Part shown: positions 1 to 64,000 of the stretch, piece by piece
Position numbering within the stretch: the first letter of the stretch is position 1
Layout of the letters: every line of letters starts with the position of its first letter
From: Cyanophora paradoxa CCMP329
Lineage: Eukaryota; Plantae; Glaucophyta
NCBI GenBank assembly: GCA_004431415.1
Contig: QPMI01000062.1
Span: forward strand, 434,001-498,000
Reading direction: 5' to 3'
DNA length: 64,000 nt
Notes under the pieces: model-generated
The model's database searches: none
What the model saw: only the letters and a program-made list of their open reading frames with translations
What the model was told of the DNA's origin: nothing
Made by a program: the position numbers and the translations under genes

Positions 1-3000
1 GCCCGCCGCACCCGCCCCGATGCAGCCGCCCCCCGCGAGCAGCGCCGCAGGAGAGCTCGCAGCGGCACATTGTGCAGCAGGCGGATGGTGCGCATGAGAT
101 CCCGCTGCCCCCACCGCTTTCCCCTGCCCCGACCGCTTTCCCGACGCGCTGCTCTGCAGACGCGGAGCCGATGGCCGTCTGCAACTTCCTCGCGGCAAAG
201 CGCCCCCAGGGCGTGGCCCTCTCTGCTCGTGCGTTGCCCCTGCCCCTCCGACATCGGCGCCGGCGCCGACAGTCAGGGCGCGGCAGTGCCCCTGGACATC
301 GGCCTCCTGGACACGGCGCGCAGCTTCGATTACGCGCCGGCGGCCGGAGAGTCGCTCCGCCGGCGCTCGGCCGACGCGCAGGAGACCCGCGAGCGCGTCC
401 GCAGCGTCGCCCTGGAGCGCAAGCGGTGCGCCCTGCGGCCGCTCGCTCGCCACGCGAACACCACCCCGCCCGAGGCGCGGCCGGCAGGGAAGAGCTTGAG
501 CACTACCGCGAGTCGGGCCAGCGCACCGTCCGCCGGTACGGGCTGCCGCCTCGCGCGGCCCCGGTGGGTCCGGCCGGGCTGAGCGGCGGGGGGCAGGAAG
601 GGGAGCCGGCTCTTCCAGTACGTCTTCTACCGGCACCAGAAGCCGCTGAAGATCGACGAGCGGGAGGTGCGGCGCGTCGTGGAGGCCGTCCTGGAGCCGC
701 CCCCGGGCGAGCCCCACGCCCGCGTCACCGCCTCCAAGATCCTCATCAAGGCGCCCCCCGCTGCCCCGCCTCGAGCGCCCCCGCCCGCCGGCCGCCGGCT
801 GAGGCGCCGGGGGCGCAGATCATGATGGACATGTACAAGGGGGCGGCGGAGGCCGGGGCGACGCTGCCGGCGGCCGGCGAGGGGGCCTTCCTCCTCTCCC
901 TCTTCCTCGACATGCTCGCCTCCCGCGAGCCCGACACCCGCGCCCGTGCGGCCCCTCCCGCGCCGGGGGCGCGGCGCGGGGCGGCCGCGCCTGAGGGGCG
1001 GCAGACGCCTTCACGCTGCTCTTCAACCTGAGCGTGCACGCGCTCATGTGGGACGAGCCGCCCGAGGAGGAGGCGCCCGGCGGCGCGCCCGGCGGCGGCG
1101 GCTCCGGGGCGGGGGCGCCGAACGCGATCGACGAGGCGCTGCACGGGTACCTCTGCGAGATGCTCCTCGCCGTCCTTCACGCCGACGAGCGCGAGGAGCG
1201 CGTGCGCCCCGCCCCCCGCCCCGCCCTCCGCCCCGCGCGTCGGCTCGGGCCGAGGGGCGCCCCCCCGCAGGTCTGGTCGGCGGCCCTCACGTGCGCCCTC
1301 CACTTCTTGACCCACGACGGCCGCTTCGTGCCCGCCGGTCCGCCCCACCCGCCCCCGCCCCGCCCCCGCCCCGCCCGTCGGGCGACGGGCGGGCAGGCTG
1401 GAGGCGGTGGACGTGCGGGTGCTGGCGGCGCTGGCGGCGCGGGCGCCGGCGCTGTGCGCGCCGCGCGGGGCGTGGACGGGCCTCGCGGGGGCCGACCTCA
1501 TCCACGCCCGCCTCCTCGAGGCCCTCGCCAACCGCCTGTGCGCCCCCTCCCAACTTCCCCCCGCCCTCTGCGGCCCTTTCCGACGCGCTCGCCGCGGGCA
1601 GGTACCGGCGGGGCCCCGGGGAGAACGAGTGGGTGCTGGACGAGGGGGCGCTGGAGGCGGCCGGGGGCGTGGCGCTTCTGGGCGAGCAGCTCGCCGCCGC
1701 CCGCTCCGCCTCCGCCCGCCACAACCTCTTCGCCCTCCTCTGCGACGCGTGCGCCCCGCCCGCCCGCCCGCTCCGCGGCGCAGCCCCGAGCCGCCCGCCC
1801 CGCAGGCTCTTCCTGGCGGCGGGGCGCGGCCGGGGCCGGCCCTTCCCGCCCGAGGAGGGGCCCGTGCTGGCGGAGCTGCTGTGGCGCGTGGGGGCCCCGA
1901 CGCCCTCGCCCTCCTCTTCCGCCTCCCCTCCCCGCCTTCCCCGACGCCGCCCTCCAGTGCGCCCCCGCGGCTCCCCGAGCTCGCTGCGCGCCGCCCCTCA
2001 CGCGGCGCCAGGCTCATCTTCGGGACGGGCGCTCGCCGCCGCGGTCGGACCTGGCGGCGCTCGCGGGGCGCGTCTCGCGGGAGGCGGCGGCCGGCGTGCT
2101 GCGGGGCGCGCTGCGTGCCGCGCAGGCCCTCCACCGCGTCCCCGACGAGCTGCGGGAGGCGCCGCCCGGCCTGGCGCCCGCCCAGCTCCGCCAGCGCCGC
2201 ACCGCCCTCGTCGCCACCCTCGCCGCCTCGCCCGCCGCCGCCGACCGCCGCCACGTCACCGTCCGCCCCGCCCGCGCCGCACCTGCCCGGCCGGGCCCGC
2301 CTCACCGCCCGCGCAGGCGTGGCTGGTGGAGCTGCTGCGGCCGCTGTACGAGGGCCCGGCAGGCGGCGCGCGCCCCGTCGACGAGTCGGAGGCCGAGGCG
2401 CTCCTCTCCTCCCTCGCCGCCGTGCCCTCCCCCGCTCCAATCCTCTCCCCTCTCTGCCCCGTCCGACCGCCGCGGGGCGCGCAGTCGCGGGCGCCGGAGG
2501 CCCGCCGCGTCTACGTCGCCGTCGCCGAGCGCCTCGCCCTCGGCCTCTTCTACGCGGTACCCCCCCTTTGCCTCCCGCGTACCCCGCCCCGGCGCTGAGG
2601 CGGGCGGGCGGGCGGGCGTGCAGGGCCGGACCGCCGCCGTCGGGCCGCTGCTGGGCGGCCTCCTCGGCAAGCTCGTCACGCGCGGCGAGCGCGACGAGGC
2701 GCGCGTACCCCCCCCCCCCCCCCCCCAACCCGGGCCTGACGGGGCGCAGGCGGCGCTGCTGGCGGCGATGGACGCGCTGGCGACGTTCCTCGTGCGAGCG
2801 GAGCGGGCGCCCCTCGTCGGCGCCTTCGCCGTCGGCGGCTGCGACACGGCGTACGGGGCGCTGCTGGAGGGCCAGGCCGGCGTCTGCGGGGCCCTCCTCG
2901 CCGAGGTCGACGCCCGCTTCCTGCTCCACCTCGCCACCTCCCTCTCCCCGCGCTCCTCCGCGGACGCCCGCGCCGCGGCCCTCGCCCTCCTCCTCCGCAA

Positions 3001-3365
3001 GTGCCGCGCGCAGCCCGAGGCCCTCGCCTCCCTCGGCGGCGCCCCGCGCATCGCCGCCCTCCTCGACACCGAGCGCGACCCGCGGGGCCTCCTGTGCGCG
3101 CATCCCGCCCGCCCCTCGCCCCCAACGCCGACCGGGGGCCGGGGCGGGCAGGATGCTGAGCGAGTTTGTGCTGGAGGCGATGCGGGACGAGCCGGCGAGC
3201 GAGGCGCAGCTGGCGCTCGCCCTACGCGCCGCCCGCGAGGCCGGCGACCCCGAGCTCCTCTCCAACCCCTACCTCCAGGCCCGCGCCCTCCTCCAGTCCG
3301 CCCAGCCGTACCCCTCGCTACCCCCCACCCCGGCCTCCGCCTCGGGGGCCGGGCCCTCCTTCTAG
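1..3365 (+). CDS. CLoG1-like (Conditional Loss-of-Growth 1 / At3g12590-type) helical-repeat protein; multi-exon, 5' end probably outside window
   Basis: Spliced peptides RLFQYVFYRHQKPLKIDEREVRRVVEAV...ASKILIK/IMMDMY...LDMLASREPDTRAHAFTLLFNLSVHA and the C-terminus LALALRAAREAGDPELLSNPYLQARALLQ resemble blocks I recall from the plant family (FQYRHY..QPL, VLIKLVIDMY, RVRAFDLILNLGVHA, LLENPYLQMRGILQ). Stop TAG at 3363-3365. Several indels in C/G runs. Confidence 0.7.
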
Positions 3366-3755
3366 GCTCCGTTTTTTCAAGAGATTCTTTTGCGTTCTGA
3401 CGACGATCTCGATTGAAATCGAGGCGGGGGTGCGGCTTGCGAGACCGGGGATTTCGCCTAGGGCTCTAACGTCAATCATCTGCGGGCCCTCGCCAATTAT
3501 CTGCGTGTCTGGCGGCACGTGTGCACGCCGCTAACGGCGCCAAACGCAAGTTCAATTTTCAACACACGGGGGGGTAGAGCAGCGAAGGCCTGTCCCGTCA
3601 CCGCGTGAGCTGCGCGTTAGCTAGAAGATCTTCACGATCCGTGCATCCTTGCACCTGGCTAAGTTGCGCGCTCGCAAGCGAAGCGAGAGGCACAGCAGGA
3701 GCGCACGAGTGAGGAGAGCACCCGCGGCGCCCGGCAGAGCGAGCTGCCGCCCGGC

Positions 3756-4905
3756 ATGAAGCGCAGAACGACGGACGATGAAGGAGAGGACGAGCGGGCG
3801 CCGAGCAGCAGGCGGCGCTGCGATGAGGAGGACGGCAGCGCTGCCGGGGACGTCGGCTCTTCCAACGGGGACGATCCGCGCGATGCGGGCGCCGAGGAAG
3901 CGGACGTCGAGCGGGCACCTAGGCGAAATACAGCCTTCACCTCCCTACCTTCACTCCGCACGCGCCGCAGAGTGCCTTCCCTGAGACCAATCTACGCGGC
4001 CCGCGCTTGACGCAGGTGACGCAGGGGATGCGCGCCGAGCGCGAAGAGCGGGAGGAGGAGCGGGACAAGGGCGAGAGCGAGGATCCGCTCGCGCTGCAGG
4101 GGGAGCCCATCGGCGCCGGGACGGGGCTCTCGGGCGCCGTCGCGCTGCGAGCCGCATCGCTGTCTCGCCCCTCTTCTTCGCTGCCCGTTCTCCCCTTAGA
4201 TCGCGGCGAGGGATCGGTGCACGTCGCGCGGCGCTGCCTGCTCTGCGAGCTCGAGCGTAGCTAACCGTCGTCCCCAACCCGCCGCAGGGCTCCGGCGGGG
4301 GCGTTTACGGCGGGGCACGGGCGCTGAGCTCGCGCGCACTTCGGCCGCCACGGACACCAGCTAGCCGCCTTGCGGCGTCTTCAGCGGGGTCGAGCGGCCT
4401 GAACGAGGGCGGGCCCGTGCTCATGTGCACGCCCGGCGCCCGCCGAGCGCCCCGCCCCGGCGGCTCGGACGCGGCGAGCGCTCTGGAGGGCGGGCCGGAC
4501 CCCTCCCAGAGTGCGCCGGCATCGGAGTTGTACTCGTGCTTCTTCTACGCGCCGCCCCCCTGCGCAGGCGGGCTCCCCCCTCATTCCCTCCGCCCCGCGC
4601 GTCTCTCCCCAGCCCGTCTTGACGGGGCGGCAGGGGGCGGGGCGCCGGAGGTCTCGCTGAGGAGGGCGGGGGCGGGCCGCGGGGTGGCCGTGGCGTGTCC
4701 CCCGACCCTCCTCGAGCTACGGGCCCTCGCCTCGAAGGCGCCTCCCGGCCGCCGCCCGGCCCGGCGGCCGCCGCTGACGGCGGGGCGGCGGCAGGTGCTC
4801 GGGGGGCGGGTGGGGCGGGTGGAGGACGCGGCGGGGCGGGCCCTCACATGCAACGCCGACCTCCTCGCCGCCGGCCCGGGCGCCGTCCTCTACTGCTCCG
4901 AGTGA
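3756..4905 (+). CDS. Hypothetical protein: low-complexity acidic/Ser-rich N-terminus, C-terminal KHA/DCX-like ubiquitin-fold domain
   Basis: ATG at 3756 (MKRRTTDDEGEDE...) with consistent short introns. The last exons give VSLRRAGAGRGVAVACPPTLLELRALASK/VLGGRVGRVEDAAGRALTCNADLLAAGPGAVLYCSE*, which follows the KHA-domain pattern by eye. Confidence 0.45.
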
Positions 4906-5366
4906 CTCGGTGACTGCTCGGACCGCCGCGCCCCCCGTCCAGCGCTGCAAGTTATGAACCGTGCCGCACTTCATTTCAAATGAACTTCATGATGCTATGA
5001 TGCTATGATACATGATCGATACTTTTACCTAAATGCACTGCCGAATCCGTCTATCTGCAAGCCTTGAAGGCCGCCGGGCTATGCCGCCGGGCCGTCTTAG
5101 TCTGACGTACTACATATGCATCAAAAGAAAGGGCTCCGGGGTATGAAAAGAAACTTGAAATTGAAGGGCGGACGCCGTTATGCATGATCGAACACTATTC
5201 ACAGGGTGCCCGGCTTCTGGCTGGGGCTTCGAATCGCGAAGAAGAGGCCCGGGGCCGCCGGCGGGCGCCTACTTCCAGACGGGGGTGACGGGCCCCGGCT
5301 TGACCTGCCACTTGCGGCGGATCATCGCGCGCTCCACGAACGGGATCGACCTGCGGGGGCAGCGGG

Positions 5367-7430
5367 TCAGAGCGGGTGCCCGGGCTGCAGGCTAGGGGCG
5401 AGGGCGGACCAGAGGGCCTTCATGACGAGGAGGGCCATCAGCGGGACCGTGGACATGATGGAGATGGGGGGCAGGCCCCCCGGCCACGTGCTCGTCTTGG
5501 GCCACGAGCGCGCCCCTGCCCCCCGGAGTGAGTGAGGGGGAGGGGGGAAGGGGGGCCGGGGGGGTAGGGGCGGCACCGGTGGCGAGGACGTGCCCGCAGG
5601 TGAGAAAGACGCAGAAGTAGCCGAGCCAGCTCTGCACGAAGTGCCACTGCCGGCGAACGAAGTCAGGGGGGGCCGGGCCGGGGCAGAGGGATGCGGGGCG
5701 GGGGACGCGGTGACCTCCTTCCAGGACATGGTGCGGGCGACGGAGGGGAGGGAGGTGACGCCGACGAGGACGAAGAGGAGGAGCGCGCAGGCGCCGAGCA
5801 GCACGCTCGCCTCCCCGTCGATGTTGAACTTGGGCAGCACGGCGCTCACGTCCACCTCGAAGAACTTGCTGTAGACGGCGGGGGAGATGAGCGCGAGGGA
5901 GAGCACGGCGTGCAGGCCCGCCAGCGCCAGGCCCAGCAGCCTGCGCCGCCCCGACGGGCGCTCAGGAGGCGGCGCCGGCGGCGGCGCGGGCCGGGGGCGC
6001 ACCCGATCTGCTTGCGGATCTCGAGCCAGGCGACGAGGGGCGAGGGGAGCGGGGGCCGCATCGCCCACGCGACGAGGCCCGGCAGGTACACGAGGGCCAG
6101 GTTCTGGCAGGCGATCCACGCGACGGCCTTGTTCCCGATGAAGAGGGGCGCGTGGTGCGCCGGGATCCGGTCGTAGTGGTGATACCTGGCCCCGCCCCGG
6201 CCCCGCCGCGTCACACGGGGAGGGCCGACGGGCGGGGCGGGACGGGGGGTACCGCACCGGACGATGGAGTAGAGGATGGGCCAGAGGGCGGCGATCCCCG
6301 TGAAGAGGAGGGCCCTGCCCCACTTGGAGAAGAAGGCGAAGGGGAGGGCCTCCTGGCGGGGGGCGGCGCGCAGCGAGCCGAAGTGGACGGGGGAGTAGCC
6401 CATCGCCTTGGCCATCTCGGAGACCGCCTGCTCGGCGTGCCCGTGGTCCCCCGCAATCGCCACCTCGGGCGCCTGCGTCCCCAGCGTCTCCAGCGCCTCG
6501 ATCTCGTACGCCGAGAGCGTGTTGAACGCCTTCGCCTGCCGCGTCCGGGGGGATCGGCGAGGGCCGAGGGGCGGGGATGCGCGGGGGGCGGGGCGGACCA
6601 GGTAGGCGTCCTTGGGGAGCATGGCGGCGACCTGCTCGGCGCAGGAGGGGGCGCCGGGCGGGCGGCGGCGCCCGTGGAGCTCGGCGGCGTTGCAGCAGTC
6701 GACGACGACGCGGCCGGCGAGGGCCCCCCCGCAGCGCGCCAGCGTCTCCCGCATCGCCGCGAAGGGCACGGCGAGGAGCACGACGTCGCCGGCCTGCGCC
6801 GCCGCCTCCAGCGGCAGCCGCGTCGCCGCCGAGTTCAGCCTGCGCCCCGCCGGAGTTCAGGGTGGGGCGGGAGGGGCGAGTGGGGCGGGGGGCGCGCTTG
6901 GCGAGGACGGCGTCGTCGGAGCAGGTGAAGTTGAGGTTCTGCTGCCGCCCGCTGCGGCTCCCGAACACCACCTCGTAACCGGCCTGCCGCAGGGCGATCC
7001 ACGCCCCGTCAGGCACTCCGAGCCGGGGGCAGCGCGAGGCGTGGGTCTAAACCTCACCTGGTGGAGGCGCGTTGCGAGGGCCACGCCCATCCGGCCCGTC
7101 CCCAGGATCGCTGGTCGCGGGCAGCCGTCAGCGGGGGCGGGCAGGCCTGGCGCCGGGGCGGGGCGGGGCGGCCTCACCGACGCGGGGCTTGAAGGAGGGG
7201 TCGGCGGAGCCGCGGCGGGAGCTGCCCGGGCTCATCGTGCTCTCCGGCGACATGCTGCTCTTCGCCGCGTGCGCGGACACCGGCAGGACGGCGATGTCAC
7301 CCCCGGCGCCGGCAGGCGACGCCGCCCCAGCGAGCGGGCCGTCCACCACGACGTGCACCTTGGCCCCGCCGAAGGCCGCGGGCCCAGGCGCAACGCTGGG
7401 CGTAGAGGGGCGCCGCATGAACGTCGCCAT
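5367..7430 (-). CDS. STEAP: STEAP2/3/4-type metalloreductase (N-terminal FNO-like NADPH oxidoreductase plus 6-TM heme ferric-reductase domain)
   Basis: Spliced motifs ILGTGRMG, VVFGSR, VVVDCCN, SCAEQVA, KAFNTLSAY in the N-domain. WLEIRKQIG-LLG, GLHAVLS (His ligand), GVTSLPSVARTMSWKE-WHFVQSWLGY and CGHVL (second His) in the TM domain. Possible alternative start at 7544. Confidence 0.9.
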
Positions 7431-7981
7431 CGCCGGTGAGGCCGAGTGATGCTGGCGCTTCGAACAAGAGGTGACAGGACGAATTCGACTCTGGATCGCA
7501 GCGAGCGATGCCCGAGAACGCCGGAGCGAGGCGATGGAGAGCATTTTATACCCGCCACACGTACGTACACGCGTCGGAGTGACATGCGGCAGACCTAAGA
7601 GGAGCACGTACGTGGTGGCTTGAAAGCTGCATCGCCCTCCGAACACCGATCTGGCGCACGGGCGCGCGCGCCCTCTGGCACTTGAAAGCACGCCGTTTGA
7701 GCGGAGGCGCGCGCCCCCTGCGGCGATCTGTGTACAGAAGCGACAGCTGTCAGCGGCGGGAGGTGCCGCAGCACTGCGTGCGAGCACGTGGAGGCGGGCA
7801 GATCGACAATCAAGTGCCACGTCGGCAACTCGCGGGTGCTATCGGCGCGGGTCGGGCATTGCGCTCTCAACGCGCATATGTCGCAGGCTCCGCGCTGCGC
7901 TGCAGTCTGCAAGCGACTTCAAGCGCTTTCGCGTCGAAATTCGCGTCGTCAATTTCGCGAATACGCAGGGGTACGTCATAA

Positions 7982-9002
7982 ATGATGGCTGACGCGGCGA
8001 AGGAGCCGGAAGCCCCCGCGGCCAGCAGCTCCACGCAGGGCGAGACTGCGCTGTCGAGTCCATGGACGATCTGGTTTGATCGCAAGGTGAGCAGACCCGG
8101 GTGATCGCGCGACGAAGCGCTAACAGCTCACTTCCTCGTTCGCTGCGTGGCGTCGCTAGCTGTCGAAGGAGCAGAGCGCGAACTATGTGGCCAACCTGCA
8201 GCGCCTCGGGACCTTTGCGTCCGCGGAGGAGTTCTGGCGCTACTACGCACACCTGCAGCCGCCGTCGGCGTTGGAGGTCAACAGCAACTTCCACGTGCGC
8301 GAGCTTGCCGCCGCTTGCGGCCTTGCGCTCTCCCTCTGCGCCCCCTGATCGCCGCCAGGTCTTCCGCGAGCACCTGATGCCCGCATGGGAGGCCTTCCCC
8401 AGCGGCGGCTGCTGGATCTACTCGCTCAAGAAGAAGCCAGACCAGAAGTCTGAGCTCCTTGATCGCCTCTGGGAGGAGCTAGTGCGCTGCGCTCGCGATC
8501 TATGCACTTTGCGTGGAACGCTTAACGACCTCGTGTGCAGCTTCTGGCGACCATCGGCGAGCAGTTTGAGGACTGCGATGAGGGTGCGGGCTTCAGTTTA
8601 GCACGGTTGTGCGTTATCTGATCGTGCCTCCCCGTAGTGTGCGGCATCGTCCTCAGCATCCGCACCAAGGAGGACAAGATCTGCGGTTCGCCACGGGCCC
8701 GCAGTGCCCGGCGTGCGCTATAGCTAAGCTTTTCTTTCTCTTCTTCTGTAGTGTGGAACCGTGACAACCAGAGTGCTCCGGACGCGTACCTTCGGATCGG
8801 GTCTGTGATTCCCTCGCTCTCGTGTTTTCTGCTCGCGTGGCGCTCACGCCGTAGCCACAGCAACGCTCTCAAGGACGTCCTGAAGCTTGGCCCCAACGCG
8901 AAAATGGAGTACAAGGAGCACGCGAAGAGTCTCCTGGACGGGAGCACGTACCGGGGCGCGCGCCCCTGGATCGTGGTGGCTTCCGACGTGAACGCCAAGT
9001 GA
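7982..9002 (+). CDS. eIF4E: eIF4E-family cap-binding protein, 4EHP/nCBP-like; 7 exons
   Basis: SSPWTIWFDRK..NYVANLQRLGTFASAEEFWRYYAHL..NFHVFREHLMPAWE..GGCW..LWEELLLATIGEQF..VCGIVLSIRTKEDKICVWN..LKLGPNAKMEYKEH; six short GT-AG introns. Confidence 0.92.
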
Positions 9003-9673
9003 AGAGCGTGTGAAGCTCACAAGCACGGATGTAATCTAAGCTCCGAGCCACTCTTGCCATAGCCCACCCTCGCAGGCTTCTAGGCCTACACCCCCCCTTT
9101 CCCTCTGAATTCCATTTTCTTGCAGCATACAGCACGCTATGTATCTAGTTAGACAGGTTGATCTTATCAAAGTCGATGTCTCTTTTCAGGACCAGTCTTG
9201 CCCCGCGCCGTCAGCATGCATGCGCACTGCGGCACTTGCCCCGCACGCCACAAGCACAGCTGGGCGCGCGCGCACATGCGCACTGCGGCGCCGGCCCGGC
9301 GGCGCGCCGATATGATCGATATAACATGATCGGAGGCCGGGCCGGGGCCAGCTGCGGCGAAGGCGTACGGCGAGGGGTCGGCTCCCTCCGTCGCCACTTC
9401 GACCGCGCGCAGGAGCGGCGGCGTGGCGCTCGGCCTAGGTCTGGCGCGGCCAGCCGGGAGCGTGCGCACGCGCGCTGGTGCATAGGGCATTATTGCCAGC
9501 GTTCCAGCAGCGTAGCTTCCCACCGATCGAGCGCAGCTTAGCTGAGCGATAGGACAGCGCCGGCAACCGGCGCCTGCGTGCGCTCGGCAGAGCGCTTTCA
9601 CCTTGGAGGACGCGTACACAAAGCCGCGTGTCCAGGCGCGCTCTGCAGCTAGAGCGTGGAGCGTCGCGCGGAG

Positions 9674-12600
9674 ATGCCGAAGCCGCGGCGGCGCTCCCGC
9701 TCGAACACCCCAGAGCGAAGCGGCTCTGAGGAGCCAGAGGAAGATCGTCAACAGCCGTCAGTCCCCCGCGCTCCGCTTTCTCACAATCTCTGCTGACTGC
9801 GGCGCATCCAGACCTGATGACGATGAGGCGAACGAGGAGGAGCAGGAAGAGGAGGAAGAGTTCGCCGAGCCACCGGTCAAAGCTAGCATCGAGTACGATG
9901 GCCCTCAAACTTGGGAAGAAGTCCAGGAGGAGGAGGAGTACTTCGAGGTGCCGATGGAGAATGACGCCCTTGTTCTGGACGATGCAGAAGAGCAGATTGA
10001 GATCGACGAAAACACTGACCCCTTGACGGGAAGGTACGCTAGAGTTTTAAGCTCCTCTCTGCAATTCTGATCCGATGCACACAGGCCCATTTCTCAACTG
10101 CTGGCTGAAGCGAGAGAGGAGGGTGATGATGAACAAGAGGATGAAGACGGAGCCCGTGCGACAAAAAGTCGGCTAACATCTCAGCCAGGGATGTCCCTGT
10201 TGGCCGAGGATTTCGATCCTGTGCAGTATTTTTGCACTGTGCATGCAGCCACTTCCTTCGAGGACCTCCAAGAAGGGCTGGATCGCCTACGTCGTATTGT
10301 GACCGATCAGGCTCAGCAGCTCAAATCGCTTCTCAAGCAACACTTTCACAACTATGTGGCCTGTAAAGAGGCTGTTGAAAGTATAATCATCTCATTTTGG
10401 TTCAAGACAATATAAGCCTTAATCAACCATGTTCAGATATGCAAAGGGAACTTTCGGAGCTTGAGGGCCCAAACATTTTCGTTCAGGGCAACAGCGAGTC
10501 TCTGCAGCAGGCATTCAACGGTATGTCACCCAATTCCCCTTTAAAAAACTGCAGCACTCTAAGAGTCCTCACAGAGGTGTACAAAATTGCATGTCAAATT
10601 TACGACCCCATCATCCAGAGGAAGCAGTTCTCAGATGATGCAAGGAGCGCCCTCCAGCTGCTCCGCAGAATCAACTTTGCCCTTAGTCTACCAGGCCAGT
10701 TGGACGAGCAGTTTGCAAACGTGAGTACTTCTCTAAGAAATAAATCATCCAACCACCTTTCTTCTCACTGTGCTGGCACTGCTTGGCAGCACGAGTATGA
10801 GGGCATCGTGCGAACCCACCAGAAAGCAATGAGTCTGCTCCAGGATTCGAAGGTGCTTGATTAGACATGGTTTTGCCTTTCCTCTGATTGCTGTGTTCCA
10901 GGTTCCACTCCTTCAAAAAGTACTCGAGGAAGTCCAGAAGAAAGTGGATAAGATCCAGCAAACCTTCCTTGACAAGATGGGTGATGCAGCAACCTCGGAG
11001 GAAGAAGCTCTTCGACTTGCTTCATGTGTCCGTGATCTGTCACCAAAGGGGGAGCTGCTTGGACTCATCCTGCAAAGAAAGCTCTCTGTTGCCACGACAG
11101 CCCTCAGGTCGATTCAGCTGTCTTCCCGAGACAGGTTTGTGGACGAGGCCACAAGAGCGTTGTGCACACACGCTTCTTCAATCCCAGTTGTGGCCGATGC
11201 GGTCAGCGGGAAGAAGTCCCTGTCATCAGTTTCTGCTGCGGAAGTCAAGCAGCAGGTTACGGAAACGATCTCTTCTGTGTTCCAGGAGTACGCTAGCCTG
11301 ATCAACCGATGCATAGCAGGTGAGACTGTTCCGATTTCTCTAATTTCCAACGCTGAGGAGTCCATCAAAGACACAGATTCTATCGAGAAGGATGTTGTGC
11401 TTGCGGTTCAGGCAAGCACTTGATGACTAAATCGTTGCTTCGATCGGCTTACCTGTCTGCAGAGAGCATGTGTGACAATTGTGGAGGGTACAAATGCAAA
11501 GCTGCTTGGAAAGAGAATGGAGATATTCACGGCAACAGTGATACAGCAGTTTGTTCTTTCCATGTGGGCCAGCTGCAACAACGGTGATGTTCCTTCAGTG
11601 TCTGTGGGGGCAGCATCTTGACCTTGGCAGCAGACTTGGTCCTCGTCGCTCTCAATGCAGCTGAAGGTCAGCTTGTGGAAGGGTTTTCGTCAACAATCCA
11701 AGCAACCATTGAAAGATCGAGGGGCATTGAATACAACCCTGCTAATGCAATGTTGATTCTCAAGTGTGCTGCTTTACATCGGCATAAAGGACATTAGTGT
11801 GAACTGATCGCTATCCTGCAGGTCCTTCCAAGATTGCTCTCTTGCTTTTTTCGACACGCTCCATCCACAGTTGATGACATCTGCTGCATTTCAGGTCCGA
11901 AATCGCGCGAGGGCAATGATTTCATCTAGTTGAGAGCTGCTGTGCAGATTGCATCTGCTACATCAAAGCTGGCATCGGCTGAGCTGAAGGCCCAATGGGA
12001 CAAGCTCGCCCGCTGCTTGTCGAAGGAGATTCTCGCATCTGATCCCTCTTATCTTCAGGTACCTGATATCGTCAATTTCGTTTGTCTTTCACATGGTTGA
12101 GGAGCGATACTGCAGGTCGTTCAAGAGGCTTGCGGTCACCTGCATGACCTTGCGATCGATTCGATTGGGCGGCAGCTGTGCAAGGCAATCACGAGCAAGT
12201 GCCACGAGGGGCTCCGCGTACCTGCATCCTCAATGAGCGAAGGTCTGTGGTTGACACACGAAAAAAAGGCAGTTGCTTTTCCTAACTCCGTGCAGACATC
12301 CGTGGATTTCTGGTACAAATTCTGCTCGGGTTTGTGGAGCTGCGAACAAAGCTGGAGGAGAGCTTCGGTCCCGTGATTCGACTCGGCATGCGACACTTGC
12401 TCAACACATACGCTGAGATTGCGTATGAGTGCGAACGAGATTCTGACCTGGCTGTCAGTGCTGTATTTTGCCATGCATCCTTTCTGTGCTAAGTTTCGTG
12501 CAGGAATCCCTAAACTTCGAGTTCCGCTTCCTACTTGCTATCTCAGCGCGTGAGGAAGGGAGAGGGTCCCGCTCGTCGTCAAGCGAGTCAAGCCAGAACT

Positions 12601-12773
12601 GGAAACATGTTCTGGAGAAGCTGAGGCTATCTAACTCGCTCTCTGAGGGTTTGGATTTCTCTGAACCCCGTGCACTTCAGGGTTTTGTCTGACGCTTGCA
12701 TGCAGATGCCCTAAAGACGTGCATTCAAAAACACCGCATGGTGCTTGAGGCGTTAGATTTGAGTAAAGCGTAG
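9674..12773 (+). CDS. SEC5: Exocyst complex component Sec5/EXOC2
   Basis: Acidic N-terminus, then DPLTG...SLLAEDFDPVQYFCTVHAATSFEDLQEGLDRL...QLKSLLKQHFHNYVACKEAVE (the Sec5 N-terminal signature), followed by helical rod exons. Stop TAG at 12771-12773. Confidence 0.85.
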
Positions 12774-12847
12774 GTTAGACAGCAGACATGAAAGCAGGCA
12801 GTTACACTTCTCAGTTATTTTCAATAGGTCCGTTGCACAGAATCGTA

Positions 12848-13867
12848 TCACTTGTGCCTGGGGGATCGGGATCTCCTCCGTTTCGGGCTCCTGGATCTTG
12901 AACGCGATCTCTTGTGCTTGCTGCTGTGGCCTCGGCCCTCGTTCTTGTTGTCTGCGTCTCTTCGCTCTCGGCTGCGACTGCGACGCCTGTGATTGTGCTT
13001 TTCCTTCTTGTCCCGACTTCTGCTCCTGCTCCTGTCCCTCGATCTTGACCTTCTATGCTTCTTCTGCTCGTCCCTTTTGCGGCCCCTGCTTCGAGAACGA
13101 GAACGATCTCGCTCTCTCCTTGGACTGTTGTCGCTTCTGATCCTCCGCGGCGGGATGTCGACTCGAGCTGACCCAGGTGCCAGGTCGCTTGATGTACGCT
13201 CGATTTCCGTGGCCTTCCTCGGCTGCGGGAGCTCGCTGCGACGCTGAGGTTCATGGCTCTCGTGCCGCTCTTTCGCTGCAAGCGTCGGGTTCGCATCTGA
13301 ATGAGCGCCGCGGCCCTCCCGCTTTGGCGGTGGCGGCTCGTTGGGCGGCAGCTGGGGAGGTGTCACTCCGGATTGCGCGGGGCGCAGCGGCGCCGGGGCC
13401 GCTGCGCTCCGTGAAGAAGACGGGGCGCGCTGGGGCGGCACGTTCGCAGTCGCAGGCGAGTTCTCCTCGTCCTCCTCGTCACCGTAGCCGGCGATGAGCC
13501 CGAGCCCGCTGACCGCACTCGTGCTCGCCTCGAGCTTCGGCTCGCCGAGCTCGCTGAGCACCTTCGCAGCTATGCTGAAGAAGAGCGACTGCGAATGCGG
13601 GTCAAAGCCAGCGCCGCGAAGCGCGCGACGCCTGCACGTACAGTAAGAGCTGGCGTCAAGACCTTCTGGAGCCCGCCCGCCCTCATGTACTTCGCGGTGT
13701 CGGCGACCACAGATTCCGCTCTCTCGTCTGACCAATCGGCCGCCGCCTGCGAGCACGGCGATGAGGGACGTTCGCTCGTGCGACGCGGCAAGCGCATGCA
13801 CCGTGCGTGTGCGCCGCGCGGTCGCCGAACTCGAGCTCCCGCTGGGCGCGGGGGCCGCGCTATCCAT
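12848..13867 (-). CDS. Arg/Ser-rich (RS-domain) nuclear protein, weakly PNISR-like; 3 exons
   Basis: C-terminal RSRSRS/RD-rich tract, central GLGLIAGYGDEEDEE motif, and two short GT-AG introns in the 5' part. Confidence 0.65.
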   Translation of the reverse strand: MDSAAPAPSGSSSSATARRTRTVHALAASHERTSLIAVLAGGGRLVRRESGICGRRHREVHEGGRAPEGLDASSYCTCRRRALRGAGFDPHSQSLFFSIAAKVLSELGEPKLEASTSAVSGLGLIAGYGDEEDEENSPATANVPPQRAPSSSRSAAAPAPLRPAQSGVTPPQLPPNEPPPPKREGRGAHSDANPTLAAKERHESHEPQRRSELPQPRKATEIERTSSDLAPGSARVDIPPRRIRSDNSPRRERDRSRSRSRGRKRDEQKKHRRSRSRDRSRSRSRDKKEKHNHRRRSRSRERRDADNKNEGRGHSSKHKRSRSRSRSPKRRRSRSPRHK

Positions 13868-13881
13868 CAGAGCGAGCGCTC

Positions 13882-13970
13882 GCAGCGGCTCGGCAGCAGC
13901 TCGGCAGTGGCTCGCCGAGTCGGCAGCGGCTGAGCAGCGGGCCAGCGGCTGAGCAGCGGCTCAGCAGCGA
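13882..13970. repeat. Degenerate ~11-bp tandem repeat (GCAGCGGCTCG/GA) upstream of the RS-protein start
   Basis: gcagcggctcg gcagcagctcg gcagtggctcg ... gcagcggctga ... gcagcggctca. Confidence 0.7.
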
Positions 13971-14131
13971 GCAGCCAGGCAGTAGCCTTCTGAGGGGGAT
14001 ACAGGCGAGTTCGACACGGTGAGCAGCTGCAACCACCACACATTCGAATTCATGAGTATAACCTACAGATATTGACATATTACATGGCGCTGCGAGCCAC
14101 CTAGGTGAAAAAACGCGCCCGCGCGGGGCGC

Positions 14132-17100
14132 CTACAGGACGGCCCGCTTGGGCTTCCTGCGGGGGGCGAGGAGGCGGAGGGAGTTGAGGCCGACGAGGAC
14201 GGTGCCGCCCTCGTGGAGGGTCACGGCGAGCCAGAGCGGCAGGCGCCCCGCCAGCGCCGGCATCGACGCCATGAAGCTGCGCGGCGCGTCAGAACGTGCC
14301 GGGCGGGGCGGGGCGGGCGGCGCGGGCGGGGCGGGCGGACATGGTGCAGAGGGCAAAGGCGATGTTCTGCATCATGATGCGGCGGCAGGCGCGGGCCTTG
14401 GCGATGAGCCAGTCGACGAGGAGGAGCTCCTCGTGGATGAGGATGCCGTCGCTCGCCGAGACGGCAGTCGCCGAGGCGAACTTGCCCACCGAGATGCCCA
14501 CGTCCGCCCGCGCCAGCGAGGGGCCTGCCCGCCCGCCCCGCCGTGAGGCCCCGCCGCCGGCTGCGAGGGCCCGCCGGCCGCCCCGCACCGTCGTTGATGC
14601 CGTCCCCGACCATCACGAGGCCGCCCTCGCGCTTCCCGTTCTCCGTCTCCTCCTGCGCGCGGCGCCCCTCAGCGGGGCCGCCGAGGCGCGGGGCGGGGCG
14701 GGGCGGACGGCGTGGATGCGCTCGATCCAGGCGAGCTTGTCCTCGGGCTTGAGGTCGGCGTGGTACTCGTCGATGCCGACCTCGGCCGCCACCTTGCGCG
14801 CGCTGCTCTTGTGGTCCCCCGTCAGGATCACCACCCGCCCTCCCGCCCCTGCCGCCCGCCCCGTCAGCCGCGCGCGCCGGGCGGGGCGGCGGGGCGGGGC
14901 GGCGGGGCGGGGCGGGGCGGACGCGGGGGGCGCCGGAGAGGGCGTGGGAGGCGAGGCGGCGGCGGATGGAGGAGACGGCCATGGCGGCCGTGGGCCGCAC
15001 GGCGTCCACGAAGTGGAAGAGGGTCACCTCCGTGCCCACGAGGAGCGCGCTCACGAGGCCGCCGGCGTCCCGCGCCTCGTCCGCCCGCCGCCGCAGCGCC
15101 TCCCGCCGCCCGTCCGGCAGGCTCCGCAGCGCGTAGTCCACCGTCCCGAAGTAGCAGGGGACCCAGCGCTCGCCGACGCGCGCCTCGGCCTCGAGGCCGT
15201 AGCCCGGGACGCTGCGGAAGGCGCGGAGCTCGACGGCGGGGCCGGGGGTGGCCGGCTGGGGCGAGTCCTCCGAGGAGGACGGGTCCCGCGCGTCCTCCTG
15301 CACGCCGTACTCCATCGCGTGGCGGGCGAGGACGGCGCGGGCGATGGGGTGGACGGCGGTGCGCTCGAGGGCGGCGGCGACGTCGAGGGCGCGGAGGGAG
15401 AACTCGCGGCGGCGGGGGTCGACGCTGGGGAGCTCGGCGCCGCGCGAGGGCCCGGCGTCCATCGAGCCGTCGTCGGGGAGGGGCTCGATGGAGGTGAGGC
15501 ACAGCTCGCCCGTCGTCAGCGTGCCGGTCTTGTCGAAGGCGACGGCCGAGCAGCGGGCGATCGAGTCGAGGGCGTAGCCGCCCTTGAGGAGGAGGCCCTC
15601 GCGGGCGCACGCGGAGATGGCGGAGATGTGCGGGACGGAGGCGGCGATGACGAGGGCGCAGGGCGAGGCCGCCACGAGGAAGCCGAGGGCGCGGTAGAGG
15701 GAGCCCGAGGAGCCCAGGAAGGGGATCTTGAGGAGGAAGGGCGCCGCCGCCGCGAACGCCATCGAGAAGCCGAGGATGGCCTTGGCGTACACGCCCCCGA
15801 ACTCGTCCATCAGGCGCTGCAGCCGCGGCCGCCGCGCGAAGGCGTCCGCCGTGAGCCGCGCCAGCCGCGCCGGCGCCGAGTCCGAGCTCGTCCGCACGGC
15901 CTGCGGGGCCCGGGGGGTCAGATCGCGGGGGCGGGGGCGGGAGGGGCGGGGCGGGGGGGGCGCCTTGAGGGTGAAGAAGCCGTCGACGACGCGGGCGCCG
16001 GCGGGGACCTCGTCGTTGAGGGTCTTCAGCACGGGCAGCGACTCGCCCGTCAGGTGCGCCAGGTCCACCGACGTCGTCCCGAACCTGCCGCCCCGTTCGG
16101 CTCGGCCCAGGCGCCGGCGGGGGCGGGGGCGGGGGCGCACGAGACGACGCCGTCGACGGGGACGCGCTCGCCGGCCTTGACGACGACGTAGTCGCCCACG
16201 CGGATCTGCTCCACGGGCTTCTCGACGGGCAGCGAGCAGTAGGGGCAGCCGCCGTGCGAGCAGTGGTCGACGACCCAGCCCGTGCGCGGCGCCAGCGCCT
16301 GCACCGAGCGCACGTCCATCCGCGCCTTCCGCGTCACCTCCTCCTCCGCCGCCGCCGACACCGAGAAGAGCACGAGCAGCAGCGCCCCCTCGACGGGGTT
16401 GCCCATGAAGAGGGAGAGGAAGGCGGCGACGGTCATGAGGACCTGCGGAGGCGCCGGCGTCAGAGGGCGGGCGGCCCCGCCGCGCCCGGCCCGGCCCCGG
16501 GGCCGCCCGGTCGCACCGAGACGTTGACGTTGGGGGGCAGCTGGAGGACGTCCCCGATGGTGTCCACGAGGGAGGGCAGGCCCGCCAGGAAGAAGACCCC
16601 GCCCAGCGCCACCGTCCGCACGAACTTGACCACTGCCCCCGCGTCGGCCGCCCCGCAGGGCCGAGGCTAGGGGCGGGACGGCGCACCCGTTGCGAGCGGG
16701 GAGGCCGGCGCTAGGAAGCGGAGGAGCGGGGGGCAGAGGAGGGCGACCCCGAACAGGACCGCTGACGCCAGGGAGGCCTGCGCGCGGGCCCGGTCAGGGC
16801 TGCCCGCCCCGGCCAGAGCCGCAGCGCCGCGGCGGCGCGGCGCAGCGGGCGCGCCTTCAGAGAGGTGCGCAATGCGTCGATCTGAGGAAGAACGGCGGTC
16901 GGCGCAAGCCTTCGCAGGGGAGGGGCACGGCGCGCACGAATCGCTCAATGGCCGGGAAGCGGGAGATCCACGCGGAGCCGCCGCCGTGCGAGTGCCCTGC
17001 GCGAAACGCGCGGTCAGCGGATTCGAATCGGACGCCGCGGCGGTTGGCGGCGCGCGAACCGCAAGCGCCGCCGTGGTCGGGGTCGCCGCAGCTGGCCGCG

Positions 17101-17904
17101 TCCTTGTCGTCGGCCGCGGCTGCGGGCGGTCAAAAGAGGCGCGAAAGAGAGGATAAGGAAGAGGGCACCGAGCTCGTTCTGAAGCTTCGAGGAGGAGGAG
17201 CGCGCGCCGGAGAGGGAGGAGTAGGCGACGGACGGGGCTGGCCGAGACGCGCGGGCCGCAGAAGAGCCGTTGCCGTTCTCGGACGGAGAGGAGGGCCCGG
17301 GGGAGGGACGGGCTACGGGGAATTCGTTGGACTTGGGGGGCAGAGCGGACGGGGAAGGAGGGGCAGTAGGCGGCGTAGGGGACGGCGGCCGCCGGGAAGA
17401 GGAGGGCGACCCTGGCCGCATGTGCGCCTGCGGCATCAACGAGTCCGACTCGCTGTGCTGCGACGCGCCCTGCTGGTCGGCTAGGGGGGTGCCGAAGAAG
17501 CCGCGGCGGGCCGCGCGCAGAGACGACATCGTCGAGGGTGGACAGCACTCCGGGTCGGCACAGTCGTTAGGGTCTACGTTATCGAAATCGCTGCGCGACA
17601 GCGGATTCCGGATACTATGAGCTCGCTGCACGCCGTCGGAGCCGCGGCTGAAGGTCGAGCGGCTGCCGAGCTCATCATAGTCGGCGCTGCAGAAGATGCC
17701 GATTCGGCCGGAGAAGCCGCGCTGAAGCCATCGGCTGTTCGAGCGCTTCAAAATACGAGAACGCATTGCTGAGATCGATCCCGCTCCAAGCCGAGCGACC
17801 AGGGGCGGTTGATTGAAGCAGGCGTGCACGCGCTCTCCGAGCGGCGTGCTCTCGTGGCGCCTCCGCAGGGCCTCTCCTGCGCCAAGTAGCGTAAAGGCCG
17901 CCAT
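14132..17904 (-). CDS. HMA1: P1B-4 heavy-metal ATPase HMA1, with putative plastid transit peptide
   Basis: VKAGERVPVDG, LTGESLPV, ASPCALV (SPC motif), FDKTGTLT, HPIA, MVGDGIND, and LHEGGTVLVGLNSLRLL (HEGGT, HMA1 type). N-terminus MAAFTLLGAG... at 17904. Confidence 0.92.
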
Positions 17905-18070
17905 CGCTGAACGAACGTCGACATCTGCGCGTGCATAGTTAGTCCAACTGCGGTGCTGCTTCAACGTCGGCCGAGGCCGAAGGGGGCGTTAGTAATGCCT
18001 AGATCGGTCAATTTGGATCGCAATAAACCATCGGCCAGGACGGTGGACCCAGCCGCGCGGCGCCGAAAGG

Positions 18071-20805
18071 ATGTCTGATTGCGCGGCGGAAACGCGGTCG
18101 GCGAACCTCGACGCTCCATTCTCGACGCACTCCTTCGACGGAGCACAGCCAAAGGAGCGCCGAGCTTGAGGCGCGTGTCCTCCACAGGGGGATAGATTGG
18201 GACCGGGTACACAAAGTCTAGGCAACGGTGTCGTGGACGCCGCCCGGCGGGATGACTTCGTCTTCATTCAGGCACAGCTACGAATTGCCGCCAGGGGCAG
18301 AGCGCGGCATCCTCAGCCCGTCAGAGCTGCTGCACAGGAGGGAGCTCGTCCGAGTCCACGAGCTCTGGCAGGTCTGTTGCTGCACAGCGCGCCGTAGCTA
18401 GCCGCGCCGCCGACGTGGCTCGCAGGGCACCAAGGATGAGCTGCGGGAGGTGAAATCGAGGTGCGAGATCCCCCGCTGCCTCCGTGGCGTCAGCGGCGTC
18501 TCCCGAACGTACTTCCTGCAGGCTCTCTGACATCGAGCGAAACCGGAAGGAGGCCCACGCCCTCCGGTGCGCGGAGCAGCCGGACCCGCAACGGCTCGAG
18601 GCCGAGACGCTTAGGCCCGCGCAGGGAGCGCCAGCATGCGGAGGAGATCCAGACGCTGCAGATGGCGCTGCTGGAGGCGAAGGACCGGGGGCGGTACCTC
18701 GAGATCCAGCTAAGCTCGAGCCGCTCGGAGCGGGAGCGGGCGGAGCGGGAGACGGCGAGCCTCGCGCTGCGGCTCCAGGCCCGCCGCCCCGCCGCCCCGC
18801 GCCCCCCGCGCCGCGCGCTCACGCCCCGCAGGAGGCGGAGCACGCGCTGAGCGAGAAGAACCTGCTCTGCGAGAAGCTGACGCAGCAAGTGCGGGCGCTC
18901 GGCACGCAGGCGAGCGGGGCGGGGCGGGGCCGGGGCCGGGCCGAGCCGGGCGGGGCGGGCCTGAGGGGCGGCAGGTGGACGAGGTGGAGCGGCTGCGGGA
19001 GGAGTTCGCGGCGCGCTCCGGGGAGGAGCTGCGGCGGCAGCTGGAGAGTCTCTCGCACAAGGAGCGGCGCCTGGCGGAGCTCGAGGAGCGCGCCGCGGGG
19101 CTCTACGCCGAGACCAGCGAGTGGCGCGAGCTCGCCGCCAAGCACGAGGCCCGCGCCGCCGCCCTCCAGCAGCGCGCCGACGGTGCGCGGCGCCGGGCGG
19201 GGCGGGGCGGGGCGGGCGGCCTGGGCGCGCTGAGGCGGGGCGGGCGGGGCAGGGCTGGAGGGCCAGAACCGGGAGCTGAAGGGGGCGATCGACGCGGCGC
19301 GGGGCGACATCGCGCGGCTCGACGAGATGCGCCGCACGGAGGCCGACCTCCGCGAGCAGGCCGAGAGCCTCAAGGTCCGAGGCGGGCGCCGCGGGCCGCC
19401 CCCGCCCGCCGGCTGAGCCGTGCGCGGCAGCGGGACTGCGGGCGGCTGATGCAGCTGCTGGGGTCCACGGCGGAGTACGGCTCGCTGGTGGAGGCGCTGG
19501 AGGACGCGGGGGGCACGGCGCACTTCGTCGCCCCGCAGCCCGGGGCCTCCCTCGCCGGCGTCCCCCACCGGCCCCTCGACGTCCGCCCCGGCCCTCCGCC
19601 CCGCCCCGCCCCACCGCGGGGAGCGACGCGGAGCAGGCGGAGGAGGGCCCGAGGGGGCGGGAGGAGGGCGGGCGCTGGGTGCCGGGCGAGGTGCGGGCGC
19701 TCCTGCTGGAGGCGCGCCGGCTGCACGCCCCGGGCCTCCCCGCGGCCCTCGTGGACGAGCTGCTGCTGCGCATCCACGCGGTGTACCGCGCGCGCGAGGC
19801 CCGCCGCGTGGCCCGCCTCCGCAAGCGCTACAACGAGCAGCTCGCCGACCTCCGCCGCCAGCTCTCCCAGAGGCCCGCCCGCCCGCCTGCTCGCTTCCCG
19901 GCCCGCCTCTGCCCCGCCCTGAGGCGGCGCAGGGTGCCCTACCGGGACGTGGTGAAGCTCGCGGAGTTCGAGCGCGTGCGGAACTCCCTGCAGGCCTCGG
20001 GCAAGGCCCGCGCCGGCGCGCCGCACCCCAACCCCGCCCGCATTCCCGCCGCCTCGGCGCCTCTGAGGGGGCGGGCAGCGCCGAGCACGGGGAAGCAGCG
20101 GGCGGCGGAGTCGGAGGAGCGGCTGCTGCAGACGACGATGCAGACCGTCGACGACCTCACCCGCCAGGTCCGAGGGCGCGGGGGCGGGCGGGGGCGGAGG
20201 CGGCGGCGGGGCCGAGGGCGGGGGCGGGGCCCGGCGCAGGTGTCGGAGTTCGCGGAGGAGAACCGGGCGCTGCGGGAGCGGCTGACGGCAGCGACGCACC
20301 GGCACGAGGACCAGCACTTCCTCGACGGCGCCGCCTGGTTCGGCTCCCGCGCCGTCGACTACATCGACCGCTCCCGCGACGCCGTCCGCCCGCCCCGCCC
20401 CGCCCCGCCCCGCCCTCCCCCCCGCGACCCGGAGGCGCGGGCAGGTGGAGGTGGTGACGCGGGAGTACCGGGAGAAGCTGCTGCAGGCCTCCCGCGACGA
20501 CCCCTCCGCCTTCCTCCGCATCGCCAAGATCCAGGCCCGCCCCCCCCGCCCCGCCCCCTGAGATTTCCCTTCCGGCCGGCCCTCACCGCCCCGCAGAGCG
20601 CGTTCCTCGAGGACCTCACCCGCCGCGTCACCCTCGGGCGGTGCCCCGCCGCCCCCTCACCCCCCCGCCCCCGCCCCGCCCGGGAGCCGACGGCGGGTCG
20701 CGGGGCAGGGAGCGGGTGCGGCACCTGTTCGAGCGGGTGCTGGGGGCGCTGGAGGAGGGCCAGCCTCTGCCCCGCGTCGGCCTCGACGGCGACTCCGACG
20801 CCTGA
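18071..20805 (+). CDS. Coiled-coil protein of unknown function; many exons, start uncertain
   Basis: Spliced E/R/L/Q-rich heptad peptides (ELLHRRELVRVHELWQGTKDELREVK...; RDCGRLMQLLGSTAEY; RWVPGEV...RVARLRKRYNEQLADLRRQLSQRVPY). Stop TGA at 20803-20805. Confidence 0.7.
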
Positions 20806-20874
20806 CGCCCCCACGAGCAGCGCTCTCTCTTAATACAAAACAAAGCAAAGCGAAGCGAGGCCGCCTACGCTGCG

Positions 20875-21347
20875 CTACTGCGGCTGCGGCTGCGGCCGCC
20901 ACGCCGCCGACCCGGGCGCGGACGGGGCGCCGGGGCGGTCGGGGCGGCGCCGGCGACGGGGCTGACCCGCGCCGCGGGCGCGGCGGGGGAGGGATCGCCG
21001 GACGAGGGCGCCAGCCGCCGACGCCGTGGGGGCCATATGCATGCCAGCGGGGGCCGCGGGCGGGGCGCGTGGCAAGCCGGCGGGGGCGCGACGGCGGGGC
21101 GAGGGGCGCCGGCCACGGGCGCCACCGCGCACGGCACCGGCGGCTTGGGGAGAGAGGGGCCTGCGGGAGGGGCGCCGCGGCCGCCGCAGGGCCCCGCGGG
21201 ACGAAGGCGCTGGGCGGGGCCGGCTGGGAGGAGAAGGGCGCGTTGGGGGCAGGCGGGGCGGGGCGGGCAGCGGGGCGGGGCAGTGGCCGGCGGCGCGGGG
21301 GCCGACGGCTGCGGCGGCTGCGAGGAGCTGGAAGAGCCAGCCGTCGG

Positions 21348-21383
<36 letters not shown>

Positions 21384-24300
21384 CTCCTTGGCGCGGCGCT
21401 GCGCGGGGCGTCAGCCGTGCGCGAGGCGGGGCGGAGCAGGGGGGAGGGACCTTGGGGGCGGCGGCCTTGGCGCGCTCGCGGAACCAGGCCTCCAGGCGGG
21501 CGTCGGGCAGGTCGGGCGGCACCTGCCCCCGCGCCCCTCAGCCGCGAGGCCGGCGGGCCGGCGGGGAGGGGCGCACGGCGGGGACGAAGCGGCGGAGGGC
21601 GGCGACGGCGCGCTGGGCGGCCGCGAGCGGCGCGCGGTCCTCCTTGCTGCGCGCCTCGGCGGCCGCCATCGCCTCCACCGCGCGCTGCAGCAGCGCCTCC
21701 GGGCCCGACGCCTCCTCCCCGGCCCCGCCCGCCTCCCCGCCCGCCCCGGGGGCCCCTGCGGGGCGGCGGCGAGGCGCTGGGCGGCGCGCTCGAGGGCGGC
21801 GATGAGGGGCGCCAGGCTGGCGTCGAGGGCGGCGGGGAGGGTGCGGCGGGTGCCCTCGCGGAGGACGGCGGCGAGGGTGGCGGTGTCGCCGGCCTCGAGG
21901 AGGAGGGAGCAGTAGAGGGGCAGGTAGCGGGCCCCGTGGCGGATGGACTGCACCCACGTGCTCCGGCTCGTCTGCCGCCACATCCGCCACGCGAAGAGCT
22001 GCCGCCCCGCGCCCCCGGCCCCCTCCTTCTTGCCCCCGGCCGCCTCCTTCTTGCCCCCGCCCGCCTCCCCGGGCCCGTGCGCCGCCCGCTTCCCGCCCTT
22101 CTCCTGCGCGCGGCGGCGGCTCGCGGGGCGGGCGGGCTCGCGAAAGAGGCGGCGGGCGCGCCTGGCGGAAGAGGGAGGAGAGCTCCCTCAGGGCCCCCGC
22201 CTTGTCCCCCGCGGCGTCCAGCGCCCACGCGATCTGCGCCCCGCCTCGTTGGGGGCTGCGGGGCCGGAAGGGAGGGGCCACGCACGCGGTAGGTGGCCTT
22301 GAAGGTCCACTCGCAGGTCTCGAGGCAGCGGCGGAGGGCGCGGAGGCAGTCCCCGACGAGCTCCTCCCGGCCCCGCGGCGGCGCCGGCGTGAACTCGTCC
22401 CCCGCCCCCGCCCCCTCCCCCTCCCCCCGCCCCTCGAAGCTGTACTCCTCCACCAGCTTCACCTGCCGGGGGTACGCCGGCGTCGGACGACGCGCAAGGC
22501 GAGGGGGATGTGCGGCGCACGATCTCGGGGCTGTCGCCGCGGGAGAGGAGGAGCTTCAGGCGGGAGGCGTGCAGCCGGTACGGGATCTCCGCCTGCGCCG
22601 CCTCAGAGGAGAAGGCGCGCGAGGGGGCGGGGCGCGGGCGCGGGGAGGGGCGGGCCTCGGCCTGCTCCATGGAGGGCCCGCGCTCGGCGGCGAGGCGGAC
22701 AGCGGAGGCGTAGTGGGCGAGCCACTCGGCCGGCGGGTGCCCGAGCTTCTCCCCCACCTTGCCCAGCATGAAGGGGTACAGCCAGTGCTTCCCGTCCAGC
22801 TCCGCCGCCCGCGCGAAGGAGGCCGCCGCCCGCGCGCACAGCTCCCGCCGCTCCGGCGCGCCCCGCCCCACCTCCCGGATCTGCGCACCCCGCCAGCCGT
22901 CAGCTGCCGGCGGGGCTGCCCCCCGAAGGGGGGTACGGCGTGCCTTGTGGTAGAGCATGCGGCCGATCCACTTGTGGGCGGAGGCCGTGTTCGGCTGCAG
23001 CTTCCGCGCCATGCTGAAGCCCCGGATCGCCCGCTGCAGGCCCCTCAGCGCCGGCAAGGGGCGGGAGGGGTGGGGGGTGGGGGGGTACGCACCTCCCGGA
23101 AGCGCGCGGCGTTGTTGGGGGGCGGCTCGCCCTCGAGGGGCTCCAGCAGCTGCCGGTAGCGCTTCCCCAGCAGGTACCACGCCTGCGCGGGGCGGGGCTC
23201 GGGCCCCGCGCTCTCGAGGGGGGGTGGAGGGGGCGCGGGGCACCTGCCAGCGGTCGGGGCGCATGGCGAGGTCCTCGACGAGCAGCTTCACGACGCCCCG
23301 CGCCGCCTCCGCGTACCCCTCCCGCTTCTTGTCCACCCTCGTGCACTTCGCCGTCAGGAAGAAGAGCCGCGAGTGGATGTCTGCGGGGGAGCTGAGCGGG
23401 CGCGGGGAGGGGCGGGGGCGGGGGGCGCGGGGCACCGGCGTAGGGGAGGGCGGCGAGGGTCGCGCGGTCGAGCGGGGCGAGCTGCGGGCCGCCCTCCTCC
23501 GCCGGCGCCTGCCCCGCGCACGGCGCGCCCGCTCAGCGGCGGAGCCGAGGCGGAGGTGGCAAGCGGAGGGCGCGGGGCGCACGGTCACGTCGAGGTACTT
23601 CAGCACCGCCACCCGCGCCGTCTCCCGCACTGCCGTCCCGCTCGGGGCCGGGGAGCAGGGGAGGGGGCCGGCGGGGGCGCGCACGGGGCGGTGGCACGGC
23701 GCGAAAGGCGGGGGCGCGGGCGACGGTCTTGAGGGCGGCGAGGATCTCCTTCGGGGGCCGCTTGGTGCGCCAGTAGACGTTCTCCGCCCACGGCCGCACC
23801 AGGTCGAAGAGCAGCGCCGCCGCCCGGTCCGCCTCGGGCCCCTCCCAGAAGCCGTCCTCCCCCAGCGACGGCCGCGCCGCGCCCCCGTGCATGTGGTCCT
23901 TCAGCCGGTTCTGCCGGGGGGCTCGGGAAGGGCGCAGCGGGGGTCGGCGGGGCAGGGCCGGTGCGCACGGCGACGGCGGTCGAGAGCTCGACCTTCTCGT
24001 TGTAGAGGCAGTAGAAGCACTGCGCCAGCTGCGGGCGCGGCTCAGCGCGGGGCGGGCGGGAGGCGCGAGCGCGGGGCCGGGGCGCGCCTCGGCCTCGCGC
24101 TCGAGCTGCGCCTCGCCGGTCTCCCCGGGGGCGGCTCGGGGGCCTCCTCGCCGCCCTCCTCCTCCCCGCCGGCCGGGCGGCGCGGGGGCCGGCCCCGCGG
24201 CCGCTTCGGGGAGCGCTCGGGGGCCTCCTCGGGGGCCTCGGGCCCCGCGGGGCCCTCCTCGTCGCTGCCCGAGTCGGCAGGGCCCTCGGGGGCCCGGTCC

Positions 24301-27300
24301 TCCAGCAGCGCCACCATCACCATCTTCAGCAGCACGCCTGCCCCCGCCCCGGCCTCAGCGGACAGGGACGAGGCGGGGCGGGCCGGGCCGGGGGCGCGCG
24401 CCCTGCTTGGCGCAGCAGGCGTGGAGGGCCGCCGCGCTCTTGTGGGCGAGGCAGAGGAGGTGGAGGCGGGCGAGCGCCGGGGGCGCCCCGCCCTGCGCCC
24501 CCTGCCCGCAGGCGTACCAGAGGTGGTAGAAGGCGAGCCAGGCCTGCACCAGCGCCGCCTTGTGCTCCGCCGCCGGCTTCGGGGTCTGCTGGAGGGCGAC
24601 CAGCAGGGCGGCGACGGCGGCGGCGGCCTCGGCGAGGGCGGCCGGGGCGAGGCTGGGCTCCTCGCCGCGGGCGGCGCGGGCGGCGCGGGCGGCGGCCTCG
24701 GCGGGGTCGGGGCGCCAGGCCGACGGCGAGGCGGCCCCGTCCTCGTGCAGCAGCGCCAGCAGACGCTCCAGCAGCCCCTCCGCCTGCCCCGCCTTTCAGC
24801 GCTGCGCGGGAGGGCGGGCGAATGGGAGTTCGCATGGCGCACGCGGGCGGCGGCGGCGGCGGGGAGGCCCGGCTTGGGCCCCTCGGGGCTCCCCAGGGCC
24901 CGCCGCAGGAGTGCCACGGCGCACTGGAGGGCGCAGGGGCGCCCCGCGCGCCCCATCCGCATGCAGCTCTGCCGCGCGCCCTCACGAACGGCGGCAGAAC
25001 GTTGGGTGGGGCGGCGGGGCGGGGGCGGACCTCGAGGAGGAGGTCGGAGAGGCGCTCGCGCTGCTCGGGGGCGAGGCCGCGCCCCGCCTCCGCGCGCTCC
25101 CGCGGGGCGGGGCGCCCCTCCAGGTCCACCCCGAGGAGCAGCGGGGCCAGCAGCGCGGCGGCCTCGCCGTGCGCACCCGCCGCGAAGGCCGCCTCGGCGT
25201 GCGAGCCGGCGGAGAGGTGCCGCAGCCGCTCGGCGGCCCCCCGCACCGCCCCGGGCGTCAGCTCGGCGGCCGCCCCGGGGACCGCAGCAGCCGCCGGAGG
25301 AGAGCGGGGGGAGGCGGGGCGCCCTCGGGCGTGGCGGGGGCGCCGAGGGCGGCGGGGATGGCGGCGAGGGCGGCGGCGCAGGCGTCGACGGCGGCGGAGA
25401 GCTCGTCCCAGGGGGCGCCCCGCAGCTCGGCGGCCCGCCAGCGCACCCACGCGCAGCGCGCCCGGAGCACCGCCGCCTCCGCCCCAGGGCCCCGAGGGCG
25501 GCCGCAAGCGCCCCCCGCGTCAGACGCGCCGCCTGCGGAGGCCGTCGGCAAGCAGGGGAGGGGGCGGGAAGGCGGAGCGCACGTGCGCGAGGTGCTCGTC
25601 GCGCCTCGCGTCGGCAGCACCGGCGGGGCTCGCGGCGGGGGCGCCGCGGGGGCCGTCGGCGGCGGCGTCGGCGTGCAGCTCCGCCAGGAGCACCGCCACC
25701 TGCAAGGCGCGTCGGGAGGGGCGGGAACGCCGCGGCGGCGGCGAGCGGGGCCGGGGGCGCACGGCTGCGGGGAGTGGGTCGCAGAGGAGGCCCTCGAGGG
25801 CGCGCTCGGCGGCCAGGAGGGCTCCCCTGAGGCGGCGGCTCACGCGGCGCGCCTCGAGGGGGCCGCCGCGGGGCCACAGGGGCTCCTCGGCCCCCCCTCG
25901 GGGGCGAGGAAGGCGGCGGCGGAGGGGGCCGGCCCGCCGGCGAATGCGGCCAGTGACGCGCAGACGGCCTCGGCGCACGTGAGGCCGCCCAGCGCCGCCA
26001 CCCAATCCAGCGGCACCCGCGCCTCCTCCGCATCCTCCCCGGCCGCCCCCTCCTCGCCCTGGGCCGCGCCGTGCACCCCGAGGGGCCCGCCCCCTCCGCC
26101 CCGGCCGCGGGGGCCTCGCCGGCGCCGGCCTCGGCAGCCTCCGCCTTCGCCCTGCGCGGAGGCTTCAGCGCGGCGGAGCGGCGAGGGGGGAGGGGCGCAC
26201 GGGACGGAGGCGGGGATGAAGGGGGCGAGGAGGGTGTCGAGGGGCAGGGGCGCGGCGCCGGCCTTGCCGGCCGCGGCGCCGGCGACCGCCGCCCGCTGCT
26301 TCTCCTCCGCCTTGCGCTGCGACTGGCGCGTCCCCGCCCCGCCCGCCTTCTCCCCCGCCCCCGCCCCCGCCTCCTGCGCCCCCGCCGTCCCGCCGGCCTG
26401 CGAGGCGGCCGGTGCAGCATCCTGCGTGCCTCCCGCTGCGGCCTCTTGCGTGGCGGCCGGCGCGGGCTCTTCCGTGGCCCCCGATGCGGCCTCTTCCGTG
26501 CCTCCTGGCGCAGCCTCCTGCGTGGCGGCTGACGGAGTCTCCAGGGCGCCCGCCGGGGCAGCATCCTGCGCTGCGGCCGGAGCAGCCTCCTGCGAAGCGG
26601 CCGGCGGGGCAGAGACGGCCTGCGTGGCGGCCCCCGCCGTATCCTCCGAGCCGTCGACCTCCATGGGGGCCGGCCTCGCGGCGCCCTCCTCCTCCTCCCC
26701 CGCCCCCGCCTCGCCGCCCGCCTCCCCCTTCTTTGCCTCTGCATCCGCCGCCTCCTCGGCCTCTTCTTTGGCGCCGTCCGTCTGCATCGGCGCCGCCGCC
26801 TCCTCGGGCGCCGCCGCCTCCGCCGGCTTCGCCGCCTCCGGGAGAGGGGGCGGCGGGGGCGGGGCGGGGGGCGGGGCGGCCTCGTCCATCGGCACGTCCC
26901 TCGCCTCGGGCGCGGGGGCCGGCTCCGCCACCTCCACCGTGATGGCCGCGTTCAGCAGCGCCCGGCCCTCCTCCGCCCTGTGCCGCCCTCGCACGCGCCG
27001 CGGGGGCCGGGCGGGCGGGGCCGGCGGGGCGGACCGGGCGGCGAGGGCGGCGGCGGTGGCGACGAGGGCGGAGAGCAGGGCCTCCCACGTCGGCGCCCGC
27101 AGCTTCACGGCCGCCGTCGTCTCTGCGCGCGCCAGAGTCGGACGAAGAGGGCGCAGCGGGCGGGCCGGGCGGCCCCCGCACCGAGGGCCGGCTCGCAGGC
27201 CGGGCCGGGCCTGTACCCGCCGCGCTCCGCGGCGAGCCGCTCGGCGAGGCGCGCCACCTGAGCGGCCTGCGGGTCCGGCGCCTGTTCCGCCTCCTCCTGC

Positions 27301-28287
27301 TCCGCCCCGAGCCCGTACCAGCCGCTCGCCGCCGCCCTGCGTGTCGCGCTCAGCGGGGGCGGGCGGCGGTGCGTGTTGGGGCGAGGGGCGGGCACCTCCT
27401 GGGCTCCGGGGCGGCGGCCGGGGCGGGGCCGGCGGCGGCGTGGGAGCGGAGGGCGAGGAGGACGGCGTCGGCGGCGGGGCGGGCGGGGTGCGCCTCGGGG
27501 ACCTTGAGGGCGGCGCGCCGGGCCGCCTCGTCGTCGCCCAGGGCGAAGAGGACCTCGGCGAGGGTGGGGAGGGCGAGCGGGTGCTGCCCGTTGCGCGCCA
27601 CCGCCACCTCCAGCGCGTGCCGCGCCACGTTCAGCAGCCCCGAGCGCCGCGCCGCCTCCGCCAGGCGGCACCACAGCAGCACGTCCGAGCTCTCCAGCTC
27701 CGTCGCCTGCCGCCGCCCCGCGTCGGCCGGGCCGGCGGCGGGACCCCCGAGGGTGCGGGGGCGAACGCACGCGGACGAAGCAGCGGAGGGCGTCGTCGGG
27801 GCGCGAGCGCGCCTCGTGCACGGCGGCGAGGTTCTTGAGGGTCAGGTACTTCACCTGCTGCGCCAGCGGCCGCGCCCGCATGCTCGTCTGCCCGCTCCCC
27901 CGCTGGCCCCCGACCCTCAGCGCCCGGCGGTCAGCCTCGCGCCCGCCGGGCACGTCGCACCTCGCAGGCCTGGATGAGAGGCTCGGCCAGGACGCTCTCG
28001 TACTTCTGCTGCGCCCCGTCGAGGTCGCCGTTGGTCTGCAGGCCCAGAGCTTGCTCATACGTGTTACGAATGCGCGACTCCTGCACTCGCCAGGGTCAGG
28101 GACTGCCGGCGGGCGGCGGGGAGGGTTCGCGCCTGCGCTTCGAGGGTCTCGCGCTCCTCGTCGGACGCCGCGGAAGGCCTCGCGGACGCCGAAGCGGCCG
28201 CACGCGTGGCGGCGAACCGAATCTGCGCCCGCTGCGTCAGCGGGGGCCGGGCGGCGAGTGCGTTCGTCTTCCCGCGCTCCGCACCAT
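20875..28287 (-). CDS. CABIN1: CABIN1 / Hir3-like TPR protein (HIRA histone chaperone complex subunit)
   Basis: M/IRFAA...ETLEAQ/ESRIRNTYEQALGLQ...VKYLTLKNLA...DVLLWCRLAEAARRSGLLNVARHALE matches the CABIN1 N-terminus. Later WLYPFMLGKVGEKLG and EIPYRLHASRLKLL match its C-terminal TPR block. The 3' end is approximate because of indels. Confidence 0.85.
21348..21383. repeat. (GGC)12 microsatellite inside CABIN1
   Basis: Uninterrupted ggc run read directly. Confidence 0.85.
26414..26605. repeat. Degenerate 24-bp coding tandem repeat (~8 units, xxTQEAAP-like) in the CABIN1 linker
   Basis: Units such as gcagcatcctgcgtgcctcccgct / gcggcctcttgcgtggcggccggc / gcagcctcctgcgtggcggctgac; protein ASQEAAPAAAQDAAP...ATQEAAPGGTEEAASGATEE. 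Confidence 0.7.
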
Positions 28288-28428
28288 GAGGGCGCAATCG
28301 CTCCAAAAGCGCCTCCCGGGCCTCTGCTGTCCCTCTAGGGCATCCGAACTTCACGCAGCTAGTTCAAGCTTTCCGCAACGCTCTACCCCCCGCACGTCTC
28401 CCGCTTTGACTTGGCCCGGCCTCTCCCG
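28288..28428. promoter_or_regulatory. Putative bidirectional promoter between CABIN1 and TBCB
   Basis: Divergent start codons at 28287 (-) and 28429 (+), only 141 bp apart. Confidence 0.5.
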
Positions 28429-29576
28429 ATGGCAGAAATCCTCGCGGGCGGCGCAGGAGCACGCGTAGAGGTAAGGCGGCGTTTTGCAGCTGTCTGGTGG
28501 CCACGCGATGCCCGCTGACGCCAGCGAGCGCAGTTCACGCACTCGGTGCTTACAGGAGATGGCCTCGGCCGCCTCGAGACGCTGCAGGCCAACATGACGC
28601 TCGGCAGGCTCAGGGCACGCCCGCGCGCCGCCGTCCAAATCCGGCCGCGCCACTGACGCGCTTCGCGCGCGCAGGACCGGTTGTACGCCATTTTCGGGAC
28701 CAAGCCGGACCACCAGAAGCTGCAAATCAAGTCCTCAGACGGCGCGGTCCTTCGGACGATCGCTCCGGAGGACGACGGCGCCATCCCCGTCTCAGCTTTG
28801 AACGTGCAGGACGGCATGCGCATCCACGTGCGCTTTCCCGCTCTCTATGAGTGCTCTGCGTGCTCATAGAAGCGCTCGCAGGTCGTCGACGTGGACCCCA
28901 CAGGCGCGCTGGCGGCGCTGACAGACGTCTCCCGCGTCGAGAAGTACACCATGTCGGAGGGCGACTACGACAAGCGCACTGGTCCCTCGAAGCCTTGCAT
29001 GTAATGCCTCCTTGCCCATCTCACGCCCGGCCAGACAACTTCCGCAAGTGGAAGGAAAAGAACATGCAGAAGCCGGCAGCCGGGGAATCCAGCGATGCGG
29101 GAGCTGACAAGGCGACGAATGCGGCCGATGTAGCAGAAAAGATCAAGGTGGGCGATCGCTGCATGGTGCAGGGCGACTTCCCGAGGAAAGGGACCGTGAA
29201 GTTCGTAGGTGATCATGAGCAGATGTACATGTGCGCTTTGTGAGCACTGAATTGCCTTCTAACCCCGCACAGGCGACGTCAAGTTCTCTGCGGGGGTGTG
29301 GGTCGGAGTGCAGCTAGATGAGCCATCGGGCAAGAACGACGGCAGGTTCGCCTCCTCTTCTGCCCCGTGCTGCGCTCCCCGCTTCTCACGGCGGCCTGCA
29401 GTGTGAAGGACGTGAGGTACTTCGAGTGCCCGCCGAAGTACGGCGTTTTCGTGCAGCCGGACAAGGTCCAGGTCGGGGGTGCGTTGCGGCCCTCGGGTGC
29501 ACACCCCGCCCTCCGCTGATGGGCGCCGCATGCAGACTTCCCGGAGGATGAACTGGGGGACGACGACGAGCTGTAG
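28429..29576 (+). CDS. TBCB: Tubulin-folding cofactor B (ubiquitin-like plus CAP-Gly)
   Basis: DRLYAIFGTKPDHQKL...GMRIHVVDVDP...[84 protein letters not shown]. Confidence 0.95.
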
Positions 29577-29985
29577 ATCGAGATCTAGAGCATCCGAGCT
29601 TGTGCACGTGCAGAAGCTCCCGTCAAGCCCCCGGGAGGCCCCGCCGCCCCCGCCCTCCTTTCAAGCGCTCCGCGCCGGCGGCCGGTGATAGCGCTAGCTG
29701 TAGCGTTGTCCGTTAGCAATTGCATGCGCAAGCTCGAGCTCGAGCAACGGGAGACGAGAGACGTGACGACAACGAGCTGTAGGGCATGCGAGCTTATGCG
29801 CATGCAAAGGCTCCCCCTAGGCTCAATTGAATTCGAAAGAGGAAAGGCTCGGAGGAAATTCAATTCGATCTTCGTATTCAAGAACATAGTCCGACGGTCA
29901 ACAAATAGATGCCTAGGGTTCAAGGGTTAACACGTAAACGTATGTACAACTGCAAAGCTGGCCTCCTCGAGGAGCGACGCCGCGC

Positions 29986-32981
29986 CTAGGCGACGACGAT
30001 GACGGCGGCCTCCTCGAGGAGCGCGTCGACGAGGGCCGGCCGCTGCTCGATATCGGCGCCGGCCTCCCCCGCGAGCGCCTCGAGGCTCGCCGCGAAGTGC
30101 TCCACGGGGTGCAGCCGGTGCGCGTGGTCGCACGCCGCCAGCATCGCCCGCGCCGCCTCGCTCGCCCCCACGAAGACCGCCGGCTTGCCGGCGTCGATCA
30201 TGGCGCCGGCCGCGTCGATGAGGGCGTGGGCGGCGGAGATGTCGAGGGCCGTGCAGCGGGTGAGGTCGACGAGGGCCGGACGCGCGACGCTGGCGTCGGC
30301 GAGGGCGGAGGCGGCGGCGGCGAGGCGGGCGAGGGTGAGGCTGGAGAGGAAGGTGGCGGGGCCGGCGAGCTCGAGCACGTCCACCGGCTCGCCGGCGCCG
30401 CCCTCGGCGATGGCGTACACGGAGGAGCCGCACGTCGCCGAGCGCTTCATCCCGCCCCCGAGGAGCCGGCTGCAGAGGCTCGAGGGGGCCAGCGAGCCCG
30501 AGCCCGAGCTCGAGCCGCCCAGCAGCGCCGAGGCCTCGCTGGGGGCCGGCGAGGCGCAGGGCCGCCCTGCCAGCGACGAGACGCAGTCGGTGGAGGCGCA
30601 GCGCGAGGGCCCCGCCGAGCTCGCCGGCGTCGCCGCCTCGCCACGCCCCGCTGAGATCGCCGAGCGCAGCGCGTGCCGCGAGGGCCCCGCGGGGGCCCAC
30701 ATCGAGCGCTGCCCGGGGGCGCCGCAGCAGGCGGGGGCTTGGGGGGCCGGCGCGGGGCTGGTCGCCCCGGCCGCGGCTGCGGCGCGGGCTTCTTCGAGGG
30801 TGAGGGCGGGGCGGACGGCGAGGGCGAGGCGACCGCGGGGCCCGCGGAGGAGGGCGAGGGCGGCGGAGACGGCGACGCCGACGGCGACGCCGGCCATGAC
30901 GTCGGCGGCCGCCACGACGGAGACGGTCGCCAGCCACGCGAGGCCCTCCGCCCGGCTCGCCTGCCCCGCCGCGTGGGGGGGCGCGGGGCCGGGGCCGGGG
31001 CGGGGCGGGGCGCACCCCCAGGATCTCGCGGATCTCGCGCGGGGAGAGCATGCGGAGGGCGACGGAGATGAGCACGCCCGCCAGCACCGGCATCGGGATG
31101 CGGCCCAGCAGCCTGCGCCGCGCCGCGTCGGAAAGACGCCGGCGCCGGCGTCGCGGCGGGGCGGGGCGGAGCGCGCACGGGGTGAGGGCGTAGACGACGA
31201 GCACGAGGGCGGCGCCGCAGAGGACGCCCGAGCGGCGCGTCATCGCGCCGCTCTGGATGTTCAGGGAGGAGCGGACGATGACGGAGGAGACGGGCATGCC
31301 GCCGAAGGCGCACGCCATGAGGTTCGCGAGGCCCTGCCCGATGAGCTCCTGGTCGGGGTCGTGCCGCCGGGCGCGGGCCTTCGAGAGGCGGTCGACGGCC
31401 GAGGAGGAGAGCAGCGACTCGACCGAGGCGACGCCGAAGACCTGCGCGCGGGGCCGGGCGTCAGAGGCGGCGCGCCGCCCCGGGCCGTGCGAGCGGACCA
31501 CGAGGGTGTAGCTGGCGAGGGCGGCGGCGTTCGCGGCGGAGACGAAGGCGAAGTCGGGGAGGCGGGGCGCCGGCAGGCTGCTGGGGATGTGGCCGATGGA
31601 GGGGACGGGGAGGGCGAGGGCGGCGCTCGCGGCGGTGAGGGCGAGGACGGAGGTGAGGGTGGCGGGGAGGCGCCCGAGGAAGGGGACGCGGGGCAGGGCG
31701 AGGATGCAGGCGACGGTGGCGGCGGCGAGGGCCGCCGAGGCCGGGTTGGCGCCCCCGATCGCCCCCGCCACGTGCCGCAGCACGTCCAGCGAGTGCGAGC
31801 TCGGCGGCTTCGACAGGCTCAGCGCCGTCGGCAGCTGCTGCACCAGCACCGTCACCCCTGCGCCGCGCCGCTTAAGCTTCGGCAGGGCGATCGCGAGGCG
31901 GGCGGAGCTGGAGCGGCGAACCGATGCCGCCGGTGAAGCCGGCGACGACGGGGACGGGGACGAAGCGGGCGAGGGCGCCGAGGGAGAGGATGCCGGAGAG
32001 GGCCTGCAGCGCCCCGCACGCCCCCGTCACGAGGACCACCCCGGCCGCCCCGAAGTGCCCGTAGATCGAGTAGCACGTCGCCACGATCGCGGCCTGGGCG
32101 CGCGTGAGCTCGGCTGTCGGGAAGAGAGCTGCCAGCGCGCACCGCGGGGCCGCTCACGGCGAGGGGAGTTCCCCCTGCGAGCGGCGGTCAGCAGGGCCGA
32201 AGGCCGGCGCGGCGCAGGGGCGGAAGGGAAGGCGCCTGCGAGAGAGGCGACTACGGCTCCGACAATGGCAGTGAGGAGGCCGACCTCAGGCGGAAGGCCC
32301 GCCCCCACCGCTGCGCTCGAAAGGTCGGGCGCGGCGCGCGATGTGATCTGAAGTCAAAAGAGCCGCGGACCGATGGCGAGGGAGAGAGGAACGCTGACGA
32401 AGGCGATGATGAATCCCGCCTGCGCGAGCACGGCGGAGCTCAAATTTTTTTCGGCGGGGAAGGCGGCGGGGGAGGATGGGGCGGACCTGCAGGTCGTTAC
32501 GAAGGTTGGCGGCGGAGGAGAGGAGACCGGCCCACTCGCGCGCGAGCGCTCGAAGTCCCAGGTCCAGGCGCGGCTTCCAGGATTCGTTCGCGGAGAGAGC
32601 GCTAGCGGGAACGGAAGGAGGCCGCGCGCTCGCGGACGAAAGCTGCTGCGCTTGCAATTGCTGCTTGGACGATGCGCGTGCGGGGGGGCTCGGCGAAGGC
32701 CTGAACGTGAAGAAGGGAAGAAGGGGCGAATCCTGGGGCTTGCGAATCAGATCAAAACCACATCACAGGGGCGGGTGTCGGCGTACGTTAGCTGTTCGCT
32801 GAAATGTGAAGGGGTTGCCCAAGAGTGGAGTGGCTTCCGTACGCGCGTTCGTCAGGCCATTGAGATCGTCGGCGGAGACCGAGTTGACGAGACTGCGAAA
32901 GTTGAAGGCAGGCGCCGGCGCTCGTGGCGCGGCTGAAGCCGTTGAGGACCGCGGCAACGGCGCAGGAAGATCGGCCGCCAT
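29986..32981 (-). CDS. SulP/SLC26 anion transporter with C-terminal STAS domain
   Basis: DLQAGFIIAFVSVPLSLAIA..GLPPEVGLLTAIVG..GGTPLAVSGPA; RFVPVPVVAGFTGGIG; DPDQELIGQGLAN..FGGMPVSSVIVRSSLNIQSGAMTR; STAS LELAGPATFL..VDLTRCTALDISA. Confidence 0.9.
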
Positions 32982-33849
32982 GTTAGGCTGCTTCTGCACT
33001 GAACAAACACGGCCTGTGAAACGCGTCTACGGTATAATCTACGGTACACACAACGCCGCTGTGAACGAAGGTCCGCGACGCTGTGACGCTGCAGCTGGGG
33101 AACGTTTCCCCCTTTGGGAAAGTGAATGAAAGCGCTGCCCGCGCGAAGGAAGCACCAGCGCGTGCTGGGGGACGCGCACACGAAGCAGCTCGAGCTCGCA
33201 GCAATTGCAAGTAAACGGGAAGCTTAAGCGCTGATCGGCGGCGATTTCGGCGCGGCTTCTGCTTACCAGCACAACGTTCACGCATTAATATTGCGTGCTC
33301 ATTTTGAAGGGGCGAGGGGTATGTTGGGTATGTTGGGACCTGGGGGTACATTGCCCTGCAGTGCATGCAAATGCTAGCCCATGTTCCTCCGGCCACCCGG
33401 CCTACAGCTGAGGGCGCACATGTACAAACTCTTGAGCGCGCTATAGCGAAGGGAGAAGCCTTTGTCCGGTGGCCGGAGGAACGGTCATTCCGAATAATGG
33501 AGATCCGAATTGAGACGAATGGAGACGGTCATCGTGGAATGCTGTACCTAGCTGGCGCAGCCTAGCTAGCGCATGGCCGATCACCATCAGCAGAGGAGCG
33601 CACATGCAGCTGCAAGATCGCTGCGCGTCAGCATCAGCGGAGTAACCGCGCCGCGGGGTCAGCTCTTCCTTAGCTAGCGGACTCGGAGGGGCGCCCGCTG
33701 AAGTGCTGTGTTGGCATCGCGTCAATGCAAGATTCAAGCTTGAGGTAGCGATGGTGCCGGCGGCGATCTAGAGCCACGCGGTCGGCCGGTGGTCCGGTCA
33801 TGATCAGGCTCCGCGGGCTCCTCGCCGCCGGCACAGCTGGGGCTCGAGC

Positions 33850-36800
33850 ATGATCATGAGGCAGCGATGTCGAAGATCCGGAAGCAAACAGCCCCCGCGG
33901 CCGTTATCCGCGCCGGCCGCGGGGGATCCCCACGCGCTCAAGCTTTCGGCCGCGGCTGCATATGCATGCGCATCAGCAGCCTCCGATTCGACGCGGTTTA
34001 CATGGCGTGCCGGCCCGTTGCTCGGCTTTCTGTTGCTCTTGCTCTCAGCACAGAGCGCGTTAGGGGCGTCGGCGTCTGGGGCGTTCTCGTGCTCTGGCAC
34101 TGGTGAGCGCGCGCCCTGGCCCGCCCGCCGCGCGAGCCCGCTGACGTGGTATCTCGTGAGCAGCTTCGTCCTGTCTTGTACAGTTCAAGTGAGGGCCCTC
34201 GCATCTCGCGCTCTTGCCCCGTGCCATCGCCGATGCCGCGCTAGCTATCATAGTATAGCGCTGACTGGCGGTACTCTGCGGCAGGACCGTCTGCGGGTCG
34301 GCCTCGGTCGCGGGGCTCACGGAGGGCTCTTGCAGTGGAGCGGCGAGGTTCACGTCCCCGGCGGGTGAGCCGCGCGGCGCTCCTGTGCGTCCGTGGGAGG
34401 GCCCGCCACGACTCGGCCCTCGCGCACAGCTGCCGCCTACGCGCCCTCCCGCTCCGCGCTCCTCGTCGCCGACTCCAACTCTATACGCGCCGTGTCGAAC
34501 TTCTCCTCCTACGCTCCAGGTGCCGCAGAGCTGCAGCGCCCCCCGCCCCCGCCCCCCCCCCCCCCCCCCCTCCTCCGGATCCCCCACGCCTTTCCCCGCC
34601 CATGATAAAGCCTACACTTCATGCGGCTTGCCGTTTCTCCCCACCACCCCGCCAACCCCTGCCCTGCCTATACCCCCTTCTCCGCCTCCATCCCCTTACC
34701 CCCCCCGCCCTCCCTTCCCCCCCCCCTCTCCCGGCCCCCCGCTTTCCGCCCCAACTACCACCACCGCCACCACCCTACCCGACCCTGCTCCCTGCTCCAG
34801 CTCCCCTCTCCTCCTCCCCCGCCTCGCTTTTCTAACGTTCCCCCCGCCGGCAGCCTCCTCGGCGCTGACGGTGGTGGCCGGCTCCCCGTCCGGCGCCTCC
34901 GGCACGACCGACGGCACCAGCGGCGGCACCACCGCCCGGTGCGCCCCCGCCGCCCCCGCCGGCCGCTCCGCCGCCTCCGCCGCGGCCGAGCGCGGCGGGC
35001 GCAGCTTCTCGGGCATCGCGGCCGTGGCATACGACGGGGCCGGGGACGCGCTCTTCGTGGCGGAGGGCGGGCGCAGCGCCCTCCGCCGCGTCGCCCTCGC
35101 CACGGGCGCCGTGACCACCTCGGCGGCGGCGGGGGCGATGGACAGCCCCGGGATGGCCCTCGCCCGCGGCCCGGGCGTCCTCTACGTCGCAGTCACGTAC
35201 AAGCTCCTCGCCTTCAGCACCGCCGGTCCCGCCCCCGACTCCCGCCCGCCCGGCCCCCGCCCCCGCCCTCGCCGGCGCTGACTGGGGGGCTCGACGTCGC
35301 AGCGCCGCCGGCGTACCAGGCGACGGTGACGGGGGCGACGCCCTTCTCGCTGCTGGGCCTCACCCTGCTGCAGCAGTACTGCGAGGACTCGGCGACGGCC
35401 TCGAGCGTGCGCCTCTCCGACGACACGCGGGGGATGGCGTACAGCGAGGACGGCCACGTGTACCTGCTCGACGCGCGCTGCGGCAAGATCCGCCGCGTCG
35501 ACGTCGCGAGCGGGGCCACCGCCACCTGGCTCGCCGACTCCCGCATCGGCAGCTCCACGGGCTTGGCCCTCGAGGCCTCCACGCGCGCCCCGCCCCGCCC
35601 CGCTTCGCCCCGTCTTCTCCCGCCCCCGACTGACCGGGCCGCGCGCGCAGGGGCGTCCTCTTCGTGGCGACGCAGGAGAGCGCGACGGTCCTCCTCACGA
35701 CCACGTACACGTCGGCCCTCTACTACGTCAGCATCACCAGGTCCGGGCCCGGCCGGCGCGCGGTGAATCGGGTCCAATTGCAAGGCTCACGCTCCGCGCG
35801 CGCAGCGCGAGCCCCGCGCTGACGCTCCTCGTCTCGACGAGCCCGCCGGCGACGGGCGACGGCTTCGCGAGCCCCGCGCTGAACAACCCGACGGCCCTCG
35901 CTGCCGTCGACGGGACGGCGCTGGCGTTCGGCGAGACGGGGGGCCGGGTCGTGCGCGTCGCGCGGGGCGTGCAGGCGCCCAACGCGCCGGCCGTGAGCGC
36001 CGCGGCGGCCTCGCCGACGAGCGTCGCGGTGGCCGTGAGCGTGGGCTTCGACGGCCTCCTCGAGCTCGCCGGCTGCACGGTCTGGGCCGCCGCCCCGGGC
36101 CGCTCCGCATCCCTCGCCCTCCCCGCCGGCACCTACGCGGGCACCCTCGCCGGCCTCGCCCGCGGTCCGCCCGCCCCCCGCCCGCCCCCTCGATCCCCGC
36201 CTCGCCGCTCATGCGGCTCGGGCGCGCAGCGACGACGTACTCCGTGAACGCGACCTGCTCGAACGCGCTGGGCGCAAGCGCAGCCAGCGCTACCGTCTCT
36301 GTTACAACGCCGGCGGACGTCCCCTCCGCGCCAACAGCAGCCGCCTCGAGCGTGGGCTGGGCGACGGCGACTCTCACGTGGACGGCCGGGGACGACGGCG
36401 GGGCCGCCCTGCTTGACTGGGCCATCGCGCTCAACGGAACGACAGTGGCGACTGTCAACGCAGGCATCCTTGCGTACACGCTGGACGCCCTGCAGGCGTC
36501 GACAGCCTACTCCGCAGCAATCACAGGACGCAACAGCGCGGGTTCAGGGGTATCCGCTACACTCACCTTCACAACGACAGCAGCGCCGACCCCGACGCCA
36601 AGCCCGAGCCCGTCGCCCAGCCCGTCGCCGACGGAGACGCCGAGCCCGAGCCCGTCGCCCAGCCCGTCGCCGACGGAGACGCCGAGCCCGAGCCCGTCGC
36701 CCAGCCCGTCGCCGACGGAGACGCCGAGCCCGAGCCCGTCGCCCAGCCCGTCGCCGACGGAGACGCCGAGCCCGAGCCCGTCGCCCAGCCCGTCGCCGAC

Positions 36801-39800
36801 GGAGACGCCGAGCCCGAGCCCGTCGCCCAGCCCGTCGCCGACGGAGACGCCGAGCCCGAGCCCGTCGCCCAGCCCGTCGCCGACGGAGACGCCGAGCCCG
36901 AGCCCGTCGCCCAGCCCGTCGCCGACGGAGACGCCGAGCCCGAGCCCGTCGCCCAGCCCGTCGCCGACGGAGACGCCGAGCCCGAGCCCGTCGCCCAGCC
37001 CTCGCCGACCGAGACGCCGAGCCCGAGCCCGTCGCCCAGCCCGTCGCCGACGGAGACGCCGAGCCCGAGCCCGTCGCCCAGCCCGTCGCCGACGGAGACG
37101 CCGAGCCCGAGCCCGTCGCCCAGCCCGTCGCCGACGGAGACGCCGAGCCCGAGCCCGTCGCCCAGCCCGTCGCCGACGGAGACGCCGAGCCCGAGCCCGT
37201 CGCCCAGCCCGTCGCCGACGGAGACGCCGAGCCCGAGCCCGTCGCCCAGCCCGTCGCCGACGGAGACGCCGAGCCCGAGCCCGTCGCCCAGCCCGTCGCC
37301 GACCGAGACGCCGAGCCCGAGCCCGTCGCCCAGCCCGTCGCCGACGGAGACGCCGAGCCCGAGCCCGTCGCCCAGCCCGTCGCCGACGGAGACGCCGAGC
37401 CCGAGCCCGTCGCCCAGCCCGTCGCCGACGGAGACGCCGAGCCCGAGCCCGTCGCCCAGCCCGTCGCCGACGGAGACGCCGAGCCCGAGCCCGTCGCCCA
37501 GCCCGTCGCCGACCGAGACGCCGAGCCCGAGCCCGTCGCCCAGCCCGTCGCCGACGGAGATGCCGAGCCCGAGCCCGTCGCCCAGCCCGTCGCCGACGGA
37601 GATGCCGAGCCCGAGCCCGTCGCCCAGCCCGTCGCCGACGGAGACGCCGAGCCCGAGCCCGTCGCCCAGCCCGTCGCCGACCGAGACGCCGAGCCCGAGC
37701 CCGTCGCCCAGCCCGTCGCCGACCGAGACGCCGAGCCCGAGCCCGTCGCCCAGCCCGTCGCCGACGGAGACGCCGAGCCCGAGCCCGTCGCCCAGCCCGT
37801 CGCCGACCGAGACGCCGAGCCCGAGCCCGTCGCCCAGCCCGTCGCCGACGGAGACGCCGAGCCCGAGCCCGTCGCCCAGCCCGTCGCCGACGGAGACGCC
37901 GAGCCCGAGCCCGTCGCCCAGCCCCTCGCCGACCGAGACGCCGAGCCCGAGCCCGTCGCCCAGCCCCTCGCCGACGGAGATGCCGAGCCCAAGCCCGTCG
38001 CCCAGCCCGTCGCCGACGGAGACGCCGAGCCTGAGCCCGTCGCCCAGCCCGTCGCCGACGGAGATGCCGAGCCCAAGCCCGTCGCCCAGCCCGTCGCCGA
38101 CGGAGACGCCGAGCCTGAGCCCGTCGCCGCAGCCGTTCAACAGTTCTCTCATGAACCGGCCTACTCCCTCTCCACTCCCTGTACTGAACGATCTCGGCGA
38201 CTCCCCCGCTGAACTCACGCCCGTCTCTCCGTCCCCCTCTATCCAGCTGTCTCCTTTGCCCCTGCCGGCATCACTCCCTTCTCCACTCCCCTCGCCCCCG
38301 CCGGCTTCCCGCCCGATCCCGTCTCCCATCGCCGCGCCCTTGCCCCAGCGAGAGGTCGCAGCTGCTGCGTTGCCCTCCGCCGGCGTGGCGGCTGCAATCG
38401 CCGAGAACGGTGCGTCCCGGCCCCCGCCTCCGCTGCCATATGCGCCCCCTGCCGTCGTTGCCATATGCTTTATGATCAGTTCCTCGCCCCGCGCAGCGGG
38501 CCCCGTGGGGACGTCCCTCTCCGTCGGAGCGGCCCTCGCGCTCGCCTCCTCCGCCGCCGGCGGGCTCCTCGGCGGCGGCGCCGGCGCCGCGGCGGCCTCG
38601 TCGGCTCTGGCGGCGGCGCTGGGGGCTTCGGCGTCGGGGCGGGGCGGGGGCGGCCTGGCTGCTGCTGGCGAATGTGCAGTGGGTGGCGATGACGGCGGAC
38701 ATGGACGCGGCGCTCCTCACGCCCGCCTACAAGGCCTTCGCCGACTCCCTCTCCTGGTCCCTCCTCTCCTTCCCGGGCTTCCCCATCCCCCCGCCCGCAC
38801 CTGCCCCCACGCCCGCCCCCGCCCCGGCGCCGGCTCGCCGGCGCCTCGCATCTGCTGCGGAGGGGCAGGAGGCGGAGGCGGAGGCAGAGGCGGCGAGGGC
38901 CCTCGTCCGCTGGCTCAACAACGCCGTCACGGTCCGCCCCCCGCCGCCGCCCCGCTGCGAACCTCTCTGACGTCCGCGCCCCGCCCCGTCCCCGCCCCGG
39001 CCCCCGCCAGACCCTCCTCCTGCTCGCAGCCGTGCCGGCCCTCCGGCCCCTCGCCACCGGCCTCGTCCGCGCGTGGCGCCGGCGCGCCGCGCGCCGCAAA
39101 GGCCGCGAGCCCGACATGACCGTACCCCCCGCCCTCTGCTTCCCCCGCACCGAGCTGCTGCTGGCCGTTGCGCTGTACCCCGGCGTCTGCCTGGCCTCGA
39201 CGGCCGTGTTCCGCTCGGGTACCCCCGCGCAGGTCGCCGCGGCCGCCGTCTACGTCGTGCGCTCCCACCCACCCCTCCCCCCCCCCCCCCCCTCCCCCTT
39301 CCGCCCCCTCTCCGCCTTCCCAGCTGACGTGCGGGGCAGGCGGTGCTGCCCGGGGGCTTCGCGGCATGCGTCGCCCTCTTCCTCGCCCGCCGCGTCGGCC
39401 GCGGCGGCGGCGCGCGCTTCGAGGAGGCGCCCCGCCCGCCCGGCCGGCGAGCCGGAGACGGGCCGGGGAGGGACGAGCTCGAGGAGGGGAGCGGGCGGGG
39501 CCGGAGCGGGCGCGCCACGCCCGGCGGGGCGGTCAAGATTCCCTCGGGGAGGCTAAAGGCCCGAGCCCCGCGCTGCAGCTGCGGGCGGCCGTGGCGGCCG
39601 CCCTGCGGCGCGCCGCCGCCGCCGCCGGCCCGTCGAGGGCCGCGGCGCGGCGTACGCGGTGGGGCACGACGAGCAGGAGAAGGGGGGAGACTCGAGCTCG
39701 GAGCCCGAGCCGCCCGCCGGTGGCTACGCCTCCGCCCCCTACGCCTTCCCGCGCCCGGGGCCCCCTGCTCGACCTGGCGGCCCCGCCGCCCCCCGAACCA

Positions 39801-41276
39801 GCGGACCGCGGACGGCGCGCTCCGTCACGGGGCCGCGGGGCCGGCGCGTCGTCGACCTGGACGGCAGGCCCGCGCGCCCCGCTCGCCACAAGCCCGCCCC
39901 GCCTCCAAGGGCTCGCCCCCGGCTCCTCCCGCCGCGGCCTCGGGCGCGTGCACCCGCACGCCGTCGTCGACGACGAGCTCGGGCGCCCCTCTCGCCGGCC
40001 TGCATCGTCCTCCCCGCCTCGCCCTCGCCCTGGAAGCCCGCCTCGCCCTCGCCCTCGCCCTCGGCCGCCTCCACGCCCCTCGCCACGGCCGCGCCCGCGA
40101 CGGCCCGCGGCGGACCGCCTCAGGCGCGCCGCTGCCCGCGCGCGCGCCGCCGCCGCCGCCGCCGTCGGCCCTGGTGCGCGGCTTCTGCATGCGCACCGCC
40201 CCGTACCGCCTGACCCGTAGCCGACGCCCTCGCAGCTGGGATCTGGAAGCTGGGTGGAGAAGAGCCCGAGGGGGAGGATGATCATGACGCCGGGCGACGG
40301 GTGCGCGGCGAGGGGCGAGGGAGCAGCGGAGCCGGCGGGCCCCTGCACGGGGTCCTCCGCGACCTCCCCGACCCGACCCTCGCCCACTGGCGCGCCCCCG
40401 AGCCGGCCCCTCCCCGGCGCCCCCGCGCCCGACGCCCCGCCCGCCTCCGGGCCCCATCGTGCGGGAGTGGTGGACGGACGCGCACGGCCCCGCGGCCGGC
40501 GATCCGGGCGGCTGGCCCCGGCGCCGCAGCTCGGGCGCGAGCGACGAGGCGGCGGCGGCGGCGGCAGGTCGCCCGTCGAGCTCTCTCGCGGGGCGCCTCG
40601 CCGGGGCGCTGCGGGGGGCTCTGGGGCGGGCGGGGGGGCGGCGCGGGGCCCCGCCGCCCTGCGCGCCGCCGCCTTTCTCTTCGAGCCCTACCGCTTCGCC
40701 CGGGGCGCCTACCTCTACGGCGGTGAGCGTACCCCCCCCCCACCCTCCCTCCCCCCCTACCCCCTTCCGGGAGCCAAACGGCGCCGGCAGCCGTGCAGCA
40801 GGCACGGTTCCTGTGCCTCTGCCTGGCGATCTTCGCGGCGCGGGCCCGGCGGCGCAGGCGGCGGCGCTGGTGGCCGTGGAGGCGGCGGCGCTGCTCTTCG
40901 TCCTGCGCGCCCGCCCGCACCGCGTGCGCGCCCACGACGCCGTCGCTCTCGCCGCCTCGGCCGCCCAGCTCGCCTTCTACGGCGCCGCCTACGCCCGCGC
41001 GGCGGGGCGTTGGGCGAGGCGGCGGCCTCGGCGGCCCTCGTCCTCTCCGCCCTCGCCGTCGCCGCCGTCCTCGTCGCCGCCTCCGCCCTCCAGCAGGCCG
41101 CCGCCGCCCTCCGCCGCCTCGCCGCCCTCGCCCACCGCCTCGCCCCCGCCCTCCGCCCCCGCTCAAACGTTGTAGATCTGCACCCCTCCCCCGCCGCCGT
41201 CGCCCCGCCCCCGGGGCGCCTCGTGCCTGCGGCCATGGCCAGTGGCGGCGCTGTCCGTGGACAATGTCAAGCGTGA
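33850..41276 (+). CDS. Large cell-surface protein: signal peptide, NHL beta-propeller, FN3 domains, ~500-aa Ser-Pro stalk, multi-pass C-terminal membrane region
   Basis: Hydrophobic [20 protein letters not shown]-like [25 protein letters not shown] and [36 protein letters not shown]3 [47 protein letters not shown]. Repeat stalk, then hydrophobic helices. Start and 3' frames are uncertain. Confidence 0.7.
36598..38128 (+). repeat. 42-bp coding tandem repeat, ~36 near-perfect units encoding [14 protein letters not shown]
   Basis: Unit ccgagcccgagcccgtcgcccagcccgtcgccgacggagacg. First TET codon at 36631, last at 38100 (35 periods minus 1 nt). Confidence 0.97.
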
Positions 41277-42420
41277 TCACGCGTGGTCATGAGCGCTCGC
41301 TATAGCTGGCCGTGCAGCTGCAGGTGGCGGGGTGATCATGATGGCCGCGGGTCGACGTCGGAGCCTGATCATCGGATTATGAATCGGATCATCGGAGATT
41401 CCGGACCCGTGGTCGTGACTCGCGGTTCGATGCGTTAACTGGTAACGTTCGAGGACGTGGACATGATGATCTAGGGAGTATGTAGCTTTCAGGTTTAAAT
41501 TTGCCCTGCCCTAGGCCTGCCCCAGGCCACCAGGCCTCAAAGCACCGCAGCACAGCGCATGCAGATCTAGATCACGTGCCTCTATATAGCCGCTGAGCTA
41601 TGGCCATGTGCACGCCAAAATGGAGCTCGATCATCGCGATCGGATCGCAAGGCCCTCATGATCATGATCATGGCAAGATCATGATCAGGGGCCCTGCCAG
41701 GCTGCAGTGCCACATGCGCATGCCATGATGTCGCAGTGTAAATGCACGTGACGGTACAGTACTACGGTACTGACGGATCCGGAGCCCCGGGGGCATGATC
41801 AAATGCATGCATGATCATGAAGAAGCGCCTGAGCACTGTGATATCCCCGACCCCAATGACCGCATACGTACGTATACGTGTGTGATCGACTCCAGATCTA
41901 GATCTAGACTCTCTGAGATATGCTTCGAGCAACCACTCTGCGGCTCCGCGAGCTCTGGCTGCTTCTAGAGATATATCGATCTGCAGCTGAAGCCCCGGGG
42001 GTCTTCTAGAGAAATTCTCATGATCAGAGTCTGCCTGTTTCGCGATCGCGTTTTTTCAAAAACACCCGTGATCGTGAACATGATCATGACTCAGTGAGAG
42101 CTATATTAATTGCAATTGCAGTAAGATTTCAATAACAGGTACATAAGCATACGTATTGCTTTGCGGTCGATTTCAAAATGGCAAGGTCAACTAGGGAAGA
42201 CCTACACATGTGCATGAAAGCCACGCATACTATGATATGGCAAACTAGGGAAGATCTACACGCAAGAAAAAAGGACTGCACTATCGCCAGCTAGAGGGCT
42301 GTGCTTCTAGATTTTCAGCTTTAAAAGGTAAAAAGTTCAATACGCCTAGGCGACATAGACGGTAGCTCATATATGCAATTACTAAGTTAGAATAGGAACT
42401 TAGAAAGACTAGAAGCGGAT
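41271..42420. other. Lower-GC intergenic spacer densely packed with short perfect palindromes
   Basis: gcgtgatcacgc, catgatcatgatcatg, atacgtacgtat, agatctagatctaga, cgcgatcgcg, aattgcaattgca and many 6-mers. Confidence 0.85.
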
Positions 42421-45400
42421 TAAAGGTGGACGTGGATGGCGGGCGCGGCTGCCTCGGCGTCGTCCTTGCCGGCGGCCGTGCCGGCGGCAGCGGCGGCGGC
42501 GGCCGGCGGCTGCCCGAGCAGGCTGCCGCTGCCGCTGGCGCTGGCGCTGCCCCCGCTCGCGATCGACGCGGACCGGGAGCCCGAGAGGTCGATGAGCGAC
42601 ACGGGCCTCGCGGGGAGGTTCGGGATGGGGAGCGTCGCGCTCGCGATGTTGTACGCGTAGCGGGTGCTGGGGCCGGGGCTCACGGGCTGCCGGGCGGCCG
42701 ACGGGGGCAGGGAGACCATGGATCCGGATCGAGAGCGCGGGAGGACGTGCGCTCCAGCGCGGGGCGAGGTCGAGCTCGCGCCCGGGCCCGCCGCCGCCAG
42801 CGACACGTGCACGGAAGACGGGGAGAGCGGCTGCGACTGCAGGGCGCCCCTCGACGCGGGGCCGCCCCCGCCCTCCTTCGCGTCGTAGATGTCGATGACG
42901 CCGTCGTTGTCCAGGCTCTCGACGTTGCTCGTGCTCCACCGCCGGTGCATCCGCGGGGCCGCCGAGCCGGGTCTCGGGGGCGACGCGCCGCTCGGCCCGC
43001 TCGGCGTCAGGCTGCCGAAGGAGGCGGCGTGCGCCTTGAGCGCGCCGGGCGCCTGCGGCTTCGCGTGCCCCGCCTCGCTCGAGCTCGCGACGGAGGCGGC
43101 GGAGCTCGAGGAGCCCCCGAGCGTGTCGCGCGACGACTGCCGGCCCGCCAGCCGGTTCTGCGAGCCGCGCCAGCTTAGAGCTGCACAGTCACACGCAAAG
43201 AACGGAGTGGGATCGCACCTTCATGAAGTACTGGGCGGTGAGGAGGGCGACCGCGATCTGGCCGCCGACCTGCCGCGAGCCGCCCGTTCAGGTGGGGAGA
43301 GGGGCGAGGGGAGCTGCGGCGCGCGGACCCCGATGGCGGTCTGCGTGAGGGCCGACAGGTCCGCCAGCATGTCGGCGATGGAGGCCTTCACCTTGCGGTA
43401 CACCTGCCGCCCCGCGCCGTCAGCCGCCGGCGCGCGAGAGTCGAAGAGAGCCCCAGCGAGGCGCGCCATGACGTAGATGTTGTCGACGTTGAAGAGGACG
43501 CGGAAGTTCACGGACTCCCCGGCGCACTCGGGGTCCGAGAGCGGCTTCGTGAACGAGCAGAGGGCCTGGCGGCGGCGGGCGGGGCATGAGCGTAAGCACA
43601 ACCGGCCGCGGTCCTTGCGGCTGGAGACGCTGCAGAGACGCACGAAAGATGCCTCGCCCTTTTCGGTCGCCCGGTTGTCCGCGAGGCGCAGCGCCGCGTC
43701 GTACCGCGGTGTCCCGTCACGCTCGTCCTGCACGCGTTCCACCAACGTCAAAGCGCGGTCGGATGCTCGCGCGAGTGCCCAGGCCGTACCTCGAAGTGCA
43801 GCGGAAACAGAGACACGGGAACGGTGACCGGGGCTGTGCCGCGGAAGACGGAGAACTCGGCTTGCGAGGAGGGCACGATGACCCCCTCGATGGACAGGTT
43901 GGACGGGACCTGCGTGCACATCAGCGAGCGCGCGATTTCGCCTCTCTCGGCGCTACGGACGTGTATGGCGTAGTTGACGGCGACGGCCAACGCGAGGCGC
44001 GTCACGAGGCGGAAGTCGACCGTGACGTTGCTGGCCGCCAGCAGGCGGCACCTGCTGCAACGCCAGCTGACTCTGCACGCGCACGCACGCGTGAGGAACC
44101 GCAGCGGCGGCAAAGATCTAGACACGAATGGCGGGATGGACGGACAGGCAAGTGCGGCGAGAGGCGATGTAGCTCGCTTCGGCGGTGGGCGGGGGCGAGC
44201 CGTCGACGGGCCCGATCCCCGAGACGAACACGTCGACTCCGGCGCGCCCGTCGAAGCGGGACCGCGACGCGTTGCCGGCGCTCTCCCCAGCTCGTTGCAC
44301 GAGCTGGCAGGGGCCTGACCGCGGGCGACGCGCGTCAGAGAACGGCGGAAGTGCGGTTGGACGAGCGCGGTCGCGATCACCCGAGAAGCCGGTGAAGAAC
44401 GCTGTGACGTTGAGGGGGCCGGCGATGTCTGCCGCCGAGGGCGACGCCCCCGGCTGGAGCGTCTGGATGATGCTGAAGTTCGCGATGGACTGCGCACGAA
44501 TGTCAATTCACCGCCAAGGTCGGCGCCGGCGGCGCGGATCCGGATCGCGCGCGGCGCGGGGCGGAGCGCACAAACTGGAGGAGCACGTAGCCGGCGGCGA
44601 TGGCGGCGAGGCCGATGCCGACCATCGTGAAGACGACGCCGTACACCGTCGCCCGCTCCTCCTCCTCCGCCGCCTCTTCCTCCGCCTTCTTCGCGGCGTC
44701 GTCCGCGGCCGGCTCCCCGAGCTTGGCCTGCTGCTGCTGGCGCTTCGCGGCGATCTGACCCGTGTACAGCCGGTCGAGCTTCAGGATCTGCCGTGGCCAC
44801 CCGGCGCCCGCATTCGTTAGCAGGCGCAGCGTTACAAACGCTGGGCTGGCGTACACGCTCGGCTCGACGCTTCTTGCGCTCGTCGCGCTCAATGTGACGC
44901 TCCGAAGGCGCCACCGCCAGGGGGACCTGTGCGGGGTTCGTTCCCAAGAACGACATCGCGCCCGGCACCTCGCGGTCGTGTTGAGCGCACCTTCAAGTAA
45001 GAGTACAGGCACATGCCAGCGAGAATCAAAACGACGCCCACACACGAGACCAGCAGCGCGAAAATCTGCAGCGTTGCACAGTTTGCGAAATTACAACTAA
45101 GGTGAAATCTGGATCTGCGCTGGTCGTAAGCTCCGCACCCGGTAAAGGCGCTGCTTTGCGACCTCCTCCGTGCTAATTTCCTGTTGATCGAAAGCATCAA
45201 GGCATCATCTCCACGATTGACAAACAGCACTTGGGACCGCGCACCGGTCGGACGATGGTGGCCGAGTTTGTGTCGTATCTGCGTAACGTATTGAGTCACA
45301 ACGTGAACTTTCATGAGCACATATGCATGCAGCGATAATTTCGCACGTCACGTTCTCCCTCGTGAATTTCATCTCCTGCTCGTCGCTTGCGAGACGCTTG

Positions 45401-48400
45401 AAGAAGTCGCCAGCGCCCAGCAGCCGCCTAGTTGCCAGCAGGCCCCGCCGCCGCGCCGCTCCTGGCTGCGCGGGCTCCAGACCGGCGGCCGCCGCGGCGA
45501 GGGCGTCCGCGATGGTCTGCGAGATGAGCGCCTTGAAGTCGGAGACGTCGATCGGCTCGGACGTCGCGACGGGGCACAGCTGCGTGGACGAGCACGGGGC
45601 GCAGGCGGTGGATCCCGCAGTCGCCGCGAAGGTCCCGGACGGGCTGCGCAGCGTCAGCCCGCCGCGTGCAGGGGCCCGCAGAGCAGAGGCGCGGGCGGCC
45701 GCGGACCAGGGCTCGCAGTAGGACAGCGACGCGTTCCTGTAAGTCCCCTTCGCACAGACCTGCCCGCCCCGATCCATGATCAGCGCCGGGGCAAAACTCC
45801 GGCTAGCACCGCCTGACCTCGCAGAACGTCTGAGACTCGTCCGACTGGGGAACGGAAGAAACCAGTTAGCACTTGGACAGACAAACGAGCGCTGCGCGGG
45901 GCAGCGAGGCCAAAACAAATGCGACCCACCACAGAGCCTTCCGGACTGCGCAAATAAAAACACGGGCACGTGAGCGAACGCGATTTCCGAAGCACGAGGA
46001 GCATTGAACGCGACAGGGCAGCTCACCACACGGTGCAGCCGGTGGATCCCGCTTGCGAGATGGTGTTCAGGGGGCATTGGAGGCACACGTCGCTGCCCGC
46101 CGGCAGATACATCGACGAGGGGCACGGAAGGCACTCTGTGCGGCTCTCGTCCGATATCGATCCGGCAGGACAGCGGGTGCACGTCACGTCTGCAAGGCCG
46201 GTTCAGCAGGGATTCTTCAGAGCATGCGCAAAAGCATGATGTCGACGATCGTGAATCGAAAGTGCGGACCCCCAGCTGCTGAGGTCGTTCGGGGCGGGCA
46301 CTGTGCACACACGCCCTCGCTGGGGTACGTTCCCGCCGCGCAGTCTGCGAAGAGAAACGCGAGCATCGATATCCTGCGCATATATAGCTCGACAGTGAGG
46401 CTGCTGGCGCAAGCATACCCTTGCAGTCCGCGCGGTCGTCCCTCGGCACTTTCCCCAACGGACTGGCCCCCGAAGTCAGTTGCGAGTTCACGACCTCCGG
46501 GAACTGATGCACAGGCGCACCACTGCTCGCACTCGCCGGTGCCTGGTGACCGCGAGACGGTCCCAGGACCGCACGGAATGCACCCTGTGCTGTTGCTGTA
46601 CAGCGGCCTGTAGAAACCCTGCAAAGCGAAACAGGAATTAATTTCGAAAGGCAATAGAAACTGGCCATGGGACCAATTGAGAAAGCGCTAGCTGCGAGCA
46701 TTTCACAGCCGCACCATTGCGCAGGGCTCGCAAACGCGGCGGTTCGTCGATGCGGTGTACCCGGCACCGCATGGGGTACACTCGAATCCAGTTCCAGGAT
46801 CAGGCGCGATGAAGTTCTCGGGACACTGGAACGTTAACGGCCGTGTCACTCAGGGCACAGGCGACCGCCACGGAATCTTCAGATTGCCGCGCACCCTGAC
46901 GCAGGTCTGCGTGCCCTCCGCCATGAAGGTCCCTGGCGTGCACGGGATGCACTCGCTCGAGTCCTCGGACGCGTAGGAGCCGAGATCGCAGAGCTGGCAC
47001 GTCTGCGAGCCCGCCGGCGCCCACGTTCCAATGCGGCAGGGCAGGCAGATGTTCATGTTCCGCGGCTTGAACGTGCCCGCTTGGCACGCGGTGCAGCGCG
47101 TTCTGCGGGCGGGCGCGTCGGTGGAAAGTAGAGGGCGGTGTATGCAGTTGTTTCCGCAAAGAAAGCTCAATCCAGAATGCATGCGATTTATCTCGGGCGT
47201 TGGCTCACCGGTCGCCGTTCGAGATCTCGCCGGGAGCACACGACCTGCACTCGACTGCTCCCCGGTCTTCGGCAACTGTCCCCTCCTCGCAGAGCCGGCA
47301 TGTCCGCGTGCCGTTCGCCTCCGCAGACCCAGGAGAACACGGGAGGCAGGTCACGCGATCTTCGGTAGACTCGGTCCCTGGCGGACTGCGAGACGAGTTA
47401 GCGCTTCCAGAAGTATTGCTATGAACGTGCATTCGCACGCGGACCAGAGATCGCATTCGGCACGACCGGGCGCAGTGGCATAATAGGACTTGAAGCACGA
47501 GCGACAGACGGTGCCATTTGCAGGCCTTGCAGTACCGCTTGGGCACGGTGTGCAGGCTTGACGCGTCTCGTCCGCGACAAAGCCGGGCTCGCTGTGAAAC
47601 AAATCAATCGCAATATTATCGTCCCAAAGAATATTTATGAATGCATTCCGGGTCCTCACATACCATTCCTGACATGTAACCGATCCAAGTAGAGGTGCGT
47701 ACGTGTTTCCGACGCAGTCGCGGCACCGCCAGTCCCTCTCGTACGTGCCCCGAGGGCACGGGAGGCATGTCGCCAGGTCGTCGCTTGGGACCGTGCCTCT
47801 CGCGCAGACGGTGTAGTTTCTGGATGCTGCTGGCGCCGCTGCCCCTACCGGCACGCGCTGGCACGACAGCAGCGGCGCGTGCCTGTAGGTGCCCGCCAAG
47901 CACGCTGCACGGGGGCATCGTCAGCGTGCTGTCATCATTCGCGACCGTGCCGCGCATGGGCGCACGCGTGCAGCTCTGCCTGTCTGCCGCGGCCTCGTAG
48001 CCCTCCGGGCAAGTCTCGCACTGGTCCTTTCCTGGGTCGGACGTGATCGTGTTCGGCGGGCACGACAGGCACTGGTCCTCCAGCTGGTAGCTTCCCGCCC
48101 GGCATTCCACGCAGTCCGACCGGATCGCTGACGGTACCGTTCCGTTGCTGCACACCTCGTAGACGGCGGAGCCCTGCTTGGCGGCCGCACGGGCCGGCAC
48201 GGGGGTGCACTGAGACAGGTTCGCAGAGCGGTATGTGCCGTAAGGGCAGGGATCACAGGACTGCTGGTCGGCCGATGCCGCGTAGCCCGGGTCGCATGGC
48301 GTGCATTGCGCTGCGCCCAAGCTGCTCACGATGGAGTTCATCGGACACTGGAGGCAGCTGTCATCAAGTTGGAACAGGCCTGCAGCGCAGAAAATCAAAA

Positions 48401-51400
48401 TTTCGAAACGTGATATACATTGTGCAAGACCGGCGAGCCTGATGGGCACGGGACACAGGTGGCCTTAATTCCGTCCGGAACGTGGCCGGCCGAGCACATG
48501 GTATACTCCGACGACCCCTGCATGGCGGCGGCGCGCTTCGGGACGGGCGTGCAGAAGGTCATGCTTGCATTCCGCCACGTCCCGACGGGGCACGGCTCGC
48601 AGCTTTGCGCGTCCGCTGACGCGAACGAGCCCGGGCTGCAAGGACTGCATGCAAACGAGCCGGGTTCCGATGCGATGTGGTTGATGGGGCACGGCATGCA
48701 TCCGTCGCCGACCTGCCGCAACCCTGCACGAGGCGAATTGCATGAGACCTCGATTTCTCGTGCACGACAATCAAGAATATGCAACACGCGCACCGGCCGG
48801 GCAAGCAAGGCAGGAGGCTTTGGTCCCGTCAGGAACGAATCCAGGCTCGCAGATCGTGTAGTTCGAAGAGCCCGAGAGCGCCACCGCTCGCGCAGGCACA
48901 CCGGTGCAGACGGGCATGGAGCCGTGCCGATACGTGCCTGGATTGCATGCGACGTTGGAAACCGAACGACGTGCAAGCGCAGCCGAAGCAATACGCTCAC
49001 CGGCAGGGCACTTGAAGCAAAGTCGCTGATCTGCAGACGCGTATTCGCCATCCATGCAAGCCGTGCAGTTGGTTGAGCCGTCGAATGTTGCAATCTCGTT
49101 CTGTCCGCATGGAACACACTCGCCCGCCCCCTTACTCTCCGCGGTGCCCCCGCGACATGGCACACACGCCTGCTTCGACGTCAGCCAAACGCGCAGCGAG
49201 AATGCACCCAAGGAACGCCTCTCACCAGCCGATCCGGTGGCGACACGAAGCCAGCATCGCATTTTTTGCAACCGGTGCCGTCCGGCGACGCGTGATCTGA
49301 CGATTAATTGACGCTGTTCAGCGACACGGCGCGGGATAAATGACAGAAGCGTGCAGCGCACCATTTTCACAAATGAGGCAGATGCTTGCATTCGCGGGTT
49401 TTCCGTAGCCGGGTCTGAAAAGAGCGACTTCTCGGTACATGGGCGGACGGCTTTGAAAGGGCCCTCCTTACCTGCACCACATGCATTCGTCTTGCTTCTC
49501 GTTCGGGACTTGGCCCTGTGTACGGGCATCAGCTCCAGAACAGCGATACAAGCGCTTGCTGGTCAGGTGGGCGGTAATTGCAAGGCGTTGGCGTACCGCT
49601 GGACACTCTGTGCATTGCCCGAACTGCTTGCTTCCAGAGTACAGTGCAGTGGGGCATCGCTCGCAACCGCTACTCCGGTCGGGCTGGTAGTATCCTGGCT
49701 CGCTGCGGTGGATCGATGCGTGAATGAACGGCCGCGAGCTCAAGAGGTGTGTACGATGAGATCGCACCACGAAGTGCAGAACTGGCGCGTCTCGTCCGCA
49801 ACCGTTCCGGGCTCGCTGTGCACGAGAAGCACGTGAGATGAAGCCGAAACACGCTGCAGCGTGGCATTCGCATGTGTGGGCGAACCATTCGATGCAGCTC
49901 GTCATCGTCAGATTCGGCGCAATTGAATTGCCTGGGGCGAGCGTTATCGCGCGAATTCACACCAACCGCATGGAAGAGAGACAAAAGCACGCGCCAACGC
50001 AGTCGCGACACCGCCAGTCCCTCTCGTACGTGCCCCGAGGGCACGGGAGGCATGTCGCCAGGTCGTCACTTGGGACCGTACCTCTCGCGCAGACGGTGTA
50101 GTTTCTGGATGCTGCTGGCGCCGCTGCCCCTACCGGCACGCGCTGGCACGACAGCAGCGGCGCGTGCCTGTAGGTGCCAGCCAAGCACGCTGCGCGACGC
50201 GTCTCGTCAGCTTGCTGTCAACACTCACGGTTGCGCCGCGCATGTGGCGCACGCGTGCAGCTCTGCCTGTCTGCCGCGGCCTCGTAGCCCTCCGGGCAAG
50301 TCTCGCACTGGTCCTTTCCAGGGTCGGACGTGATCGTGTTCGGCGGGCACTGCAGGCACTGGTCCTCCAGCTGGTAGCTCCCCGCCCGGCATTCCACACA
50401 ATCCGACCGGATCGCCGACGGTACGGTTCCGTTGCTGCACACCTCGTAGACGGCGGAGCCCTGCTTGGCTGCAGCGCGGGCCGGCACGGGGGTGCACTGC
50501 GACATGCTCGCGGAGCGGTAGGTGCCGAAGGGGCACGGCTCGCAGGACTGCTGGTCGGCCGAGGCCACATAGCCCGGGTCGCATGGCGTGCATTGCGCTG
50601 CGCCCAAGCTGCTCACGATGGAGTTCATCGGACACTGGAGGCAGCTGTCGTCGAGTTGGAACAGGCCTGCAGCACGCGAAGTGAGAACCGCGCCGGCAAA
50701 CAAAGCGCGAACCGTTAAGCTATTCGCGATCGCTCACCTGCCGGGCACGGAACACAGGTGGCCTTAATTCCGTCCGGAACGTGGCCGGCCGAGCACATGG
50801 TATACTCCGACGACCCCTGCATGGCGGCGGCGCGCTTCGGGACGGGCGTGCAGAAGGTCATGCTTGCATTCCGCCACGTCCCGACGGGGCACGGCTCGCA
50901 GCTTTGCGCGTCCGCTGACGCGAACGAGCCCGGGCTGCAAGGACTGCATGCAAACGAGCCGGGTTCCGATGCGATGTGGTTGATGGGGCACGGCATGCAT
51001 CCGTCGCCGACCTGCCGCAACCCTGCACGAGGCGAATTGCATGAGACCTCGATTTCTCGTGCACGACAATCAAGAATATGCAACACGCGCACCGGCCGGG
51101 CAAGCAAGGCAGGAGGCTTTGGTCCCGTCAGGAACGAATCCAGGCTCGCAGATCGTGTAGTTCGAAGAGCCCGAGAGCGCCACCGCTCGCGCAGGCACAC
51201 CGGTGCAGACGGGCATGGAGCCGTGCCGATACGTGCCTGGATTGCATGCGACGTTGGAAACCGAACGACGTGCAAGCGCAGCCGAAGCAATACGCTCACC
51301 GGCAGGGCACTTGAAGCAAAGTCGCTGATCTGCAGACGCGTATTCGCCATCCATGCAAGCCGTGCAGTTGGTTGAGCCGTCGAATGTTGCAATCTCGTTC

Positions 51401-54400
51401 TGTCCGCATGGAACACACTCGCCCGCCCCCTTACTCTCCGCGGTGCCCCCGCGACATGGCACACACGCCTGCTTCGACGTCAGCCAAACGCGCAGCGAGA
51501 ATGCACCCAAGGAACGCCTCTCACCAGCCGATCCGGTGGCGACACGAAGCCAGCATCGCATTTTTTGCAACCGGTGCCGTCCGGCGACGCGTGATCTGAC
51601 GATTAATTGACGCTGTTCAGCGACACGGCGCGGGATAAATGACAGAAGCGTGCAGCGCACCATTTTCGCAAATGAGGCAGATGCTTGCATTCGCGGGTTT
51701 TCCGTAGCCGGGTCTGAAAAGAGCGACTTCTCGGTACATGGGCGGACGGCTTTGAAAGGGCCCTCCTTACCTGCACCACATGCATTCGTCTTGCTTCTCG
51801 TTCGGGACTTGGCCCTGTGTACGGGCATCAGCTCCAGAACAGCGATACAAGCGCTTGCTGGTCAGGTGGGCGGCAATTGCAAGGCGTTGGCGTACCGCTG
51901 GACACTCTGTGCATTGCCCGAACTGCTTGCTTCCAGAGTACAGTGCAGTGGGGCATCGCTCGCAACCGCTACTCCGGTCGGGCTGGTAGTATCCTGGCTC
52001 GCTGCGGTGGATCGATGCGTGAATGAACGGCCGCGAGCTCAAGAGGTGTGTACGATGAGATCGCACCATGAAGTGCAGAACTGGCGCGTCTCGTCCGCAA
52101 CCGTTCCGGGCTCGCTGTGCACGAGAAGCACGTGAGATGAAGCCGAAACACGCTGCAGCGTGGCATTCGCATGTGTGGGCGAACCATTCGATGCAGCTTG
52201 TCATCGTCAGATTCGGCGCAATTGAATTGCCTGGGGCGAGCGTTATCGCGCGAATTCACACCAACCGCATGGAAGAGAGACAAAAGCACGCGCCAACGCA
52301 GTCGCGACACCGCCAGTCCCTCTCGTACGTGCCCCGAGGGCACGGGAGGCATGTCGCCAGGTCGTCACTTGGGACCGTGCCTCTCGCGCAGACGGTGTAG
52401 TTTCTGGATGCTGCTGGCGCCGCTGCCCCTACCGGCACGCGCTGGCACGACAGCAGCGGCGCGTGCCTGTAGGTGCCAGCCAAGCACGCTGCGCGACGCG
52501 TCTCGTCAGCTTGCTGTCAACACTCACGGTTGCGCCGCGCATGTGGCGCACGCGTGCAGCTCTGCCTGTCTGCCGCGGCCTCGTAGCCCTCCGGGCAAGT
52601 CTCGCACTGGTCCTTTCCAGGGTCGGACGTGATCGTGTTCGGCGGGCACTGCAGGCACTGGTCCTCCAGCTGGTAGCTCCCCGCCCGGCATTCCACACAA
52701 TCCGACCGGATCGCCGACGGTACGGTTCCGTTGCTGCACACCTCGTAGACGGCGGAGCCCTGCTTGGCTGCCGCGCGGGCCGGCACGGGGGTGCACTGCG
52801 ACATGCTCGCGGAGCGGTAGGTGCCGAAGGGGCACGGCTCGCAGGACTGCTGGTCGGCCGAGGCTACATAGCCCGGGTCGCATGGCGTGCACTCGACCGC
52901 ACCAGGCGAGGAAGCTATCGCATTTATCGGGCATGGGAAGCACTCGTCGCCATCTTGATAGGATCCTGCAAACGAACAGTAAAATTAGAAATATGATGCA
53001 AGCGAGGAAGCACTTCTCGCTGACCGCCTCGGCATGGCGAGCATGTTGCTTTTGTGCCGTCAGGGACGGAGCCGGCAGGACAAGCCGTGTAGTTGGAAGA
53101 GCCAACGAGTGCAACGGCCTGGAAAGGCACGGACTCGCAGTTCGCCATCGCCCCGTGTCGGTAGGTGCCTTTTGAAAGAAGGCACAAAACATCAAGTCTC
53201 GAACGGAAAACAAGCTCTGAATTATAGTGGAGCTCACCAGCTGGGCAGTCGAAACACAGTCGCTGGTCTGCTGATGCGTACGTTCCGTCCGGACAGGCCG
53301 TGCAGTTCGCGGATCCTTCAAAAGGAGCGACCTCGTTCTGTGCGCAAGGAAGACACTCTCCGGGGCGACCATACTCCGCCGTTCCGGCCCGGCACGGTAA
53401 ACAGGCCTGCGAAAATAATTTAGCGGGTAAATAAAGAGCTTGCGGTCCGCAACGAGAGGGAAATACCTTCCTATCAGGTTGCGAGACGTAGCCGGGCCCG
53501 CACTTTTCACAGCCCATTCCGTCGGGAGATGCATAATCTGTTCGAAAGCCGCGAAGTCAAGAGGGGAGAGCTTCGCATGTAACCAGCCGCAAACGCTGAT
53601 GAGTAATGACCTTCATCACACAGCAAACAAACGATCTCGTTCGGTGGAACCCCGAAGCCGGGCCTGCACCAGGTGCATCCGTCCCTCTTTTCCGTCGTGA
53701 CTTTCCCCTGCCTAGGCGTGAGGTGGGGCACGTGGGGCTAACCAGAGCAGCTATCCACGAATACCGGCGGGCAAGTTTCGCAGGGACCAAAGCGCCCTGC
53801 TTGGGACCAGGTGCCGGCGGGGCACTCCTCGCATGGCGAGAGCGCCTCGGGCTGGTGCGTTCCAGCGGGGCTGCACGATTGCTCGTGGAAATGGAGAGTA
53901 TAGGAATAAGGCTTCTTGGAAGGACTCACCACGCCTCGCAGTTGCTGAGGTCGGTTGTCGGGTACGACCCGTCCGGACCTGGTATGCACTCATAATCGGA
54001 CAAAGACAGCGAATGCAGACATAAGAGAGGCCCAGCTATCCAGGAGACGCACAGCTCGAGCATGAACCAAGCGCGCCGCCCAAGCTGTACATATTTGACG
54101 GACATGGCACGCACGCCAGAGGCGTCTTCTCAAGATACGTTCCCGGGAAGCTGCACAACAGACGCCAGTCATGATCGGGCTTGCGGACGGAACAAGTAGG
54201 CACAAATAAGCGCACCATGGCACACATTGGAATGTCCATTTGGCCTGGGAGCTAGCTCGTCAGCGGAAAGCCCAATGAAACGAATCAAGAAACGCCGCAA
54301 CGCACGGAGGGGGTGAAGAGGTTGTCCTCGCACGGGAGGCAGGGGTCGCCGGCGTTCATCGAGAACGTGTGCTGCGGGCAGTCTGCCGAGCGCGGATCAG

Positions 54401-57400
54401 CGCTGCGCTACGGCTGCGATCGTGAGCCCAGAGGCGCAGAGCCGCACCGTAGCAAGCCGAAGCCCCGATGTCCGAGTAGGTTCCGGCCTCGCAGATGGCG
54501 CACTCCGTGGCGCCCGCTCCGCTGTACGTCCCGCTCGGGCAGCTGCCACAGCAAGTCCGATCAGACGACTCGGCCTACGTGCATGGTCGAGCACAGGCGC
54601 CAGCGCGCACAATTGAGCGTCTTCGTCGAGGAGAAGGCCTTCCCGCGACGAGTAGCGCCCTGGCAGAGAACGGTGCGTGAGATGCACAACTATCAAGGCT
54701 TCTGGAAAATCGGCACCAGCAGGCAAGTCGACACAGAGATCAGCGATCGCGACAGAGCGGTTGAATACGGCGGCCTGGTGAAGAAATAGGTTATTTGTGA
54801 CGTGAGATGGCAGAGGTGCTCGGGACTTCAAACTTTCCCGCATACGTACCTCCCAATTCCATCGAGTGCCGGGCGGGCAGTGCGAGTGCAGCTTGATCAC
54901 GTACGCCGGATCGGAAACCACAAATATCGCCTGTAGAAGTGTTTTCCAATCCGCCCGAAAACCCGGGAATCGAAATCCACTCTTACCCAAGGGAGCTCAG
55001 AAAACGGGATGCTCGGGTCGCTCTCAAACATCCGGCCGCTCGAGTAGTCGTCGACAACGGTCGCGTACAGCACGTTCGCCTGGCCGACGCTGACGTCAGC
55101 CACGAGCTAGAGCCACAGCGGACACAAAGGCTGCAGACCGGGAAGTTCGGCACAAGCACGGTGACTCTTACGCTGACGTCGCTGAATGCAGCGCTGTCGT
55201 CCACGTTTTCAAGGCGGATCAGCCGCGAGCCGGGAGCGCGCTCTGCAGCTCGCTTCATCCGGCGGCTGTGCACGTATCGCGGGCGCGTCTCGCGGTCCGA
55301 AGCAAACGTGAAGACGCGGGTGTTTGCTTGCGTGTGTACCTCCTGCACCACGCTGCGGCGAAAGGTTTCACGCTGCTGCGTCATAAGCGGGCACAGGGGA
55401 AAAGACGCACTACAGGTTTCCGTCTTTGTAGACGGCCGCCGCGACCTTGAACGTTTCACGCGACATGTCAGCTTGCATTATGTGAATTCAACAGCCAAAC
55501 GATCTGTTAACGTTTACCGAGGTCCATTCCTGCCTTGTGCCGCGCCAGTCCGCAGTCTTGTAAATCTGAACGCTGCCTTCGATGCTCGCAGCTGGGCTGG
55601 CCATGCCACTTTGGAAGGCGTTCGCCTTGAGAACGCGGATGACGCGGTCGCCGGTGACCCAGAAGCTGTACTTCGAGTTGGGCGGGTCGACCCAGCGGCC
55701 CTCGAGATACCCGTGGCCGAATCCCGCGTGGAGCGGGCGCTCGTTTTGAACCTGCACACCACGTCATCGATTTAAAGATGCAACTAGGGGGTAAATTGAA
55801 ATTGAGCACAATCCAGTGATCTGCAAATGAAAGCTGCTCGGAGCGAAGCACCCGGGGCGCCGTGTGGGTGAAGATAGCCGTGCGGTACGTGGGCGGAGCG
55901 GGGAACAACGGATCGAAGCTCCGCACGCCGACGGGCGCATCGACAAAGCGCGAGGGGTCCACTTCCCACGTGAACATGGCGATCACGTGTGTAACGGCGC
56001 GCGCCCCGCAGATGCCCGACACGAGCGGAGCGGGGCAGGCGCCGGCGACCGTCGCGTTGGGGAAGAATGGGATCCTGCGGCCATATGACTTCGTGGCGCG
56101 AAAAACGGACGAGTGAAGTATTGCTACCGCGGCGCACCGAACGATGGCGTGGTAAAGGATCGGCCCGCCGTCGGCGACTCGCCCATCGGTGTGCATGGCC
56201 TGCACGGAGGCGCCCACAGGGAACGAGTCGGCGAAGAAGGCGCCGTTCTCGTACGGCCACCTGGTGCACGTGCGTGCAGCTCAGCGCGCGGCGAGAGGGA
56301 AAACGGCCGACCACAAGGACGCACGGGACGCTCTTGTACACCGACTCCGCGGAGGCAGTGAAGCCTTCCGGGGCGATCGACGACAGGTCGAACCTGAGCA
56401 GAGCGACGCCCACCGGCAGCGAGCATATTTTGAGGAGCGGCACGACGGTGGGCTCGCCACTGCTCCGAAGCACGGCGAAGGAAGAGAAAAAAGCTACTCC
56501 GCGCTGCCAGAACTGGAAGAACTGGAGAGACAGTGAGTTAGAATTCTGGATGCATGCAACCAAGGTAGCTGGACGATAGAATGACACCTCAAACTCACCC
56601 GCAGCTCTTGCAAGAGGAGGGCGTCGAAGGACGCCAAATCGGGATACGCCCGCCTGACGTCGCTCGCCGTCTCGTTGCCCTCGAATGTACGGCCGGATGG
56701 CTCGGCATCGTAGAAGTCGAGGCAATTCGTGGCGCCTGCTCCCCAGTTAGCTTCGCGATCGTCGCGACAGAGGCACGCAGGACGGGAACGTGGACTCGCC
56801 GTAGAAGAAGTGGCTGCCGAAGGCCACTGAAGTCGACGTCTCAGCGCCTGGCGTGGCCCATGCGAAGCCGAAGAGCTCGGGTTGAAGGCGGAAGTGGCGA
56901 GAGCGGTGCTTCTTGATGTTTGCATTGCTCCCCGTCGGCTGTGACAAAGATTAGACAAACTTCGAATAAATTGCTCTTGGCATTCATTCAATCTCACCGA
57001 GATTGAGAAAAGATTCAGCGTACCCAGCATGCCAGCCCAATTGTACCTGCGCCGATCCGGGATAAACCAAAGCAGGAAATCGAACTGTTTCACGATCACG
57101 CACTCTTCAGTGGGGCTCGCGGAAGAGAGGCCGGAAACCTGTGACGAGTCAATTGTTACGCACGGCTTCCTCCATACGCATATCGAATGAACGCACAGCT
57201 TCATAGAATGTCCGCTCATAGGCGGCGTAGAAATGGCGGAAGTCATGAGCCCATGCCGCAGCTGAGCCCATGAAGTCGTAGGGTCCGGCGCCCGCACAGA
57301 GGCCGGCCGGCCAGCTTCGAATCGGCCCGTACGGAGCTGGCGTGCAGCTGCTGAACGCGTAGGCCGCCCATCGTTGCGCAGCGTGCGAGTAGCAGCCGAA

Positions 57401-60400
57401 ACCGACGCAGTCCGAAGGCGGGCGCAAGACGGCCGAGACGGTAGAGCCTACGAGATCGCTTGCGTTCGAGTACGCGTGCGGAGTCCAAGGCCAGTTGCTC
57501 TGCTAACGGATGAGCCGTTTGCGCATTTGAATCTTTTCACAGCGTGATCCGTACCTGGAACGCCGTGAGGTTGCTGGGGACAAAACGGGCGTCGCAGTCC
57601 TTGGCCGGCCACTGTGACGTAGAAGATTACGCGTCATTTAGTTGCAGCAGCTCGCTAATATTCATAGTTACCGGGGTCATGGATGAATAAGCGAAATCGG
57701 TGGGCTCGGCGTCGCCGAGCAGCTGGGGTGGGCGGACCAGAATCAGAGCAGCTTCAAATGCATACTCATCGACATTTATGCGGGGACTTGCACACATCAT
57801 CAAGCTTCTGAACGAAGGAGCAGCGGTTGCTGTCGAGATCGAAGTCGCAGAATGAGAATTCCGATGTGGTCCGCGTGATGAAACCGAGGCGGTGCGAGGC
57901 GGCGCGCTGCCCCACGAGGTAGTTTGCGAGCGGAGCGGCGAATACGATCTGAACGCTCTCCTGCGACTCCACCGGGTTGCCTGCGAAAATGCGCTTGCAA
58001 AAGAAATTTGCGTCCATAGTTTTCATCATCTACGCACCGACTCGGGAAAAGGCGTTGCTTGCACCAGTATCCCCCGACGGCATGAGCGCATTTTGCGCCG
58101 CAATCGAGTTTCCCTGTGTACAGTCAGCGGCTGACATTGCGAAAGCTCAATCGGCTCGAGAATAGTGTACCGCGGGGACGGTGACTGTAACGGCGGCAGA
58201 CGACGGGGACGCCTCGCCAGCGCGACCCAGTGCTTTCACGGAGCAGGAAACGACGTACGATCCACCGTACGAGAGCTCCACCGAGACGGACACAGCCGCG
58301 CCTGCAGCGTCTGCATCTGACACGGAAGCGGACCCCGCGTAGCCGCCTGGCGGAGCACTCGGCGCCATGCAAGCCGCGTCAAGAGTCTCAATCTCGATGC
58401 CTGCAGTGAAGTTCGCCGTGAGAACCACCGTCATTGGACCCGTGGACATCGCCGACACGATGAGGGGTGCAGGGGGGCCGGTCAAGTTGGCTGGCGGAGC
58501 TGCTGGTTCCGGACAGGGCACGGTGACATTCACATCTCCGACGAGGACGGCCGCAGGGATCTCGCCAGACGAGGAGGGGACCGTCCGATTCACCTGCGCC
58601 GAGGAACCGGCGAGCCTTAGCGCCGCGCACGCGCATCTTCGCGCATTCGCGATCGAACCGAGCAGTCCGGATCCGAGAACATGTATTCGACGACGAGGGG
58701 CGCGGGTCCCGAGAGCTGGGCGCTCGCGCTCGCGTACGCTAGCCGCACTTGGTTTGCAGAGAGCTCCGAGCTGTAAACACGGAAAGCTGAGCGAAGGGAT
58801 CAGTTACGAAACACGAGCCGATTGTGGGATAATTTCACCGCCAATGGTAGCGTCGAGAATGTACGGATCATTCTGCAAAAACACGGAACACCAGTTTGTT
58901 CGCTATCCAGTGCGTCGAAATGACCGACATCGAAAACAAAAGAGTAGCTTTACCTGGTAGAACGACCTCCCGATGGACGCCATGGACCGCAGAATCGACG
59001 CCAGGGGCGTGACGGATCCCGTGGCAATCAGCAAACCGTTCTTGTAAGCCCGAGCAGGAGACCGCCCCGTCCCGTCCGGGGCGCCGTACGTGACGACGAG
59101 GTGAGTCCAGCGCTGGAGCTGCATGCATGCGAGACGCGACGTTAATGGCGCGCTTCCACGCAGAAAGCAACGCGACGATGAGCATTGCACGAGAAAGATG
59201 CTCGGACCGGCACGAAAGACGTGTTGTGGGCGGCGCCGAAGCTCCCTTGGAATCCGTTCTTGTTCTTGGTGTTGTGGATCATCAGATATCCGTCCTTGCC
59301 TGGGCACGCGCAGCCCGCGAGATCGCACGGGCAGTGGTACCAGTACTGTGAGAACTGAGCACATGCTGCAAACAAAAAGGATGCAGAACCAGCGGACCGT
59401 CGAGTCCTGCGGGTCAGCTCCAGTCATGGGCGTGGGCTGCGTGATGTCGATCCAGCGGCTGGAGTTCCTCGGCATGGAGTTCGGATAGATCCACGACTGT
59501 ACACATGTAAGCCGTCAGATTTTGATGGGACTATAGCTCCAATGAAAAGTGAGGGGCTCACCTCAAAAGAGAGTGGATACACCAGGGTACGACTCGCAAA
59601 GAAGCTGCTCATATCCAAGTACCGCTGAGCCGTGGCCCCTCCCGCTGTGCCGAAGCGAATCCCTGATGGAAAAGGTAAAGCGTTGCGAAGGGGGGAAACA
59701 TCACCGATGATCAGGACTGAAGTTACCTGTGGAAGGAGGGGGGCAAGCCATAGCAATGTCGCCGATCAATTTTCCGGAGCGCCCCCGGCCGCTCGAGTCG
59801 GGCACGTTCTTGCCAGACAGGAGGCTCTCGGACTGCGCCAGGGAGGAGAACTCAGCGGGCAGTACTAGTGTGGCCGAGCACGAGGCGGCTCGACCGGGCT
59901 CACGGTGCTCCCGCAGCTGTCCAGCTTGTAGTAAAGCTCGACGGGCGCGGCCGGCTGCACGCCCTGGAAGGCTTCCGCGACTTGCCCCTCCGTGAGCGCC
60001 GACGAGTGAACACGGAACCCTTGCCGCCGCCAAGTCATTCGATCGGGCAGGAGTGCGATGCGATTTACTTCGTCAAGAGCGCACCAGAGTAGAAAACGTC
60101 CGAAGGGCTCCCCGGAGCGGTCCACCAGCTGCGTCCTATCCGCAGCTGAGACCTGAGGATCTTCGTGACGGCCGGCCCGGCCGCCCCGGACCGCGCGTGG
60201 GCCACGAGGGTGCCGTTGCGGTAGGTGCGGATCTCGGTGGGGGTGAAGACGACGGCGAGGTGGTGGAAGAAGTCGTCCTTCGGCACTGCGCTGGCGTCCC
60301 TGAACGCCACCGTCTCGTAGTAGGACGCCGTCGTGTTGTAGAGGGTTATGACCAGCGCCATCCCCGTCACGCCCGACGTGCTCTGCGCGCAGCGTTCCAC

Positions 60401-63400
60401 GGATTCGGGGCCGAAGAACACGGCAGCAACGCACGTTGCAGGATCCCAAGGAGGACGATCCTCCAGGCGGACACCATGCCATCACCTACGATAGCATAAG
60501 CACGCTTCGTATGTTCTGGAAGGTAAAGCCACGACGAACGATATTATTCGAGGTCGCGCCGCTGCCAAAGTCTGACAGGCGAAACTCGATAAGTTCATGG
60601 TAGAACTCGATAGTCTGCACTCAAACACGAAAATGCACCTATGACGTTGTCCCGGTTCGCGATCGGTGCTTGCCGAGGGAATCGGACCCTGTACTCGATT
60701 CATCAGTTTGCTGTTGGCAAAGGCGGCTGATGAGAGTCGCACCAGAAATCCAAACTAAAAGGAGTGCCGAGCGAGAAACCAGGAGCCTCGATGTATCTAC
60801 CGCTTCCCACATCGCTAGTTCCGTAGTAAACGCCTTGACAGCGGAGGGGAGACGTCAGAGGAGCCGCCGCAGCGCGTGGCGGGCCAGGTGAGCACCAGAG
60901 GAGGGCACAGGACACTGCAGCGACGTAGCCTGCTCGAGGTCTCCGTACATGGTCCCCGGCCTTCCCTTGCCCGAGTAGTCCACCGCCTGGAGACCTCTCG
61001 TGAGCAGGGCCGGGCCTCGCCGGCGCGCGGGGACGTCGCAATCGGGACGCACCGAGCCGCCGCACGTGTCGAACTTGTAGTGCACCTCCAGAGGGGGCCG
61101 GTCCCGAGCCACAAGGCCTTGCATGGCGTCGGCGACCTGAGCCTTCGAGAGCGCCGCGGAGTACACCCGGAAGTCCGCGAGGTCGACTCCGAAGGGGTAG
61201 GGCCCGACCGACCAGCCGGCGCCGATGAAGTGCGTGGTTCGGTTGCGCTTGGGGATCGCGCCCGATCCGGGCGTGAGGCTCGACGCCCTCGCGTTGGGCC
61301 GAAGGACGCCGTCGAGGTACGTGTGGTACGCATCCAGCGTCAGCACAAGCGCGACGTGGTGCCAAGAGCCGTCCGCCGGAATGCTGTCGTTCCCGAGGAA
61401 GAGGGCCATGCGGTGCACCAGCTCGGTCCCGTCGTACGCCGTGAGAAGCAGCGTCTCGTAGCCCGCCCTTCTGTGCGGCTGCGCAGCGTGCACGCTGTGT
61501 AAATTGCATGAACGGAGAGGGCGCGAAGAACTAGATGAGTTGACGATGAGGACCTGGCAGTCTGCGTCGGAGGGGGCGGCACCCGGTGGACCGCAAAAGC
61601 TCAAAATCTTCCGTCAAACAAACAAGGCTCAGACGTCGTGGTCGATAGTCAGAAAGAAACTAGTAACGCACAATATTCTCCGACCCTATTCCGTTGCCGA
61701 AATCGAAGACGCGAGACAGATTCGCTTGCGGATTTGATTGGGCCATATTAATTCGTAACCTGCCCGCCAGAAATGCTCATCAATTCAAATCTACCAATTT
61801 CTCATCCCCCATCTGAAAACCAGAGATCGCACCAGAACGCGAAACTCATCGGCGTGCCCAGCTCGAACGAAGGCGCCACGAGAACGCGCTCAGTCTGGTT
61901 CGCTGTGCTGCCTGGCAAGGCTTTCGAGCCGAAGACCAGGGCTGCAGCTGCGGATCCCGTCGGTGGAAACGCCGCCTCGGTGCAAGAGCGGAAGGCATAT
62001 GGGAGCGATAGCGTGTACGCACATGCAGAAGGCACTTTAGATTGGCACGGCCCCCCGAATTGAGTCGCGTCGCCGACGATGGATCCGCTTCTCTCGTTCC
62101 CTGATTGGTCCACGACCTAATTGCAAAGCCGCTCGTCAGCCTCTATTAATATTGCCCGACCCACCTGAACACTGCGTAGCAGGGCGCACCGTCCGATCGC
62201 AGCCGTGGAAGACGTAGCGGAGCTCGAGGGTCGCGTTGGCCGCTCCCCCGTAGAAGACATCGAGCGCGTGCTGCGCGGACAAACCTCCGCTGTACACCCG
62301 AAAGTCTGCGCGGAGTCAGGGGCCCAGCATGCATATGACGCGAGGCGGGGCAAAACAAAGAGGAGGAACCGGAGATATATCCGTCGGCAAGGCCCGATTC
62401 GCCCTGCTGGCCCCTGCCAATGTAGTGCGCTTCTCGCGCTACTCGCGGGAGGGTCCCGCTGGCGCCCGCGGCCCCAGGGCCCGCGGCCGTCTTAGAGTGA
62501 GGCCGGAAGGTGCCGTTCCTGGATGGAGCATATCAGAGTTAAGCAGCGTGAAGAGGCAAGGATCCGATTACAAGTAAGTGAGCGTCCCTACAGTGTTGAA
62601 TACCAGAATCACGTGAGAGTACGCTCCAATCTGCAGAGCAAGAGACGCTCTGGTCAGAATCGTGCGGTGGTCCGGACCAACATCAAAGTCTCTACCGGGA
62701 TGCCGTTGGTGCCTCCGAACGCCTCGAGGTGGATCAGAGGAGTGCCGCCGCTGTACGCGAGCACGACGAGACTCAAAGTCCCGTTCGTCGCCTGCCAGCG
62801 CAGCTCTCAGAGAAGAACGCAGCAGGCTGCGAGCGCGCGCGACGCGTTCAAGCCCACCGAGCCGGTGATGTTTCGCGGGCTGGCGGCGCTGGCAGTCAAG
62901 TCGGGCACGACAGCCCCCCTCGGGAGGAATCCGACGGCGATGCTGTTCTGGCCGGACCGGCTTCCGAAGTCGAAGACACGCCTGCAACGACTTCGTTTAG
63001 CGCCAGACCGGCAATCAGCAGCAGTGTCGACATCAAACGTGAGCACGCACGCCCATGTGACTTGCGACTTGCGGGGATTGACCCAGAAGGAGACGGAAAA
63101 TGGGGTACCAAGCAGAAACGTCGGGGCGGCGACGTAGCTGTTCCATCCACTACCCCAGAAGAAGAGCGAAGAAGCTGTTGACAATTCAAGAAGTTAGCTT
63201 ATGGATCGAGCGACGATGTCGCGTTCACGAATGTCGAACCGGGCGCTGGACAGCTGAGCGGCAGAGAAGTGTCACCGTAAAGTTTAGCGTGCCTCTTCCA
63301 GCCGCTCGAGTCCAATGCCTGTGGAATATTGGTTGCTTCAGAGTGCGGACACAGCGTTCCTTTTTATACAGCTTGATCGCGCACCACTGGGCCGCAGCCA

Positions 63401-64000
63401 TCAAACGCCAGCCGCTGCTCAAGCGGAGCGGCTACTGCCGTCACGTTGCCCGCAAGGACATCGATCACCTGGTCTTGCGCCAGCACCGCGGAGTATATCC
63501 TCCAATCTGCAGCGGAGCTGATCTCAGGGCGCGCGCAATTGTAACGAGCGCCTGCGAACCAAAGAGCGCAGAGGCTGCGGCGCCTGCGTCGCCCCAGTCC
63601 GACCGAGCGATCCAGTGCTTTGCTCGCTGCTTCTTGGGCCACGGGGCGGCTGCAGCAGGAAGGCTCGTGCCGGTTTTTGCGTGGGGCCGCAGCGTCCCGT
63701 TCAGATACGTCAGAATCGCATCCTCCGCAAGTGTTATAGCGACGTGGTGCCAGCTATTGTCGACGGGAATGCCATACGAGCCTTAAGATGGACGCGTGAA
63801 CAGAAGCAATCGAATGTGAACGTAGTATGTGAACCGTACCCTGGAACAATTTAACTGAAGCTGTTGGCAGACCGCTACCTGTGTAGAGGGAAAGCACGAG
63901 CGAAGTCTTGCCCACGTCCACCTGGCGGGCGGGCAAAGATTAAATCATGAAGATGTACGCAGGCGGATGAGCGTCAATCATTACCGAGCAAATTTGACTT
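42420..64000 (-). CDS. Giant multi-exon membrane protein, 5' end beyond window: >=5 LamG-like domains, unknown domains, dozens of Cys-rich GCC2/GCC3 (ephrin-receptor-like) repeats, TM, then a two-TM module and Ser-rich tail
   Basis: LamG motifs (WHHVAITL..TYLNG, WHHVALVL..TYLDG..DFRVYSAALS, FHHLAVVF..TYRNG, WTHLVVTY..AYKNG) at 59-64 kb. CxxCPxGTY repeats at 45.6-54.4 kb. Splice path followed continuously from 45360 to the stop at 42420. Continuity across 54-59 kb is assumed from strand and splice signals. Confidence 0.75.
47712..48386. repeat. Third, partial and more diverged copy of the intragenic exon block (matches 49997-50673)
   Basis: Exons nearly identical (e.g. GLFQLDDSCLQCPMNSIVSSLGAAQC...), with the internal intron diverged. 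Confidence 0.85.
48444..50592. repeat. Tandem segmental duplication copy 1 (period 2299 bp)
   Basis: Near-identical to 50743-52891; paired ORFs in the track are offset by exactly 2299 (48771/51070, 49957/52256). Confidence 0.95.
50743..52891. repeat. Tandem segmental duplication copy 2
   Basis: Same exons and introns as 48444-50592, with only scattered substitutions. Confidence 0.95.

Follow-up and report, generated by a model that had tools for sequence, protein, structure and literature searches.

A Cyanophora paradoxa gene joining a cysteine-rich ectodomain to a candidate three-pass membrane module

We analyzed a 64,000-nucleotide stretch of DNA (the window) from the glaucophyte alga Cyanophora paradoxa and found on its minus strand a gene whose product would end in three membrane crossings following a large cysteine-rich ectodomain. 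The gene is real and expressed; our favored reading, to which we give a probability of roughly 0.5, is that it encodes the C-terminal three-pass module of a member of a family of large Cys-rich (Ephrin_rec_like, LamG) surface receptors. The elements of the module, in the order of transcription, are as follows:

45278-45245 and 45180-45139, minus strand: two small juxtamembrane exons encoding YDTNSATIVRP and EISTEEVAKQRLYR (RNA exon edge 45347, donor 45138; matched by the public gene model P0001 and kept in paralogs)
45065-44991, minus strand: TM-A exon, IFALLVSCVGVVLILAGMCLYSYLK (flanked by RNA joints in each of two runs)
45065-45003, minus strand: candidate TM-A helix, IFALLVSCVGVVLILAGMCLY
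44926-44855 and 44787-44653, minus strand: charged linker, predicted to be cytosolic (RNA acceptor 44926, RNA contig over 44787-44599, P0001, paralog alignment)
44854-44788, minus strand: intron within the linker, separating exon 44926-44855 from exon 44787-44572
44652-44572, minus strand: candidate TM-B helix, ATVYGVVFTMVGIGLAAIAAGYVLLQF, with the Gly/Ala-rich pattern GxxFxxxGxGLxxxAxGY (hydropathy, paralog alignment)
44489-44381, 44314-44146, 44072-43961, 43909-43789, 43727-43644 and 43565-43467, minus strand: six exons of the predicted outer loop (RNA joints, P0001)
43403-43329, minus strand: last strand and start of putative TM-C, VYRKVKASIADMLADLSALTQTAIG (P0001; paralogs P0004, P0012 and P0013)
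43269-43219, minus strand: second exon of putative TM-C, VGGQIAVALLTAQYFMK (same sources)
43157 to ~42420-42423, minus strand: last exon, a Ser/Ala/Pro-rich tail of ~245 residues (RNA contig uninterrupted over 42301-43157, stopping exactly at the 43157 acceptor)

Expression and splicing of the gene are seen in RNA. Contigs of three runs with RNA-like behavior were mapped onto positions 42301-48300 of the window, which is GC-rich (60-80%). These contigs contain numerous skips of 58-96 nt that read CT..AC on the plus strand, equivalent to GT..AG on the minus strand; the DNA run contains none. The exon chain was derived by matching three minus-strand frames to the RNA joints. Introns carry the donor consensus GTGCGC, and because several of them are multiples of three without stops, long open frames extend across them. 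Within the module, GT..AG joints were found at 45138/45066, 44990/44927 and 44380/~44313-44315, one contig is uninterrupted over 44787-44599, and contigs from paralogs supply the joints ~44571-44582/44489-44490 and 43962/43910. RNA depth is ~5x for the window gene versus ~34x for contigs of the paralog P0013. Three further RNA joints (43108/45487, 45507/44658 and 43329/42639) were considered as splice forms of the module gene and rejected, being either GC-rich low-complexity artefacts or fragments of contigs from paralogs. An Rfam scan of the window gave no match.

The gene is represented in public data by P0001 (EukProt EP00741 Cyanophora paradoxa tig00000241_g21034.t1), an 808 aa model that maps to 45777-42423. 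We retrieved it at 99% identity to the window in a phmmer search of 1.84 billion representative proteins, using as query the 133 residues of window:43329-43727:-, which include an in-frame intron read-through. Its exon chain runs from TM-A through the charged linker, TM-B and the loop to ...NIYVM...VYRKVKASIADMLADLSALTQTAIG-VGGQIAVALLTAQYFMK and a 245-residue tail. RNA and P0001 bear out most of the splice joints proposed in the earlier note on this DNA, with two amendments: according to P0001 and the paralogs, 43643-43566 (VRLCSVSS...ARRRQ) is an in-frame intron, and 43466-43404, a 63-nt segment with a GC donor lying between NIYVM and VYRK, is spliced out in paralog models and paralog RNA. 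P0001 keeps the latter segment as 21 residues, whereas P0013 reads NIYVR-VYRK. P0001 is also N-terminally truncated. Because the RNA joint 46027/45845, with the micro-exon described below, keeps the frame open, its MDRGGQ start lies inside an intron, and the ectodomain is missing from the model.

That ectodomain is encoded by exons farther upstream:

45347..64000, minus strand: ectodomain-coding exons upstream of the module (Pfam matches; RNA continuity followed to 48300)
63193-62810, 61613-60858 and 60481-60068, minus strand: Laminin_G_3-like stretches (Pfam)

The upstream exons encode many Ephrin_rec_like/TNFR-like Cys-rich repeats, followed by a conserved stalk (QLCPVATSEPIDVSDF...). In open reading frames of the window, PF07699 scores 37-43 bits (cut-off 23.1) and PF13385 31-43 bits (cut-off 27.6). 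Successive RNA joints cross this region at 47966/47904, 46895/46825, 46714/46617, 46521/46462, 46419/46344, 46270/46189 and 46027/45845. At the last of these, all three RNA runs carry inserted letters that correspond to a 16-nt micro-exon, 45945-45930, through which the frame stays open (...GCTV-CPEGSV-SDESQTFCE-VCAKGTY...). One RNA contig then continues from exon 45510-45347 into the two small exons, TM-A and the linker, and another from the 42-nt exon through TM-A and the linker into TM-B. The paralog models P0006, P0007 and P0013 have the same arrangement, with 250-770 residues of Ephrin_rec_like repeats immediately before the module; PF07699 scores 104-115 bits in P0006 and P0007. The module is therefore fused to a Cys-rich ectodomain with Ephrin_rec_like exons in one gene, as had been proposed. 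More Ephrin_rec_like exons and the three Laminin_G_3-like stretches lie farther upstream on the same strand, and the RNA joints cover the region up to 48300.

We next turn to the family to which the gene belongs. All relatives recovered are from Cyanophora: phmmer returned P0001, P0003-P0007, P0009 and P0010, and word searches added only the paralogs P0012 and P0013, giving a family of at least 10 genes including the window gene's own model. Three other phmmer matches are repeat proteins that are similar by composition alone. The 133-residue query found no relative outside Cyanophora among the 1.84 billion representatives, JGI metagenomes scanned with the family alignment yielded none, and a word search with the same exon piece found no match among proteins of 73-233 aa. 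Its features in the ESM Atlas reached at most 0.84, an uninformative level. From these searches the module appears to be an orphan, a lineage-specific receptor module found only in Cyanophora.

Conservation within the family is strongest in TM-B, TM-C and the distal loop, the last of which reads DGxPRYDxALRxADNR...SFxLCSxT...ECAGExVxFR. The loop and TM-C together contain 25 invariant columns. Each full-length loop has 5 or 6 Cys, and one sequon position is common to all seven full loops. At the end of TM-B, the P0013 transcript differs from the window by synonymous changes only, both encoding LLQF. Taken across nine paralogs, six Cys and 25 invariant positions, the conserved pattern goes beyond chance. 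The tail, which the description in the earlier note did not include, has a GC3 of 0.93 in its exon (43157-42423) and conserved motifs of its own: ARMxRRRSNSF, IDIYD, SRYAYN, LPIPNLP and a C-terminus of I-H/K-L before the stop codon.

Hydropathy and the paralog alignment suggest three membrane crossings with the loop outside. TM-A has a Kyte-Doolittle 19-residue mean of 2.77. The charged linker that follows is 70-130 residues long across the family and has a conserved KLDxLY motif. The predicted outer loop is 220-252 residues long, rather than the ~200 aa previously estimated, and contains six conserved Cys, N-glycosylation sequons and predicted beta-strands. TM-C is polar and strongly conserved, and its outer end bears a pair of conserved Asp; a 59-nt intron splits it, and its hydropathy is only 1.4-2.0. 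Because the value is marginal in the window gene (1.4), membrane insertion of TM-C is proposed on the basis of the paralogs and of flanking charges, K/R being enriched after TM-C. In an AlphaFold2 monomer the helix is modelled at residues 271-302. The succession of TM-A, charged loop, TM-B, Cys-containing beta-rich outer loop and TM-C had already been described in the earlier note, and each element is found in its place by the RNA joints, P0001 and the nine paralogs.

If this topology holds, the ectodomain and conserved stalk would lie outside, leading through TM-A to a charged linker inside. TM-B would then lead to the beta-sandwich loop outside, probably disulfide-bonded and glycosylated, and polar TM-C to a Ser-rich tail inside carrying the basophilic-kinase-type motif RRRSNSF. 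Such a protein would act as a surface receptor or adhesion sensor. Movement of the ectodomain, or occupancy by a ligand, could be relayed via the stalk and then TM-A, reaching the beta-sandwich next to the membrane and the TM-B/TM-C pair, which is tightly packed, Gly/Ala-rich and probably oligomerises. The output would be a change at the putatively phospho-regulated tail and possibly ion flow, though we consider it doubtful that the module conducts ions.

The predicted layout of the module – two TM helices, both ends cytosolic, around a Cys-containing outer domain – matches that of known channels, and the earlier note had assigned it to the DEG/ENaC/ASIC group. We searched for such kinship by sequence, using single exons and the public models P0001 and P0012 as queries. 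No Pfam model, including ASC (PF00858), matched the module's open reading frames, its exons or the ten paralog modules at E<=10; the Pfam copy used is apparently older than the release that names PF27811. The precomputed Pfam list is empty for P0012 and holds only PF07699 for P0001. Two profiles were compared with all PDB sequences, one of the whole module (A2) and one of the last strand and TM-C only (A5), and neither found an ASIC, ENaC, P2X or PAC chain at E<=10. PetM, a chance TM similarity, was the top match of A2. A5 covers the segment that had earlier been aligned with the ASIC beta12-TM2 region; it matched S1P receptor 2 (a GPCR, the best at 13.9 bits), a PTPRN2 fragment and a prenyltransferase. 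The proposed beta12-TM2 register lacks statistical support because this profile found no ASIC chain. For P2X (PF00864) there was also no chain in the Foldseek or VIA-align lists shown. No membership of DEG/ENaC/ASIC, P2X or PAC is detectable for the module, which has only the layout in common with them.

A shared architecture could nonetheless exist without sequence kinship. On one such account, TM-B, the loop and TM-C would form a PAC/ASIC-type trimeric pore, lined by TM-C and with the loop as palm, and TM-A would tie the ectodomain to a ligand- or force-gated gate; we regard this as a serious alternative, albeit an unlikely one. PAC (ASOR/TMEM206), like the module, has two TM helices around a beta-rich ectodomain of similar size. 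It is trimeric with a TM2-lined pore (PMC9351481, PMC8809534) whose anion selectivity is set by a TM2 lysine (PMC9351481), and it resembles ASIC in architecture without sequence similarity (PMC8809534, PMC9351481).

We built two AlphaFold2 monomer models, one from alignment A2, with P0001:236-575 as its first row, and one from A3, which has ten rows headed by P0012:126-436, a clean paralog model. Their mean pLDDT values of 49.6 and 55.2 indicate low confidence, and the best-conserved stretch of the loop is missing from them. Both contain a long N-terminal helix, a strand right after it, ~12 strands, a hairpin and a long C-terminal helix. PAC was the top Foldseek match in the PDB for both, and its score rose with model quality, from E 8.9e-3 and probability 0.72 (A2) to E 4.8e-4 and probability 0.98 (A3), where PAC accounted for ~20 of the top 50 entries over ~340 columns. 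At pLDDT 50-55 the monomers lead to PAC/TMEM206, and ASIC, with ASIC1a aligned over both helices within the top 1000, is not the best match. In favor of a pore one can further cite the loop length of 220-252 residues, near that of the PAC ectodomain, the strand directly after TM-B and the hairpin into TM-C, the Gly-zipper in TM-B, and the polarity, conservation and two outer Asp of TM-C; two strongly conserved, polar, Gly-rich TM helices are commoner in channels and transporters than in passive anchors. However, the PAC matches have TM-scores of 0.24-0.31 and an rmsd of ~15 A and are carried mainly by the two terminal helices, sequence and profile signal is absent, and a TM helix, sensor domain and TM helix in succession are also the commonest arrangement of non-channel receptors. 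In an Atlas fold search TM was at most 0.33, with no relative. By the family alignment, which covers the Cyanophora sequences alone, no Lys lies inside the TM-C helix. As we read the models, what they would have in common with PAC is the layout of TM helix, beta-domain and TM helix, which is rare among single solved chains.

The full form of this idea, a glaucophyte-specific receptor-channel fusion in which a sequence-unrelated PAC/ASIC-type trimeric pore is tied by the extra TM to a multi-thousand-residue LamG/Ephrin-like ectodomain, seems to us rather improbable.

Less probable again is that the module is part of a broader protist family not yet described, made up of free-standing two-TM proteins of ~400 residues (PF27811, Y80K_N), and became fused to a receptor ectodomain in Cyanophora. 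The top language-model feature matches of the P0012 module (0.93 and 0.92, with 197-199 of 256 features in common) point in this direction, and 23 of the 30 nearest clusters carry PF27811; these are membrane proteins of 370-412 residues from Ciliophora and Haptophyta. This is feature similarity only, without an alignment or E-value, and the score calibration is not for protein parts. Further against it, phmmer with the most conserved 133 residues returned Cyanophora only, and the precomputed Pfam results noted above do not name the family. A literature search found no paper mentioning PF27811 (Y80K_N).

That the module belongs to the DEG/ENaC/ASIC superfamily as a genuine but highly divergent member is highly improbable. 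The gross topology is alike, KASIADMLADL...GGQ has been likened to the ASIC beta12-TM2 segment and ASIC1a appears among the fold matches, but the ASC model found nothing and neither profile found an ASIC or ENaC chain at E<=10, while unrelated proteins reached 13.9 bits. The G/SxS (GAS) filter, as the earlier note had itself remarked, is not conserved: it is missing from TM-C (AIGVGGQIAV here, IQVGSTLVL in P0006), and no family member conserves a GAS-type triplet. Set against the known features of the superfamily, the alignments lack both an HG motif ahead of TM-B and FPxVTxCN following it, and the loop has six conserved Cys against the larger ASIC set and is ~130 residues shorter.

Our favored reading, a three-pass module of a Cys-rich surface receptor family, can be placed beside two kinds of known protein. 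The same Ephrin_rec_like/TNFR-like repeats (PF07699, PF23091) occur above Pfam cut-offs in the Cyanophora ectodomain and in other surface proteins. To our knowledge, those proteins finish in one TM helix, whether or not they carry a kinase, and none of them has at its end a module of three passes and a second outer domain. Receptor-channel fusions of the polycystin-1 type likewise join a very large multi-domain ectodomain covalently to a multi-pass module. Polycystin-1 differs in having 11 TM helices, a GAIN/GPS site and a TRP-like channel domain, features not seen in the Cyanophora protein.

Our analysis corrects the public gene model P0001 and bears on Cyanophora, an organism of key importance among early-branching photosynthetic eukaryotes, in which surface signalling has hardly been described. 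If the module were a pore, the ASIC/PAC architecture would be represented by three independent sequence families, this one being the first outside animals in which the channel is covalently joined to a giant extracellular tether of its own. One gene would then supply both an extracellular tether or ligand sensor and an ion gate, a compact model of how a two-helix gate is coupled to force or ligand binding outside the cell. Should the module not be a pore, the genes described here would still constitute an expanded, expressed and lineage-restricted receptor family of at least 10 genes in Cyanophora.

The public Cyanophora paradoxa model of the window's gene, tig00000241_g21034.t1 (P0001), is N-terminally truncated, because its ATG lies inside an intron and RNA joints, together with a 16-nt micro-exon (45945-45930), carry the frame on upstream of it. 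The features considered here are:

36211-38212, plus strand: neighbouring gene, opposite to the module's gene
42423-43157, minus strand: cytosolic tail, compared with paralogs P0004, P0012 and P0013
43466-43404, 43643-43566 and 43960-43910, minus strand: stop-free introns of the membrane module, each of a length divisible by three
45777-45763, minus strand: P0001 start (ATG, MDRGGQ)
48418-50622 and 50717-52921: tandem duplicate copies within the ectodomain-coding region

Retention of the stop-free introns, one of which (43466-43404) has a GC donor, would add 17-26 residues to the outer loop and keep the frame; the intron-retaining forms of the module are therefore candidate alternative isoforms. 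Retention is seen in gene models – P0001 keeps the GC-donor intron, and the Cyanophora paralog P0013 (tig00000475_g1238.t1) keeps the counterpart of another. In the three runs that behave as RNA (X1-X3), contigs of P0013 reach ~7 times the depth of the window gene's own over 43329-44582, and they align in part to the window, where they imitate odd splice joints.

The two copies in the ectodomain-coding region, a block of Ephrin_rec_like exons repeated with a period of 2299 bp, are near-identical (~98%); they stem either from an exon block that was duplicated very recently or from an error in the assembly. On the other side of the module, the plus-strand neighbour opens with an FN3-like stretch followed by ~600 residues of perfect repeats of a 12-letter protein unit, all three frames being open throughout the repeat; its product resembles wall proteins of the extensin or HRGP type.

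The membrane module of paralog P0012 (residues 126-436) has language-model features similar to those of ~400-residue ciliate and haptophyte membrane proteins with Pfam PF27811 (Y80K_N), a family on which a literature search found no paper. Motifs common to the tails of the window's gene, P0004, P0012 and P0013 comprise a basophilic-kinase-type ARMxRRRSNSF as well as IDIYD, SRYAYN and LPIPNLP. The tails end in I-H/K-L, which could act as a sorting or PDZ-type signal.
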